This document shows positions 1 through 64,000 of a DNA stretch of 64,000 nt, piece after piece. The notes beneath the pieces were generated by a model, which did not search any database, was not told where the DNA came from, and saw nothing but the letters and a program-made list of their open reading frames with translations. Source of the stretch: Squalus acanthias. Taxonomy: Eukaryota. Both the position numbers and the translations under genes were made by a program. Numbering within the stretch: the stretch's first letter is position 1; every line of letters begins with the position of its first letter. The DNA lies in assembly GCA_030390025.1 (NCBI GenBank), contig CM059431.1, positions 139,192,001-139,256,000 on the forward strand, read 5' to 3'.

Positions 1-106
1 ATCATGACCAGTAGATCTGCTGTTGCCATGGCCACCATGTAGAAAAAGATACATTTGGAAAGTCCGCAGCTTCCTCTGGAGAGAATCACGATTGTCAGTA
101 GGTTCG
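1..106 (-). CDS. Class A GPCR, GPR139/GPR142-like, 5' part of exon 2 (continues off the left edge)
   Basis: Minus strand reads (A)NLLTIVILSRGSCGLSKCIFFYMVAMATADLLVM (end of TM1, TM2 with AxAD motif) after a pyrimidine-rich acceptor CTTTCTCACAG ending at 107. Confidence 0.85.
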
Positions 107-850
107 CTGTGAGAAAGAGGGACAAGAGGTCAGTAACGGGGTCATTTAGATAAATCTCACAGATTATTGTGGGGAAATGTTCGGATGTGTCCCTATTTAG
201 TGTTATGCGCATGGATTTTTTCATTAATATAGGCGATGGTGAAGACACTTTACTTAAAATAATGACATCACTGAACGTTCAATATCGAGGGACTGAAAAT
301 CCACCGTCCGTCCAGCAAACTTCAGTCAAGTATTAAATATAATTACACAGCAATTAATGGAAAGATATAATTCAAATAAAACATTCAAATGCGATTAAAG
401 AAAACATTCACATTATACTCAAACGCTGCCGAGAGGAGGGGAGCACCTTCCTGAGCGGAAATTATTTCCTAAAATACCTTTCAAAATCCCCTGTTGGGTG
501 GAAGTTTCTGCAGTCCGAATTATTATCAACTTAATTTAGACAGGGAACAACGGCACAAATTATGTGATTAATATGGGCACTGAGCTACACATTCTTAATG
601 AGCTATGTGTTGTTGGAGATGCCGGGGAAACAGCCTCGCCCTCCCTCAGTATAGGGAGGAACATTGAGCGCCCGGTGCCCGCGATCTAGCGACCAGAACA
701 GCGCCTCAGCGCGACCGACTTGGATTGCCGTTGATTTTCACCGACTGATCCCGGTGAATAAATGACTCTGCAATGTGGACATTCTGGGAATCTGTTACAT
801 TAACACTGTGATAGTCAACAGGCATTAGGCAACAGAATACATTGACTTAC

Positions 851-920
851 CGGGAATGCCAAATGCTGCGAGGATATGGTAGTAAATGTCCCGTAACTGC
901 AGAATTAGTGGCCGTACCAT
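851..920 (-). CDS. Class A GPCR, GPR139/GPR142-like, coding exon 1
   Basis: ATG at 920-918, MVRPLILQLRDIYYHILAAFGIP plus 1 nt, then GTAAG donor; the phase-1 junction joins in frame to the exon starting at 106 (744-bp intron). Confidence 0.85.
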
Positions 921-998
921 TGTTTTGAAGATTTGTGCGAATTCAGCGCAGCTTTACAATTCCGACTGGAGTGTTTCTGAGATCCGTAAATGCTCCTT

Positions 999-1050
999 CT
1001 TTATAGAACAATCGGTGCCCCGCTGAGATAATCAGATTGCACAATAATTG
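999..1050 (-). promoter_or_regulatory. Candidate core promoter of the GPCR gene (TATA-like and CCAAT boxes)
   Basis: Minus-strand TATAAAG at 1005-999, about 80 bp upstream of the ATG, and CCAAT at 1050-1046; motif evidence only. Confidence 0.4.
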
Positions 1051-1361
1051 GCGTTAGTTCCAGTAACTTAACAAACAAGGGGCGATTTTCAACCTCAGTG
1101 CGCCCGGGCCTCCACTGGGGAAATTGAGCAGTTCAGTCCATGAAACTCCGTCCATTAAAATCAATGAACGGAAAGTAATCGCCGAGGCAATGGACTCTGC
1201 GCATGTCCAGTAAACCCTGAAGGATAAAGCAAACGTTCACCCGGACACTGCAGTGATTTCTTGGAGCCTCATCTTAATTTGGCGAAATCGTCACTCATCC
1301 ATTGCATAATTAAAATGTGTTTTGTACTTTGGTGATGAATGATGTTGAATCGGCTCTTACT

Positions 1362-4060
1362 TTACTGGTGGTAACTCTACTCTAACATTACTGGTGGTGA
1401 CCCTACTCTAACATTACTGGTGCTGACTCTACTCCAGCATTACTGGTGGTGACTCTACTCTAACATTACTGGTGCTGACTCTACTCTAACTTTACTGGTG
1501 CTGACTCTACTCTAACATTACTGGTGGTGACCCTACTCTAACATTACTGGTGCTGACTCTACTCCAGCATTACTGGTGGTGACTCTACTCTAACATTACT
1601 GGTGCTGACTCTACTCTAACTTTACTGGTGCTGACTCTACTCTAACATTACTGGTGGTGACTCTACTCTAACATTACTGGTCATGTCTCTACTCCAGCAT
1701 TACTGGTGGTGACTCTACTCTAACATTACTGGTGGTGACCCTATTCTAACATTACTGGTCGTGACTCTACTCTAACATTACTGGTGGTGACTCTACTCTA
1801 ATATTACTGGAGGTGACTCTACTCTAACATTACTGGTGGTGACCCTACTCTAACATCACTGGTGCTGACTCTACTCCAGCATTACTGGTGGTGACTCTAC
1901 TCTAACATTACTGGTGGTGACTCTACTCTAACATTACTGGTCATGTCTCTACTCCAGCATTACTGGTGGTGACTCTACTCTAACATTACTGGTGGTGACT
2001 CTACTCTAACATTACTGGTCATGTCTCTACTCCAGCATTACTGGTGGTGACTCTACTCTAACATTACTGGTGGTGACCCTACTCTAACATTACTGGTCAT
2101 GTCTCTACTCCAGCATTACTGGTGGTGACTCTACTCTAACATTACTGGTGGTGACACTATTCTAACATTACTGGTGGTGGCCCTACTCTAACATTACTGC
2201 TGGTGACCCTACTGCACCATTACTGGTGGTGACTCTACTCTAATATTACTGGAGGTGACTCTACTCTAACATTACTGATGCTGACCCTACTCTAACATTA
2301 CTGGTGATGACACTACTCGAACATAACTGGTGGTGAGCCTACGCTAACATTACTGGTGGTGACTCGACTCTAAAATTAGTGGGGGTAAAAATTCACTTGG
2401 TTGCGCCACCCGTTAGCGCCTTAAGAGGGCGCTAATGGGGCGCAAAGCCGCTAACGCCCGGGCGCAGCGATGTTTGCGCCGCTCGAGAACTTAACTTGAG
2501 ATTGTGCGGCGGCGCTAAAACTTACCGCTGCGACCACCTGCGCGCGCAGATTGTGACGTCATTCCATGATGCAACGCCCTTGGGGCGCCCCGTAGCGGAA
2601 ATTGAGTGGCGTCCCCTGCCTTACCGCCTGGCGCTTCCAACGACCAGAAGACTGGAACGCTATCAATCGCTGTGGGGCTGGGGGGGGGGGGGGGGGGCGC
2701 TATTTAAAGGGGGCCTCTTCCTGTCTTTTATTGTTGGTGGCATTTTTGAACTACGCATTCTGAGAGAGAGAGGGAGAGACTTCTGGAGAGATTCAACGTT
2801 GTGTGAAGGAGTTTTGGGTACTGAGCAGCACTTTGCAGGTTCATTTTGATTTGCCATTCCTTGTATCGATTTAGCAGAGACCGTGGGAGCTGCACTCTGA
2901 GCTCTTTGCCTGGTGCTCTCCATTGTTCTTTCCAGCACATTTGATGTGCAAGTCTCTCCAGGCCGAGATTCAAGGCAGCAATGAACAGGATGTGGATGGA
3001 AAGCAAGATTAACCATCCCCTTTAAGAACTGGCCCGTGCCATTGTGTGTGTGTTCCATTGCTGACTGACATTACATGAGCTTCGCCAGCGCTCCGAGTTA
3101 GCGCCTCACTGCTCGGCCTTTGTGCCTTAAGAGAGGTGTGCAGCGCCTGCTTTAGCGCTCCACTCACCTCCCGGGGCGGTAAAAGTGAAGTTTCCCGTCA
3201 GTGCCGATAATTAGCGCCAGGCGCTAATATTTGCGTCCGGATGATATTTGCGCCCCAAATGGGGCGCGACCTAATTTCTACCCCCTGGTGTTTACCCTGC
3301 TCTAACATTACTGGTGGTGACCCTGCTCTACCATTACTGGTGGTGACCCTAATCTAACATTACTGGTGGTGGCTCCACTCTAACTTTACTGGGGGTGATT
3401 CTACACTAACATTACTGGTGGTCACTCTACTCTAAAATTACTGGTGGTGACCCTGCTCTACCATTAGTGGTGTGGACCCTACTCTAACATTACTGGTGGT
3501 GACCCTACTCTAACATTACTGGTGGTGACCCTACTCTAACATTATTGGTGGTGACACTACTCTAACATTACTGGTGGTGACCCTACTCTAACATTACTGG
3601 TGGTGACCCTACTCTAACATTATTGGTGGTGACCCTAATCTAACATTACTGTTGGTGAACCTACACTAACATCACTGGTGGTGACCCTACTCTAACATTA
3701 CCCGTGGTGACTATACTCTATCTGTTTTGTTGGTGACCCTACTCTAACATTACTGTTGGTGCCTGTACACTAACATGACTAGGGATGACACTACTCATAC
3801 ATTACTGGTGGTGACCCTACTTTAACTTCACTGTGAAAGGCCCTACTCTAACATTAATGGCTATGCCTCATTACTGCTTGTGAATCTACAATAATATTAC
3901 TGGTGCTTACTTGGCTCTAATATTACTGTAGGTGACCCTAATCTAACATTGTTCGCGGTGATCCGATTCTAATATTGTTGGTAGTGGCTCTTCCCAAATG
4001 TTACTGCTGGTAACAATACTCTAAGCTATTGGGTGGTGATTCCTCTCTACTTTTACTGCT
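1362..4060. repeat. 26-bp minisatellite (TCTAACATTACTGGTGGTGACTCTAC)n, split by a transposon at 2382-3284
   Basis: Direct 26-bp periodicity at 1362-2381 and 3285-~4060, degenerating toward the right end. Confidence 0.95.
2382..3284 (+). mobile_element. Non-autonomous PIF/Harbinger element (903 bp)
   Basis: TIRs GGGGTAAAAATT / AATTTCTACCCC; the first ~450 bp and last ~200 bp align with the ends of the element at 25793-30329; flanks GTG/CTG fit a 3-bp TSD of the minisatellite CTG with one mismatch; no transposase. Confidence 0.92.
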
Positions 4061-4069
4061 GTTGACTTT

Positions 4070-5170
4070 TTTTTTTATTTGTTCACGGGATGTTGGTGTC
4101 GCTGTCAAGGACTGTCTTTATTCCATATTTGTACAAAGCTGTAATGAGATCTGGAGCCACGTGATCGTGGCGGATCCCAAACTGAGCATCGGATAGCAGG
4201 TTATTGATCAGCAAGGGACGCTTGATAGCAATGGCGACGACACCTTCCATCACTTTGCTGATAATTGAGAGTAAGGTGATGAGGCGGTAATTGGGCCGAA
4301 TTTGATTTCTCCTGCTTTTTGTGGACAGGACATTCCGGGGTTATTTTAAACTATATCGGTAGATGCCAGTGTTGTAGTTGTACTAAAACAACTTGTCTAG
4401 AAGTGCAGCTAGATCTGGATCACAAATCTGCAGCACCACAGCCCGGAGGCTGTCGGGCCACAGACTTTGCTGTAACCAGCGCGCTCAGTCGTTTTTTGAT
4501 GTCACGTGGAGTGAATCGAATTGGCTGAAACTGACATTGTGATGGTGGCGACCTCAGGAGCAGGCCGAGATGGATCATCCACTCTGCAATACTGGCTGGA
4601 GATGGCTGCGAATGCTTCAGCTTTTTCTTTTACACTCCCATGCTTGGCTCCGTCGTCATTAAGGATGGGGATACAAATGTAGCATCCTTTCCTTGTATTT
4701 GTTTAATTATTCACCGTCATTAAAGATTGGATGTGGCAGGACTGCAGAACTTTATCTGATGCGTTAGGTGTGGGATCACTGAGCTCTGTCTACAGCAATG
4801 TGCTTCCGTTGTTTAGCATGCATGTTGTCCTGTGTTTCAGCTTCCCCAGGTTGGAAGCTCATTTTTAAGATACGCCTGGTGCTGCTCCTGGTATGTTCTT
4901 CTACACTCTTCATTGAACCAGGGTTGGACCCCTGGCTTGATAGTAACAGCAGAGTGAGTGATATGCCGCACCATGAGTTTACAGATTCAGGTGGAATACA
5001 AATCTGCTGCTGCTAATGGCCCACGTGCCTCACGGAGCCCAGCTTTGAGCTGCTGGATCTTTTCTGAATCTATCCCATTTAGCACGGGATTCCATCTCCA
5101 GAAGGACTGTGCGCTGGTCACTGCTACCATTGCTGGCATGGTCAAATGCATCTGCAACAAGTAGATGGTA
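4070..5170 (-). mobile_element. Decayed non-LTR retrotransposon pieces (second LINE family, RT region and 3' end)
   Basis: Reverse complement matches the plus-strand copy at 9283-10200 (e.g. CTCAATTATCAGCAAAGTGATGGAAGGTGTCGTCG); T-run at 4067-4080 marks the tail; internal deletions. Confidence 0.7.
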
Positions 5171-5199
5171 AGGTTGAGGTCAAGTAGTTTTTTCCCTCA

Positions 5200-5930
5200 T
5201 GATTGTTCTCTCACCACCTGCCAAAAGCTCAGTCCGGCAGCCAACGTCCAAGGCTCCTCCATCACCATCCCTGGGTATCTGCTGTCCCACCAGCAGGACA
5301 AACCTCCAAGAGGTGCCAGCACAGTTGTATACAGTCGTGAAGGTGTTGTACTGGGAGTATTCGACATTGACATCGGACCTCATGCAGTCTCTTGCCATCA
5401 CGTCAATCATGGGCAAGGAATCCGCCTGCTGATTGCCACCTACTGGCCTCCGTCAGTGATGAATCAGTACTCTTTCGTGTTGAACACCACTTGGAAGAAG
5501 CACTGAGGGTAGCAATGTCATAGCGTGTTCTCTGGAAGGCGGACTTAAATGTCCAAAACCAAAACTATCTCAGTAGCACCACTACTGATCGAGTTGGCCG
5601 ACTCCAGAAGTACATAGCTGACAGACGTAGGTTGGGGCAGTTTGTGAGAGAAATAACACGAGGGAAAACCTACTTGAACTCGTCCTCAACAATCTACCTG
5701 TCGCACAGGCATCTGTTCATGGCAGTATATTTAGGAGTGACCACCGCACAGTTCTTGTCGAGACGAAGTGCCGTCAAAACACTGTGAACAACCTCCAATG
5801 TGTTGTGTGGCACTACCACCTTGCTAAATGATTCAGAACAGATTTAGCAGCTCAAAACTTAGCTTCTACGAGGCACTGTGGGCCATCAGCAGCAACAAAA
5901 TTGTATACCACCACAATCTGTAAAGTCATG
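5200..5930 (+). mobile_element. Decayed LINE, APE endonuclease region (second LINE family)
   Basis: SITIPGYLLSHQQDKPPRGASTVVYS...LLIATYWPPS, later ADLNV and SDHR motifs typical of APE domains; stops and frameshifts. Confidence 0.75.
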
Positions 5931-6002
5931 GTGCAAGATTATCATGGATTAATTTGATTTTTGAATATTGATTTAACATCTTACAATAATAAATATCTAT
6001 AA

Positions 6003-7023
6003 TCATAGAATCATAGAATGGTTGCAGCACAGAAGGAGGCCATTCGGCCCATCGAGCCCGTCCTGGCTCTCTGCAAGCGCTCATCAGCTACTCCCTCTCG
6101 CCCGTCCTGTCATCGTAGCCCTGCAATTGTTTTCCTTCAGGTACTTACCCAATTCCATTTGGAAAGCCTCGATTGAGTCTGCCTCCACCAGCATTCCATA
6201 TCCTAACCACTCGCTGCATAAAAAAGTTATTTCTCATGTCGCTTTTGTTTCATTTGCCAATCACCTTAAATCTGTGTCTTCTGGTTCTCGACCCTTAAGC
6301 CCATGGGAACAGTTTCTCACTATCTACTCTGTCTAGACACCTCATAATTTTGAATATATCTGTCAAATCTCCTTTCAACCATCTCTGCTGAAAGGAGAAC
6401 GAACCCAGTGTTTCTAGTCTATCCACGTAACTGAAGTCCCTCGTCACTGGTTTATTCTCGGAATTATTTTCTGCAACATCTCTAAGGCCTTCACAGTCTT
6501 GCGGAAGTGCGGCGCCCAGAATTAGACAAATATTCCAGTTTATGCCGAACCAGTGTTTTATAAAGTTTCATTATAGCTTCCTTGCTATTGTACTCTATGC
6601 CTCTATTTATGAAGCCCAGGATTCCGTATGTTTCTTTAACCGCTTTCTCAAACTGCCCTTCCAGCTTCAACTATTTGAGCACATATACCCTCAGGTCTCT
6701 CTATTCATGCACCCACTTTAGAATTGTACCCTTTAGTTTATATTGCCTCTCCACGTTCTTCCTAACAAAATGTAACACTTCGCACTTTTCTGCGTTAACT
6801 TTCATCTGCCATGTGTCCATCCATTTCACCAGCCTGTCTATGTCTTCTTGAAGTCTATCACTATCCTCCTCACTATTCACTATACTTGAAAGTTTTGTGT
6901 CAGCTGCAAATTTAGAAATTGTTCCCTGTATACACAAGTCCAAGTCATTAATATATATCAAGAAAAGCAGTGGTCCTAGTCTCGATCTCTGGGCAACAAC
7001 GCTGTATAACTGCCTCCAGTCCA
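6003..7023 (-). mobile_element. CR1 LINE 3' fragment
   Basis: RT motifs LGPLLFLIYINDLD, SKFAADTKL; (TTCTATGA)n tail at 6003-6018. Confidence 0.9.
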
Positions 7024-7569
7024 ATCATCTGTCATGAGATTATAATCGTGTGTATGAATTAAATGTAGAAATTTGTTATCATCATATTTATGCAATGGTA
7101 ACCTGAATTATATATGACATGTAATCATTTTGCTTACACATAAAACTCTGTGAGTTAACTGCATCCATAAAGCCTGGGTGAGAAAAAGGATTGCTATCGC
7201 CGAATAGGGAGGCTGTAGGTGAAACGTGGACATGAGCCACAGTAAGGATGAGATATAGAGAGCAGCTAGCCGGGGAAGCAGGGTCAGGTGTAACTGCCCC
7301 TGTGTTGCAATGTTATGATGTCTGCAATGAAACTAAAACATAAGCTTTTCACACAAACAGCAAGGACGCCATATCTCTGCATTCTGGAGACATATTCCGT
7401 TGTGTTGCCATAACTACCCCAAATATGAGTCTTGATGGTCAAAAACAGATGATGTAAGTGTGTCATAAGTGTAGAACCTGCGTTAGCCAAGTTGCTGCGG
7501 ACGTGGAATCTCTGTGATTGGATTGGAGGGTTTGGGTGTAAGCCAGCGTTTGGTTCAGTAAGACTCCAT

Positions 7570-7755
7570 GGCCTAAAAATTCGTCTCAGACGGAGGGGAA
7601 AAACGGGCGGTATCGGATCGGCCGCCAGTTATACGCAGCGCCTGATATTCAGTTCTATTGCAGTCAATGGATCTGAATTTCAGGCGCTGTGTCTAACGGG
7701 TGGCCGATTCGATATCGCCCGTTATTCGTCACCGCCCGAGACGAATTTCTAGCCC
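7570..7755. mobile_element. Palindromic MITE (~186 bp) with Harbinger-like termini
   Basis: GGCCTAAAAATTCGTCTC ... GAGACGAATTTCTAGCCC; the whole element is an imperfect fold-back; second copy at 57073-57258. Confidence 0.8.
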
Positions 7756-7936
7756 TTCGAAAGGATTTGAATGAGAGTAAGGGCATAACAAGGGGATCTT
7801 ACCATCCACACATTGTAGAAAATTTCAGGAAGATTCAAGGAGACACGCGGGAGACAAAGAGAGAAGAGGGACCAGAGACAAAGGATGCTGCTTAATCACT
7901 GTTGTGCTTCTACCCAAATGATAACGGGGTAGTACG

Positions 7937-9135
7937 AACATACAAACATTCAAATTAGGTGCAGGAGTAGGCCACTCGGCCCCTCGAGCCTGCTCCGCCA
8001 TTCAATAAGATCATCGTTGATCTGATTACTCCACAATCCCGCCTACCCCAATAACCTCTCACCTCCTTGCAAATGAAGAATCTATCTACCTCTGCCTTAA
8101 AAATATTCAAAAACACTGATTCCACCGGCCTCTGAGGAACAGAGAGTTCAAAGGCTCGCGACCCTCTGTGAGAAAAAAAATCACCTCATCTCTGTCTTAA
8201 ATGGGCGATCCCTTATATTTAAACAGTGACCCCTAGTTCCAGATTCTCCCACAAGTGGAAACAACCTCTCCAAATCCACCCTGTCAAGACCCCTCAGGAT
8301 CTTATATGTTTCAATCAAGTCACCTCTTACTCTTCTAAACTCCAGCAGATACAAGCCCAGCCTCTTCAATCATTCCTCTTAACACAACCCACCCATTCCA
8401 GGTATAGTCTAGTAAACCTTCTCTGAACTGCTTCCAACGCATTTATATCCTTGTTTAAATAGGGAGACCAGTACTGTCCACAGTACTGCAGATATGGTCT
8501 CACCAATGCCCTGTATAACTGAAGCATAACCTCCCTACTTTTGTATTTAATTCCCCTCGCAATAAACTATAACATTATATTAGCTATCTAGTCACTCTCT
8601 GCACCTGCATACCTACCTTTTTGCGATTCATGCACTAGGACACCCAGATCCCTTTGCACCTCAGAGCTCTGCAATCTCTCACCATTTAGATAATATATTT
8701 CTTCTTTAATCTTCCTGCCAAAATGGACAATTCCACATTTTCCCTCATTACACTCCATTTGCTAGTTCTTTGCCCACTCACTTAATCTATTTATAAACGT
8801 TTGTAGCCTATTTATGTCCTCTTCACAATTTAATTTCCTACCTATTACCAGCAAATTTAGCGTCCATACCTTCGGTCTCATCTTCCAAGTCATTTATATA
8901 AATTGTAAAAAGTTGAGGCCCCAACACTGAGCCCTGTGGCACACCACTCGTTACATATTGTCAACCAGAACATGACGCATTTCTGCCTACTCTCTGTTTC
9001 CTGTTAACTAGCCAATCTTCTATTCATGCTAATATGTTACCCCCTACACTATGAGCTTTTATTTTCCGCAATATTGTCACCTTATCAAATGCCTTCTGGA
9101 AATCTAAGTACAGGATATCCATTGGTTCCCCTTTA
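7937..9135 (-). mobile_element. CR1 LINE 3' fragment
   Basis: LGLYLLEFRRVRGDLIETYKILRGLD C-terminal ORF2 motif, decayed RT upstream, CR1 3' hairpin near 7960-8000. Confidence 0.9.
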
Positions 9136-9282
9136 TCCCTTTATATAAGTCTCAAGTGTCCTCTGCAAACTGCTACTCCAATACTGTAATGTATAATGTC
9201 CTACTTGCTCTGCATAATGATAAATTACTGCCCCAGTACGTTTCAACGAATCATTTGGAAAAAGGATCCCTTTGGAATCTTA

Positions 9283-10200
9283 TAATGGCACGGCATAGCC
9301 ATCACTCTGCCATTACCATCAAGCCAGGGGAACATTCAAGGTTCAATGAAGAGCGTAAATGAGCATGCCAGGAGCAGCACCAGGCGTACCTGAAAATGTG
9401 GTGTCAACCTGGGAAGCTAAAACATAGGTTGCATGCATGCTAAATAGAGGTGCCTCATGCTAAAGAGTGAGCTAAGCGACCCCACAACCAATGGGTCAGA
9501 TCAAAGCTCTGCAGTCCTGCCACATCCAGTCATGAATGGTGGTGGACCATTAAACACCTAACCGGAGGGGAAGTCTCCATGAACATTTCCATTCTCAATG
9601 GTGGCAGAGCCCAGCACGTGAGTGCAAAATACAAGGCTTAAGAGTTTGCAACCATCTTCAGCCAGAAGTGCCGTGTGCATGATTCATCTCGGCCTCCTCC
9701 TGAGGTCCCCAACATTCCAAAGTCAGTTTTCAGCAACTTACATTTACTCCTCGTGATATCAAGCAACTGCTCAGCGCACTGGATAAATTAAGTCTATGGG
9801 CACCGACAACAACCCGGCTGTATTTCTGAATACTTGTGATCCAGAACTAGCCACGCCTGCAGCCAAGCTGATCCAGTAAATCTACAACACCAGCATATAC
9901 CCGACAAAGTGGAAAATTGCCCAGGTATGTCCTGTCCACAAAAAGCAGGACAAATCGAATGCGGACAATCACCGCCCGATCAGTCTACACTCAATCATCA
10001 GCAAAATGATGGAAGGTGTGGTCGACAGTGCTATCAAGCGGAACTTACACACCAATAAACTGCTCACCAATGCTCAGTTTGGAATCCGCCAGGGCCACTC
10101 GGCTCCAGACCTCATTACAGCCTTGGAACAAACATGAAATAAAGACCTGAATCTAAGAGATGAGGTGAGAGTGCATGCCCTTGTCATCAAGGTAGCGTTT
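9283..10200 (+). mobile_element. Decayed LINE RT N-terminal region (second family; probable continuation of 5200-5930)
   Basis: Encodes WKIAQVCPVHKKQDKSNADNHRPISLHSIISKMMEG, an RT domain 0-2 signature. Confidence 0.75.
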
Positions 10201-10222
10201 ATCAGCCCAGGTCTGAATGTTG

Positions 10223-10480
10223 TTCACTCTCCACCCTATTTTAAGCCATGTGACTTCTTGTGAGAGACCAAAACCCATATAGAAACCCAGGACAATTTGG
10301 GGAAAAAATTCTGGGAAATTCCTCCCCGACCCATCTAGGCGATTGAAACTACTCCAGGTGATCCCTCTGGTCCTGGATTCCCGGCAGTACCTCCCTTTTG
10401 TAAGCCGGGATCTCCACCAGACAGAAACAGGTCCAGGTCTCTCTTGAGGGATTTCAGAGAGTCGGCGTCCTCTCTTCTTT
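10223..10480 (-). mobile_element. Short LINE (CR1-like) 3' end fragment
   Basis: EDADSLKSLKRDLDLFL resembles the CR1 ORF2 C-terminus, followed by 3' UTR-like sequence. Confidence 0.55.
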
Positions 10481-10897
10481 GGGGAAAGAAATACTTCCAC
10501 AAGGATCTGGACAGGGCAAGGATCAGCTCAAATTCCAAATCTGCGACTTGCTAAAATCAAACGATGAACTTCTACCTCATCGGTTGTAAGTTAATACCAT
10601 GGGTATAAATAGCAAGATTTACACCGACTTTAAAATTAATGCGTCAGAGTAGGCGTCACAGGGAATGCCAGCAATGATTGCCCATCTATAGTTGCCCTTG
10701 AAAAGATGCTGTAAGCTGTCTTCTTGAAGCGCTGCAGTCCATATTTTGAAGGTGCTTCCTTAGTATTGTTAAGTACGCATTTCCATGATTTTTACCCGGT
10801 GAGGGAACGGTGATATATGTCCAAGTCACTATGTAGTGTTCTTGAATGGGATCCTGGACGCGATAGTGTTCCCAAGCTGTCTGCTATCCTTCTATTA

Positions 10898-11127
10898 AAA
10901 TGAGAAGTCGCACAACACTAGGTTATAGTCCAACAGATTTATTTAAAATTACAAGCTTTCGGAGCTGTCGCCCCTTCCTCAGGTAGAGTAACTGTTACTC
11001 TACCTGAGGAAGGGGCGACAGCTCCGAAAGCTTGTAATTTTAAATAAATCTGTTGGACTATAACCTGGTGTTGTGCGACTTCTCATTTTTGTCCACCCCA
11101 GTCCAACGCCGGCATCTCCACATCATG
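10898..11127. mobile_element. Penelope-like element remnant: inverted pLTR pair with 12-bp TSD
   Basis: Arms 10897-10992 and 10994-11089 are reverse complements with 1 mismatch; ATCCTTCTATTA is repeated at 10886-10897 and 11128-11139; contains a hammerhead core and AATAAA. Confidence 0.85.
11001..11036 (+). ncRNA. Minimal hammerhead ribozyme motif (mirror copy on the minus strand at 10950-10985)
   Basis: UAC-CUGAGGA-A-GGGGC(GACA)GCUCC-GAAA-GCUU-GUA: CUGANGA and GAAA boxes, stem II, palindromic AAGCUU helix III, 3-bp stem I. Confidence 0.7.
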
Positions 11128-11264
11128 ATCCTTCTATTAGGCAGTAATGATTGCGAGTTTGGGAGGTGCTGTGCAAGAAGCCTTGGCGAGTTGCTGCAGT
11201 TCTTCCTGAAGCTAGTTCACACTGCGGAGACGGTGCACCAGTGATGGAGGGTGTGGCTGTTTAA

Positions 11265-13240
11265 CATAGAACCATAACAACAGGAGTAGACCATTCAGCC
11301 CCGTCAGCCTGCTCCACCATTCAATTACAGCACGGCTGATCGGTACCCTAACCATATCTACCCGCTCCCGCTCGTTATACTTGGATACCCTTGGCTAGCA
11401 AAAACCTATCTATCTCTGATTTAAACTTATTGGCCCAGAATTTTCAATCAGTGGCGAAGTGAAGGCATTCGCCGCTGGCCCGGAATTAAGCTTCACACAA
11501 CGATTTTGCGATCTCTAGGTGGAGAAGTTCGGGTTTTCCAACATTCAATTCAAATGTATTGCATTTTGTGAGAGAGAGTTCCACACTTCCACTACTCTTT
11601 ATTGAAGAATTTTGTCCGACCTTCTCTATTAAAATGCCCAGCTCTGATTGAAAGCTTATGTCCCCTATCCTAGAGTCGCCCAATAGTGGAAATGTTTCTC
11701 TCTACCCTGTCAATTCCTTCCAAAACCCTAAAATTCTCAATTTATTTCAACCGTTAACCTTCTATATTCCATGGAATAGAAGCCTAGTTTATGTAATCTC
11801 TCCTCATAATCTAACCCTTGGAGCCCCAGTAACATTCTGGTGAATCTGCGCTCCAATCCTTCATGGATCAATATATCCTTTCTAAGGTACAATTCCCCGC
11901 GCTGTACGCAGTACTTCAGATGTGATCTAAGCAGGGCTTTGTATAGCTGTAGCAAAACATCTTACCCTTTATAGTATAGCCCACTGGTTGCAATTTGCTG
12001 TCAGTCCATTAGCCGTTTTGATTATTTTTTATCTGACTATTACATTTTAGCAATCTGTGCACATGGACCCCTAAATCTCTTAGGACCTCCACTGTTCCTA
12101 TATTTTACAAATACTCAGATCTATCCTGTTTTGTTCTAAAATGTATAATCACACACTTAGGTGTATTGAAATCCATCTGCCACAGTTTAGCTCCTCACTC
12201 AATCTATCAAGATTTATTCGTAATTTTATGCTCCGATTACATTACTTACTGTGTCACCCGTCTTTGTTTCATCGACAAACTTGCATATGTGGGTCTTGAT
12301 ATTGTTATAAGTCATGAATAAATAATGTGAATAGTTGAAGGCCCAGCACACATCCTTGTGGACCACCACTAGTCACTTCCGTCCAATTAGAGTACATACT
12401 CATTATTCCTACTCTCTTCTGCCGCCTAACCACTGTCCTAACCAGGACATTAATTTACCTTCAATTCCATGAACTTTAATTTGAGCAAAATGTCTCTTTT
12501 GTAGAACCTTCTCGAATGCCTCCTGGAATTCCATATAAACTACATCCATGTACATTTCCCTCTCTACCACTTTAGTTTCTTCCTCAATAAAATCAATTAG
12601 TATCGTTATACCTGACCTACTAATTACAATTCCATGTTGGCTCTCTCTAGTCAGCTCAATATTGGCTGAGTGCTCACTCAGTCATTAATTATAGATTCCA
12701 ATAAATTCCCTGTAACACAAGTTAACTAAAAGGTCCATAATTTCCTGGGTTTTTTCTCACAACTTTCTAAAATAGTAGAGTTCCAGCTATAATTTTCTAA
12801 TCTAAAATGATAATTCCTGAATACCGATTGCTTTGGAAGATTATGGCTAACACAACTGCAATTTACTCACCTACTTTCTTTAAAACTCTGGCAGGAAATC
12901 TTCAGGTCCTGAGGAAGTCTTCCATTTAAGTGCCTTTATTTTTTGTAATACTGTTTTCTTGCAAACGTTAACTTTAGTGAGTGCCAGTCCTTGATTCATT
13001 ACTAGTTTCGCTGGAATGTTAGGTACATTATCCCCTTCCCCTACTGTGAAGACAGACACACATTAATAATTATTTGCATTTGCAATATTACCCACATATA
13101 TTTCTAAATTAATCTCATTACCCTTGACCATATCTTTTTCTTCTAATATAATTGTAAAAACGTTTCGTGTTATTCTTGGTAATCTACAAAAGTTTATTTT
13201 CGTACTCCTTTTTGAAGCTCTTACTATCATTTTTTTCTTC
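11265..13240 (-). mobile_element. Old degenerate CR1 LINE fragment
   Basis: LLQLYKALLRSHLKYCVQ...LERRFTRMLLGL motif plus decayed RT upstream. Confidence 0.85.
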
Positions 13241-13253
13241 CTTTGTTGTTATC

Positions 13254-15407
13254 GAGTCATAGAGTCATAACTGCACAGAAGGAGGCCATTCGGCACATCG
13301 AGTCCGTGCTGGATCTCTGTAGAGCAACCCAGTCAGTCCCATTCCCCCGCTCTATCCCCGTAGCCCTGCAAGTTTATTTCCCTCAAGTGTCAATCCAGTC
13401 TGCCCTTGAAAAAATTGAGTGTCTCCGCTTATGCCAATTCCGTCGGCAGCGAGTTCCAGGTCCTCACCACTCGCTGCATAAAAACGTTTTTCCTCACATC
13501 GCCACTGTATCTCTTGCCCAAAACCTTAAATCTATGTCCCCTAGTCCTTGGACCATCAACTAGTGGGAACAGCCTTCCCCCGTCTAGCCTATCCAAACCC
13601 GCCATAATCTTGTACACCTCTATCAAATCACCCCGCAACCTCCTTTGCTCTAATAAAACCAAATCCAGCTTCTCCAACCTGTCTTTATAGCTAAGATCCC
13701 CCATCCCCGGAACCATTCTGGTGAATCTACTCTGCACCCTCTCAAGGGCCTTCACATCCTTCCTAAAGTGTGGTGACCAGAACTAGAAGCAATACTCGAG
13801 TTGTGCCCTAACCAGCGCTTTATAAAGGCTCAGCATAACTTTTCTACTTTTGTATTCAATACCACTGTTTATGAAGTTCAAGATCCCATATGCTTTGTTA
13901 ACCACTCTTACGCTATGCCCTGCCACCTTCAGGAACCTATGCACATTAACTCCCAGGTCCCTCTGTCCCTGCACACTCTTTAAAACTGTGCAATTAAGTG
14001 TATATTGCCTCTCCCTGTTCCTTTTGCCAAAATGAATTAACCACAGTTCTCTGTATTAAATTCCATCTGCCACTTGAATCCCATTCTGCTGGCGTTTCTA
14101 TGTCCTGTTGCAGTCAATTAGTATTATCCTCAGTTTTCACTCTCCAAAGTTTAGTGTCATCGGTAAATTAAGAAGTTCTACTCTGAATTCCAATATCCAG
14201 GTCAATTATATATATCAAAAAAAGCAGTGGCCCCAGCACTGACCCTTGGGGAACACCGCTGTCGACCATCGTCCAGTCTGATAAACAGCCATTTACCACA
14301 ACTCGCTGTTTTCTGTCCTTTAGCCAATTCTTTATCAAAGTTGCCACTGACCCACCTATTCCATGAGCCTCAATTGTGTTAATCAGCCTTCTATGTGGTA
14401 CTTTGTCAAACGCCTTCCGAAAATCAATGTAGACAACAGCCATTGCATTCCCTTCATCAATCCTCCCTGTTATTTCATTAAAAAATTCAATTAGATTAGT
14501 CAAAGACGATCTGCCTTTTAAAAATTCGTGTTTGCGCTCCTTAATTAGCTTAAACCTCTCCAAGTGCCCGTTAATTTTTCCCTTGGTTATTATTTATAAA
14601 ACTTTACCCACCAGTGATGTTAAACTGGCCGGCCTGTAGTTACTAGGATTGTCTTTATATCTTTTCTTGGACAATGGTGTCACATTTGCCAATCTTCAGG
14701 CACCTCCCCTTTTGGAACTACACTATTCTTTGCACTTTTTAACACTATTTCCTGTAATTTTATTTATCTCTCAACTCTTTGACGACCATTTCCGTTTTAA
14801 TTGGTAAGTAAAGCTTTTGCCCTTTAGGGGTATATACTGGCCCAGTATTAAGCCAAATTCTTTTCTGAACACCTCCCACTGCTCATCTGCAGTCTTACTC
14901 GATAACAATTTTGACCAGATTGCTGTCGTCAGTCTCTGTCTCTTCCCGTTCATGTGACCAAAATGGAGATTCTTAAAATTGTGTTACGTTTCTCCTTTAA
15001 ATCCGAGCGTTGCAATCGATCATATTATGCTCACTGTTAGATAATAGTTCTCTTACTGTTATATTATTAACTAAGACTGGATCATTGTTCATTACTAAAT
15101 GTACTAAATCTTTTTGGTTCTTCAACATATTGCTCCAGAAAACTATCTTGAATGTACTCAATATATTCACTACCTTTCCGACTTGAGCTCTTCCCATGTT
15201 AGCTGAAAATTAAAGTCTCCAATTAACACAACCCTGCTTTTGCTACAATCCTCTCTAATCTCTGAATTAACACATGCTGTATCTTCATTGCTGCTATCGG
15301 GAAACCTGTAGACAACTCCCGTTAAAGCTTTCAGTAGTTGCTTATTTCTCAATTCCCAACACAGCCTCCCAGCTGATTACTTTACCTTACGTATATCCTC
15401 TCTCACT
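13254..15407 (-). mobile_element. CR1 LINE fragment (APE to 3' end), interrupted by the younger CR1; resumes at ~19577-19645
   Basis: [38 protein letters not shown] motifs; (ACTCTATG)-type tail at 13254-13269; KDRETVRGG APE piece beyond 19577. Confidence 0.88.
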
Positions 15408-15506
15408 CATAGATACATAGATACATAGAAGATAGGAGCAGGAGTAGGCCATCCGGCCCTTCGAGCCTGCTCCGCCATTTAATGAGATCATGGCTGATCC
15501 TTCAAT

Positions 15507-18458
15507 TCAGTATCCCGTCCCCGCCTTCTCTCCGTAACCCTTAACCCCTTTTGCCTGTAGAAATATATCTAATTCCCTCTTAAATATATTTAATGAGCTG
15601 GCGTACACTGCCCTCTGTGGCAATGAGTTCCACAGGTTCACCACTCTCTGAGTGAAGAAATTCCCCCTCATTTCTGTCCTAAATGGTTTAGCCCTTATCC
15701 TTAAATTATGTCCTCTAGTTCTGTTCTCACCCGCCAAGGGAAACATTCCTTCTGCATCTAATCTGTCTAGACCTGTCAGAATTTTATACACTTCTATGAG
15801 GTCCCCTCTCAATCTTCTAAACTCCAGTGTGTACATCCCTAAACTACATAGTCTCTCCTCATAGGTCAATCCCGCCATTCCTGGTATCAGCCTGGTGAAT
15901 CGCCGCTGCACCCCCTCCATGGCAAGAACATCTTTCCTCAGATGAGGCGACCAAAACTGTACACAGTACTCGAGGTGTGGTCTCACCAGTGCCCTGTACA
16001 GCTGCAGCAAGGTATCCCTGTTCCTGTATTCCAACCCTTTTGCTATGAAGGCCAGCATACCGTTTGCCTTCTTGACCGCCTGTTGCACCTGCATGCTCGC
16101 CTTCAGTGACTGGTGTACAAGAACACCCAGGTCTCTCTGTACTTCCCCCTCTCCCAATTTATTGCCATTTAAATAATAATTTGCCCTCCCGTTCCTGCAC
16201 CCAAGGTGGATAACTTCGCACTTGTCCACATTATAGTGCATCTGCCATTTATCCGCCCAATCACCCAGTCTGTCCAAATCGCTCTGGAGCTTCCTGGTCT
16301 CCTCCTCTGAGCCCACCCCCCCTCCTAGTTTAGTGTCGTCTGCAAATTTGGAAATGCTGCATTCGACTCCCTGATCCAGGTCATTAATATAAATTGTGAA
16401 CAGCTGGGGACCCAGGACAGATCCCTGTGGTACCCCACTTGTTACTGCCTGCCATTCAGAAAATGAGCCGTTTATTCCAACTCTCTGTTTTCTATCTGAC
16501 AGCCAGTTCTCTATCCACGTCAATACTTTCCCCTTTATCCCATGAGCTTCAATTTTCCATGCTAATCTTTTATGTGGGACCTTATCGAAGGCCTTTTGGA
16601 AGTCCAGGTACACCACATCTACTGGCTCTCCCCCATCTATTTTACCAGTTACTCCCTCAAAAAATTCCAATAGATTAGTCAAGCACGATTTACCCTTTGT
16701 AAATCCATGTTGACTCTGTCCTATCCTGTCCCCATTTGCTAAGTGCTCGGCTATTTCATCCTTAATGATGGACTCCAGCATTTTGCCCACAACTGATGTA
16801 AGGCTTACAGGTCTGTAATTACCTGCTTTTTCCCTACCCCCCTTTTTGAATAGTGGGGTAACGTTAGCTACCCTCCAATCCATGGGCACTGTTCCCGAGT
16901 CTAATGAATTCTGAAAAATCATGCTTAGTGCATCCGCTATCTCTAGGGCCACCTCCTTCAGTACCCTAGGATGCATGTTATCAGGCCCTGGGGATTTGTC
17001 CGCCTTCAATCCCTTTAGCTTCCTTAACACCATATCCTTAGAGATATTGATTTGCGTCAGTTCCTCCTTTGCCAATGTCCCTATTTTTCCCGATATCCCA
17101 GGGAGGTTTTTTGTGTCTTCCTTCGTAAAGACTGACCCAAAGTATGCATTTAGTTGGTCTGCCATTTCCTTATTTCCCATTATATATTCCCCCGTATCTG
17201 ACTGCAATGGACCAACTTTGGTTTTCACCAGTCTTTTCCTCTTGATATACTTATAAAAGCTTTTGGAGTTAGTTTTTATATTTTCCGCCAGCTTGCTTTC
17301 GTAAGCTATTTTGCCCTTCTTGATTAAGCCCTTTGCCCTCCTTTGCTCTATCTTAAACTGTTCCCAATCTTCCGCTCTGGCGCGTTTTTTGGCTATTTTA
17401 TACGCCCTATCTTTGGATTTTATGCTGTCTCTAATTTCCCCTGTTATCCACGGTTGAGTCACCTTTTTAGATTTCCTTTTATGCCAGATTGGTATAAACA
17501 ATTTTTGCAATTTTGTCATTCTATCTTTAAATGCTTGCCATTGTTTATCTACCTCCAGTCCTCCCAGGAACGTTGTCCAATCAGACCTACTCAGTTCCCG
17601 TCTAATGGCATCATAATTCCCCTTGTTTAAATTCAGGACCTGAGTCTCTGAGTCAATTTCTTCGCTCTCCATTTCGAGTGAGAAATCGATCATGTTATGA
17701 TCGCTCTGACCCAAGGGTCCCCGTACAACAAGATTACTAATTAGTCCCTTCTCATTGCACAGTACCCAGTCCAATATAGCCTGTTCCCGAGTTGGTTCCT
17801 CGACATATTGATCCAGATAACCATCCCTTAAACACTCAAGGAATTCCTCCTCCTCATTATTTTTACTGATTAGGCTAGTCCAATCTATATGTAAGTTAAA
17901 GTCACCTATGATGACAGCTGTGCTCTTATTGCACGCTTCTCTAATTTCCCTCGTGATGCCCTCCCCAACCTCTATTTTACTATTTGGAGGCCTATATACC
18001 ACTCCTATTAATGTTTTTCGCCCCTCGCTATTTCTTAGCTCCACCCATATAGATTCTGTATTAACTGAGTTAATATCCTTCCTTTCAATTGCATTTATCC
18101 CCTCTTTTACCAGCAATGCTACCCCTCCTCCCTTTCTTTTTTGTCGATCCTTCCTAAATACTGAATACCCCTGTATGTTAAGCTCCCAGCCCTGCTCACC
18201 CTGCAACCATGTTTCCGTAATCCCAATTAGATCATAATTATTAACCTCTATTTCCACAGCTAATTCATCTACCTTGTTCCTGATGCTTCTCGCATTAAGG
18301 TATAAAACCCTCAGGCTTTTTTTATGCTCACATTTTTTATGAATTAGTTTGGCCCTTTGTTTTTTGTTCCTCTCCTTTTTACCATTTATTTCTGTCTGCC
18401 TTTCACTTTCCTCTATTTCACTACATGGGTTTCTAGCCCCCTGCCATACTAGTTTAAA
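15507..18458 (-). CDS. CR1 ORF2: APE endonuclease + reverse transcriptase (open frame extends 67 codons upstream of the tracked GTG start)
   Basis: LYLNARSIRNK, ITETW, GDFN, SDHN (APE); [27 protein letters not shown] (RT). Frame is open from TTT AAA CTA at 18458 to the stop at 15507. Confidence 0.95.
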   Translation of the reverse strand, partial: FKLVWQGARNPCSEIEESERQTEINGKKERNKKQRAKLIHKKCEHKKSLRVLYLNARSIRNKVDELAVEIEVNNYDLIGITETWLQGEQGWELNIQGYSVFRKDRQKRKGGGVALLVKEGINAIERKDINSVNTESIWVELRNSEGRKTLIGVVYRPPNSKIEVGEGITREIREACNKSTAVIIGDFNLHIDWTSLISKNNEEEEFLECLRDGYLDQYVEEPTREQAILDWVLCNEKGLISNLVVRGPLGQSDHNMIDFSLEMESEEIDSETQVLNLNKGNYDAIRRELSRSDWTTFLGGLEVDKQWQAFKDRMTKLQKLFIPIWHKRKSKKVTQPWITGEIRDSIKSKDRAYKIAKKRARAEDWEQFKIEQRRAKGLIKKGKIAYESKLAENIKTNSKSFYKYIKRKRLVKTKVGPLQSDTGEYIMGNKEMADQLNAYFGSVFTKEDTKNLPGISGKIGTLAKEELTQINISKDMVLRKLKGLKADKSPGPDNMHPRVLKEVALEIADALSMIFQNSLDSGTVPMDWRVANVTPLFKKGGREKAGNYRPVSLTSVVGKMLESIIKDEIAEHLANGDRIGQSQHGFTKGKSCLTNLLEFFEGVTGKIDGGEPVDVVYLDFQKAFDKVPHKRLAWKIEAHGIKGKVLTWIENWLSDRKQRVGINGSFSEWQAVTSGVPQGSVLGPQLFTIYINDLDQGVECSISKFADDTKLGGGVGSEEETRKLQSDLDRLGDWADKWQMHYNVDKCEVIHLGCRNGRANYYLNGNKLGEGEVQRDLGVLVHQSLKASMQVQQAVKKANGMLAFIAKGLEYRNRDTLLQLYRALVRPHLEYCVQFWSPHLRKDVLAMEGVQRRFTRLIPGMAGLTYEERLCSLGMYTLEFRRLRGDLIEVYKILTGLDRLDAEGMFPLAGENRTRGHNLRIRAKPFRTEMRGNFFTQRVVNLWNSLPQRAVYASSLNIFKRELDIFLQAKGVKGYGEKAGTGY

Positions 18459-19396
18459 TGCTCCCGAACTGCTTTATCAAAATTTACCCCGAGAACCTCA
18501 GTTCCATCTTTGCACAGGTGTAGACCGTCCCTTTTGTATAGGTCACACCTACCACAAAACTGGTCCCAATGCCTCAAAAATTTAAAACCCTCCCTCTTAC
18601 ACCACTGCTCAAGCCACGTATTTAGCCTAACTATCCTGTTCTCTGTACTCTTACTAGCACGTGGCACTGGTAGTAATCCAGAGATTACTACCTTCGAGGT
18701 CCTACTTTTTAGCTTGGCTCCTAACTCCCTAAATTCTACTTGTAGGACCTCTTCCCTTTTTTTAGCTACGTCGTTGGTACCAACATGTATCACGACAACT
18801 GGCTGTTCCCCCTCCCCCTCCAGAATGTTCTGCACCCGCGCCGAGACATCCTTGACCCTTGCACCAGGGAGGCAAATTACCATCCTGGAGTCTCGGTCGC
18901 GACCACAGAAACTCCTATCTATTCCCCTTACAATCGAATCCCCTATTACTATAGCCCTGCCACTCTTTTTCCCTCCCTTCTTTGCAACAGAGCCAGTCAT
19001 GGTGCCATGAGCCTGGCTGCTGGTGCCTTCCCCCGATGAGTCATCCCCCCCGACAACAGCACCTAAGGCGGTGAACCTGTTGCTGAGGGAGACAACCCCA
19101 GGGGATTCCTGCACTACCTTCCTGCCCTTGCTCTGCCTTTTGGTCACCCATGTACTATCTACTCTGGCCTTAACCTGCGGTGTGACCAACTCACTAAATG
19201 TGCTATTCACAACCCTCTCAGAATCGTGGATGCTCCAAAGTGAGTCCATCCGCAGCTCAAGGGCCGTCATGCGGTCCCACATGAGCTGCAGCTGGACACA
19301 CTTCCCGCACACATGGTTGTCAGGGACACAGGAAGCGTCCATGATTTCCCACATGTTACAGGAGGAGCATGACACAGGTCCGAGCTCTACTGCCAT
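18449..19396 (-). CDS. CR1 ORF1p: Cys-rich zinc finger/leucine zipper + SGNH/GDSL esterase domain (315 aa)
   Basis: CSSC...CGKC, then IVIGDSIVRG, CLPGA, HVGTND, DGLHL esterase blocks. Confidence 0.95.
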   Translation of the reverse strand: MAVELGPVSCSSCNMWEIMDASCVPDNHVCGKCVQLQLMWDRMTALELRMDSLWSIHDSERVVNSTFSELVTPQVKARVDSTWVTKRQSKGRKVVQESPGVVSLSNRFTALGAVVGGDDSSGEGTSSQAHGTMTGSVAKKGGKKSGRAIVIGDSIVRGIDRSFCGRDRDSRMVICLPGARVKDVSARVQNILEGEGEQPVVVIHVGTNDVAKKREEVLQVEFRELGAKLKSRTSKVVISGLLPVPRASKSTENRIVRLNTWLEQWCKREGFKFLRHWDQFCGRCDLYKRDGLHLCKDGTEVLGVNFDKAVREHLN

Positions 19397-19649
19397 GACT
19401 TAACCCTTATATTACTTATTAATTTTCTAGTTTTAGTTTATTTATTGACTTTTGTTTTCCCGAAGCTTACTTAGACCAATGTATACTGTACTCCTCTTAT
19501 TCCTTTTTAAACTAACCAAATCGCACTAGTTTTAGTTGTACTTTCTAGGAAGGTTTGAGGAAAGTACTTACCAGTTATGCTGTAATATACCTTTAATCAT
19601 TTCGGCTGTCCTTCCTCCCCTTACAGTTTCCCGATCCTTTATACAGAGC

Positions 19650-21293
19650 ACTATCACTAGAGGAAAAAGTACTAGGCAAACTAATGGTTCTAAATGTGAA
19701 CAAGTCCACTGTACCTGATGGCCTGCATCCTATGGTCTTAAAATAATTGGCTGCATAGATAGTGGATGCATTGGTTGTAATCCACCAAAATTCCCTGGAT
19801 TCTGAAGTGGTCCCAGCGTATTGGAAAACCGGAAATGTAAAGCCCCAATTCAAGAAGGAGGGACACAGAAAGCAGGAAACTATAGACCAGTTAGCCTAAC
19901 ATCTGTCATTTTGAAAATGCTGGAGGCCATTATTAAGAAATTAGCAGCAGGATATTTAGAAAATCATAATACAATCAAGCAGATTCAGCAGGGTTTTATG
20001 AAAGGGAAATCACGTTTGTCAAATTTGCTATAGAGTTCTTTGAGGATGTAACGAGCAGGGTGGATAAAGGGGAACCAGTAGATGCAGATTATTTGGATTT
20101 CCAGAAGGTGTTCGATAAGGTGCCACATAAAAGGTTACTGCCCAAGTTAAGAGCTCACGGGCTTGGGGTAATATATTAGCATAGTTGGAGGATTGGCTAA
20201 CTCACAGGAAACAGAAAAATCGGGATAAATGGGGAATTTTTAGGTTGGCAAACTGTAACTAGTGGGGTGCCATAGGGATCAGTGCTGGGGCCTCAACTAT
20301 TTACAATCTATATTAACGGCTTGGATGAAGGAACCGAGTGTAATGTAGCCAAATTTGCTGATGATACAAAGATAGGTGGGAAAGCAAGTTGTGAGGAGGA
20401 CACAGAAAGCCTGAAAAGGCAGACAGATAGGGTAAGTGAATGGTCAAACATTTAGGAGATGGGGTACAATGTGAGAAAATGTGAGGTTATCCACTTTGGT
20501 AGGAAAAATAAAAAAGCAAATTATTATTAAAATGGAGAGAGACTACAAAATGCTGCACTGAAGAGGTATCTGTGGTTCTTTGTACATGACATTCAAAAAG
20601 TTAGCATGCATGTACAGCAATTAATTGGAAAAGCAAATGGAATGTTGGCCTTTATTGCAAGGGGATGGAGTATACAAGTAGGGAAGTCATGCTACAGCTG
20701 GACAGGGCATTGGTGAGACCACACCTGGAGGACTGCGAACAGTTTTGGTCTCCTTATTTAAGGAGGTATATATTTGCATTGGAGGAAGTTCATAGAAGGT
20801 TGACTAGGTTGATTCCTGAAATGAGGGGGTCGTCTTATGAAGAAAGGTTGCGCAGGTTGGGATTATACTCACTGGAGATTAGAAGAATGAGAGGTGATCT
20901 TATTGCAACCTATAAGATTCTGAGGAGACTTGACAGGGAAGATACAGAGAGGATGTTTCCCCTCCTGGGGAAAACTAGAAGTAGGGGGCATAGTTTCAAA
21001 ATAAGGGGCCGCCCATTTTAAACGAGAAAAGGAGAAATGTATTCCCTCAGAAGGTCGTGAATCTTTGGAATTCTCTGCCCCAGAGTGCGGTGGAGACTGT
21101 GTCATTGAATATATTTAAGTTGGAGATAGACTGATTTTTGAACTATAGGGGATTCAACGGTTATGGGGAGCGGGCAGGAAAGTGGAGTTGAGGCCTAGTT
21201 CATATAAGCCATGATCTTATTGAATGGCAGAGGAGGCTCGAGGGGCCAAATGGCATACTCCTGTTCCTATTTCTTATATTCTTATGTTCTTAT
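19650..21293 (+). mobile_element. 5'-truncated CR1 LINE (decayed RT to 3' end)
   Basis: AGNYRPVSLTSV, KFADDTK, LVRPHLE motifs with stops; (TTCTTATG)n tail at ~21271-21293. Confidence 0.92.
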
Positions 21294-21380
21294 TACCTGG
21301 AATTTTAAACTCCCGATCATGACCAGATTAAAGCATGTCACAGTAATTGCCACCATGTCGTACCCTCTAAGCTGTATTTA

Positions 21381-22306
21381 AGAACATAAGAAATAGGAGC
21401 AGGGATAGGCCATTCGTCCCTTAGAGCCGGCTCCGTCATTGAATAAGATCATAGCTGATCTGCTACCTCAAGTCCACTTTCCCGGAATGTCCCCATATCC
21501 CTTAATTCCCTTCTTTGCCAAATATTTATCGACCTCTGTCTTGATTGAATATGCTCAACGACTGAGCCTCCACAGCCCTCTGGGGTAGAGAATTCCAAAG
21601 ATGCACCACCGTCTGCGTGAAGAAATTTCTACTCATCTCAATCAGAAATGAACGACCCATTATTCTGAGACTGTGTCTCCTGGTTTTATACTCCCCAGCC
21701 AGGAGAAACCTCCTCCCATCATCTAACCTATCAAGCCCTGTAAGAATGTTAAATGTTTCAATTAAATCACCTCAATTCTTCTAAATTAGAGGGAATATAG
21801 GCCTAGTCTACACAATCACTCCTCATAGGACAATCCCCTCGTCCCAAGCAATCAGTCTGTTGGACATTCGTTGCACTCCCTCTTGGCAAGTATATCCTTT
21901 CTTAGATAAGGAGACTGAAACTTTACACAGTACGTCACGACTGGTCTCTCCAAGGACTCATATAATTGCATTAAGACTTATTTACTCTTATATTGCAATC
22001 ATTTTTTAACAAAGGCTAACATACCATTTGCTTTCCTAATTGCTTGCTGCACCTGTAGGCTAACTTGCAGTGTACAAGGGCACCCAGTTCCCTCTGAATC
22101 CCAACATGGCCCGATGTCTCACCATTTAAAAAATTCTGTTTTTCTATTTTTCCTACCAAATTGAATAACCTCAGATGTGCCCATATTATATTCCATCTGC
22201 CATGTGCTTTCCCACTCACTTAACCTGTCTATATCACATTGCATCATCTTTGCATCCTGCTCACAACTTACTTTCCCACCTAACTTTGCATCATCAGCAA
22301 ACTCGG
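21381..22306 (-). mobile_element. CR1 LINE 3' fragment
   Basis: SEFADDAKLGGKVSCE...WQMEYN; CR1 3' hairpin at ~21395-21435. Confidence 0.9.
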
Positions 22307-22497
22307 ATCGATTTGACACATTTGAACCTCCAATTCACTAACGTTCTTTCCTGTACACCATACGTTCATATATTAAACTCTTATTTGGGAAAGAGATCCT
22401 AACCTGACCGTTTGACCTGATGCTGTCTTTCTTACACCTTTTAACTTAACACGTTTCTTGTCTGTCACTTCTGCTTTAACGAATGAATTATTTTAGT

Positions 22498-22742
22498 GGC
22501 CCAGATATTACGATCCCTACGCGTGTGTACGCGCTGTGTAACCACCCGCAGCGACATCGGAAATGCCGGTTTCAGGCATGCACAGCGCAAGCGCTGAAAA
22601 CCGGCAATTCCGATCTGACAAGAATGCTCTTGACAGATCCTCCGCCTGCCCTGGAGAAGGGCTTCTGCGGCCGGATAGTTCCGCGTTTTGAGACCTTCCC
22701 ACCGCAGAAAACCCTTACAATTCTTACGCCTGGTAAAAGCAA
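22498..22742 (+). mobile_element. 5' part of a non-autonomous DNA transposon; continues at ~30341-30470
   Basis: Starts GGCCCAGATATT; shares the hairpin-rich core with 30471 and 31600 elements; ends CTTACGCCTGGTAAAAGCA and resumes GCAGGCGTAAGGCTTGCTTTTAC after the nested insertions. Confidence 0.65.
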
Positions 22743-25700
22743 CTGACAACAACCTTGCAGGGAGGTTTGCTCGTGCTGTTGGGGGCGGGGGGGGGGGGGG
22801 TAAACTAACTTGGCAGGGGGATGGGATACGGAGTGGCACTATAGTAGGTGGTGATGCACAGCCAAATATAGAGGAAAAAACAAATCAGTCTGGAAGGCAG
22901 ACCAAATATGTAACGGCACAAGGGAGTATGGCAAGGCTGGATAGCATTTATTTTAATGCAAGGAGTCATGGGAGTAAGGCAGAATGCGTTCATGAAAACC
23001 TGGATGTATGCTATTGTTGCTATCACAGAGACATGGTTGAGGGAGGAGCAGGACTGGCAGATTAATATTCCGGGGTATAGAATCTTCAGGCGAGACAGAG
23101 AGGTTTGTAAAAGAGGAGGGAGTGTCGCAATTTTGAACAAGGAGGCAATTACGGTAGTAACGAGGGATGATATCTTAGCAGATTCCTCTAATGAGGCCAT
23201 ATGGGAAGAACTTACAACCAAAAAGGGGCAAGCACTTTTCTGGGAGTGAACTATAGGTCCCCAAGCAGTCAGGGGGCGACAGAGGATCAGATATGTAGGC
23301 AAATCTCAGAGAAGTGTAGAAATAATCCGGTAACAATAGTAGGGGATATCACCTTCCCCAATATTAACTGGGTTAGTCAGAGTTTGAAAGGCTTAGAGGG
23401 TGCAAAATTATTAAAGTGCAGCCAGGAGAGATTTTTGAGCCAGCATGTAGAAAGTCCTACAAGACATGGGGCGGTACGGGATCTAATTCTAGGGAATGTA
23501 GCCAGGCAAGTGGCAGAAGTGTCAGTAGGAGAGTTTTGGTGACAGTGAGCATAATTCGGTGAGATATAAGGTAGTCATGGAAAAGGACAAAGATGTACCG
23601 GAAATAAATGTTCTAATTGGGGGAAGGCCGATTTTAATATGCTAAGGCAGGATCTGGCCAAAGTGGACAGGGGCCAGCTACTTGTAGGAAAATCCAAATC
23701 AGAGCAGTGGGAGGCATTCAGAAAGGAAATAGAGAGAGTACAGCGCCAACATGTTCCCGAAAAGGTCAAGAGTGGGATCAACAAATCCAGGGAACCCTGG
23801 TTGTCAAGGGATATACAACAATGGATTAGGAAAAAAAGGGAGGCTTTTGGCAGATACAAAGGACTAAAAACAGTGGAAGCCCTGGAGGAGTATAGAAAGT
23901 GCAGGGGGTACATAAGAAAGAAATTAGGAGAGCGAAGAGGGGGCATGAAAAACCACTGTCGGGCAAAATAAAGGAAAATCCCAAGGTGTTTTATAAGTAT
24001 ATTAAGGGCAAGAGGATATCCAGGGAAAGAGTAGGGCCCATTAGGGCCCAAAGTGGCAATCAGTGTGTAGAGCCGGAAGATGTAGGTGAGGTTTTAAATG
24101 AATTTTTTGCATCTATGTTCAACATGGAGAAGGATGATGTAGGCTTAGAAATCAGGCAGAGGTATTGTGATATATTGGAAGAAATTAGCATTGAGAGGGA
24201 GGAGGTACTCGCGGTTTTAGCGGATTTAAAAGTGGATAAATCCCCAGGCCCAGACGAGATGTATCCCAGGCTGCTGTGTGAGGCAAGCGATGAGATTACA
24301 GGAGCTCGAACACAAATTTTCAGAACCTCTCTGGCCACAGGGGAGGTGCAATTGGACTGGAGGGCATCTAACGTAGTACCATTATTCAAGAAGGGTAGTA
24401 GGGATAAACCAGGGAATTACAGGCCAGTGAGCCTAACATCAGTGGCAGGAAAATTAATGGAAAAAATTCTGAGGGACAGAATTAGTCTCCACTTGGAGAG
24501 GCAAGGATTAATCAAGGATAGTCAGCATGGCTTTGTCAGGGGGAGATCATGTCTGACCAATTTGATTGAATTTTTCGAGGAGCTGACTAGGTGTGTGATG
24601 AGGGTAGTGCAGTTGATGTAGTCTACATGGACTTCAGTAAGGCTTTTGAAAAAGTCCCGCATGAGAGACTGGTCAAGAAGGTAAGAGCACATGGGTTCCA
24701 GGGCAATTTGGCTCATTGGATCCAATATTGGCTTAGTGGCAGGAGGCAGAGGGTGATGGTTGAAGGTTGTTTTTGTGACTGGAAGCCTGTGTCCAGTGTA
24801 ATACAGCAGGGATCTGTGCTGGGTCCCTTGCTGTTTGTAGTGTACATTAATGATTTAGATATGAATGTAGGAGGTATGATCAGTAAGTTCGCAGATGACA
24901 CGAAAATTGATGGAGTGGTAAATAACGAGGAGGGAAGCCTCAGGCTACAGGACGATATAGGCGAGATTTTCAGATGGGCAGAGCAGTGGCAGATGAAGTT
25001 TAACCCTGAAAAGTGTGAGCTGATGCATTTTAGGATGACTAACAAGGCAAGGGAATGCACAATGAATGGTAGGACTCTAGGAAGGACAGAGGATCAGAGC
25101 GACCTTGGTGTGCATGTACATAGATCCCTGAAGGCAGCAGGACAGGTAGATAAGGTGGTCAGAAAGGCACATGGGATATTGCCTTCATTAGCCGAGGCAT
25201 AGAATATAAGAGCAGGGAGGTTATGATGAAGCTGTACAAAACAGTAGTTAGGCCACAGCTGGAATACTGTGTGCAGTTCTGGTCGCCACACTATAGAAGG
25301 ATGTGATTGCTTTGGAGAAGGAGCAGAGGAGATTCACCAGGCTGTTACCTGGGCTGGAGCGTTTCAGCTGTGAAGAGAGACTGGACAGGCTGGAGTTGTT
25401 TTCCCTAGAGCAGTGAAGGCTGAGGGGGGACCTGATTGAGGTGTACAAAATTATGAGGGGAATAGATATCGTAGATAGAAAGGAACTTTTCCACTTAGTA
25501 GAAGGGTCAACAACCAGGGGGCATAGTTTCAAGATAAGGGGCAGGAGGTTTAGAGGGGATTTGAGGAAAATCGTTTTCACCCAGCGTGTTGTTAGAATCT
25601 GGAACTCACTGCCTGAAAGTGTGGTAGAGGGAGGAACCGTCACAACACCCAAGAAGCATTTAGATGAGCACTTGAAACGCCATAGCATACATGGCTACGG

Positions 25701-25792
25701 ACCAAGTGCTGGAAAATGAGATTAGAATAGATAGAGCTTGAAGGCCGGCGCAGACACGATGGGACAAAGGGCTGTGTGCTGTATAACTCTAT
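22743..25792 (+). mobile_element. CR1 LINE (end of ORF1, decayed ORF2, 3' UTR); tail completed at 30330-30340
   Basis: LAGRFARAVG ORF1 end, IYFNARS/ITETW APE, YMDFSKAF, QGSVLGP, FADD; several frameshifts; ACTCTATG tail split by the Harbinger. Confidence 0.93.
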
Positions 25793-25964
25793 GGGGTAAA
25801 AATTCACTTGGTTGCGCCTCCCGTTAGCGCCTTAAGAGGGCGCTAATGGGGCGTTAAGCCGCTAACGCCCGGGCGCAGCGCTGTTTGCGCCGCTCGAGAA
25901 CTTAACTTGAGATTGTGCGGCGGCGCTAAAACTTACCGCTGCGACCACTTGCGCGCGCAGATTG

Positions 25965-26109
25965 TGACGTCATTCCATGGTGCAACGCCCTTATGGCGCC
26001 CCGGAGTGGAAATTGAGTGGCGCCCCCTGCCTTACCGCCTGGCGCTTCCAACGACCGGAAGACTGGAACGTTATCAATCGGTGTGGGGCTGGGGGGGGCG
26101 CTATTTAAA
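25965..26109 (+). promoter_or_regulatory. Candidate transposase promoter (CRE + TATA-like)
   Basis: TGACGTCA at 25965-25972 and TATTTAAA at 26102-26109, both retained in the non-autonomous copy (about 2554 and 2701). Confidence 0.5.
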
Positions 26110-26303
26110 GGGGGCCTCTTCTGTCTTTTTCTGTGGTCGACATTTATGCACCACTCGTTCTGAGAGAGAGAGAGAGATTCGGAGAGAGAGAGAGAGAGAC
26201 TTCTACATTGACTCAACGCTTTGTGAGGTAGTTTTGCCTAGTTCATCCTAACTTTGTTGCTACTTTAGTTGCTGTACCTCATTACTTTTCTGGCAAAGAG
26301 AAT

Positions 26304-27464
26304 ATGGGGGCTGCAATGATTGGGGGCGTCGTCCTGCTCCAGCTGAATCGGAGGATACCGAGACGCAGACAGAGAGTGGAAATGATGGCCAGACGGAGGA
26401 GGGCCATCAGGCGCATGTACAGGAGAGCTTACCCTCCCAGGGTATATCGTGAACAGCTCTCCTACATCCATATGTCCGAGGAGCTGTGTTTGCGAAGGCT
26501 GCGATTCAGCAAGGAGGTGGTCACTGAGCTCTGCCACCTGCTGCAGCCAGATCTGCAGCCTCAGCTGAGGTCCAGGACGTCTCTGTCGGTGGCAGTGAAG
26601 GTCACAGTGGCTTTGAACTTCTACGCCACTGGCTCATTCCAAGCTGCTGTTGGGGACCTCGCCAATATCTCCCAGTTTGCGGTGCATCGCTGCATCCGGC
26701 AGGTCACCAATGCCCTCTTCAGAAGGAGACGAGACTTCATCTCTTTCCCTATGACCCCAGACAAGCAGCGTGACCGTGCTCTGGGCTTTGCGAGGGTAGC
26801 GGGCTTCCCCATGGTGCAGGGCGCCATTGACTGCACGCATGTGGCTTTGCGTGCTCTGCGAGAGAATGCAGATGAATTCAGGAACAGAAAGGGGTTCCAT
26901 TCCTTGAATGTGCAGTTGGTCTGTGACCACAGACAGGTGATACTCGCTGTCAATGCCCACTATCCGGGCAGCTGCCACGATGCTTTCATCCTGCGCCAGA
27001 CTACTGTGGCAGAAGTTTTCGAGGCACCGCATCAGCCAGTTGGTTGGCTTCTGGGGGACAAGGGGTACGCATTGAGCACCTGGCTGATGACACCGCTCCG
27101 TACGCCAAACACCCCTGCTGAGCTGCGGTACAATGAAAGCCATCAAGCAACCAGGAACATTATTGAGCGCACAATCGGCGTGCTGAAACAACGGTTCCGC
27201 TGTCTGGACCATTCCGGAGGAGCCCTGCAGTACTCGCCTGAGCAAGTTTCGAACTTCGTAGTCGTGTGCTGCATGTTGCACAACATGGCAATCCTCAGGA
27301 CCCAGCCAATGCCACCAGGCCTTGTAGCACCACCAGAGGAGGAGGAGGAAGAGGAGGAAGAGGACGACGACGATGATCATCAGCAGCACCAAGGCAGGAG
27401 GGCGGCCCACAATGGTCAAACTACAAGGGCCGTCCGTCAACGACTAATAGCAAGCCGCTTCTAG
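26304..27464 (+). CDS. Harbinger DDE transposase (HARBI1-like, DDE_Tnp_4), 386 aa, intact
   Basis: GAIDCTH, NRKGFHSLNVQLVCD, PGSCHDA, LLGDKGY, RNIIERTIGVLKQRFRCL, CCMLHN; N-terminal HTH region; acidic tail. Confidence 0.96.
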   Translation: MGAAMIGGVVLLQLNRRIPRRRQRVEMMARRRRAIRRMYRRAYPPRVYREQLSYIHMSEELCLRRLRFSKEVVTELCHLLQPDLQPQLRSRTSLSVAVKVTVALNFYATGSFQAAVGDLANISQFAVHRCIRQVTNALFRRRRDFISFPMTPDKQRDRALGFARVAGFPMVQGAIDCTHVALRALRENADEFRNRKGFHSLNVQLVCDHRQVILAVNAHYPGSCHDAFILRQTTVAEVFEAPHQPVGWLLGDKGYALSTWLMTPLRTPNTPAELRYNESHQATRNIIERTIGVLKQRFRCLDHSGGALQYSPEQVSNFVVVCCMLHNMAILRTQPMPPGLVAPPEEEEEEEEEDDDDDHQQHQGRRAAHNGQTTRAVRQRLIASRF

Positions 27465-27758
27465 GGCCCCTGCCATTGCTACAAACACTAATCAACCCAG
27501 CACGCAACCCCTAAGCCGGCCAAGGCACCAATAATTCCAACCACCAGCCATGTATATTTTGAATACAGAAACTTATTTATTTTACAAACTCTGTGTGTGT
27601 CAATTCCTCATGACAAACTCATAGAAATAAACACAAAAAAACAGTCAATAACATAACTGGTTCTCACAACCTGGAGATAATGTCCAAAACACAAAACAAA
27701 AGTTGGACCATGAACCTCGGCCTTTAATAAAAAAATGACCAGCATTTTGTCACACCTC

Positions 27759-29637
27759 CTACTTTTTGCCCTTCGAGGGTGATCTCCTTCCCTTGCGCAC
27801 TTCCCCCCTTCTAACCCTACTGCTCCTCCGTAATGGGACCTCAGTGGCTGCAGCAAGGCTGGTGGAAGGCTGCTGCTCGTCAGACCCTGACACTGCAGAT
27901 GCCCTTGAAGGACGGACTCGACCACTTCTGGGCCTGGAGGGCCCGGCTGCAGACTGCACCAACTCTGCATGGGCGGCAGCAGTCTGTCCTACAGGCGGTG
28001 GCAAGTGCAGTGGAGAAGTGACAGTGTTGGCAGCAGGAATGCTGTCATCGTGAGAGAGGACAGCAACTCCCTGCTCGCCCGACACACTGGCACTCCCACG
28101 GGGCAGCACTTCAGCATCCGGAGCAATCTGCCGGAGAACAGATTGCTGGCCTGCTGCGGCGCGGTGACAGCCCCGGGGACATGTGCACGAACCATCGAGG
28201 TTGGCAGCAGTCTGTGCTCGCGTGGCCTCCATCTGAGTCTGTATGAGAGCAGTCAGAGGTGGGATCACGGCAGCCAGTGACTGAATTGCAGCACTAAGCG
28301 TTAGTGTGGCATCCGCCTGTGCTACAGCGAAGTGCTCCACACTCCTTGCCAGTGACTCAATGCATTCGGGCACCCTTCCCACTGCACCCATGAGCTCAGT
28401 GTGCATGCCCACCGCCTGGGTGTTCATTTCTGCAATCAGCCGCTCCTCCTCTGCGTCCATTGCAGTAGGAGTGTCTGGCATACTCTCCCTCTGGGGAGAA
28501 GGCCCCCGTTCTTCCCTACCCGCCCCCCATGGCGTTGCTGCAGCCCGCTGGGTCCTGGAGCTTCACCATCATCAGCCCCTTCCCCCCTGCTCCCCTCCGG
28601 GGAAGGCGTGTTCCCAGTGTGGGCATGGGCTTCCTCGGGAGAGGGTGGCACTGATGCTCTGGCTTCCTCTTCCTCCTCAGCTGCAGCATCACTCCCAGTG
28701 GCAGCTTCAGGGCCCGTCTCCTCAGCTGGTGAATCACCATCTGAAAGCAGAGAGGTACAAGAGTGGCTTTAGCGTGAGGACAGGGTGGCAGTAAGGGAGG
28801 AATAAGTGCAGCGAGTTAGCAAGTTGGATTGAAAGTGTCAAAGGCTGGTATTGTGAGGGACAAGTGGAAGGACAGAGGACAAAAAGGTGATGACCTTACC
28901 ATTGCTGTCCAGAACGGGGTCGGCGTCTCCAGTGGCGACGGGACCGATCACCCGGCTTGCCACAATCCTGTGGACGCGCTCCTCCAGATCGCTGAGGGGT
29001 TGCAGCTGAAGCCGCCCTCCACCCGTCCGTTGCTGCTGTCTCCGATTATGAGCCAGCTTAGCCTGCAAGAAAAAGGACAGCATCTGAGTAAATATACAGC
29101 CATGGTCTTGCCTGATGTGCCTCCCATAGGTGAATAGCCCTTACAATATACAGCCATGGTCTTGCCTGATGTGCCTCCCATAGTTGAATAGCCCTTACAA
29201 TATACAGCTACGGTCTTGCCTGATGTGCCTCCCATAGGTGAATAGCCCTTACTGTATGCAAAGTGTAGAATGTGTGTGTGTGTTTGATGAAAGGGCCATA
29301 GGTGTTGGATGAGTGTTGTGCATTGGGGTTTTAAGACCCTCTGGCCATAGAGTGAGGTTGAGATGGAGGGATGGAGAGGTATTGAGAAAAAGCCACTCAC
29401 CCTGACGACCCGAGTGAGGTCGTTGAACTTTTTGCGGCATTGAACATGGGTCCTGGGCACCATGCTACTGGAGGAGACGCTCTGAGCCACCTCCCTCCAC
29501 ACTCTTCTGAACTCGCGTGGCAAAGGCCTCCTGCCACTCTCCGGGAACAGCATGCATCGTCTGCGCTCCACTCCGTCAACCAGAGCATCCAAGGCCCGCT
29601 TGGTGAAGCGATGAGCGTGTTCTCTCACCCTCTCCAT
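27759..29637 (-). CDS. Harbinger Myb/SANT-like DNA-binding partner, three exons (29637-29401, 29062-28900, 28740-27759) with an apparent frameshift in exon 3
   Basis: Exon 1 MERVREHAHRFT...W..VA..V...PRTHVQCRKKFNDL (trihelix), GTGAGT donor; exon 2 AKLAHNRRQQQRTGGG, GTAAG donor; exon 3 after CTTTCAG; phases 0 and 1 match; basic C-terminus PLRRSSR. Confidence 0.85.
29091..29252. repeat. 3 x 54-bp tandem repeat in intron 1 of the Myb/SANT gene
   Basis: AATATACAGCCATGGTCTTGCCTGATGTGCCTCCCATAGGTGAATAGCCCTTAC at 29091, 29145, 29199. Confidence 0.93.
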
Positions 29638-29842
29638 GCTTGGCAGCAAAATGGATTACAGGTCTCTCCAGGCTGAGATTCAAGGCTGCAATGAGCAGGG
29701 TGTGGCTGGGGAGCAAGTGCCCCCCCCCCCCACTTTAAGAAGTGTCCGGCGCCAGTGTGTCTGTGTTCCCTCGCTAACTGGCAGCAGCTGCGCTGCGCTC
29801 GTGTGCTGAGTTAGCGCCTCACTCCTTGGCCTTTGCGCCTTA

Positions 29843-30160
29843 CATAGATACATAGATACATAGAAGATAGGAGCAGGAGTAGGCCATCCGGCCCTTCGAG
29901 CCTGCTCCGCCATTTAATGAGATCATGGCTGATCCTTCAATTCAGTATCCCGTCCCCGCCTTCTCTCCGTAACCCTTAACCCCTTTTGCCTGTAGAAATA
30001 TATCTAATTCCCTCTTAAATATATTTAATGAGCTGGCGTACACTGCCCTCTGTGGCAATGAGTTCCACAGGTTCACCACTCTCTGAGTGAAGAAATTCCC
30101 CCTCATTTCTGTCCTAAATGGTTTAGCCCTTATCCTTAAATTATGTCCTCTAGTTCTGTT
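29843..30160 (-). mobile_element. 318-bp 5'-truncated CR1 copy inserted in the Harbinger
   Basis: Identical by eye to 15408-15725; TSD CCTTA at 29838-29842 and 30170-30174; absent from the corresponding site in the non-autonomous element (~3125). Confidence 0.95.
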
Positions 30161-30470
30161 AAGACAGAACCTTAAGACAGGTGTGCCGCGCCTGCTTTAG
30201 TGCTCCACTCACCTCCCGGGGCGGTAAAAGTGAAGTTTCCTGTCAGTGCCGATAATTAGCGCCAGGCGCTAATATTTGCGTCCAGACGATATTTGCGCCC
30301 CAAATGGGGCGCGACCTAATTTTTACCCCTATGACTCTATCCGCAGGCGTAAGGCTTGCTTTTACAAGGATAAGAGTTGAAAAAAGTTTTTAAAAGATGT
30401 TTCACTGATTTATCATTTAAAAATACTTTAAAGAAAGTTAAGTTTATTTTTAGACACATAAAAAAAATTT

Positions 30471-31210
30471 GGGCCAGAAATTCGGCTCTTGTCGGGTGAG
30501 TATGCTCTTTGTACTTACCCGTAAGTCCACCTGAAGTGCCGGTTTCACGCATGCACTGCGCATGCGCGAGAAACCGGAACTTCCGTTCCCCTGAAGGAAG
30601 GAGTTCAGAGGTGGAACGCGTGCACGGGAGAGGCTGCGCGCACACAGCAAACTTCGTTTTTTTTTTCAAGTTTCTCCGGGAGGGTAAGTATGGAGAAGCT
30701 GCACTTTTAAAAAGGAGGTGCAAGGCCTGTTTTTAACAAGGTAAGTGGCTAATTAATTACAATTTAAACTTTTTTTCAACAGGTTTATCTTTTTTAGATA
30801 CTGAAAGAAAGTTAAGTTTATTTTTAGCACCGTTAAAAAGTGTAATTCATTTTTTCAAAATTAAAAAATGTTGTTTAAAGTAGTTAATTTATGTAACTTA
30901 TAGTTATTTTAAAAATGTGATTTTAAAAAAAATGTATTTGAATTTTAAGTATGATTTTGGGGCCGATCTCTATTCATTATTTGACAGGTTTTCCTGCCAA
31001 GTGTATGAAGGGAGTTTCCCTTAGTTGATTGGCTCCCCATGGCCCACATGATCCCACGCTGCGAACTGCCTGTGAACTCTGGGATATGTGGGACAAGCGC
31101 ACTTGGAGTTTGGTGAGGCCCAGGATCGGAAGTGTGTGCGTCCCGGGAGCCCTCATGTAAGGGGGTAGATTGTTTCCAGATTGCAGGCCTCCACATGCGG
31201 GTGGCCTGCG
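30471..31210 (+). mobile_element. Non-autonomous DNA transposon (~0.7 kb), copy 1
   Basis: Starts GGGCCAGAAATT; colinear with 31600-32317 (GC-rich hairpins, AT-rich middle); right end uncertain. Confidence 0.7.
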
Positions 31211-31417
31211 ATCGGAAAATACGGACCAGTATTCCGTTCATCTGGAGTATCACTGTGGGGACCTGAACTCTGCCCGTATCCTTTAATATCCTCCAATTAT
31301 TATTTTTACGGTTGTTTATTACTGAGCTCTGCCCCCACCCCATTTATTAGTTTAATGTGCATTTTTGCCAAGCTATTTATCTTTTCCACTGGGATCTTGG
31401 TTTCAGCCCGAATCAGG

Positions 31418-31597
31418 TACAGCCTGTAACAACAGTACAGCTATCTCTTGGGCCAGTACTGGTGGCAGTGTCCCATGAAATGGAGCCACTCCCTCTCACA
31501 CCACTCATCCAGCCACGTGTTCACCTTTCTGTTGTGTTTGTCTCTATGGCAATTAGCACCTGGCTCCGGTAATAAGCCTGAGATTAGCACCCTTGAA
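31418..31597 (-). mobile_element. CR1 ORF1 (esterase) fragment
   Basis: SRVLISGLLPEPGAN...VNTWLDEWCERE matches the ORF1 segment VVISGLLPVPRAS...LNTWLEQWCKRE. Confidence 0.8.
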
Positions 31598-31599
31598 GA

Positions 31600-32317
31600 C
31601 AAATTCGGGTCTCCACGGGTGAATACGCGCTGTGTACTCACCCGTAGACCCAACGAAAGTCCCGGTTTTGCGCATGCACTGCGCATGCGCTGGAAACAGG
31701 AACTTCCGTTCCCTTGAAGGAAGGGGTTCCGCGGTCAAACGCGGGCGCCGGAGAGGCAGCGTGCACGCATCGGACTTCCGTTTTTTTTCACGTTTCTGTG
31801 TGTGGGTAAGTCCCCAGCAGCTGCGTGGGGAAAAAGCAGGCGGATGGCTTGCTTTTAACAAGGTAAGTGGTGAATTAACAAAAATTAAAACATTTTTTCC
31901 ACAAGTTTATTATTTTTCAATACTTTAAAGACAGGTAAGTTTATTTTTAGCACCGTTAAAAACTGTAATTATATTTTTCAAAAATTTAATTTATTGTTTA
32001 ATAGTTATTTTGTGTAATTTACAGTTATTTTAAAAATGTGATTTAAAAAAATGTTTTTGAAGTTTTACTGAGGTTTTGGGGCTGATCTCTATTCCTAGAT
32101 TTGACAGGTCTTCCTGTCAAATCTATGAATGGAGATTCCCTGCTCCGATTGGATCTCCATTGCCCACGTAATCCCAGGGACGCTTCGAACTAACTGCGCC
32201 CCTGGGATACGCGAGCACTGCACACCGGTAGCTGGAGGAGGCCCAGGATTGGAATCCCACGCGGGTCCAGGTTTGGGGCTTGCACCCGCGGGAAGCCTCC
32301 GACCCGAATTTCAGGCC
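31600..32317 (+). mobile_element. Non-autonomous DNA transposon (~0.7 kb), copy 2
   Basis: AAATTCGGGTC ... GACCCGAATTTCAGGCC terminal inverted match; colinear with 30471-31210. Confidence 0.72.
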
Positions 32318-33519
32318 AATTGTTTCTAATTTAGCTCCTCACTCCACTTATTCACTCAGTAAGAACACCTTCCTCTTTTGTCCTTTGTCACTGGTCCCGA
32401 CATGAACCACGACAAACCTCGCTTTCCAAATTTATTTGCAGCTGCATCGAACTATCCCTTATCGTGGCATCAGCTGATGGGTAAACGGGGGCAATGAATC
32501 CGGAAATTTTCGATAAACCTCCCTCTGTGTGTGAGGCCCCGCTCGAGGAGGAAACTTCCGTAAACTCTGCAAAAACTGTCGCGCAAGTTACACCTGATAT
32601 AGCTGTAGACACAGTTTAAGGGGAAATAACGTGAGTTTTGCCCTATGCTATAAAGTAGGAGTGCGGGAACAATTAAAACTTGTAACGGGACAAAATAAAG
32701 TCTCATTGTTTCATAACATCCCGTGGGACCGATTTTACAGCAGCAGGTAGCGCCGCCTACAATTCCCTTTTGTAATTTACTGTTACATCTGCCCACACCA
32801 CCCTTTCAGGTATTGTATTCCCGAAAACAACAACTCGGTGTGCGAAATTGTTTCCTGATGTCGCCTTTGGTTCTTCTGTCAATTACTTTGAAATTCGCAA
32901 AACTATTTGAACAGGGCGGTTCAATATGATTGGAACTATTTGCTCGTGTGGAGGATACAGAAAGCCATTGACTGGTTGGGCGGAATGGATTGTTTCCGGG
33001 TTGGAACATCGTTGTATTTCTGTGTACATTGAGGTCTCACGGTTTAACATTAGTTTTAGGATCCTGGGAAAATGATTGGGGATCTCAGGGTGTTAGAGCA
33101 CTGGGGCCAGACCTGGGATCAGGGAGCACTGGAAATGTGGCTTAAAGGTTTGTGAAGAGAGAGAGCGGCTCTGGAGTTAGGTAATTGGGACAAATATGAA
33201 ACGTGGCTGTCTGGGATCCAGAAATTCGAACAACTCAGAATGTGTCTTTGAATGATTTATTCAACTATTCTGTGGTTAAAAAATATGAATGTAAACCCAG
33301 GTTTTTGAGACATGCTGAGGCCTTGAAGTTAAATCTTCATGCAAGGCACTAACATAAATATTAAAAACAATGCAATCATCAGATTTAAAGATGTTGATGT
33401 CAAAATGAATTTGTTGTTTTTAATTAGAACCTCATTTTGAAGATCAGACATTTCAGTTACTGCAAAAAATGACAGACATTATTTTCAAGAAGTTGTTTCA
33501 TTAATTTGATACCTTCATC

Positions 33520-33740
33520 AATAAACCTGTTTCTGTGCCGGCTCTGTGAAAGAGCCTCCGTTTCGTCCCGCTCCCCTGCTCCTTCCCCATGGCCCTGAAC
33601 AATTTCTCCTTCAAGTATTTATCCAATTCCCTGTAGAAAGTTACGATTGAAACTGCTTCCACCACCCTTTCAAAGCAGTGCATTCCAGATCATAACAACT
33701 CGCTGCGAGAGACATTCAACTCATCTTCCCTCTGATTCAA
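33520..33740 (-). mobile_element. Short CR1 3' fragment
   Basis: ERVVEAVSIVTFYRELDKYLKEK ORF2 C-terminus. Confidence 0.75.
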
Positions 33741-34129
33741 TCGATAATTATCTTTAAAAATGTGCTTATATTATGATTGTTGGCCAGAAATCGAGGTAAA
33801 TTGCAATTTAGGAAGCAGAGATGTGGATTTGACTTCTCTGTGGTACAGGCAGAGGAGCTGAGAGACGGCAAACTGAGGCTCTACAGCACCACCACTGGAA
33901 GGAGCGTGTAATTACGGCATGGCAGTCTATACTAGAGATATCCTTACTGAAAGTGAACAGAATGGAGCGAATAAATGGTGGCGTACAAAGTCCAATAAAG
34001 GACAGTTGAACCTAACACCTTGTCGCATCTCCCCGAATCATCCTAAAGCACTTGACACAGATTACTTTGGAGGTGCAGTGAGTATTATGCCTGCGCACCA
34101 CCAGCAGCAGTTTTGGTATCTGGTATGTG

Positions 34130-34135
34130 TTTATT
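34130..34135 (-). terminator. Candidate polyadenylation signal of B3GALT5
   Basis: AATAAA on the minus strand 70 nt past the stop codon. Confidence 0.5.
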
Positions 34136-34204
34136 GATGCGGCACAATAAACGGATTGTGGCCATTGGAGGGGAAAATGATAAGCCTCTTCAAGGTGGCC
34201 TCTT

Positions 34205-35134
34205 TCACGTATCTCCAGGGCAGTCCACAGTTGCCGCATCTGCCATTGCATTCCAGAAGAACAGCAGCTCGGAGAGTTTCACCCCGTGAGAGGTCACGAG
34301 TTTCCGAAATGTGCAAACAGAAAACGGGACTTTTGAAATGTAAAATATTTGGCGCGAGTGGATTTCCACAGGCTCGATCTTCAACTTAGCCAGACAGAGA
34401 GCGACGAAAACGTCCTCGAGTTTCAATTTGGGGACGGTACTCGAAACGTTCCAAACTCGGCAGGCGACATCAGTCGAGAGCACGTACCCAGTGCCGGAGC
34501 AGAATGGCGGATACGTTTCCAGCGGGTATTCCTGTTCACTAACGTACCATTTGTCGTTTTTTATCCTCACGGGTCGTTGATGTCTCTGTATGTAGCCGGT
34601 GAAGATGTTGCTGCGACTGGTTCGTGACAAGAGCTCTCTCAGATAATCAACATTGACAAACATGTCTGAATCGGTTTTCATCAGAAAGGAGGCGGACGGA
34701 CAAAATCGGATGACCCATTCCAGGCCCATCAGCACCTTGATGGTCAGGTTGTAATAAGTGTCGCTGAACTCTTTCTGTATGATGTCTTTGTGCAGCAAAC
34801 CTTCCTCTAGCAGATGCTCCTGATCCTCCCGGCTGTACCCGAGCAGGAAGTATGTCACTACCCTCTTGCCATGTGTTGTCCGCTCTCTGCCCCAGGTCTG
34901 GCGAATGGCCGAGCGAGCTTCGAACTGGTCCAGGGCACTGGTGACAAGAAGGACCAGGAATGGGGGACTGACGTCACACCTGCTGTCGGGTCTCATTAAA
35001 AAGGGGGACTCATTTAATTCTGTGTAATGCCAATGCTCAGTATTATTGCGGCTTAAATGTCTGAGTAATATAAATATCAGCAAAACGGTCACACAAACAA
35101 ATGAATATTTGTAGCACGTCTTTCGGAACAACAT
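34205..35134 (-). CDS. B3GALT5: Beta-1,3-galactosyltransferase 5 (GT31), 309 aa, single coding exon
   Basis: Type II anchor, PPFLVLLVTS, AIRQTWG, YYNLTIK, MKTDSDMFVN (DxD), YPPFCSGTGYV, LEDVFV, terminal DCP; colinear with the human protein as I recall it. Acceptor TTTTGTTTTACAG ends at 35170, 35 nt above the ATG. Confidence 0.93.
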   Translation of the reverse strand: MLFRKTCYKYSFVCVTVLLIFILLRHLSRNNTEHWHYTELNESPFLMRPDSRCDVSPPFLVLLVTSALDQFEARSAIRQTWGRERTTHGKRVVTYFLLGYSREDQEHLLEEGLLHKDIIQKEFSDTYYNLTIKVLMGLEWVIRFCPSASFLMKTDSDMFVNVDYLRELLSRTSRSNIFTGYIQRHQRPVRIKNDKWYVSEQEYPLETYPPFCSGTGYVLSTDVACRVWNVSSTVPKLKLEDVFVALCLAKLKIEPVEIHSRQIFYISKVPFSVCTFRKLVTSHGVKLSELLFFWNAMADAATVDCPGDT

Positions 35135-35260
35135 GTTGCATCAGAAAATATCTTCTTGTTTTGAATCACCTGTAAAACAAAATAAACAAATTGATTTTGT
35201 TGGATAACGGGTAATGCAAGGGGTAACACTTTCCAGTTAAAATTACTTGGCTCGATTACT

Positions 35261-35680
35261 AACATAGGAATAGCAGGAGGCCATTCAGCCCATCGAACAT
35301 GTTCTGCCATTCAATTAGATCATGGCTGAACTGTAGCTGAACTACATTGACCCGCCCTGCTCCTGTAATCCTTAATAGCCTTACCCAAAATAAAATCGAT
35401 CAATTTCAGCCTTGAACGGATCATTGACCCCAGCATCAACACATTTTTGAGGGAGAGCGTTCCAGATTTCCAGAAACCTTTTTGTGAAGAGGTGCTTCCT
35501 GACATCACTCCTGAACAGCCCAGCTCTCATTTTAAGGTATCCCGCCTTGTTCTGGACTCCCACATCAGGGGAGATACTGTAGCTACTGTAATCATCTCTA
35601 ACAGATCATCTTTTAATCTGCTATACCCCAGGCAGTACAAGCCAAGTATATGGAATCTGTCCTCACAATTTAACATTTTA
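35261..35680 (-). mobile_element. CR1 3' fragment in the B3GALT5 intron
   Basis: FRSDVRKHLFTKRFLEIWNALP and LGLYCLGYSRLKDDL motifs. Confidence 0.8.
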
Positions 35681-35945
35681 GACTGAAAGTGAAGGGAACA
35701 AATTGAGAGTAATAATTTCACAAGCGCTTCGGGGAGACTGTCGGCTGGATCATCATAGCAGCTCTTAACTTGTTGGTCTGGTGTTGTCTCTGATTTTAAC
35801 AACTCCCACGACAATAAGTGGTTTAATTTAAATAAGTTGGAGTCGCCGCTAAAATAATCGAACCCGAAGGTCATCGGAGCGTTTAAAGCAGTTGTCATCT
35901 TGTCAGCAGTGTATCATAAATATGGAAACAGAATACATGCTGGAA

Positions 35946-38900
35946 GGTAGAAACAGTGGATGTCCAAAGCTAGAAACCGTGGTGGTCCAAAGCTAGAAAG
36001 AGTGACGGTCCAAAGCTAGAAACAGTGGTGTTCCAAAGCTAGACACTGTGAAGATCCAAAGTAAGAAAGAATTGAGAACCAAAGCTAGAAACTGTGAAGG
36101 TCCAAATCTAGACACAGTGGTGGTCCAAAGCTTGAGACAGTGAAGGTCCAAAGCTAGAAACAGTGAAGGTCGAAAGCTGGAAAGAGTGGTGGTCCAAAGC
36201 TAGAAACAGTGGAGGTCCAAATCTAGAAACAGTGGAGGACCAAAGCTAGAAACAGTGGCGGTCCAAAGCTAGAAACAGTGGTGGTCCAAAGCTAGAAACA
36301 GTGAAGGTCCAAAGCTAGAAACAGTGGAGGGCCAAAGCTAGAAACAGTGGTGGACCAAAGCTAGAAACAGTGGTGGTCCAAATCTAGAAACAGTGGAGGT
36401 CCAAAGCTAGAAACAGTGGAGGTCCAAAGCTATAAACAGTGGTGGTCCAAAGCTAGAAACAGTGGTGGTCCAAAGCTAGAAACAGTGAAGGTCCAAAGCT
36501 AGAAACAGTGGAGTTCCAAAGCTAGAAAGAGTGGAGATCCAAAGCTAGAAACAGTGAAGGTCCAAAGCTAGAAATAGTGAAGGTCCAAAGCTAGAAAGAG
36601 TGGAGATCCAAAGCTAGAAACAGTGAAGGTCCAAAGCTAGAAACAGTGAAGGTCCAAAGCTAGAAACAGTGAAAGTCCAAAGCTAGAAAGAATGAAGGTC
36701 CAAAGCTAGAAAGAGTGGAGATCCAAAGCTAGAAACAGTGAAGGTCCAAAACTAGAAACAGTGACGGTCCAAAGCTAGAAACAGTGCAGGTCCAAAACTA
36801 GAAATAGTGAAGGTCCAAAGCTAGAAACAGTGAAGGTCCAAAGATAGAAAGAGTGGAGATCCAAAGCTAGAAACAGTGAAGGTCCAAAGCTAGAAACAGT
36901 GAAGTTACAAAGCTGGAAGCAGTGAAGGTCCAAAGCTAGAAACAGTGAAGGTCCAAAGCTAGAAACAGTGAAGGTCCAAAGCTAGAAACAGTGTAGGTCC
37001 AAAGCTAGAAACATTGAAGGTCTAAAGATAGAAACTGTGGAGGTCCAAAGCTAGAAACAGTGGAGGTCCAAAGCTAGAAACAGTGAAGTTCCAAAGTTAG
37101 AAAAAGTGAAGGTCCAAAGCTAGAAACAGTGTAGGTCCAAAGCTAGAAACAGTGAATGTACAAAGCTAGAAATGGTGGAGGTCCAAAGCTAGAAACAGTG
37201 AAGGTCCAAAGCTATAAACAGTGTAGGTCCAAAGATAGAAAGAGTGGAGATCCAAAGCTAGAAACAGTGAAGGTCCAAAGCTAGAAACAGTGAAGTTACA
37301 AAGCTGGAAGCAGTGAAGGTCCAAAGCTAGAAACAGTGAAGGTCCAAAGCTAGAAACAGTGAAGGTCCAAAGCTAGAAACAGTGTAGGTCCAAAGCTAGA
37401 AACATTGAAGGTCTAAAGATAGAAACTGTGGAGGTCCAAAGCTAGAAACAGTGGAGGTCCAAAGCTAGAAACAGTGTAGGTCCAAAGCTAGAAACAGTGA
37501 ATGTTCATAGCTAGAAATGGTGGAGGTCCAAAGCTAGAAACAGTGAAGGTCCAAAGCTAGAAACAGTGTAGGTCCAAAGCTAGTAACAGTTTTGGTCCAA
37601 AGCTAGAAACAGTGAATGTTCAAAGCTAGAAATGGTGGAGGTCGAAAGCTAGAAACAGTGAAGGTCCAAAGCTAGAAGCAATGGAGGTTCAATGCTAGAA
37701 ACAGTGAAGGTCCAATGCTAGAAACAGTGTTGGTACAAAGCTAGAAACAGTGGAGTTCCAAATCTAGAAACAGTGGAGGTCCAAATTTGGAAAATGTGGA
37801 GGTCCAAAGCTAAAGAGAGTGAAGGTCCGAAGTTGGAAACAGTGGAGGTCCAAAGCTGGAAACAATGAACATCCAAAGCTAGAAACAATGGAGGTCCTAA
37901 GCTAGAAACAGTGGAGGTCCAAAGCTAGAAACAGTGTAGATCCAAAGCTAGAAACAGTGAAGTTCCAAAGCTGGAAACAGTGAAGGTCCAAAGAACGAAA
38001 AAGTTGCGATCCAAAGCTAGAAACTGTGAAGGTCCAAATCTAGACACTGTGGAGGTCCAAAGCTAGAAACAGTGAAGGTCCATAGCTAGAAACAGTGAAG
38101 GTCCAAAGCTAGAAACAGTGAAGGTCCAAAGCTAGAAACAGTGAAGGTCCAAAGCTGGTAACAGTAAAGTTCCAAAGTTAGAAACAGTGAAGGTCCAAAG
38201 CTAGAAACAGTGAAGATCCAAAGCTAGAAATATCGGGGGTCCAAAGCTAGGAACAGTGAAGGTCCAAAGCTAGAAATAGTGAAGGTCCAAAGCTAGAAAT
38301 AGCGGAGGTCCAACGCTAGAAACAGCGAAGTTCCAAAGTTGGAAACTGTGGAGGTCCAAAACTAGAAAGAGTGAAGTTCCAAACCTAGAAAAAATGGAGG
38401 CCCAAAGCTAGAAACAGTGAAGCTCCAAAGCTAGAAACAGTGAAGGTCCAAATCTAGAAACAGAGGTGGTCAAAAGTTAGAAACAGCGAAGGTCCAAAGC
38501 TAGAAACGGTTGAGATCCAAAGCTAGAAACAGTGGCGGTCCAAAGCTAGAAACAGTGAAGGTCCAAAGATAGAAACAGTGAAGTTCCAAAGCTAGTAACA
38601 GTGATGGCCAAAGCTAGAAATAGTGAAGGTCCAAAGCTGGAAACAGTGAATGTTCAAAGTTAGAAACAGCGAAGGTCCTAAGCTAGAAACAGTGAAGCTC
38701 CAAAGCTGGAAACAGTGCTGGTGCAAAGCTAGAAACAGTGGATGCCAAAGATAGAAACAGTGAAGGTCGAAAGCTAGAAACAGTGGAGGTCCAAAGCTAG
38801 AAACAGTGTTGGTGCAAAGCTAGAAACATTGAAGTTCCAAAGATAGAAACAGTGAAGGTCGAAAGCTAGAAACAGTGGAGGTCCAAAGCTAGAAACAGTG

Positions 38901-41900
38901 GAGGTCCAAAGCTAGAAATGGTGAAGATCGAAAGCTAGAAACAGTGGAGGTCCAAAGCTAGAAACAGTGGAGGTCAAAAGCAAGAAACATTGGAGGTCCA
39001 AAGCTACAAAGAGTAGAAGTCCAAAGCTAGGAGCAGTGAAGGTCCAAAGATAGAAATAGCGGAGGTCCAAAGCAAGATACATTGAAGGTGCAAAGGTAGA
39101 GTCAGTGAAGGTCCAAAGCGAGAGGCAGTGGAGTTCCAAATCAAGAAACAGTGAAAGTCCAAAGCTAGAAACAGTGAAGGTACAAAGCTAGAAACAGTGA
39201 AGTTCCAAAGCTAGAAGCTTTGAAGGTCCAAAGCTAGAAACAGTGAAGGTCCAAAGCTAGAAACAGTGAAGGTCCAAAGCTAGAAACAGTGAAGGTCCAA
39301 AGCTAGAAACTGTGGAGTTCCAAAGCTAGAAACAGTGAACATCCAAAATTTAGAAAAAGTGAAGGTACAAAGCTAGAAACAGTGTAGGTCCAAAGCTAGA
39401 AACAGTGAATGTTCAAAGCTAGAAATGGTGGAGGTCCAAATCTACAAACAGTGGTGGTCCAAAGCTAGAAACAGTGAAGGCCCAAAGCTAGAAACAGTGG
39501 AGTTCCAAAGCTAGAAAGAGTGGAGATCCAAAGCTAGAAACAGTGAAGGTCCAAAGCTAGAAACAGTGATGGTGCAAAGCTAGAAACAGTGAAGGTCCAA
39601 AGCTAGAAAGAGTGGAGATCCAAAGCTAGAAACAGTGAAGGTCCAAAGCTGGAAACAGTGAAGTTCCAAAGCTAGAAACAGTGAAGGTCCAAAGCAAGAA
39701 ACAGTGAAGGTCCAAAGCTAGAAATAGAGAAGGTCCAAAGCTAGAAACAGTGAAGGTCCAAAGCTACAATCATTGGAGGTCCAAAGCTAGAAACAGTGAA
39801 GATCCAAAGTTAGAAAAAGTGAAGGTCCAAAGCTAGAAACAGTGTAGGTCCAAAGCTAGAAACAGTGAATGTTCAAAGCTAGAAATGGTGGAGGTCCAAA
39901 GCTAGAAACAGTGAAGGTCCAAAGCTAGAAACAGTGTAGGTCCAAAGCTAGAAACAGTGTTGGTCCAAAGCTAGAAAAAGTGAATGTTCAAAGCTAGAAA
40001 CTGTGGAGGTCGAAAGCTAGAAACAGTGAAGGTCCAAAGCTAGAAGCAGTGGAGGTTCAATGCTAGAAACAGTGAAGGTCCAAAGCTAGAAACAGTGTTG
40101 GTACAAAGCTAGAAACAGTAGAGTTCCAAATCTAGAAACAGTGGAGGTCCTAATTTGGAAAATGTGGAGGTCCAAAGCTAAAGAGAGTGAAGGTCCGAAG
40201 TTAGAAACAGTGGAGGTCCAAAGCTGGAAACAATGAAGATCCAAAGCTAGAAACAGTGGAGGTCCAAAGTTAGAAACAGTGGAGGTCCAAAGCTAGAAAC
40301 AGTGAAGATCCAAAGCTAGAAACAGTGAAGTTCCAAAGCTGGAAACAGTGAAGGTCCAAAGAACGAAAAAGTGGCGATCCAAAGCTAGAAACTATGAAGG
40401 TCCAAATCTAGACACTGTGGAGGTCCAAAGCTAGAGTCAGTGAAGGTACAAATCTAGAAACAGTGAAGTTCCAAAGCGAGAAAGAGTGGTGGTCCAAAGC
40501 TAGAAACAGTGGTGGTCCAAAGCGAGAAAGAGTGGAGATCCACAGCTGGAAACAGTGGAAGTCTAAAGCTAGAAACAGTGAAGTTCCAAAGCTAGAAACA
40601 GTGAAGGTCCAAAGCTAGAAACAGTGAAGGTCCAAAGCTGGAAACAGTGAAGATCCAAAGCAAGAAATAGCGGGGGTCCAAAGCTAGGAACAGTGAAGGT
40701 CCAATGCTAGAAATAGTGAAGTTCCAATTCTAGAAATAGCGGAGGTCCAAAGCTAGAAACAGCGAAGTTCCAAAGTTCAAACTGTGGAGGTCCAAAACTA
40801 GAAAGAGTGAAGGTCCAAACCTAGAAAAAATGGAGGTCCAAAGCTAGAAACAGTGAAGGTCCAAAGCTAAAAACAGTGAAGATCCAAATCTAGAAACAGA
40901 GGTGGTCAAAAGTTGGCAACAGCGAAGGTCCAAAGCTAGAAACAGTTGAGATCCAAAGCTAGAAGCAGTGGCGGTCCAAAGCTAGAAACAGTGAAGGTCC
41001 AAAGCTAGAAAGAGTGGAGGTCCAAAGCTCGAAACAGTGAAGTTCCAAAGTTAGAAACAGTGAAGGTCCAAAGCTAGAATCAGTGTTGGTACAAAGCTAG
41101 TAACAGTGAGGGCCAAAGCTAGAAATAGTGAAGGTCCAAAGCTGGAAACAGTGAATGTTCAAAGTTAGAAACAGTGAAGGTCCTAAGCTAGAAACAGTGA
41201 AGGTGCAAAGCTAGAAACAGTGTTGGTCCAAAGCTAGAAACAGTGGAGGTCCAAAGCTAGAAACAGTGTAGGTCCAAAGCTAGAAACAGTGAATGTTCAA
41301 AGCTAGAAATGGTGGAGGTCCAAATCTACAAACAGTGGTGGTCCAAAGCTAGAAACAGTGAAGGCCCAAAGCTAGAAACAGTGGAGTTCCAAAGCTAGAA
41401 AGAGTGGAGATCCAAAGCTAGAAACAGTGAATGTCCAAAGCTAGAAACAGTGATGGTGCAAAGCTAGAAACAGTGAAGGTCCAAAGCTAGAAAGAGTGGA
41501 GATCCAAAGCTAGAAACAGTGAAGGTCCAAAGCTAGAAACAGTGAAGTTCCAAAGCTAGAAACAGTGAAGGTCCAAAGCAAGAAACAGTGAAGGTCCAAA
41601 GCTAGAAACAGTGAAGGTCCAAAGCTAGAAAGAGTGAAGGTCCAAAGCTACAAACAGTGGAGGTCCAAAGCTAGAAACAGTGAAGATCCAAAGTTAGAAA
41701 AAGTGAAGGTCCAAAGCTAGAAACAGTGTAGGTCCAAAGCTAGAAACAGTGAATGTTCAAAGCTAGAAATGGTGGAGGTCCAAAGCTAGAAACAGTGAAG
41801 GTCCAAAGCTAGAAACAGTGTAGGTCCAAAGCTAGAAACAGTGTTGGTCCAAAGCTAGAAAAAGTGAATGTTCAAAGCTAGAAATGGTGGAGGTCGAAAG

Positions 41901-44900
41901 CTAGAAACAGTGAAGGTCCAAAGCTAGAAGCAGTGGAGGTTCAATGCTAGAAACAGTGAAGGTCCAAAGCTAGAAACAGTGTTGGTACAAAGCTAGAAAC
42001 AGTGGAGTTCCAAATCTAGAAACAGTGGAGGTCCTAATTTGGAAAATGTGGAGGTCCAAAGCTAAAGGGAGTGAAGGTCCGAAGTTAGAAACAGTGGAGG
42101 TCCAAAGCTGGAAACAATGAAGATCCAAAGCTAGAAACAGTGGAGGTCCAAAGTTAGAAACAGTGGAGGTCCAAAGCTAGAAACAGTGAAGATCCAAAGC
42201 TAGAAACAGTGAAGTTCCAAAGCTGGAAACAGTGAAGGTCCAAAGAACGAAAAAGTGGCGATCCAAAGCTAGAAACTATGAAGGTCCAAATCTAGACACT
42301 GTGGAGGTCCAAAGCTAGAGTCAGTGAAGGTACAAATCTAGAAACAGTGAAGTTCCAAAGCGAGAAAGAGTGGTGGTCCAAAGCTAGAAACAGTGGTGGT
42401 CCAAAGCGAGAAAGAGTGGAGATCCATAGCTGGAAACAGTGGAAGTCTAAAGCTAGAAACAGTGAAGTTCCAAAGCTAGAAACAGTGAAGGTCCAAAGCT
42501 AGAAACAGTGAAGGTCCAAAGCTGGAAACAGTGAAGATCCAAAGCAAGAAATAGCGGGGGTCCAAAGCTAGGAACAGTGAAGGTCCAATGCTAGAAATAG
42601 TGAAGCTCCAATTCTAGAAATAGCGGAGGTCCAAAGCTAGAAACAGCGAAGTTCCAAAGTTCAAACTGTGGAGGTCCAAAACTAGAAAGAGTGAAGGTCC
42701 AAACCTAGAAAAAATGGAGGTCCAAAGCTAGAAACAGTGAAGGTCCAAAGCTAAAAACAGTGAAGATCCAAATCTAGAAACAGAGGTGGTCAAAAGTTGG
42801 CAACAGCGAAGGTCCAAAGCTAGAAACAGTTGAGATCCAAAGCTAGAAACAGTGGCGGTCCAAAGCTAGAAACAGTGAAGGTCCAAAGCTAGAAAGAGTG
42901 GAGGTCCAAAGCTCGAAACAGTGAAGTTCCAAAGTTAGAAACAGTGAAGGTCCAAAGCTAGAATCAGTGTTGGTCCAAAGCTAGTAACAGTGAGGGCCAA
43001 AGCTCGAAATAGTGAAGGTCCAAAGCTGGAAACAGTGAATGTTCAAAGTTAGAAACAGTGAAGGTCCTAAGCTAGAAACAGTGAAGGTCCAAAGCTAGAA
43101 ACAGTGTTGGTCCAAAGCTAGAAACAGTGGAGGTCCAAAGCTAGAAACAGTGAAGGTCCAAAGATAGAAACAGTGAAGGTCGAAAGCTAGAAACAGTGGA
43201 GGTCCAAAGCTAGAAACAGTGGAGGTCCAAAGCTAGAAATAGTGAAGGTCGAAAGCTAGAAACAGTGGAGGTCCAAAGCTAGAAACAGTGGAGGTCAAAA
43301 GCAAGAAACATTGGAGGTCCAAAGGTACAAAGAGTAGAGATCCAAAGCTAAAAGCAGCGGAGGTCCAAAGCAAGATACATTGAAGGTGCAAAGGTAGAGA
43401 CAGTGAAGGTCCAAAGCGAGAGGCAGTGGAGTTCCAAATCTAGAAACAGTGAAAGTCCAAAGCTAGAAACAGTGAAGGTACAAAGCTAGAAACAGTGAAG
43501 GTTCAAAGTAAGAAACAACTGAGATCCAAAGAAGAGACAGTGAAAGTCCAAAGCTAAATAGAATTGAGCTCCAAAGCTAGAAACAGTGGAAGTCCGAATC
43601 TAGAAACAGTGGAGGTCCAAAGCTAGAAACAGTGGAGGTCCAAAGCTACAAACAGTGGAGGACCAAAGCTAGATACAGTGAAGGTCCAAAACTAGAGACA
43701 GTGAAGGTCCAAAGCTAGAAACAGTGACGGTCCAAAGCTAGAAACAGTGAAGGTCGAAAGTAAGAAACAATTGAGATCCAAAACTAGAATCTCTGATGGT
43801 CCAAAGCTAGACACAGTGAAGGTCAAAGCTAGAAACAGTGGAGGTCCGAAGCTAGAATAGTGAAGTTCCCAATTTAGAAACAGTGGAGGTCCGAAGCTAG
43901 AATAGTGAAGTTCCCAATTTAGAAACAGTGGAGGTCCAAAGCTAGAAATAGTGAAGTTCCCAATTTAGAAACAGTTGAGGTCTAAAGCTAGAAACAGTGG
44001 AGATCCAAAGCTAGACACATTGAAGGTCCAAAGCTAGAAACAATGGAGGTCCAGAGCTAGAAACAGTGGAGGTCCAAAGCTAGAAACAGTGAAGGTCCAA
44101 AGTTAGAAACAATGAAGGTCCAAAGCTAGAAACAGTGAAGGTCCAAAGCTAGAAACAGTGTTGGTCCAAAGCTAGAAACAGTAGAGGTCCAAAGCTAGAA
44201 AAAGTGGAGGTCCAAAGCTAGAAACAGTGGAGGTCCGAAGCTAGAAATAGTGAAGTTCCCAATCTAGAAACAGTGGAGGTCCAAAGCTAGAAATAGTGAA
44301 GCTCTCAATCTAGAAACAGGGCGGTCCAAAGCTAGAAATAGTGAAGTTCCAAATCTTGACACAGTGAAGGTCAAAGCTAGAATCAGTGGAGGTACGAAGC
44401 TAGAAATAGTTAATTTCCAAATCTAGAAACAATGGAGGTCCAAAGCTAGAAATAGTGAAGTTCCCAATCTAGGAACAGTGGAGGTCAAAAGCTAGAAACA
44501 GTGGAGATCCAAAGCTAGACACATTGAAGGTCCAAAGCTAGAAACAATGGAGGTCCAAAGCTAGAAACAGTGAAGGTCCAAATCTAGAAACAGTGGATGG
44601 TCGAAAGCTAGAAACAGTGGAAGTCCAAAGCTAGAAACAGTGAAGGTCCAAAGCGAGAAACAGTGAAGATACAAAGCTAGAAACATTGCAGTTCCAAAGC
44701 TAGAAACAGTAAAGGTCCAAAGCTAGAAACAGAAAAGGTCCAAAGCTAGAAACAGTGAAGGTCCAAATCCAGAAACAAAGGATGTCCAAAGCTAGCAATA
44801 GCGGTTGTCCTAAGCTAGAAACAGTGGAGGTCCAAAGCTAGAAATAGTGAAGTTCCCAATCTAGAAAGAGAGGAGGTCTAAAGCTAGTAACAGTGAAGGT

Positions 44901-47449
44901 CCAAAGCGAGAAACAGTGGAGGTCCAAAGCTAGAAACAGTGTAGGTCCAAAGCTAGAAACAGTGAAGGTCCAAATCCAGAAACAAAGGATGTCCAAAGCT
45001 AGAAATAGCGGTTGTCCAAAGCTAGAAACAGTGGAGTCCAAAGCTAGAAACAGTGGAGGTCCAACACTAGAAACAGTGAAGGTCCATAGTTAGAAACAGT
45101 GGAGGTCCAAAGCTAGAAACAGTGAAGGTCCAAAGCGAGAAACAGTGAAGGTCCAAAGCGAGAAACAGTGAAGATACAAAGCTCGAAACATTGACGTTCC
45201 AAAGCTAGAAACAGTGAAGGTCCAAACCTAGAAACAGTGGAGATCCAAAGATGGAAAAAGCGATGTTGCAAAGCGAGAAACGGGTGAGATCCAAAGCTCG
45301 AAACAGTGGAGGTCCAAAGCTAGAAACAGTGAAGGTCCAAAGCTAAAACAATGTTGGTGCAAAGCTAGAAACAGTTTTGGTGCAAAGCTAGAAACAGTGT
45401 TGGTCCAAAGCTAGAAACAGTGGTGGTCCAAAGCTAGAAACAGTGAAGGTCCAAAGCTAGAAATAGCGGAGGTCCAAAGCTAGAAACAGTGAAAGTCCAA
45501 AGTTGAAAACAGTGGAGGTCCAAAGCTAAAAAGAGTGAAGGTGCAAAAGGAGAAACAGTCATGGTCCAAAGCTAGAAACAGTGGAGGTCCAAAGCTAGAA
45601 ACATTTAAAGTCCAAAGCTAGAAACAGTGGAGGTCCAAATCTAGAAACAATGAAGGTCCAACGCTAGAAACAGTGGAGATCCAAAGCTAGAAACAGTGAA
45701 CGTCCAAAACTAGTAACAATGAAGGTCGAAAGCGTGAAAGAGTGGAGCTCTAAAGCTAGAAAGAAAGGAGCTCCAAAGCTAGAAACATAGGAGGTCCAAA
45801 ACTAGAAAGCGTGGAGATCCTAAGCTAGAAACAGTGAAGGTCCAAAGACTGAAACAGTGGAGATCCAAAGCTAGAGAAAGTGAAGGGCCAAAGCTAGAAA
45901 CAGTGAAGGTCCAAAGCTAGAAACAGTGTAGGTCCAAAGCTATAAACAGTGTAGGTTCGAAGCTAGAAATAGTGAAGTTCCCAATCTGGAAACAGTGGTG
46001 GTCCAAAGCTAGAAATGGTGAAGTTCCCAATCTAGAAACAGTGGAGATCCAAAGCTGGAAATAGTGACGTTCCCAATCTAGAAACTGTGGAGGTCCAAAG
46101 CTAGAAACACTGAAGTTCCCAATCTAGAAACAGTGGAGGTCGAAAGGTAGAAACAGTGGAGGTCCGAAGCTAGAAATAGTGAAGTTCCCAATCTTGAAAC
46201 ATTGGCGGTCCAAAGCTAGAAATAGTGAAGTTCCCAATCTAGAAACAGTGAAGTTCCAAAGCTGGAAACAGTGAAGGTCCAAAGAACGAAACAGTGGAGA
46301 TCCAAAGCTAGAAACTGTGAAGGTCCAAATCTAGACACAGTGGAGGTCCAAAGCTAGAGACAGTGAAGGTCCAAATCTAGAAACAGTGAAGGTCCAAAGC
46401 GAGCAAGAGTGGTGGTCCAAAGCGAGAAAGAGTGGTGGTCCAAAGCTAGAAACAGTGGTGGCCCAAAGCGAGAAAGAGTGGAGATCCAAAGATAGAAACA
46501 GTGAAGTTCCCAATCTAGTAACAGTGGAGGTCCAAAGCTAGAAATACGAAGTTCCCAAGCTAGGAACAGTGGAGTTCCAGAGCTAGAAATAGTGAAGTTC
46601 CCAATCTAGAAACAGTGGAGGTCCAAAGCTAGAAGTAGTGAAGTTCCAAATCTAGACAGAGTGAAGGTCAAAGCAAGAAACAGTGGAGTACCGAATCTAG
46701 AAATAGTGAAGTTCCCAATCTAGAAACAGTGGAGGTCCAAAGCTAGAAATAGTGAAGTTCCCAATCTAGAAAGAGAGGAGGTCTAAAGCTAGTAACAGTG
46801 AAGGTCCAAAGCTAGAAACAGTGGAGGTCCAAAGCTAGAAACAGTGTAGGTCCAAAGCTAGAAACAGTGAAGGTCCAAATCCAGAAACAAAGGATGTCCA
46901 AAGCTAGAAATAGCGGTTGTCCAAAGCTAGAAACAGTGGAGTCCAAAGCTAGAAACAGTGGAGGTCCAACACTAGAAACAGTGAAGGTCCATAGTTAGAA
47001 ACAGTGGAGGTCCAAAGCTAGAAACAGTGAAGGTCCAAAGCGAGAAACAGTGAAGGTCCAAAGCGAGAAACAGTGAAGATACAAAGCTAGAAACATTGAC
47101 GTTCCAAAGCTAGAAACAGTAAAGGTCCAAAGCTAGAAACAGAAAAGGTGCAAAGCTAGAAACAGTGAAGGTCCAAATCCAGAAACAAAGGATGTCCAAA
47201 GCTAGAAATAGCGGTTGTCCAAAGCTAGAAACAGTGGAGTCCAAAGCTAGAAACAGTGGAGGTCCAACACTAGAAACAGTGAAGGTCCATAGCTAGAAAC
47301 AGTGGAGGTCCAAAGCTAGAAACAGTGAAGGTCCAAAGCGAGAAACAGTGAAGATCCAAAGCAGAAACATTGACGTTCCAAAGCTAGAAACAGTGAAGGT
47401 CCAAACCTAGAAACAGTGGAGATCCAAAGCTAGAAAAAGCGATGGTGCA
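35946..47449. repeat. 11.5-kb satellite, 23-bp unit (GTCCAAAGCTAGAAACAGTGRAG)n, about 500 copies, with higher-order structure
   Basis: Continuous 23-bp periodicity; variant markers recur at 1884-bp and 391-bp spacing. Confidence 0.98.
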
Positions 47450-47454
47450 AAAAA

Positions 47455-48960
47455 TAATTTCTGAAGGAAAATATCCTTTGTTACCTAGTTCATATCATTG
47501 AAGTACTACACAAATACACGGCGATTTCGCTACATTAACACTATAGTTGATTTTTCATGTCCTTAACTTCTGCTGCGGATCGTGATTCTGATTCCAGAGA
47601 GTCTGGGTAAATTAGCGTTGTGGATGCTGCAGGTTAATGAACACACCCTGAGTAAAGATCAGTTACACATCACAGTCATAAACAAGACATTCATGATGAT
47701 CAGTACAATCCCTCCCCGCCCTGTACTCTGGTGCAGAGCTCGATCAGAATCACACACGGTCTCATTCAAATTGCAACGTTCTGATAAATTACTGACGCTT
47801 TAACCAAAGTCATTAATCCTCTGCTTTGTAACAATGGCTACATTTCCCCACAGCTCTTCCATCTGCGGTTCAGAAGACCCCGCAGTGAAACCGTGTTCTG
47901 TAGCGGGAATAAGTTTCTTGTCCTCAATTAAATTTCATTATTCACCATAAAACCAGTTTATTATCGGAGCAGAAAAGGGCAAAGTGCGCAAGCGACAAAG
48001 TTCGCTGACTAAATTTAACGGAAAATAGTCTCTCATCAATGAGTAACAGTCTGGGCTTTGATCAGGCTGTTTACACCCATGAATATCAAGCTCCGGCTTC
48101 CAGTAACTGGAACTGACTCAGCCAATGTGTGCGGTAAACAAGTGATATTTCTGCTTCACCGGCCTGTTAACTTTTAGTGGTCGTGATTCATTTTCACATT
48201 TTCTTTCAATCTTTCTTTTAACAATTTGGCAGCGGATTAATATTATTATGAGATGGGAAAATCTGAAGATTCAATTAATTTCCCATTAGCAGTTGTATTT
48301 ATTATAAATATTGACATTTCGCACTACCTCTTGCGATTACTCAGTATCTCAATGATCTTCCTGCTTATCTGTGCTGTCGCTCCCAGTCTGTTACCGGCCC
48401 CCCTTGCTCCGTGCCTGAAATTCGTGTAATTAACCTTTCTGCTGCCCCAAAGGTGCTGTTCCTGGTCTTTAATGTTTGTTTCCATCCCGCACCGGTTCCA
48501 TTTATGTATTTCCGCTGTTTCCATTCCTATCAGCTCTGACTCTGTCCTAACTTCCCTTCCCTGCAACAGAGAACAGGGCGGGGAGAGATTGTATTAATCA
48601 GGCTGTAGGATGCACTTTCCATCCCACCTGCTCCATGCCTGAATGTCCCCCCGCATCTGTCTTTGCCTCCTGCTCTACAACCTTCCTCCACCTCTAACTA
48701 TCTGCCGCTAACCCTTTATTGTTCCCTATCTGCTGCAATCCTAATTTTACCCTTGGCCTTCCTTTCCTCCTGCTCCGTGCCCGATCCACTCACAGCTGTT
48801 CGCCCTCCAGCTCTATATCTGACTCTCCCTCTCCTTTCCTTTCCACCTACCCCATGCCTGATTGCCTTCCCTGCTTCATTCCCCATCCTGCTGCATGTCT
48901 GATTCTCCATCCACCGCAAACTATATATCAAAGCTATTCGACGTACTCTGGCGTCACAAT
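47455..48960 (-). promoter_or_regulatory. Duplicated candidate promoter/non-coding exon 1 region, copy A (donor mutated)
   Basis: Colinear with 51195-52760; GC box at 47711-47721; the donor position reads AAG|TTAAG at 47566-47562. Confidence 0.5.
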
Positions 48961-49169
48961 CAGTCTACGTACAATCCAAAAGCTCATCCAATGTTATCTT
49001 CACCGAATGTTGCTACAAGTTCGAGAAATGCTGCCTACCGTAATGAAGTAGCTTTGCCCAGCGGGCTAATGTTTTCGTACATATTCCTTTCTGGTTCGTC
49101 ACTCATCTCCATGCGAAGAATTCCACTTGTCTATTTCATAGTTTCAGTAGGTTAGGGTCTCAATCTAAC

Positions 49170-50690
49170 GTTCAGTATCTCCCTCCATTCTTGATTCCCC
49201 GAGCGGAGGCAATAGTTGCTCTCTATCTACCCTATCGAAACTTTTTAACATGTTAAACACCTCGGTCAGAGCGCCACTCAATTTTCTATACTCAAGCGAA
49301 TAAAAACCAACTTTATGCAAGCTGTCAATCTGAGTGCAAGCCAATGATCCCCACTGTGTCTCCTTCCTCCCTCATAATGTTAACCCAAGTCAAAAGGCTG
49401 CCTCCATTTTAATGCTCTCTCATTTTGCGAATTACCTTTGGTATGGAACCTTATCGAATGCCTTCTGACAGTCTACATCGGTAACATCCATAGGCACTCA
49501 TTTGTCTACCTTATAAGACGTTAAAACGAGGCCCCGTCTGCTCTCTCAGGTGGACCTTAAAGATCCTATGGCACTATTTCGAAGAAGAGCAGTGGAGTTA
49601 TCTCCGGTGTCCTGGCCAATATTTATCCCTCAATCAACATAACAAAAAAAGATTATCTGGTCATAATCACATTGCTGTTAGTGGGAGCTTGTTGTGCGCA
49701 TATTGGCTGCCGCATTTCCCACGTTACAACAGTGACTCCACTTCAAAAATACTTCATTGAGTGTAAAGCGTTTTGAAACGTCTGGTGGTCGTGAAAGGCG
49801 CTATATAAATACAAGTCTTTCTTTCTTTTTTATAAGTGATAGCCTCAAAATATTCAACTAGATTAGTCAGACATGGATTACCTTTAATAAAGCCATGCAG
49901 GTCCTCCCTGATCAGCTTCTTTTTGCTCAAATGCTCCGTCAATCTATCCTTAATGAACGATTCCAGTAGCTTCCCCTCAACCGGCGTTAAACTGACATAC
50001 ATATAGTTACCCAATTTTTCTATCTCACCCATCTTAAATAACGGAGTGACGATAGCAATTTCCAGTCAAATGGCACCTTCCAGAATCAAGAAAGCTGTGA
50101 AAGATTCTAACTCGTGCTTCGGCAGTTTCCACCCTACTTCTTTTAATACGCTTGGGTACAAATCATTGGGTCCTAGAGTTGTATCTATCCTAAGTCCCAT
50201 TATTTTATCCATCAACATTTTTACTATTCTGAATACAGGAAGTTCCTCCACTTGATTTAATTTTAGTTTCCCTCTATCACTGATACTTTGTCCTTTTCAG
50301 CTACTGTGAAAATGGATAAAAAGAATTCGTTAAATAAATCTGCTGTTACCTTGTTAGCTATTACCGTATCATCATTGTCTGTCATTAATGGGCCCACATC
50401 TGCCTCAGACACTCTCTTAATCTTTATATATGTACACAATTGTTTTACGATTAGCATTAATATTACTTGCAATGTTTTGTTCTATTTCCATTTTCAGCTC
50501 TTAATATTTTCTTTGTGTCCTTTGTCGTTTTCTATATTTCTCCCAGTCTTCTGGATTAACGCTTTTCTTGGTATTAGCGTGAGTCACTTCCTTTGACATT
50601 TTACTGCTTCTCACCTCAAACGCTGACCATGGTTGTTGGACTGTACAATTGGAATTCTAGCTCTTTAGGGATATGTTTTGGTTGACCAGC
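49170..50690 (-). mobile_element. Decayed CR1 ORF2 fragments
   Basis: GNYMYVSLTPVEGKLLESFIKD...HGFIKGNPCLTNLVEYFE; interrupted by a SINE. Confidence 0.8.
49518..49829 (+). mobile_element. 5'-truncated Deu-domain SINE (SacSINE1/AmnSINE1-like)
   Basis: Deu core GATCCTATGGCACTATTTCGAAGAAGAGCAG...GTGTCCTGGCCAATATTTATCCCTCAA, 3' GTGAAAGGCGCTATATAAAT and (CTTT)n tail; TSD TTATAAG at 49511-49517 and 49830-49836. Confidence 0.85.
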
Positions 50691-51194
50691 TATGTCCTAT
50701 CCTCAAAATTAATATCAGATTGAATCCAGCCAATTCCCGCCCCACCAGCCCCCTCACAATGATCAGCAAAGTGATGGATGGACTCATCGATAGCGCCATC
50801 AAACAACAGTCATTCATCAATAACCTGCTCAGAGACGCTCTGTTCCGGTAATGCCTGAAATACTCGGATCCCTACTTGTTCTCAAATGCAAGAGTTAAAT
50901 ACCAGAGCAGAGGTGACCGTAAATCCCCTCGATAATAAGGTGCTATTTGACTAGTTTTGGCACCAAGGAGCCCGAGGATCCTGAGGTCAATGTGGGTCAG
51001 CGGTAAAGCTCCCGTGGCTGGAAAACTTGGATTTCGGTGATGGTTAATCTGACTGTTTTATGTAGAAGACTCGACCTCATAGCTGTGTTACAAATGGGAA
51101 ATATATGTTTTAATACTGTTTACTGCTGTATAATTTTAGCGTGGGAGTTTCCACTTTGAGGTTTTATTTTCTTAGGTGGCGCTGCATCCAGTAA

Positions 51195-52760
51195 GTAAAT
51201 TTCTGAAATAAACTATCCTTTCATACTTTACTCAAAATAGATACTACAGCATTTCAATATCATTGAAAAATTACACAAATAAACAAGATGCTGAGTCCAC
51301 TCCGGTACATTTCAACAGTATAATTGTGCTCAGTACATTCCGGGTCCTTACCTTGTGCTGCGGCTCCTGATTCTGGTTCCAGAAAGTCTGGGTAAGTTAG
51401 CGTTGTGTGTTCTGCAGGTTAATGAACACACCCTGGGTAAAGATCAGTTACACATCACAATCATAAACCAGACCTTTAGCCTGATCAGTCCAATCCCTCC
51501 CCGCCCTGTTTTCTGGTGCAGGGTTCGATCTGAATCACACACGGTTTTATTCGAATTGAATTGTTCTGATGGAATACTGATCCTTTAACCAAAGTCATTA
51601 ATATTCGTTTTGACAACAATGACTACGTCTTTCCCCCCCCCCCCTCCCGCCACTCCAATCTCCTCCATCTGCGGTTCAGAAGACCCTGCGGAGAGACTGC
51701 GTTCCGTAGCAGGAATCACTTTCGTGTCTCAATTCGATTTGCTGACTCCCCATAAATCCTCTCTATTATCGGAGTATAAAAGGGCACAGATAGCAAGGGA
51801 CAAAGATCACTGTTAGTTTATTGGGATCATACACCAGAGGGAAGGGCACTGTGAACTATTGGAGTTAACACGTTAATGTTTTGGAATTACCTTCCCTTTC
51901 GATCATTAGCTTTTTCTTTGACCCGGTTCTAACTCTGTGTAAATGTAGTTCATTAGGATCCTGGCTCTATTAATCTGGGTATCCGGCTTTTTACAATGTT
52001 CACCTGATCTTGATTGACATGGAGTTCAGAATTCCCGTCACATGACCAGTTACAGGTTAGTTTTCAATGATGGTCATTTATCAGCAACAAAGAAACGATT
52101 ATAAAATCCGGGAGATGATCTCCAGTTAATTAGTAACAGTCTCGGCCTTGATCAGGTTGTTCACACCCAGGGGTATCAGTCTCCGGGTTTCACTTACTGG
52201 AACTGAATCAGCAAATGTGTTCGGTAAACAAGCGAACCGTCCGTATCATTGGCCAGTTAACTTTTATTGGTGGTGCTGTAAATTTCCATTTAATTTCCTT
52301 TCAAAAAGGGGGCAGCAAATTCAATTCATTATGAGACTGAGTAACTCTGAAAATTAAATCAATTTCCTAATTATAATTTGCATTTAACATAAATAATATA
52401 AACTTTATAAAATATATCCCGACTCCTCTGGGTCTGATTCCCCTTCCTCCTTCTCCGTGCCGCTCCTTCCGGTGCTTCATCTCTGGTTCCCCACCTATTC
52501 TGTTCCTGATGTTTCCTTCCCTCCCCCACCTGCTACAATCCTAATTCTCCCCTTTGCCTTCCTTTCCTCCTGCATGGTTCCTTATTCAGCCCCTGCATCC
52601 GTTCACCCACCGGCTCTTTATCTGATGCTCCCTGTCTTTCCTTTTCCATCTCCTCTATACCTGATTATCTTCCTTGCTTCCCTCTCCATCTTCATGTCTG
52701 ATTCCCCATTCAGCACAAAGGACACATCAAAGCTATTCAAATTACTCCAGCGTCACACTA
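51195..52760 (-). promoter_or_regulatory. Duplicated candidate promoter/non-coding exon 1 region, copy B (intact donor)
   Basis: GC box at 51496-51506 next to CCAAT at 51490-51494; consensus donor AAG|GTAAG at 51351-51347 oriented toward B3GALT5. Confidence 0.55.
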
Positions 52761-53802
52761 ATGATATGGGATCAGTTGGGAAAGTGGAATTGAAATCGAA
52801 GATCAACCAATTATCTTATTTAATGGCGGAGAGGGTTCGAAGGGCCGTATGGCTTATTTCTGCTCCTAATTCTTATGTTCTATATAATATTCGGAACAAT
52901 ATTAAAAATGATACGTTTTCTAATCTTTCCTTGGCTGTTGTTATCGCTACAAACTAAAATACGTATTCAATACAGATTTGCGTCTATAGAGCAGGAAGAT
53001 TCCCTTTACATGGAACGATGCTATCACCATGTTGCTCACAGTAGTATTTGACAGAGTGCGCCTGTTTCTATTGACTTGTCCAGGCAGCAGTGGGTTGTAA
53101 ATCTAGTTATAGTGATTCTTCATGGAACTTTGAAATGCAATGTGTGGTTAAATCGCCTAACGTTTCTGCAATTTTATCAAACTTCGGAATGAATTTTTGT
53201 CCATGCAGCAACATCTCAATTTTATCTCAAATATCTGACAATTTCCTTTTGCATTTATTACCTGCACTATCTATCAATCATAGTTACATAAATCTTTCAA
53301 TATTGGTGTAATTCAAAAAAATATATTACTCTGGATTCAGAAACAGGGTGAAAAACGTAATTTCATTTTCGATTATGAGCTTTCAACTTTTGATCAACAA
53401 TCGTGATTTCTCGTTCATATTGAAAAAGGCAAACATTACAGTTAAGAGCTGAGTTCCCAATGTTTTGTATCATTAGGAAATTTACCGGGAGACACGTGCT
53501 CTATTCCACATGGCCCAGAAACTGTATGAAGTGGCGGCTGAAGGTGAGACCCGCATCTGTAGAAATTTACCGAGGCAGGAGGGCAAATTACGTCATTGGT
53601 TCTGCGCTAACGGAAACTTGATTTGACAATTTATCTGTTAAATTTAAATTGCTGGGCATATGTTAGAAGGCAATTGTCTCTTTTTCTCAAGAATGTTATT
53701 CCACCAATACATCTCGTTAGTGTCTATTCAAATGCCACCTTAGGGAGAAAGGTACAAATTGTTCGCTCTGAAATTGAGGTGTAATAACCCAGCGGCAATG
53801 AC

Positions 53803-55200
53803 GACATAGAAGCATAGAATAGTACAGCATTGAAGGAGGCCGTTCTGTCCATCCAGTCTGCGCTGGCTCTTTCGAATAGCAATCCAGTTAGTCCCATTCC
53901 TCCAATCTTTCCCCATATCCCTGCAATGTTTTCTCCTTCAAGTATTTATCGAATTTGCTTTTGAAAGCTATTATTGAATCTGATTCCACCACCATATCAG
54001 GAAGTGCATCCCAAATGCAACCGAAACATTGTGTAATAAAGTTTTTCCTCATGATGCCTCTGGTTCTTTTGCCAATCACCTCAAATCTGTTGCCTTTTGT
54101 TATCGACCCTTCAGCCACTGAAAACCGTTTCTCTTTGTTCTCTCTATCTAATCCCTTCGTGATTTTAAACATCAGTATCTAATCTCCACTTAACCTTCTG
54201 TGTTCTTAGGACAACAATCCCAGCTTTTCCAGTCTATCCACGTAGCTCTAATCCCTCATTCCTGGAACTATTCTAGTAAATCTCTTCTGTACCCTCCCGA
54301 AATCCTTCATGTCCTTCCTAAATTGTGGTGCTCAGCATTAGACACAATACTCCAGCTGGGAAGGGGTGGGGTTCGAAATAACCTTTTATATAGGATTAGC
54401 GCACTTCTTGCCTTTTGTATCCATTGCCTCTACTTATAAAGCCCAGGATACTATAGGCTCTATTAACTGCTTTACTAACTTGTCCTGCCACCTTCAAACA
54501 TTTGTACTCAAAGATCCCCTGGTCTCTCTATTCTTGCACCCCATTTAAAATTGTATCATTTAGCCAAAATTGTCTCTCCCCAATCTACCAACCAAAATAT
54601 AGCCGGTCACACTTGTCTGCGTTGAAGTTAATCTGTCATGTGTTCGCACATTCCACCAGCATAACTATGCCCTGTTGAAGTTCATTTCACTAATCCTCAT
54701 TCTTTACTACGCTTCCAAGTTTCGTGTCACTTGCAAATTTCGAAATTGTGCCCTGTACCCTTAATTTTAAGTCATTGATATTTATCAAAAACAGCAGTGG
54801 TCCCAGTACTGAATCTTGGGGAAGACCAGTGTATTCTTCCCTCAAGTCCGAAAAAAGCAGCTATTCACCACAACACTCCGTTTTCTATCCTTTAGACAAT
54901 GTTATATCCATGCTGCTAATGCCTGTTTTATCCCAAGGCCTTCAATTTTGCGATCAAGCCAATTATGTGGTGCATTCATCAAACGCTTATCATCAACTCA
55001 CCCTCATCCACCCACTCTGTTAGCTAATCAAAAAACTCAATCAAGTTAGTAAAACACGAATTGCCCTCAACAAATCCGCACTGACTCTCCTTTATTAGTC
55101 CTTGCTTGTCCAGTTGGCTGGTAATGTTCTTGCGAATTACTGTTTCTAAACATATCCCCTCCATCGACGTTAAACTGACTGGCCTATAATTGTCAGATTT
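53803..55200 (-). mobile_element. CR1 LINE 3' fragment
   Basis: DNYRPVSLTS...CFTNLIEFFD and FKITKGLDR...IWDALPD motifs; tail at ~53805-53820. Confidence 0.9.
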
Positions 55201-55289
55201 CTTTAGACGAAAGTCAAGGAGATTGAGAGAATAGAACGACCCCCGCTCGGTGTTCTGGTCAGTTATAGCTACACACAATGGTAAAGGTT

Positions 55290-56369
55290 CCCGTGTGACT
55301 GGGTGGCAGGAGGATCCGTGGTCGGGCCGGCGTGAACCGAATAGATTTGACACTTGAAGTTCAAATTAAGAGTGTTCTAAGTCAGCAGAATGGGTTGTTA
55401 GGACGAGAAATGAAAGATCAACTCCAGGCCGTCCTTTCATTTATGGAATTGACACATGAGGATAAGGAAGTCGTGGAACAACTAAATGCTGTTAAACATA
55501 ATCAGGATAAAATAACTGGCAATATTACAAATGCCGTGGCATGTGCTATCTCTCTGGCATATTGGGAAAACGCAGTTAGTATAAGTTTGAGGGATCTCTG
55601 TGAACTTCGCCTCCCAGAATGTGTTCCCCACTCCGCCTCGGATGGATGTTTGGGAACACGGCTCCATACTTGTCCGGCTGGACAGTTTGTTCATGCCTAC
55701 CCGCTTCGAAGTTCCTGAAAAAAATTCGAGAGATACTAACCGTATTCCTCCGTTGGTTTGTTGATAAAGAAGGAGAACCGGTTCCACTTGTTTTGAGTAC
55801 AGTCCATTGGGCAAGTCGAGGATGGTCGCTTGTATAGATCAGAGACCCATCCCACTACTTGGAAAGTGGAGAGAAGGAATGGGGAACTGTAGGACTTACA
55901 GGATGTGAGTGAGACGGGAATACTTGATTATGTGGATGTGACGTCATCAAAGACCAGGCGTGTGGTTACACATTGCCTCTCAGTGCCCGGTCTGTAAGAT
56001 ATTCCTAATGTCGAACTAAGAAGGGACAAGTATAGGAGGATTGTCGCCTTTGGCCATCCGATACTCTCGCTCTCCTTTGATTTAAAGTCGGTTCAGCATC
56101 GGACTGCTCCGTCCCATGAACAGCTGTTCCACAGGCAGAAAATAATACCAGAACCAAACAGGAGAATCAACAGATTCCCATTCATGGTGGGAAATGATGT
56201 ATAACGCCGATCAACAGATATGGTATCGCCGACTGTCAGAATCTCAAATCACTGGCCAGAGCGCGCTGGAGGGATTTTACTCGCCTTAGCCTGGTGGATC
56301 AGACGGGCGATAAGGCGGCTAAACGAGAGAGCTAACGTACATGAAATGGCAACACGACTCAAAATGTAA
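55290..56369 (+). pseudogene. Decayed retroviral envelope/fusion glycoprotein-like gene
   Basis: Across frameshifts: VAGGSVVG/VNRIDL, helical ectodomain ...GNITNAVAC...YWENAVSISLRDL..LRLP, Cys cluster WGTVGLTGC...LCGCDVIKDQACG, SHSWWEMMYN, GGILLALAWWIRR, short tail ending TAA at 56367-56369. Confidence 0.6.
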
Positions 56370-57072
56370 TCTTCTTATAATCGTATAATTTTATAATAAT
56401 ATATATATATATATGTGTCATCAGGCTTCAATGCCAATGTTTGCACGCGGTTGCATAACATTTTCACGGGATGTGCAATGATGTCTCGTGCCTGAATGGT
56501 GAGATTGACAGGGCCCGACTTCAAGCGATGGAAAGTCAGTAATGCTGCTCAACAATTCCGTGAGGCTCCACAGGAAGTAGATATAAGAAAGTTTTCCATT
56601 TTTTCATCTCGCCCTGCCTGTTTACGCAAGTTAAAATGCCCTTGTGTCATACTAGCGGAGCTTGCAGGTTCCTGTTTGGGAACTAACTGAGCTTGTTGTT
56701 GCGCGAGCCTGAAACTTACAGGTAACAGCTGGTGAACAACATACGGTTAGGGGCAAGGGCAGAGAGTACTAATTAGACCCCAGCACATTGTGTATAATTA
56801 TAGGGCGAGTGGTCAGTGGGGCGGGGGGTGGGGGGTTCCTGATCAACCACCTTCGATTCGCAGTCTGATCAGTTCGCGATCCACGGTAGTCAGGTTGTAT
56901 AATTGTTCAGTTATCATACTAACATTGTTAACGTTACTTAACTTCAATAAACTTAATCTTTGTACGGAACCTCGCCATCACAAATTTACATTCTGGCGTC
57001 CCTGGGTGGACTACAGATTTCAGAGTGTTAGCGAGTTCTAGGCCCTTATTACATCACGTGTGACTAAACTTT

Positions 57073-57258
57073 GGCCTAGAAATTCGTCTCTGGCGGTGTC
57101 GAAAAACGGGCGGTATCGGATCGGTCGCCCGTTATACGCAATGCCTGATATTCAGTTCCATTGACTGCACTAGAACTGAACCTCAGGCTCTTCTTATAAA
57201 GGGCGGCCGATCCGATATCGCACGTTTCTTGCCACCGTCCGAGAAGAATTTATAACCC
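57073..57258. mobile_element. Palindromic MITE, second copy of the 7570-7755 family
   Basis: GGCCTAGAAATTCGTCTC ... GAGAAGAATTTATAACCC; internal sequence colinear with copy 1. Confidence 0.8.
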
Positions 57259-58495
57259 CTTGTGTTCCGACCAAGAAGCGGCAGCGAGCAGCAGCTGCTG
57301 CTCTGGAGCGGTGCCCGTATCCCATTGGGTTTGGCTGTGCAGAGTCTCGGCTCCCGGAAGTGCAGAATTTCGAAGGCCAGATGTGAAGTTGAAGAATTTA
57401 TTGTCTCCTGGCCGGTGCCGGTATCTTAATCTCAGGGCCCGGAGTGGTTATTGCCGATCAGAGGAGAGCATCTGAGGGAGGCAGTGGGAGAGGTGCAGAA
57501 TATTTGAACTGTCGCAAGCTAATATGGGAAGCCCCAGTCCGGTACTCCCAAAAAAACAGGCGATTCAGTAGGAACTGGAGCTCCCGGTAAAGGAAAATAA
57601 CTGGGTTAACAATGGCATTATTTGGGGAAATATCGGATGATCGAGTTCACCTCACGGAGCTGTAGCCGCAGGAGTGAAACCGCAGGTAAACTCTGATGGT
57701 TATGAGAGCCCCAATGGGAGACACACCGGATCCTGTTCGTCAAATAGGTAGTTACCGTGTCTCTAATAATGTGTTCAGGCCTGTCGATTCAGAGAGGATT
57801 ACAGATATCTGCACATACTAAAATCAAATGTAAGCATTATTTCTGACAGACCTGAAAATCAACAAAGCAGCGACATTCGCCAACAGTAAGAGGATTATCT
57901 CACTACATTCCAAAATCAGACAACCTTACCTAGCGCAGGACACAGCAACCACAGCCCACACTCTCTGTCCGGGGAACTGTGGCTCTTCATTGGAGGTTTC
58001 GCGCGGATCATCTTCTAGGTGGAAACTCACTATTTTAGTACCTTTCTTTATCACTGTGTCCATGGGTATGTGACTGTCAGCATTTCACACCAGTTGTTTC
58101 CCTTACAGTCCCCACACTCTTTGATTCACAGGAGATGCCAAATCAGATGTTTCTCTTCCTGCAGCGTAGCAACTCAACTTATCCTCCTTATCCTAACACC
58201 ATGTCGCCCAGCACATACTCTTATGTAGCTGGTCATCCGTCTCTGACTGGGAACTCTCAGCTCTGAAGTATCTTCCTCAACGATATCACTCTTTAGACAC
58301 GAACGTGTTTGTTCCTAGCTCTGTTCACCGTCATGTTCTGACACTGGGTTTCCCTACTGTGTCAAGGCAAAAAACAGAGTCGTTTGTCTCCTGCTTTCAT
58401 TTCTCCTTATGGATGACAAACCTATTGAACTGAAATTTCCCCTGTCACACACATTTACAATAGTGGCTCTTTCTTCTAGTATGCTTCGATGTGGT

Positions 58496-58940
58496 GTTAG
58501 AATATCGTGTTAACAGACAGGAGCTGGGAATGAGCATCACTACACTCCCCCAGATATAGAGTTAGACTATCATGTTAACATACAGGAGTTGGAAATGAGC
58601 ATCACTGCACTCCCACAGATATAGAGTTAGACTGTCGTGTTAACAGACAGGAGCTGAGAATGATCACTACTGCACTCCCGCAGATATAGTGTTAGACTAT
58701 CGTGTTAACAGACAGGAGCTGGGAATGAGCATCACTGCACTCCCGCAGATATAGAGTTATACTATCGTGTTAGCAGACGAGCTGGGAATGATCATCACTG
58801 CACTCCAGCAGATATAGAGTTAGACTATCGTGTTAACAGACAGGAGCTGGGAATGACCATCACGACACTCCCGCAGATTTAGAGTTAGACTATCGTGTTA
58901 ACAGGAGCTGGGAATAATCATCACAACACTCCCACAGCTA
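58496..58940. repeat. 65-bp minisatellite, about 6.7 copies
   Basis: GTTAGACTATCGTGTTAACAGACAGGAGCTGGGAATGAGCATCACTGCACTCCCGCAGATATAGA at 58561, 58626, 58691, 58756 etc. Confidence 0.93.
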
Positions 58941-59185
58941 AGTGTTAATGAACATTTATGAACCTACACTAATTCCGCTACAGGATCCCTGCTGGTGTGA
59001 CTGCTGCCCTGGTGAACATAGCAAGTAGTCGTTAACTTCATCAGGTTTTATTTTACTTTATTTATATATTTTCCAAACATCTCCCATTTTGAGATTACCA
59101 GAAAGAAGGACGCTCTTAAACAGAAAACCAGTTGAAATTTCGCTTTAGTTACGAGAGGAATATTTGGTTTGACTTAATGTTTTTC

Positions 59186-60083
59186 TCATCTTTTAACAAA
59201 TTGGAGTATTAGTTTTCAGGGAGATTTTAGCACATTCTTCAACTCTTCTCTGAATTTCCTCTGGTTAGCTGCATAAATACATGTGTTTGTGCAAGAACTC
59301 AAATACATGAGCAGGTACCCGCTTTCGGTGGCGATATATCCAGGATTTGAGTCATCGCCTTGGTAATAAACGGTGCTTGACAGCCTGGTGGCTGCAAAAC
59401 TCCCGACAGCTGTCAGCCACGAGAGTATAAACCTGACCGATATAGTGAAGAGTAAAATAATGGATTTCCATCGTTTCTCCATCTCTGTATCGCTCTGATT
59501 CTCACTGCTGTGACCCCGGAGTCCCCTGCGGGCTCTACTCGCCACTAAAATGCGTCTGACGGTCAAAGAATTAAACAGGGCCATGAAAGCGAAGGGGAGC
59601 AATGGGACTGATAGAGTCTGGATCCAGCTGTATACTGACCATGCGGGTAATGTAAAAACGTCCACAGTTGTCCGACAACCCCACTGCACATTGTTAATTA
59701 TTTGTTCAGCTTCATATTAAAACAAGATAGGGAGACCCTTTAAATAGGTCAGGACAGAGACCGTTACTATAACCGCGGTGGCGGTTCGCTCGATGCAATA
59801 CTTCGCTTTAAATCCCTGACAGCAGATCGCCACAAATCGGTCAAATGTGAAGGAGATTGTAAACCACACCGACATATCCAGGTTGGCAAAGGTTAGATAT
59901 AGAAGGAACATACAAACGGCAGTGTAGGACAGGAATGAATATGGATAGTTATAATCAAATACACTATTACGTTTATGATCATGACCAGTAGATCTGCTGT
60001 TGCCATGGCCAACATGTATACAGAGATACACTTGGAAAGCTCGCAGTTTCCTCGGGAGAGAATCACAATTGTCAATACGTTTG
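59186..60083 (-). pseudogene. GPR139/GPR142-like GPCR pseudogene (exon 2)
   Basis: TIVILSRGNCELSKC, MATADL, FTFDRFVAIC, SSCTNTCIYA; frameshift near 59950, in-frame TAA at 59719-59717, TGA at 59218-59216, acceptor reads TTACAA instead of AG. Confidence 0.9.
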
Positions 60084-61298
60084 TTGTAAGAGAGAGAGAA
60101 GAGGAAAGTTACCAGGGACACACACGGAAATGGCCAGCGGTGTAGCTACCTCGGGTGATATACAAGGGAACCATATTAATAGCGAGCACTAAAGAGAATG
60201 TTAAAAAGAAAGAAAACATTTCACCGCCAAAATAGAGGTATACATTCCGTGATCCTTCCAGCAGAGTCCGGCTGGAAGTTGCCAAGGGAGCGGGATCCGG
60301 AGGGATGGCTGGGAGCAGGGTTTGGAAGACTATGGTCAGTTAGAGATGTCTGTAATCCGAGGAATTTTCCACATTCAGTAAACTGAACAAAATTAGTAAT
60401 TGAATCAGTGTCACGGAAACCACGCAGACAATATGTAGTGAGCGGCCTCCTGTACAGGGGAAAGAGAACCTCGCCGTCCCGCGGTACAGGGAGGGGTTTC
60501 GAGAGCCGACTCCCCACGATTAATCGCCCAGAATAGCGCCTCGCCTGCCGCCCGGACTGGAAGGACAACCACTGAGATTCGCAAGCTTATTCCAGTGCTT
60601 TTGTGAATTTACAGTGAGGATGATATCCGGAAATTATTACAATATCCGGGAAAGGTACTATTTAATGTTATTTGTCATATTACACAACCCACTACATAGA
60701 ATGACCAGGAGATTACTGATACAGACAGATAATCAGGGGTGGACTCATCAGGAAGAGTTGTCAGCGCGTAGTTCTAATCTCCTTACGTTGGACAAAGGCA
60801 GACATTAAAGTTTTATGATGTGGCATAATCTATAGTGCTAGTAACGCTTCGCTAACGTGATGATAACATGTCAACGCGTTCTGTTTATTTCTAATTAATA
60901 GGTAACGCATTAACCCATTAAGCCATCTTGTAATTTATCTAATGGTCTTAATGAGCATGGGCGTCGCTATCATTGATTTTCTCAAGGTTTGTACCTTACT
61001 ATCACATCTAATCTCACACCTTCTCTATTAGACTATTGTATTCAGTCAGTCTTCTGACCATCACCTGTCTGCTTCGCTCGGTGCCCAGACACACCATGTC
61101 AGATTATTACTCCATTAATGTAGGGTCACAGTTTCTAATCTTAGTTAAAATATGTGTAAGTTCCTTCAATATTGAAAAATGTCAAATAAAGTTATTAGAA
61201 TTATTAGGGTCTTCTCCACCTGGCCTACCCTTGTCTACACTTGCGCTTATAGACTTATTAGAGGAACTGATTCTCACAAAAACGCACAGCATGATGCA

Positions 61299-61396
61299 AA
61301 ATAAAAACAGAAAATGCTGGAGATACTCAGCAGGCCAGGCAGCATCTGTGAAGAGAGAAACAGACTTAATGTTTCTGGTCGATGACCTTTCGTCAG
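61299..61396 (-). mobile_element. Penelope-like pLTR remnant with hammerhead-like core
   Basis: Minus strand CTGACGA-AA-GGTC(ATC)GACC-A-GAAAC followed by CACAGATGCTGCCTGGCCTGCTGAG...CCAGCATTTTCTGTTTTTATT. Confidence 0.7.
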
Positions 61397-62019
61397 CATG
61401 ATGCGAAGATTGCTGGAGACCTCACGCTTCAGTTGCTGAGCAGTAGCAGGGTGATCAACCCCAGCTATTCCTAACTTCACGTCAGAATGGTCAGGAATTT
61501 ATCCCTGAGCCAAAAGACAATGAAGTCCCGGAATTTGGGAACTTTACCCTCGGTTTCCATTAGCTTTCATGAGTTCATCATTCCAAAGAATTGGAGTCAA
61601 TGCGTGAAATTTCTATACAGGTCTTAGGAAATGACCAAAGCTTATTTTATCATTATGTATAAAGAAGAGGTAAACAGTGGTCTAACTCACGGGGCACGCT
61701 GCAGCAAAATCTGGACCATGATAGGTTTCACAGAAACTATTTTATATGAAGGAAAAGGCAGTAACCAATTTATAAATGGTATTTGAATCCCTGGCATCTC
61801 CATCAGTTTGAGATTAAGAATTTCGGATACAGCTGTGCAAACATCCTCTTCGATTTTACGAACATTAGCGACAACGACAGACAGGTTTATATTTAGCTGC
61901 AAAACAAAACCTAATGCTATGCACACGAGATATCAGAATGGAAAGAGAACGGACAAGTTCAATGGATCGACCGCCAGACATTCACGGGTTTTTGGTGAAG
62001 GCGTCTTTAAATTCAAAAT

Positions 62020-62830
62020 CATAAGCGGGACATGTTCTGAGTCCATGTTCTTGAATAATATATTTATGAGTGACTTGGATGAAGGAATAGAGAGCTGAAT
62101 CTCCAAGTTTGCAGATGACACTAAGTTAGGAGGGACATAAGTAGTGCAGATGGGAGCAGAAAGTTCCAAAGGAACATTGACAGATTAATTGAGTGGGCAA
62201 AACTGTGCCAACAGAATTCAATGTGGGGTCATCGACTTTGGACCCAAAAAATAAATATCGTGTTATTGTCTAAATGGTTAGAAACTAGGAGCAAGCAGGT
62301 TTGGGAGTCCAAGGAAACAAATCAATAAACGCTAGTAGACAGGCTCAGAAATAGTCAAAAGGACTCATGCACTGTTGGTCAATATCTCAAGGGGCTGAAA
62401 TACAAAGGGGAAGAAGTTCTGCTTCAGTTGGATAGAAACTTGTTCATTCCCCATCTGCGTTTAGCTTTTGGCAACGCAACTCAAGAAGGATATCTTGGCC
62501 TTGGAGGTGTGAAGAACAGATTCACTAGAATGATACCGGGGCGTAGACAGTTAATTTAGGAGAGCAGATTGAATAAACTTGGATTCTATGCCCACACGCA
62601 AATAAGATTAAGGAGTGAACTGATGGAGGTGTTTAAAAGTGGATATCTGGTACACTGTCACCCAATTGACCTTATTAAGACTGTGGTCGACAGGGTGTTG
62701 TTAGGTTATGGTACTTGGGATATGTATCAAAGGAGGGTGAATGTGGCTGAGGGACAGAGCAGCCATGATTTAATTGAATGGGGGGAAAGGCTAGATGGGC
62801 TGAATGCTTTAGTCCTGATCGATGTTCCTA
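62020..62830 (+). mobile_element. Old CR1 3' fragment
   Basis: IFMSDLDEGIES*ISKFADDTKLGG and decayed C-terminus. Confidence 0.8.
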
Positions 62831-63416
62831 TGAAATGCATTGACTAGTCAGGAGGCAAACCTCTGACCTGCAATTATAGCCACGGTGTTGTCGGGTAAGT
62901 CCAGTTATGGTTCTAACCAGGTGGTAGTGGTGGGGGCGGGGGGCAGTTCCAACACTTTTAAGTCCTGCCCATTAGTTCTTGCCCTGGGACATATGTCAAC
63001 TTCTCCATCTAGTTTGGTATTAGGTGCAAATTTTACCAATTTGCAAACGGGCCAAACATTTATCCTGGGGAAACATCAATCACTCCTCCGCCCACTCTGA
63101 TTTAACTTCTATAATAGTTTGTAGTTGTATTTCAGCATTCGGCCACTTAGTTATCCATTTGACCATAGATAATATTCTGATAGCATCGTGTTCACTTTAA
63201 GTTTATTATTCGCATAACAGTATTAACCTGGGAGTAAATCTGCTGACGCAATCTGTTTGTTCAAATGACTGTAACTAATATCAATGATCAGGGGGCAGAG
63301 CTGTGCGGGTGGAGATTTAGCTCCCCTATTAAACTGACTTCATTCAATGTACTGCTCAGATTTTACACCGGGGGTTGTGCACTCGTCACGATAGAAACCG
63401 TCGTTTCTCAGAGAAG

Positions 63417-63483
63417 ATGGGAGTAGTACTTAATGAAATAACAACGATTTACTACCCTATTCTTGCTGCTGTCGGCGTTCCTG
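63417..63483 (+). CDS. GPR139/GPR142-like GPCR, coding exon 1 (gene continues off the right edge)
   Basis: AAGATGG Kozak context, MGVVLNEITTIYYPILAAVGVP plus 1 nt, then GTAAG; same IYYxILAAxGxP motif and phase as exon 851-920. Confidence 0.82.
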
Positions 63484-64000
63484 GTAAGCGCTTATACACA
63501 GACAGTAATTGCATAAATCGTTGGTAACAGTGTTTCTGTTAGTGTTGCATGTCTGACAGAACCGCAGCTCTTCTTTCCAGCTCTGGTACACAGTTTGTGA
63601 CCTGTGTTGTCAGTTCACCCCTAAGATTCCCCGGTTAATTAACGTGGTGCTTTCTTCCAAACTACAATCTTAAACAAAATTGCCGTGTTATTCTCTCCAC
63701 TGAATATCGTTCAGTCTTTTGTCCAGATCATATACTGTATGAGATAAGATTTTTAAAATATTTGTTCTTGGGATATGGGCAAGGCCACAATCATTGTTCA
63801 CCTCTAGTTTCTCTCAGAAGTTTGTGGTGGGCTTTCTCCAAGAACTATTGCCGTACTAATGATGATGCATCTCGCACGATGGCATTGGTTAAGAATTGCA
63901 GGATTCTGACTCAGCAGCGATGAAGAGCACGATATAGGTGAAAGGTATGATTGTGTGTGACTGAAGGGGGTGGTGTTTGCACAGCGCTAATGCTCTCATT

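Follow-up and report, generated by a model that had tools for sequence, protein, structure and literature searches.

A palindromic pair of truncated, hammerhead-bearing ends in Squalus acanthias, interpreted as a Penelope-like insertion

The stretch of Squalus acanthias DNA analysed here (the window) is 64,000 nucleotides long and carries, at positions 10886–11139, a short palindromic element surrounded by old LINE pieces. Its core is a 193-bp palindrome whose two arms of 96 nt each (10897–10992 and 10994–11089) are 99% complementary across a 1-nt spacer. The arms are identical at 95 of 96 positions, the sole mismatch lying between T10919 and G11067; T10993 forms the centre, and only the right arm continues into an extension of 38 nt (11090–11127). 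When recomputed, these coordinates agreed with the 96-bp arms, single mismatch, single central T and 38-bp right extension given in the preliminary description of this DNA. The 12-mer ATCCTTCTATTA stands at 10886–10897 and again at 11128–11139 as a perfect 12-bp target-site duplication (TSD); nine of its 12 letters are A/T, and it contains an ATT adjoining one presumed nick, an observation from a single site. Elsewhere in the 64 kb there is only one other perfect palindrome with arms of at least 12 bp (13-bp arms), and a 12-bp direct repeat in comparable placement occurred at 10 of 46,295 control positions. The conjunction of palindrome, TSD and hammerhead pair is not due to chance. The features are as follows.

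10886–10897, no strand: left TSD, 12 bp, its last A shared with the left arm; a contig of run X2 skips exactly the element plus one TSD.
10897–10992, minus: putative inverted, 5'-truncated pLTR copy, tail-less; in family register it probably continues through 10993–10995 (loose end behind 10995 in six X11 contigs).
10938–10943, minus: AATAAA within the AU-rich run that follows the left hammerhead on its 3' side (sequence only).
10950–10985, minus: minimal type I hammerhead motif of the left copy, C3 at 10982 and predicted cut after 10953 (descriptor and the consensus of PMC4209133 Fig. S3).
10993–10995, no strand: head-to-head junction, comprising the central T and a possible 2-nt overlap (GT) common to both arms (weak, six contigs of one run).
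10994–11089, plus: putative direct, 5'-truncated pLTR copy (arm comparison, summed contig depth in run X1).
11001–11036, plus: minimal type I hammerhead motif of the right copy (descriptor match, consensus fit, folding).
11001–11003 with 11034–11036, plus: helix I of the right motif, 3 bp.
11004–11010, plus: core CUGAGGA, followed by an extra A at 11011.
11012–11016 with 11021–11025, plus: helix II, followed by GAAA at 11026–11029.
11033, plus: U after which the cut is predicted, following the loop-less G-C.
11043–11048, plus: AATAAA within the AU-rich run that follows the right hammerhead on its 3' side (sequence only).
11090–11127, plus: putative 38-bp PLE tail, on this arm alone; rich in A+C (25 of 38, counted by eye), final letters ATG, loose ends behind 11127.
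11128–11139, no strand: right TSD, 12 bp, repeating the left 12-mer (run contigs).
11140–11220, no strand: target host DNA, belonging to an old high-copy repeat that is unrelated to the element (high summed depth; consistent loose ends at 11153–11158 and 11200).

Each arm contains one minimal hammerhead motif, and the two lie on opposite strands. Both read, in order, UAC, CUGAGGA, A, GGGGC, GACA, GCUCC, GAAA, G, C, U, U and GUA, followed by an AU-rich run, and C3 falls at 11004 (plus) and 10982 (minus). A descriptor of the minimal hammerhead, composed after the motif had been seen, matched only these two positions in the window and none in 100 Markov-1 control windows. The right-arm motif fits every position of the metazoan minimal hammerhead consensus for Penelope-like elements (PLEs) in Fig. 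S3 of PMC4209133, described there as CUGANGAH, G10.1-C11.1, GAAAN, a palindromic 15.2-16.2, NUH and a short helix I. In that figure, the G-C-U-U ending is found in the rows for Philodina (PLE-linked) and painted turtle, a coelacanth row linked to a PLE contains CUGAGGAA, and helix I is 3 bp long in many rows. The two divergent cores, each with its AATAAA, that the preliminary description had pointed out are thus borne out as one minimal hammerhead per arm. Rfam covariance models returned no family at gathering score; the 36 weak matches included no hammerhead family, and the miRNA-type matches, all far below gathering score, reflect the perfect hairpin. A word search of PMC1636495 found no passage on CUU triplets. 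Family variants in runs X2 and X11 have four extra letters at 11015, within hammerhead helix II, so that helix II or its loop varies between subfamilies.

Contigs from four of 24 public runs were aligned to the window at 85% likeness, and all contig figures here refer to the rows listed. One X2 contig joins 10886 to 11129 in uninterrupted target sequence, so that the 242 nt skipped equal the element plus one TSD. Over 140 positions it differs from the window by 18 letters and 6 gap positions, with the letters at the joint flagged as not known, and it therefore probably stems from a paralogous host-repeat copy. The 12-bp TSD of the preliminary description is accordingly seen from two sides, as perfect copies flanking the element and as a diverged copy of the target that lacks exactly the element and one TSD. 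A 212-nt contig of X1 tracks the flank, with 3 differences in 172 positions, as far as 10885, immediately ahead of the TSD, and 40 of its letters remain beyond that point. This stop is compatible with an empty allele because joints are placed leftmost, and it would imply one; the joint is outside the 15 of 45 that are listed, and a filled allele of that length is arithmetically possible. The locus may accordingly be polymorphic for the insertion, with filled and empty alleles. In run X6 (a different organism label, small share), the family was present and no joint was found at the 10886–11139 site.

The same contigs delimit the family to which the arms belong. Among the 24 of 762 rows listed, loose ends with unlike flanks follow 11127 in 67 X1 contigs, 51 X2 contigs and 5 X11 contigs (10 further X11 contigs have theirs at 11126); this tail end recurs in three of the four runs and is therefore a family boundary. 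A tail-less boundary at 11085–11086 was seen in three cases among the rows listed. Behind the ATG of the tail (11125–11127), the loose-end consensus starts with similar letters in X1 and X2, although overall agreement is low. This terminal ATG may have served the parent element as the start codon of its ORF. At the inner side, the six X11 contigs match through 10995 and then have other letters. The family sequence therefore extends further upstream, T10993 appears to be templated as the base that comes next in the family on the inverted arm, and the arms may share 2 nt. The great abundance of the family is plain from X1, where summed depth on the arm exceeds that of the unique flank by a factor of 4e4 to 2.4e5, a ratio that is not a copy number. 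Besides the junction in the window, 15 joints of the left arm to the right arm or tail were found among the rows listed, all with different centres; in the contig table, such joints have only 20–27 letters on their shorter side.

These observations point to a known type of insertion. An inverted pLTR, an optional 31-bp tail and TSDs of 8–10 bp are described in PMC3846280, and an inverted 5'-truncated copy with a 30–40-bp tail at one end in PMC8557442; in both of these and in PMC8969392, an inverted pLTR with optional tail and TSD is presented as the typical Penelope structure. The element has a head-to-head inverted 5'-truncated pLTR copy, a tail of 38 bp at one end, with its limit at a recurrent boundary, and a TSD. 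We conclude, with a probability of roughly 0.93, that the locus is a 5'-truncated PLE insertion of the type with inverted pLTR, tail and TSD, that is, a PLE stump. The fuller account, in which a single recent non-coding insertion was made in trans, twin-primed and joined head to head, is in our judgement very likely. The proposal of a young, non-coding Penelope insertion in the preliminary description is upheld by the match to the minimal hammerhead consensus, the empty target and the recurrent tail end, and its youth is probable. The element itself is a dead fossil with no ORF. Pfam, applied to 150 of the 161 window frames of at least 75 aa (11 frames overlapping the intact LINE were omitted and two tandem arrays excluded beforehand), gave 10 RVT_1 matches and no GIY-YIG domain. 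Blastn and nhmmer found no second family copy in the 64-kb window, and exact arm patterns had no matches in metagenome contigs, viral contigs or prokaryote genomes. A literature search found no paper on the shark family and the 14-nt arm motif in none; the repeat libraries Repbase and Dfam lay outside the search, and the family may well be catalogued there.

How such an insertion could have formed can be sketched from its boundaries. The RT-endonuclease protein of an abundant shark PLE would act in trans and nick the two strands of an AT-rich target within the old repeat at staggered positions, 12 bp from each other; the TSD and the empty target are observed, and the enzyme is presumed. Both 3' ends would then prime on pLTR RNA, one at a distal start at the tail end (11127) and the other at a proximal start at about 11089, and two different start sites would leave a tail on one arm only. 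This two-strand, two-site priming step is borrowed from in vitro work on the anole element PAc, whereas the boundaries themselves are observed. According to PMC11167929, both strands of the target are nicked and extended by the PAc protein, which favours AT-rich DNA and works with uncleaved RNA; reverse transcription has two internal start sites that bound the tail, the main one lying 85–92 nt 3' of the ribozyme cut. In the shark element, the predicted cut is separated by 94 nt from the tail end and by 56 nt from the arm end. Both cDNAs would end about 40 nt beyond that cut, and from this extension their templates would have been uncleaved RNA. The two cDNA ends would finally be joined head to head over an overlap of about 2 nt and filled in; an overlap of this length at the junction is expected by chance in 1 of 16 cases. 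On this analysis, twin priming from both nicked target strands is the route that we favour, with moderate confidence.

A different route to the same identity, possible but rather unlikely in our view, is that a cDNA primed at the tail end snapped back on itself, was copied by self-priming and stopped before the tail. The centre is perfectly symmetric here, with arms alike at all but one position, which suits snap-back at least as well as twin priming, and PMC3846280 interprets palindromes at inverted junctions as self-priming for the head-to-head repeats of PLEs. Among the 15 other listed junctions, four are likewise symmetric within 2 nt, and the remaining 11 speak against it by being asymmetric by 6–50 nt, although a loop can account for this. 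Snap-back also leaves unexplained the recurrent stop of the inverted arm 38 nt short of the tail end (three listed cases). The hairpin needed at this locus would have a 2-bp stem and a 1-nt loop, and a hairpin of these dimensions cannot form.

The junctions of other copies raise a further idea, namely that fold-back stumps record transposition, each arm reporting one of the two start sites of reverse transcription and many of their inner ends being run-off products from RNA cleaved by the ribozyme in vivo. Inner ends fall within 11031–11040 in 10 of the 15 other listed junctions (the uniform expectation is 0.21 per junction; p about 1e-4) and in six of the 10 junctions with known spacer letters, but within the narrower interval 11032–11036 in only four of 15 (p 0.07). 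The excess is confounded by the short sides, by an AT-rich, near-palindromic stretch that offers microhomology and by subfamily divergence that starts there, as well as by program-selected rows, junctions that are not independent and an interval chosen after looking. The copy at 10886–11139 is no run-off case, as both of its arms cross the predicted cut. We regard the idea as a tentative lead, with the odds well against it. Were it to hold across the genome, it would provide genomic evidence for in vivo cutting by metazoan minimal hammerheads; such cutting was not detected by RNA-seq of PAc, for which PMC11167929 reports no RNA-seq ends at the cut site.

Computed folding bears on whether the element could do anything of its own. 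The probability of helix II is 0.95–0.98 in the hammerhead alone or in the arm with its tail, and 0.05 in the arm without the tail; helix I reaches only 0.07–0.15 in isolated pieces. With 14 nt of upstream sequence, the probability of helix II falls to 0.006, and in RNA of the whole element, it is 0.000 on either strand and at every length of growing transcript tried. The hairpins of read-through RNA have computed energies of -178 kcal/mol for one strand and -180 kcal/mol for the other. By these models, the hammerheads of the element are passengers, predicted to be switched off in any read-through RNA. The long hairpin of the preliminary description holds insofar as a 96-bp hairpin folds if the locus is read through, but no evidence of transcription of the locus was found. 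Run X11, an RNA run by our guess, contains family contigs and has no cover at 10600–10761 and 10843–10869, gaps that say nothing about transcription. The same description had suggested dimeric ribozyme folding, which fails in cis: because the cores lie on opposite strands, a single transcript holds one core and its exact antisense and never two cores, and the read-through RNA buries helix II. A ribozyme dimer in cis was therefore rejected.

It is very unlikely that the element is functional, either as a source of dsRNA or siRNA against its family or as a regulated dimer ribozyme. The hairpin of a read-through transcript would suit the former, and rotifer PLEs give rise to small RNAs (PMC3846280); for the latter, AAGCUU lets two sense RNAs pair in trans as a 6-bp duplex in the computed dimer, where helix I is unformed and A14-U17 is also paired. 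Against both stand the opposite orientation of the cores with the loss of helix II in whole-element RNA, the apparent youth of a copy that is probably missing from another individual, and the distance of 23 kb to the closest intact gene-like ORF seen. PMC4209133 moreover describes no cleavage in vitro by a single minimal hammerhead motif and low cleavage by dimers, and the hammerhead of PAc requires its protein (PMC11167929).

Equally improbable is a palindrome that is itself mobile, whether as a MITE or foldback DNA transposon or as a palindromic non-autonomous retroelement, and that was amplified with its own centre. Short, non-coding elements with long inverted repeats and a TSD do look like this, and the sequence is very abundant. 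Yet the ends are asymmetric owing to the 38-bp tail, the other listed copies have different centres with no listed record spanning the T10993 centre, the upstream family sequence is non-palindromic among the rows listed, and the hammerhead core is positioned as in PLE pLTRs. A MITE or foldback transposon was rejected on the one-sided tail and the differing centres. Chimeric reads can produce near-perfect palindromes and no listed contig covers the whole stretch, but an assembly or library artefact (a hairpin chimera) is negligibly probable and was rejected, given a perfect TSD that agrees in length with the empty target, a one-sided tail that stops at the family boundary and similar junctions in contigs of independent runs.

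Several other features of the window were recorded. Two copies, 80–83% alike, of an imperfect 186-bp palindrome that is about 80% self-complementary lie at 7570–7755 and 57072–57258; its sequence suggests an old family of MITEs that has no relation to the Penelope insertion. A smaller palindrome at 32085–32136 has 13-bp perfect arms within a 52-bp imperfect inverted repeat, and a large imperfect inverted repeat (68%) at 20354–22301 derives from two opposed LINE 3' ends. An apparently intact CR1-type LINE occupies 15507–19399 on the minus strand, with an APE-RT frame of 988 aa and, upstream of it, a frame of 316 aa bearing a GDSL-lipase-like domain; its end at 15408–15725 is 100% identical to 29843–30160. 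At 25793–30329, there is a Harbinger-like transposon with a 410-aa DDE_Tnp_4 frame (plus) and a Myb/SANT frame (minus). Its ends resemble 2382–2791 and 3125–3284, probably an internally deleted Harbinger-like copy to judge by sequence, and these segments split a 26-bp tandem array (1354–2386 and 3285–3860). An uninterrupted beta-1,3-galactosyltransferase-5-like frame at 34205–35140 (minus) has 63–75% identity to its best shark relatives; of the 120 relatives listed for the ORF at 34208–35140, the top 35 come from cartilaginous fishes and the best 16 of these from sharks. Just upstream of this frame, an 11.5-kb tandem array (35944–47451) consists of a purine-rich 23-bp unit repeated in 501 copies. 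At 59216–60145 (minus), two frames match 7tm_1 weakly and represent a broken gene of a rhodopsin-family GPCR, and 59978–60112 is similar to positions 1–137 of the window.

The locus at 10886–11139 is an ordinary leftover of an insertion pattern already described for PLEs, and a single copy matters little among the very many fossil ends that this known class of retroelement has left. It is nevertheless a clean, young example in which all PLE hallmarks are gathered in 254 bp, and it could be used as a polymorphic marker. Taken together, the copies of the family offer a large natural data set on twin priming versus snap-back and on ribozyme cutting in vivo. For annotators, it is relevant that such stumps resemble MITEs or miRNA hairpins.

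Compared with known systems, the shark element shares with non-LTR retrozymes (bioRxiv 10.64898/2026.07.22.740005) a non-coding nature, a type I hammerhead and derivation from PLEs. Retrozymes, reported there in the single chondrichthyan sampled, are direct tandem repeats with at least two hammerheads on the same strand, whereas the arrangement here is inverted; because retrozymes need direct tandem units and no tandem array is present at the locus, this identity was rejected. Metazoan minimal hammerheads, as described in PMC4209133, have the same core, G10.1-C11.1, loop-less 15.2-16.2, NUH, short helix I and AU-rich 3' flank. They also occur as pairs on opposite strands, about 100–700 bp apart, while the cores of the shark element start only 22 nt apart; no cartilaginous fish is among the Fig. 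S3 rows that were compared. Pen2a/Pen2 of Adineta vaga (PMC3846280; overview in PMC8557442) have the same head-to-head pLTRs, one-end tail of 30–40 bp, TSD and palindromic junction. The shark copies differ in being cut to about 96 bp, so that no ORF lies between them, and in a TSD of 12 bp as against 8–10 bp in the rotifer. In PAc, a Poseidon-type PLE of Anolis carolinensis (PMC11167929), the ORF begins inside the hammerhead, whereas the shark arm has no through-running open frame and its tail ends in ATG; the two nevertheless have in common a hammerhead followed by an AC-rich region with two reverse transcription start sites that bound the tail, a similar distance from cut to end, an AT-rich target and an uncleaved template.

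Follow-up and report, generated by a model that had tools for sequence, protein, structure and literature searches.

How is the second protein of a LINE made when its reading frame offers no nearby start codon? The question is raised by an element on the minus strand of a 64,000-nucleotide stretch of Squalus acanthias DNA (contig CM059431.1, positions 139,192,001 to 139,256,000; hereafter the window). To our knowledge, L1 and SART1 are the only worked cases of LINE ORF2 translation, and two reviews call the translation of LINE ORF2 unresolved (PMC3708506, PMC3894237). A further paper names CR1-group elements, to which the one described here is assigned, as the main retrotransposons of most vertebrates (PMC13343379). 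A preliminary description of the window proposed that this element expresses ORF2 by programmed -1 ribosomal frameshifting (-1 PRF) at a U_UUA_AAC slippery site. The analysis presented here examines that proposal through the anatomy of the junction, its conservation in other lineages and the alternatives that might account for it.

The element and its ORF1-ORF2 junction

The features of the element are collected in Table 1. Its 5' end is common to 8 of 30 fetched genomic copies, which marks it as full length, while the other 22 copies are cut elsewhere. Copy identity across these 30 is 99.86-100%, and a 401-nt segment containing the junction is matched at 100% by at least 40 genomic copies (40 scored of 738 first-look candidates), which marks the element as very young.

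Table 1. Features of the CR1-type element in the window (coordinates are window positions).
Feature	Position	Strand	Remarks
Full-length CR1-type LINE, 4,170 bp	15408..19577	-	5' end at 19577 recurrent among copies; 3' octamer repeat; both ORFs intact
5' UTR, 181 nt	19397..19577	-	ORF1 ATG is element position 182
ORF1, 315 aa plus TAG stop (18451-18449)	18449..19396	-	Cys-rich N-terminus, SGNH/GDSL esterase
TGA TAA, upstream closure of the -1 (ORF2) frame, five codons from the heptamer	18474..18479	-	
Slippery heptamer T_TTA_AAC	18452..18458	-	X_XXY_YYZ phase with ORF1, covering its last two sense codons
GGGGG run, beginning at +11 relative to the heptamer	18437..18441	-	
ORF2 frame counted from the heptamer: 983 codons and a TGA stop	15507..18458	-	-1 relative to ORF1
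APE endonuclease domain	17697..18296	-	PF03372, residues 60-259 of the 988-aa frame
Reverse transcriptase domain	16206..16838	-	PF00078, residues 546-756, 1.5e-31
3' tail, (ATCTATGT)n-type octamer repeats	15408..15432	-	direct reading of sequence

ORF1 matches Lipase_GDSL_2 (PF13472, 1.4e-11) and OSK (PF17182, 7.4e-9) and is thus of the esterase type, with homologues that include alligator proteins. The ORF2 frame, 988 aa from stop to stop, matches Exo_endo_phos (PF03372), PF14529 and RVT_1 (PF00078), so that both an APE endonuclease and a reverse transcriptase (RT) are present. Elements of the CR1 group end in short octamer repeats without poly(A); this one ends ...TCTATGTATCTATGTATCTATG, in octamer repeats. 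The domains, the ORF1 type and the 3' repeats are the basis for placing it in the CR1 group, the esterase type being, according to PMC13343379, the sole identifiable ORF1 type of vertebrate CR1 and L2 alike. On these features the element is taken to be a CR1-group LINE that is currently or was very recently active, with a predicted mRNA carrying two overlapping reading frames.

The minus-strand junction, in the frame of ORF1, reads ...GTT CGG GAG CAT TTA AAC TAG TAT GGC AGG GGG..., and its T_TTA_AAC has the in-phase X_XXY_YYZ form characteristic of -1 PRF sites. From its upstream closure the -1 frame reads AGC AGT TCG GGA GCA TTT AAA CTA GTA TGG CAG... and continues without a stop through the APE domain to the ORF2 terminus. 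The first methionine in this frame is codon 255 counted from TTT, within the peptide SDHNM, where the APE match ends. An ATG does lie beside the ORF1 stop (TAG T ATG GCA GGG GGC TAG); it is in the third (+1) frame and meets a stop after four codons. An ORF2-frame start overlapping or adjoining the ORF1 stop, as in SART1-type reinitiation, is not found in the window. The predicted transframe product of 1,296 aa would pass from ...FDKAVREHLN, the end of ORF1, directly into LVWQGARNP....

Much of this anatomy had been anticipated. The ending of ORF1 and the phase of its heptamer agree letter for letter with the preliminary description, which was also right that the element is intact, that the -1 frame is closed five codons upstream and then open to the end of ORF2, that it lacks an AUG before SDHNM, and that the sole AUG adjoining the ORF1 stop belongs to the third frame. 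Its estimate of about 1296 aa for an esterase-APE-RT fusion matches the predicted length, and all three domains were recovered.

Taken by itself, the single copy is not decisive. Counting both strands of the window (128,000 positions), TTTAAAC is present 14 times, any XXXYYYZ with Y = A/T occupies 0.39% of positions, and three canonical heptamers lie in phase within the 315 codons of ORF1. For an overlap of about six codons, the probability that one arises by chance thus amounts to a few percent. The junction goes beyond chance because the heptamer is conserved across lineages.

Conservation of the heptamer and of the -1 frame

TTAAAC with an abutting stop, in phase with ORF1, is kept in ten lineages, comprising four shark CR1 families and six metagenome contigs; recurrence of the in-phase heptamer in other CR1 elements is what the preliminary description had looked to as support. 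The first base completes TTTAAAC in nine of the ten and GTTAAAC in one (L088). UUUAAAC is the coronavirus slippery heptamer, and GUUAAAC is that of equine arteritis virus. The three further families from the same genome all keep [G/C/A]T TTA AAC TAA with the APE in the -1 frame, at 57-67% identity to the window element in the ORF1 C-terminus and about 32-52% in the APE. In the metagenome loci, an intact ORF1 frame ending in TTA AAC and a stop was present in 6 of 80, with TTTAAAC in L092, L095, L098, L101 and L125. Four of these six contigs are alligator-like. Two decayed metagenome copies, L089 and L145, still carry the motif. TAG, TAA and TGA are all used as the ORF1 stop, each directly 3' of the heptamer.

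In a 130-nt comparison of the ten lineages, aligned at the heptamer, no block is invariant except TTAAACT and the GG of a downstream G-run. The codons around the heptamer vary freely, those for the catalytic D-G-L-H included. Elsewhere in these ORF1s TTA accounts for 22 of 186 Leu codons (11.8%), and AAC for 35 of 69 Asn codons, with T at 24% of third positions. A constraint on Leu-Asn at the protein level only would be expected to yield T_TTA_AAC about 1.4% of the time per lineage, a figure to be read with the shared ancestry of the ten lineages in mind, as they are not independent draws. Judged by these frequencies, the heptamer is conserved at the nucleotide level beyond what the protein requires. 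Database proteins point the same way. An LN C-terminus is found in 35 of 105 ORF1p homologues, several named sharks and rays and the alligator among them, and three more alligator-like ORF1 proteins end in ALN. The residue before LN is one that an NNU codon can encode in 34 of the 35 (binomial estimate about 2%, a weak test on related sequences).

Four aligned sequencing runs gave contigs resembling collapsed repeats, with depths in the thousands, whose status as RNA is a guess; neither transcription nor splicing nor start sites can be read from them. Among the differences listed for them none falls within 18449-18458, while others are present at 18427, 18477, 18483 and 18497.

The reading frame downstream behaves in keeping with the site. 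In 8 of 11 lineages (12 of 15 copies) the ORF2 frame becomes open at one to five codons upstream of the heptamer. Between heptamer and APE the -1 frame contains no stop in 8 of 11 lineages, each other frame containing 2-12, and wherever an APE match was obtained (11 lineages) it lies in the -1 frame. As expected for -1 PRF, the downstream frame is thus open from the site and encodes a conserved product. In three actively amplifying shark families the first methionine of the ORF2 frame comes at codons 255, 166 and 178, after the start of the APE. An in-frame AUG does lie between junction and APE in L089 (codon 4), L098 (codon 22) and L088 (codon 28), and in these three conventional or re-initiated ORF2 starts are possible. 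No conserved start or near-cognate codon near the ORF1 stop was found in the compared junction copies. The ATG near the stop varies in frame, being +1 in the window, 0 in L092 and -1 in L089.

A stimulatory structure about 5-9 nt downstream is usual, not universal, in -1 PRF. Here the 129-nt fold of the window copy shows no significant structure (z = +0.35), no common fold was found among 12 junction copies folded with G-quadruplex energies included (single-fold z from -3.5 to +1.0), and RNAalifold on 11 junction sequences returned 0 pairs. The low z values arise only from two-layer G-quadruplexes, predicted in 5 of the 12 copies and not in that of the window. The 3' stem-loop or pseudoknot of typical -1 PRF signals is therefore missing from these junctions, much as the preliminary description had seen no strong pseudoknot, and the junction falls outside the heptamer-plus-pseudoknot class; slippage may still work. 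What is kept instead is the G-run, its first base lying at +11 for 11 of the 13 junction copies, at +9 in L082 and L084 (one family) and at +8 in L088. Because no conserved RNA structure follows the heptamer, it may have no stimulators other than the stop beside it and the conserved G-run.

A frameshifting model and its alternatives

Quite probably, ORF2 is made by -1 slippage on U_UUA_AAC as an ORF1-APE-RT fusion. The conservation of the heptamer at the nucleotide level, the opening of the ORF2 frame at the site and the missing AUGs all support this reading, and with it the suggestion from which the analysis set out. Ribosomes would translate ORF1, with its Cys-rich region and esterase, and most would stop at the UAG right after UUA AAC. 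On U_UUA_AAC a minority would move back by one base: the Leu tRNA would exchange UUA for UUU and the Asn tRNA would exchange AAC for AAA, or else only the Asn tRNA might slip, while the stop codon occupies the A site. Slipped ribosomes would read CUA next, then a linker of about 45 codons, then the APE and RT, ending with the ORF1-ORF2 fusion. One RNA would in this way give much ORF1p and little ORF2p, like retroviral Gag and Gag-Pol. We infer from these sequences that slippage occurs, that its rate is low and that the fusion may be the active enzyme.

Relatives suggest that such a fusion is no oddity. At 15 of 19 other esterase-ORF1 loci a single in-frame TGA is present and the frame is open through the start of the APE. 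Readthrough of this UGA in the sister lineages would likewise give an ORF1-ORF2 fusion, which relatives thus appear to tolerate or use. A different arrangement is seen in a shark family with an ORF1 of 317 aa, in which a G-run immediately 5' of the heptamer varies in length, G8 being commonest. Copies with G9 or G12, 10 of the 115 scored matches, have ORF1 in frame with ORF2 and open frames of up to 1,290 aa. That these constitute an active single-ORF lineage was considered and rejected, since the G-run change is their only common variant and both backgrounds at column 430 are represented among them; in subfamily trees resting on 780 nt, with an unfused comparison set of 12 x 801 nt, the fused copies look like independent slips. 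Only four database proteins join an esterase with APE/RT, all of them gene models of uncertain structure, and they were left unused.

The main competitor of ribosomal slippage is termination-dependent re-initiation of the kind known from L1 and SART1, in which ribosomes would restart near the stop in the -1 frame, at AUG or non-AUG, and produce a separate ORF2p, the heptamer being incidental. Two reviews give this mechanism for the LINEs investigated to date (PMC3708506, PMC3894237), and the early ORF2-frame AUGs of L089 and L098 would suit it. It leaves unexplained, however, why TTAAAC, its phase and the preceding T are kept at synonymous sites. Nor is there a consistent place to restart, given the shifting frame of the nearby ATG, near-cognate codons at no fixed place, and three shark families without any AUG before the APE. 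We therefore regard re-initiation as unlikely.

Two further explanations seem to us very improbable, and about equally so. ORF2p might come from a minority of RNAs or master copies that are already in frame through transcriptional or RT slippage or indels, acting in cis or in trans, and the G9 and G12 variants of the 317-aa family are just such fusions. The variable run is nevertheless absent from the window family and from a 311-aa family, and the fused copies resemble independent slips that founded no lineage. If ORF2p prefers to act on its own mRNA (cis preference), most new insertions should derive from fused RNAs, but the majority of copies are G8; and slippage of the nucleic acid offers no reason for TTTAAAC to be retained. 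The other possibility is that the motif serves a different purpose, either as the Leu-Asn C-terminus of ORF1p or as a signal in RNA or DNA that serves packaging or reverse transcription, with ORF2 expressed in some unrelated way. Leu-Asn is indeed the invariant C-terminus of the 35 database ORF1p proteins, and the nearby G-run is likewise kept with no known role. But codon choice is fixed past any need of the protein, the motif coincides exactly with the opening of the ORF2 frame, and a stop is always adjacent.

Comparison with known systems and implications

With the -1 PRF of retroviral Gag-Pol and coronaviral ORF1a/1b the CR1 junction shares a heptamer in X_XXY_YYZ phase and a polymerase frame at -1. 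The expected outcome is likewise a fixed minority of fusion protein. Unlike the viral signals, the CR1 junction has no stem-loop or pseudoknot but retains a G-run, which mostly starts 11 nt past the heptamer; its zero-frame stop directly follows the heptamer in every case, and no protease is present to separate the fusion. TRE5-A and TRE3-A of Dictyostelium are also APE-type LINEs but differ from CR1 in clade, host and ORF1 type. We know of no defined, conserved heptamer in them, whereas in CR1 seven bases define the site throughout the vertebrate lineages compared. SART1, with its UAAUG coupling, and human L1, with re-initiation, resemble CR1 in carrying a second ORF on one LINE RNA and in placing the event at the ORF1 stop. 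According to the reviews cited above, they yield a separate ORF2p and need no slippery site (PMC3708506, PMC3894237). CR1 differs in having no kept start codon and in the -1 relation of its frames at a canonical heptamer.

In the literature covered no link of CR1 to a slippery site or to frameshifting was found, Kapitonov and Jurka 2003, Haas 1997 and Kajikawa 1997 lying outside that coverage. A broader proposal can be put forward tentatively, with a chance of being right that we place slightly below even. The route to ORF2p that is both ancestral and general in the LINEs with an esterase ORF1 (CR1/L2) may be recoding instead of re-initiation, taking the form of -1 slippage on U_UUA_AAC in canonical CR1 from sharks to crocodilians and of UGA-C readthrough in their sisters. 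The never-cleaved ORF1-ORF2 fusion would then be the active enzyme, and the CR1 signal would represent a new minimal eukaryotic frameshift cassette, consisting of the heptamer, a stop directly adjoining it and, some 10 nt downstream, a G-run, with no folded RNA stimulator.

A conserved site of seven bases makes the question of ORF2 translation directly testable. If the site works, the start-site annotation of CR1 ORF2 would need revision, and the eukaryotic recoding repertoire would gain a structure-free frameshift signal that combines a directly adjoining stop with a G-run. The ribosome itself would set the ratio of ORF1p to ORF2p, and ORF2p would be joined to ORF1p from the moment of its synthesis, a possible explanation of cis preference.

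The window element and its ORF1/ORF2 junction

The LINE in the window has the architecture of the CR1/L2 group, with an ORF2 that encodes APE endonuclease and reverse transcriptase domains. It is labelled CR1, as against L2, on the strength of the homology of its ORF1 to alligator proteins and of its 3' end, where ATCTATGT-type octamers form a short run, a tail which we take to be a criterion for CR1. The 5' end at 19577 is common to eight of 30 other fetched genomic copies and the remaining 22 are truncated elsewhere, which is common among LINEs. Esterase ORF1s are the sole type of ORF1 identifiable in the CR1 and L2 elements of vertebrates, according to a 2026 survey (PMC13343379).

The element is young. 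At least 40 sites in the 3.7-Gb host genome are 100% identical to the 401-nt junction (40 scored of 738 first-look candidates), and the 30 fetched copies show 99.86-100% identity over as much as 2.8 kb. Having just been amplified, such an element must express ORF2 from exactly the arrangement found at the window junction. Directly 3' of the young element, in the same orientation, lies an older, decayed LINE, consisting of a reverse transcriptase fragment and APE-like remnants with stops. A 138-aa open frame on the opposite strand, resembling the C-terminal part of CR1 ORF2, is another truncated copy.

The preliminary description proposed that ORF2 is produced by programmed -1 frameshifting, as a fusion to ORF1, and its reading of the junction is accurate. 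On the minus strand ORF1 ends CAT TTA AAC TAG, placing T_TTA_AAC in X_XXY_YYZ phase. TGA TAA closes the -1 frame five codons upstream, after which it is open for 983 codons, to the ORF2 stop at 15507, giving a predicted fusion of 1,296 aa. An in-phase canonical heptamer would arise by chance in a ~6-codon overlap in a few percent of cases; thus, in a single copy it is suggestive rather than conclusive. A second in-phase heptamer, A_AAT_TTT, is found nine codons before the main site at ORF1 codon 303, and is unable to give a long product because TGA TAA follows at once in its -1 frame.

Features of the window element, its surroundings and related junctions
Feature	Position	Strand	Description
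LINE, 4,170 bp	19577-15408	minus	shared 5' end, octamer 3' end
ORF1, 315 aa	19396-18449	minus	Cys-rich N-terminal part and SGNH/GDSL esterase domain
Heptamer T_TTA_AAC	18458-18452	minus	end of ORF1
Heptamer A_AAT_TTT	18484-18478	minus	within ORF1
G-run GGGGG	18437-18441	minus	kept across lineages
Decayed LINE	14168-15380	minus	reverse transcriptase fragment in ORF 14168-14593
Truncated copy	20605-21021	plus	open frame
311-aa family (L031-L042)			ORF1 end GGT TTA AAC TAA; -1 frame TTT AAA CTA ATT TGT CAG GGG GAT GGG
317-aa family			ORF1 end (G)n GGT TTA AAC TAA; -1 frame TTT AAA CTA ACT TGG CAG GGG GAT GGG
Older fourth family			ORF1 end GCT TTA AAC TAA; -1 frame TTT AAA CTA AAT AGT GGG GGG AGG
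Single-TGA metagenome loci			L086, L093, L105, L108, L112, L113, L115, L119, L124, L130, L136, L143, L144, L151, L165

Junctions in other families and lineages

Searches with distant ORF1 proteins identified three more CR1 families in the same genome, two of them named here by ORF1 length. Compared with the window element, they are 57-67% identical at the ORF1 C-terminus and about 32-52% in the APE region. APE sits in the TTT AAA frame in all three; the fourth family has a stop in its -1 frame one codon ahead of the heptamer.

Outside the host genome, a profile built from 21 ORF1 proteins and scanned against metagenome contigs yielded 80 loci, six of which have an intact ORF1 frame ending TTA AAC and a stop. 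Five of these (L092, L095, L098, L101 and L125) read GCT TTA AAC followed by TAG or TGA, the first four being closest to an alligator ORF1p and L125 not; the sixth, L088, ends TCG TTA AAC TAG. The decayed copies L089 and L145 still carry TTTAAAC T[AG]. At the protein level, a Leu-Asn C-terminus is present in 35 of 105 database ORF1p homologues, including annotations from Pristiophorus, Mobula, Leucoraja, Hypanus, Hemitrygon, Mustelus, Stegostoma, Narcine and Alligator, and ALN forms the C-terminus of three more alligator-like proteins. The 39 homologues with a complete C-terminus and no LN end are mostly from teleosts. One homologue (P0012; 56% identical, ending GLN) is filed at NCBI as Pseudomonas aeruginosa on a 4,159-bp contig, the likeliest explanation being contamination of a bacterial assembly with vertebrate DNA.

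In the young 317-aa family, a G-run of variable length directly precedes the heptamer, and is G8 in 11 of 12 unselected fetched copies. Long open frames, of up to 1,290 aa, are present in 10 of 115 scored matches. Fourteen copies were fetched on purpose for such frames, among them one of the 311-aa family (L066), and in 12 (L055-L065 and L067) ORF1 is in frame with ORF2. Nine of the 12 have a run of G9 length, broken by a substitution in two (L059, L060), and three have G12; in L068, with G25, the ORFs are not in frame. The fused copies have no other variant in common and represent both backgrounds of a polymorphic site; they are therefore best read as repeated homopolymer slips rather than as a single lineage. 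They show that genomic copies encode the predicted fusion, a product that may or may not be active.

At 19 other metagenome loci APE and ORF1 share a frame. Of these, 15 have a single TGA after an ORF1 frame of up to 373 codons, and beyond it a frame that is open through the APE start and continues for up to at least 499 codons. The base after TGA is C, a leaky stop context, in 13 of the 15, and six have no Met within 40 codons. This arrangement points to stop-codon readthrough, rather than frameshifting, in these sister lineages, which are also LINEs with an esterase ORF1. Either recoding device, frameshifting or readthrough, would yield an ORF1-ORF2 fusion at this junction, so the fusion is probably the intended product.

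Conservation around the heptamer

Ten lineages were anchored on the heptamer site without gaps and compared over 130 nt. The only invariant positions are TTAAACT and a GG within the G-run downstream; variation extends even to the codons for the catalytic D-G-L-H block, and synonymous sites elsewhere are scrambled among the related lineages. In the same ORF1s, TTA accounts for 22 of 186 other Leu codons, AAC for 35 of 69 Asn codons and T for 24% of third positions. Under a Leu-Asn peptide constraint alone, T|TTA|AAC would be expected at about 1.4% per independent lineage, the ten being related. The type of stop codon differs (TAG, TAA, TGA), while its position always abuts the heptamer. Judging from these alignments, the heptamer is kept by selection at the nucleotide level.

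In eight of 11 lineages (12 of 15 copies), the opening of the -1 frame lies 1-5 codons ahead of the heptamer. The frame opens earlier in L031/L033 (37 codons), L125 (17) and L145 (19); in L055, a G9 fused copy, it is ORF1 itself. Across the 35-92 codons from the heptamer to the first APE-aligned residue, this frame has no stops in eight of 11 lineages and one or two in three decayed copies, against 2-12 in each of the other two frames. Together, the opening positions and stop counts indicate that the ORF2 frame is maintained without stops starting at the heptamer, and not ahead of it.

The earlier remark that no strong pseudoknot follows the site was borne out by the window fold (z = +0.35), and RNAalifold found no conserved structure after the site (0 pairs). 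For the 80 nt that follow the stop, folded singly in 12 junction copies, z ranged between -3.5 and +1.0; its low values reflect predicted two-layer G-quadruplexes which the window copy cannot form. Downstream, five or six consecutive G are kept. The first of them is at +11 nt from the heptamer in 11 of the 13 junction copies; L088 has it at +8 and one family, represented by L082 and L084, at +9. The G-run occupies the equivalent place in L031, L072, L043, L082, L088, L092, L098, L101, L125, L145 and L089, and the surrounding sequence and encoded peptide differ between lineages. Since adjoining codons supply G on both sides of the GGG codon, it is more than a conserved glycine. It may act as a weak stimulator at the mRNA entrance, form a small G-quadruplex in some lineages, or have a role outside translation.

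Expression of ORF2

The comparative evidence supports the frameshift interpretation, and -1 slippage on U_UUA_AAC is, with good probability, the best reading of it. An unlikely alternative is re-initiation after the ORF1 stop, which is most possible in lineages with a nearby in-frame AUG. The frame of ATGs near the stop varies (window, +1; L092, 0; L089, -1). The window ATG, beside the ORF1 stop, belongs to the third frame, which ends four codons later, and the -1 frame is, as described, without AUG until after APE: the first in-frame Met is codon 255 in the window family (in SDHNM, at the end of APE), and codons 166 and 178, also past the APE start, in the 311-aa and 317-aa families. No near-cognate start codon is kept at one fixed position across the junction copies compared, and re-initiation leaves the conserved heptamer unexplained.

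Slippage at the nucleic-acid level, rather than by the ribosome, is highly improbable, as it fails in families that have no G-run. Just as little credence can be given to a motif with an unrelated role, which would explain neither the phase of the heptamer nor its position where the ORF2 frame opens.

Ribosomal slippage on the heptamer might be tandem, or might involve the Asn tRNA alone with the stop waiting in the A site. ORF1p would be made in large excess and the 1,296-aa fusion as a small fraction. With no pseudoknot, low efficiency is to be expected, and this would suit a LINE, for which very little ORF2p should be enough, as argued in one review (PMC3894237).

The idea of frameshifting in LINEs already exists, since a -1 frameshift has been stated to be needed for ORF2 of the Dictyostelium elements TRE5-A and TRE3-A. 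Among non-LTR elements, a large recoding review names, in its accessible sections, only HeT-A and TART (PMC5009743). Reviews of LINE translation (PMC3708506, PMC3894237) call the ORF2 mechanism unclear and, in the portions available, make no mention of frameshifting for CR1. The words frameshift, overlap, slippery and readthrough are absent from the CR1-focused survey of 2026 (PMC13343379), as are frameshift and overlap from another CR1-focused paper, and the report of the ZfL2-1 esterase structure does not discuss the junction. No paper linking a CR1 retrotransposon to a slippery site was found in the literature searched, though an earlier report in older CR1 papers is possible. The signal is of a known kind, -1 frameshifting with Gag-Pol logic; its form in these CR1 elements is unusual, and its presence there seems to have gone unrecognised.

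Follow-up and report, generated by a model that had tools for sequence, protein, structure and literature searches.

The window analyzed here, 64,000 nucleotides of Squalus acanthias DNA, contains on its plus strand a short stretch that is almost certainly the fossil of a retroviral envelope (env) gene (Table 1). A preliminary description of the window had reported a series of envelope-like motifs in several frames, and all of the motifs it named are present at about the places where it put them, spread over the three forward frames of 55288-56369. It was also right that a CR1 element abuts the 5' side of the remnant, on the minus strand from about 53805 to 55200. The same description had seen no gag, pol, or LTR. 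No gag or pol was found by us either, but the statement about the LTR is probably wrong, because an LTR-like 3' end followed by a tRNA-Asn primer binding site (PBS) lies 580-640 bases downstream of the env remnant.

Table 1 Features of the env locus and its flanks, in window positions
Feature	Position	Strand	Evidence or remark
CR1 LINE, 5'-truncated, decayed	53805..55200	-	Adjoins 5' side of env remnant
Interval from CR1 to fusion peptide; probably the end of SU with a decayed cleavage site	55201..55287	+	Assigned by position only
Fusion-peptide-like segment	55288..55335	+	Gly-rich, split over two frames; read by eye
Heptad-repeat-1-like helix	55336..55540	+	tblastn HSP 55326-55625, E 7e-5
Motif N-x-S/T-x-A-L/V-x-C-x16-D-x6-P (NIT/AVAC, LRD..LP)	55521..55616	+	Common to Ovex1 ORF3 and the shark proteins
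Cys-rich domain, first half, with stops	55841..55975	+	tblastn HSP, E 0.024
Best conserved block, leading into second helix	56010..56141	+	20/44 identical; tblastn HSP and profile match
Membrane-proximal H-x-WW-E region	56164..56268	+	tblastn HSP; HSWWE at 56179-56193
Broken anchor, WWIRR (56292-56306), 20-residue tail, stop (56367-56369)	56268..56369	+	
Probable LTR, left edge undefined	56370..56990	+	TA repeat near 56388-56423, AATAAA 56946-56951, CA end 56989-56990
tRNA-Asn PBS	56994..57011	+	17/18 bases; three bases after LTR-like CA end
Palindromic MITE-like insert	57073..57258	undefined	Second copy at 7563-7755, ~81% alike
GC-/CpG-richer stretch after PBS, possibly proviral leader	57260..57700	+	GC 0.50-0.52

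The remnant follows the order of a transmembrane (TM) subunit, and its alignment to three intact shark proteins, described below, meets heptad 1, heptad 2, the aromatic membrane-proximal motif, the anchor, and the tail colinearly. The fusion-peptide-like segment has W at position 5 and G at position 9, as in the shark proteins when read by eye, and the frameshift-aware alignment to these proteins begins within it, at 55320-55326. The longest open piece (139 codons, 55299-55718) contains the heptad-1-like helix, whose best hydrophobic share at the a and d positions is 0.6, an uncontrolled figure. Right after the first half of the Cys-rich domain, near 55972, about 68 residues of the relatives are absent in the alignment path to each of the three proteins. 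At the 3' end, where XP_067889054.1 aligns into the remnant as far as 56345, the hydrophobic terminus of the preliminary description was only partly recovered: WWIRR and the 20-residue tail are there, but the anchor is not clean in any single frame, with a best 19-residue Kyte-Doolittle mean of 1.31 versus 2.47-2.49 in two intact relatives.

The three forward frames of 55288-56369 hold 21, 19, and 8 stops, the last count including the terminal stop; there are 7 to 21 internal stops per frame, and no single frame carries the alignment. The frameshift-aware paths require 6-8 frame switches, placed approximately near 55695, 55760-55790, 55855-55905, 55997, 56154, and 56273, and run through 3-4 stops. 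The gene is consequently hidden by frameshifts, as had been proposed, but also by in-frame stops and by the gap of about 68 residues. By its sequence, the window copy is dead and yields no working protein today.

A phmmer search of 1.84 billion protein representatives gave a single match at E ≤ 0.001, the 739-residue GCC29952.1 (E 8e-5), and this one significant homolog is itself env-like, in agreement with the view of the remnant as a non-gamma retroviral envelope. With GCC29952.1 as the query, tblastn returned four colinear HSPs in three frames, at the coordinates in Table 1; its other HSPs in the window were one at 29.2-29.5 kb (E 0.052) and a remainder above E 2. A profile built from the three shark proteins ranked the same four places as the top four across the whole window. 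Frameshift-aware alignment, the check that the preliminary description had recommended, scored 161, 168, and 180 against the three proteins, with identities of 95/302, 101/314, and 103/339 (~31%). The controls, run with GCC29952.1, had maxima of 46 (40 protein shuffles) and 49 (42 other window stretches), and the env scores lie more than 20 standard deviations above both kinds of control.

The main window frame had no match in Pfam or among PDB sequences, Pfam scans of 12 frames around the env locus returned no retroviral family, and neither the window nor the relatives had a Pfam or PDB sequence match to any Env or F family. A word-based search with the window frame yielded none of 1431 candidates, all of them within lengths 199-636, and the related locus was found in 0/26 pattern matches in viral contigs and 0/191 in metagenome contigs. 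Atlas placed the 139-residue stretch with a dynein domain (0.95) at a recognition score of 1360, which is below the reliable range, and we rejected this match as a helix artifact.

The CX6CC motif of gamma-type Env had been noted as missing, and the three shark proteins, like positions 55000-56500, contain neither CX6CC nor CX5-7CC. An immunosuppressive domain, sought through Pfam Env families only, gave no match in the window frames or the relatives. The R-x-K/R-R furin pattern, present in all three relatives, is absent from the plus strand at the matching place. Alignment of 126 stretches of the window, from both strands, to the surface subunit (SU) half of the relatives produced no credible SU remains, and on the plus strand upstream of the env remnant no score exceeded 39. 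The highest SU scores came from the minus strand near 57451; at 54-56, where the mean was 34, they were treated as chance. To judge from these alignments, the window holds only the TM (fusion) half of env.

A search for intact copies, also recommended in the preliminary description, found them in other genomes, but as distant cousins rather than as the window copy. The three proteins, GCC29952.1 from Chiloscyllium punctatum, XP_072333160.1 from Scyliorhinus torazame, and XP_067889054.1 from Heterodontus francisci, are annotated as uncharacterized or hypothetical and represent three orders. They are intact ORFs of 739-754 residues that include SU. Their whole-length identity is 85-88% without internal gaps (TM ectodomain 89-93%, SU 82-83%, tail 47-63%), and their cysteines are conserved 19/19. 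Each possesses an R-x-K/R-R site and an H-x-WW-D motif and lacks CX6CC, and both of the relatives that were profiled, of the three, show a single strong hydrophobic span near the C-terminus. GCC29952.1 carries, from the furin site to the anchor, a fusion peptide, heptad region, Cys-rich domain, and WW motif, and the predicted proteins have the anatomy of an envelope precursor. An Ig-like domain is named for GCC29952.1 by one annotation source, and its residues 68-145 gave weak Ig-heavy-chain matches in a PDB sequence search (E 0.05-0.9). The TM part of the shark relatives is ~460 residues long; gamma-type TM is much shorter.

Word-limited searches with regions of GCC29952.1 retained 2/5708 and 2/193 candidates, which were the same two clusters, and returned no Ovex1-family proteins. 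Only three species were found, and each relative was seen on one contig (longest 2.8, 216, and 163 Mb). This pattern suggests that the shark relatives fit a single domesticated non-gamma env gene. At the protein level, however, much the same picture would be expected from separate recent infections by closely related viruses. The window copy shares with the relatives the TM layout in the same order and ~31% identity over 302-339 aligned codons, and differs from them in having no SU, in being broken and ~68 residues short, and in preceding an LTR-like end and PBS.

The CR1 that adjoins the remnant was recognized by tblastn of the window's own intact ORF2 (residues 549-983 at 53906-55200) and by blastn to other copies from 53805; its end at 55200 is 87 bases before the fusion peptide. 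That intact ORF2, of 988 residues, belongs to a second minus-strand CR1 at 15507-19399, which has a 316-residue open frame upstream (ORF1 by position); its 3' end is found again at 29945-30160, where the translation is identical.

Sequencing data contain further copies of the env locus. A small share of the stretch's words was present in 9 of the 13 listed sequencing runs, none of the 13 being an RNA run. Related pieces were taken from four of these runs, representing four organisms, with 32 of 6234 pieces listed. Eleven listed pieces lie mainly on env, and their divergence from the window is 0-10% of letters. The CR1-env junction is crossed by one listed piece (55086-55310, 11 of 225 letters different). 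Two listed pieces cover the internal env gap, needing just 2 and 5 gap letters, and another bridges the PBS and the edge of the MITE-like insert, an edge that in 4/4 sequencing runs has high depth and many loose ends; none of those listed spans the whole stretch. As listed pieces share these three features, the deletion and the MITE, like the joining of CR1 to env, predate the split of these copies, which are either orthologs or duplicates of the window copy.

Downstream of env, the PBS is the sole window match with ≤4 mismatches to the tRNA-Asn sequence, and none of 2000 local shuffles came closer than 4 mismatches. The window contains no tRNA gene, and nothing in it reaches the gathering score of an Rfam family, which means that the PBS does not belong to a recognizable tRNA gene. 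A PBS belongs behind the 5' LTR. The order env-LTR-PBS consequently suggests two proviruses in tandem with a common LTR, or else insertion of a second provirus immediately after env. No purine run of ≥9 that could serve as a polypurine tract exists between env and the PBS, there is no second LTR copy in the window, and no gag or pol was recognized, with no Pfam family in 3/3 frames of 57260-58482; the class of the virus and the connection of the PBS to env are thus unproven. The 18-base tRNA-Asn PBS that the window matches at 17 bases is the one printed for galago foamy virus (PMC4261875), and newt foamy-like endogenous retroviruses (ERVs) also use an Asn PBS (PMC5512871). The window's PBS would fit the foamy-like ERVs (clade Tu; Lys or Asn) without being diagnostic, provided that it belongs with env.

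The envelope type to which the remnant most likely belongs is that of Ovex1. The comparison consisted of spaced motifs set against the published ORF3, GGLTR11, and TERV sequences in supplements 4 and 5 of PMC2717909. The patterns were designed post hoc, with the sequences already seen, and hence support Ovex1 membership without proving it. All four patterns are present in each of the three shark proteins and 2/4 in the window. The one listed in Table 1 (motif A) occurs once in the six window frames and in none of 200 shuffled windows. The other three are a W/Cys cluster, YVG(K/R)G, and H-x-WW-E/D, and only H-x-WW-E/D was found in the window; of the two failures, one falls in the missing part and one is off on spacing. 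Counted by hand, the distance from the basic site to the conserved Asn is +18 in both Ovex1 ORF3 and GCC29952.1, and the window has this Asn within one residue of +18, across a frame switch. The spacings from C to D (17) and from C to P (24), also counted by hand, are the same in Ovex1, GCC29952.1, and the window, and Ovex1 and GCC29952.1 both contain YVG(K/R)G and H-x-WW(E/D).

Ovex1, GGLTR11, and TERV on the one side and the window and its relatives on the other are alike in having a Gly-rich peptide, which in the shark relatives follows a basic site as it does in Ovex1, identical motif A spacing, no CX6CC or ISD, H-x-WW-E/D before the anchor, and a short tail (PMC2717909). Ovex1 ORF3 itself is described in the available text of that paper as free of CX6CC and of an immunosuppressive motif. 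The order and spacing that the preliminary description had likened to Ovex1-type envelopes are borne out by these colinear motifs, within the limits of post hoc patterns, and its comparison with spuma-related ERVs agrees with the Asn PBS, which is not diagnostic. Atlas gave as its only listed match to GCC29952.1 an 874-residue chordate cluster (0.82), a lead only; zebra finch Ovex1 ORF3 is also 874 residues long (PMC2717909). Ovex1 in chicken and zebra finch is intact and expressed, has 873-874 residues, is accompanied by gag-pol, and had no PBS found, according to the parts of PMC2717909 consulted, whereas the window copy, compared by motifs alone, is dead, comes from a cartilaginous fish, and has an Asn PBS nearby. 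Most likely, on these motifs, the window env is of the Ovex1-like type, and we regard it as probable that the stretch is the decayed TM half of an old ERV env of the Ovex1 ORF3/GGLTR11/TERV type in a cartilaginous-fish genome.

An env fossil of some other non-gamma lineage, such as a foamy-like virus, a lokiretrovirus, or an env-bearing gypsy element, might resemble Ovex1 through a shared F-like plan. The Asn PBSs of galago foamy virus and newt foamy-like ERVs (PMC4261875, PMC5512871) would agree with such an origin, as would the layout of lokiretrovirus Env, which likewise combines a coiled coil and an anchor with a furin site and fusion peptide (PMC7947760), and the window has no pol for placement among the foamy-like (clade Tu) or Ovex1/SnRV-like (clade Huo) retroviruses. 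However, the motif A spacing, YVG(K/R)G, and H-x-WW match Ovex1 and TERV (PMC2717909). Lokiretrovirus Env matches Pfam PF00523 (F0) (PMC7947760), unlike the shark proteins, as single-sequence scans of GCC29952.1 and of the three TM ectodomains found no PF00523, and the available portion of PMC7947760 names no cartilaginous fish as hosts. Nor did foamy Env appear in any Pfam or PDB match of the window or the relatives. We consider an origin in another non-gamma lineage improbable.

It could also be argued that the stretch descends from the conserved shark gene as a pseudogene, either a decayed ortholog or a duplicate, with the LTR and PBS an unrelated neighbor. The only relatives found are indeed the three conserved shark proteins, and no polypurine tract ties env to the LTR. 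However, the window copy is ~31% identical to relatives that are 89-93% identical to one another in the same domain, and the listed env DNA pieces, differing by 0-10%, show too little decay to bridge this gap; an LTR-like end bearing a PBS directly downstream fits a provirus. This low identity, set against a drift of ≤10% in the window copy's own DNA relatives, makes orthology to the intact shark gene unlikely, and the pseudogene explanation as a whole is very unlikely. A chance assembly of motifs from three frames of noncoding DNA, which the lack of Pfam and PDB matches and the unrelated, low-recognition dynein lead from Atlas might encourage, is refuted by colinear HSPs and by frameshift-aware scores of 161-180 against controls of ≤49, and its probability is negligible.

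On the favored reading, the ancestral protein would have been a class I fusogen, cleaved at a basic site to give a long TM and a surface subunit headed by an Ig-like domain. That TM would have comprised a fusion peptide, heptad 1, a Cys-rich middle of ~250 residues, heptad 2, the WW motif, and the anchor, a layout that has more in common with foamy Env and paramyxovirus F than with the short hairpin of gamma-type Env. Foamy Env and the F proteins of paramyxo- and pneumoviruses are class I fusogens with a long folded region between the heptads (PMC11468914), and from the long Cys-rich region between the heptads we infer a fusion mechanism like theirs. AlphaFold2 models from three-sequence alignments had mean pLDDT values of 28.0 and 28.8, and Foldseek with the second model (pLDDT 28) returned nothing at E 0.001 or better. 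SU and everything upstream have been lost next to the CR1, and the order of env, LTR, and PBS would reflect two tandem proviruses with a shared LTR.

We present a wider hypothesis more tentatively, at somewhat less than even weight: the Ovex1 Env described from birds would be of an F-like, Ig-headed class whose viruses infected cartilaginous fish as well, and one member of it would have been domesticated before the split of horn, carpet, and ground sharks. Most of the value of the analysis lies in this side finding, a candidate for a domesticated envelope of galeomorph sharks; the window fossil itself is a dead fragment. It is nevertheless the pointer that ties the avian Ovex1/TERV envelope type to cartilaginous fish. 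If the hypothesis is true, the fossil, with its LTR end and tRNA-Asn PBS, would document as a provirus the lineage from which the gene came. The shark gene would then represent a very old captured non-gamma envelope in egg-laying sharks, outside the reach of syncytin-style screens. If confirmed, such a capture would be far older than those of the mammalian syncytins in relative age, and would make a non-gamma Env domestication testable in animals without a placenta.

Retroviral env genes of gamma-type or syncytin-like character have been described from cartilaginous-fish genomes, in surveys that used gamma-type or syncytin queries (bioRxiv 10.64898/2026.05.06.723177; 10.1101/2021.11.23.469661). 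The 2026 chondrichthyan survey demanded both ISD and CXnCC (bioRxiv 10.64898/2026.05.06.723177), so the Env type of the shark relatives, which has no CXnCC, falls outside its screen. In the literature surveyed, represented by partial texts, we found neither the three shark proteins nor a shark env of Ovex1 type described, and the available parts of PMC10699275, PMC13524379, 10.1101/2024.03.17.585361, PMC12813294, PMC8922424, and PMC6001957 do not mention this protein family. Env genes have been reported from 40 chondrichthyan genomes (PMC12813294), and 177 co-option events are attributed to Wang and Han 2020 in PMC8922424; the shark gene may already be included in either list.

The rest of the window holds repeats and other coding sequences. 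A satellite array at 35944-47451 has 501 copies of a 23-base unit over 11.5 kb and a strong strand skew. A Harbinger-like transposon at 26232-29655 has a plus-strand open DDE transposase (Pfam DDE_Tnp_4) with minus-strand open frames nearby, and a piece related to it lies at 2436-2849. Smaller repeats include seven copies of a 65-base tandem unit at 58496-58937, a near-perfect 96-base inverted repeat with a 1-base loop at 10897-11089, and two related segments, 48019-48958 and 52109-52757, which are ~75% alike, contain pyrimidine-rich subrepeats, and are probably a dispersed repeat. On the minus strand, a single-exon ORF of the galactosyltransferase family occupies 34205-35140 (311 codons, Pfam Galactosyl_T), and a rhodopsin-family GPCR-like remnant at 59216-60145 consists of two open pieces, the scanned one matching 7tm_1 below the cut-off.
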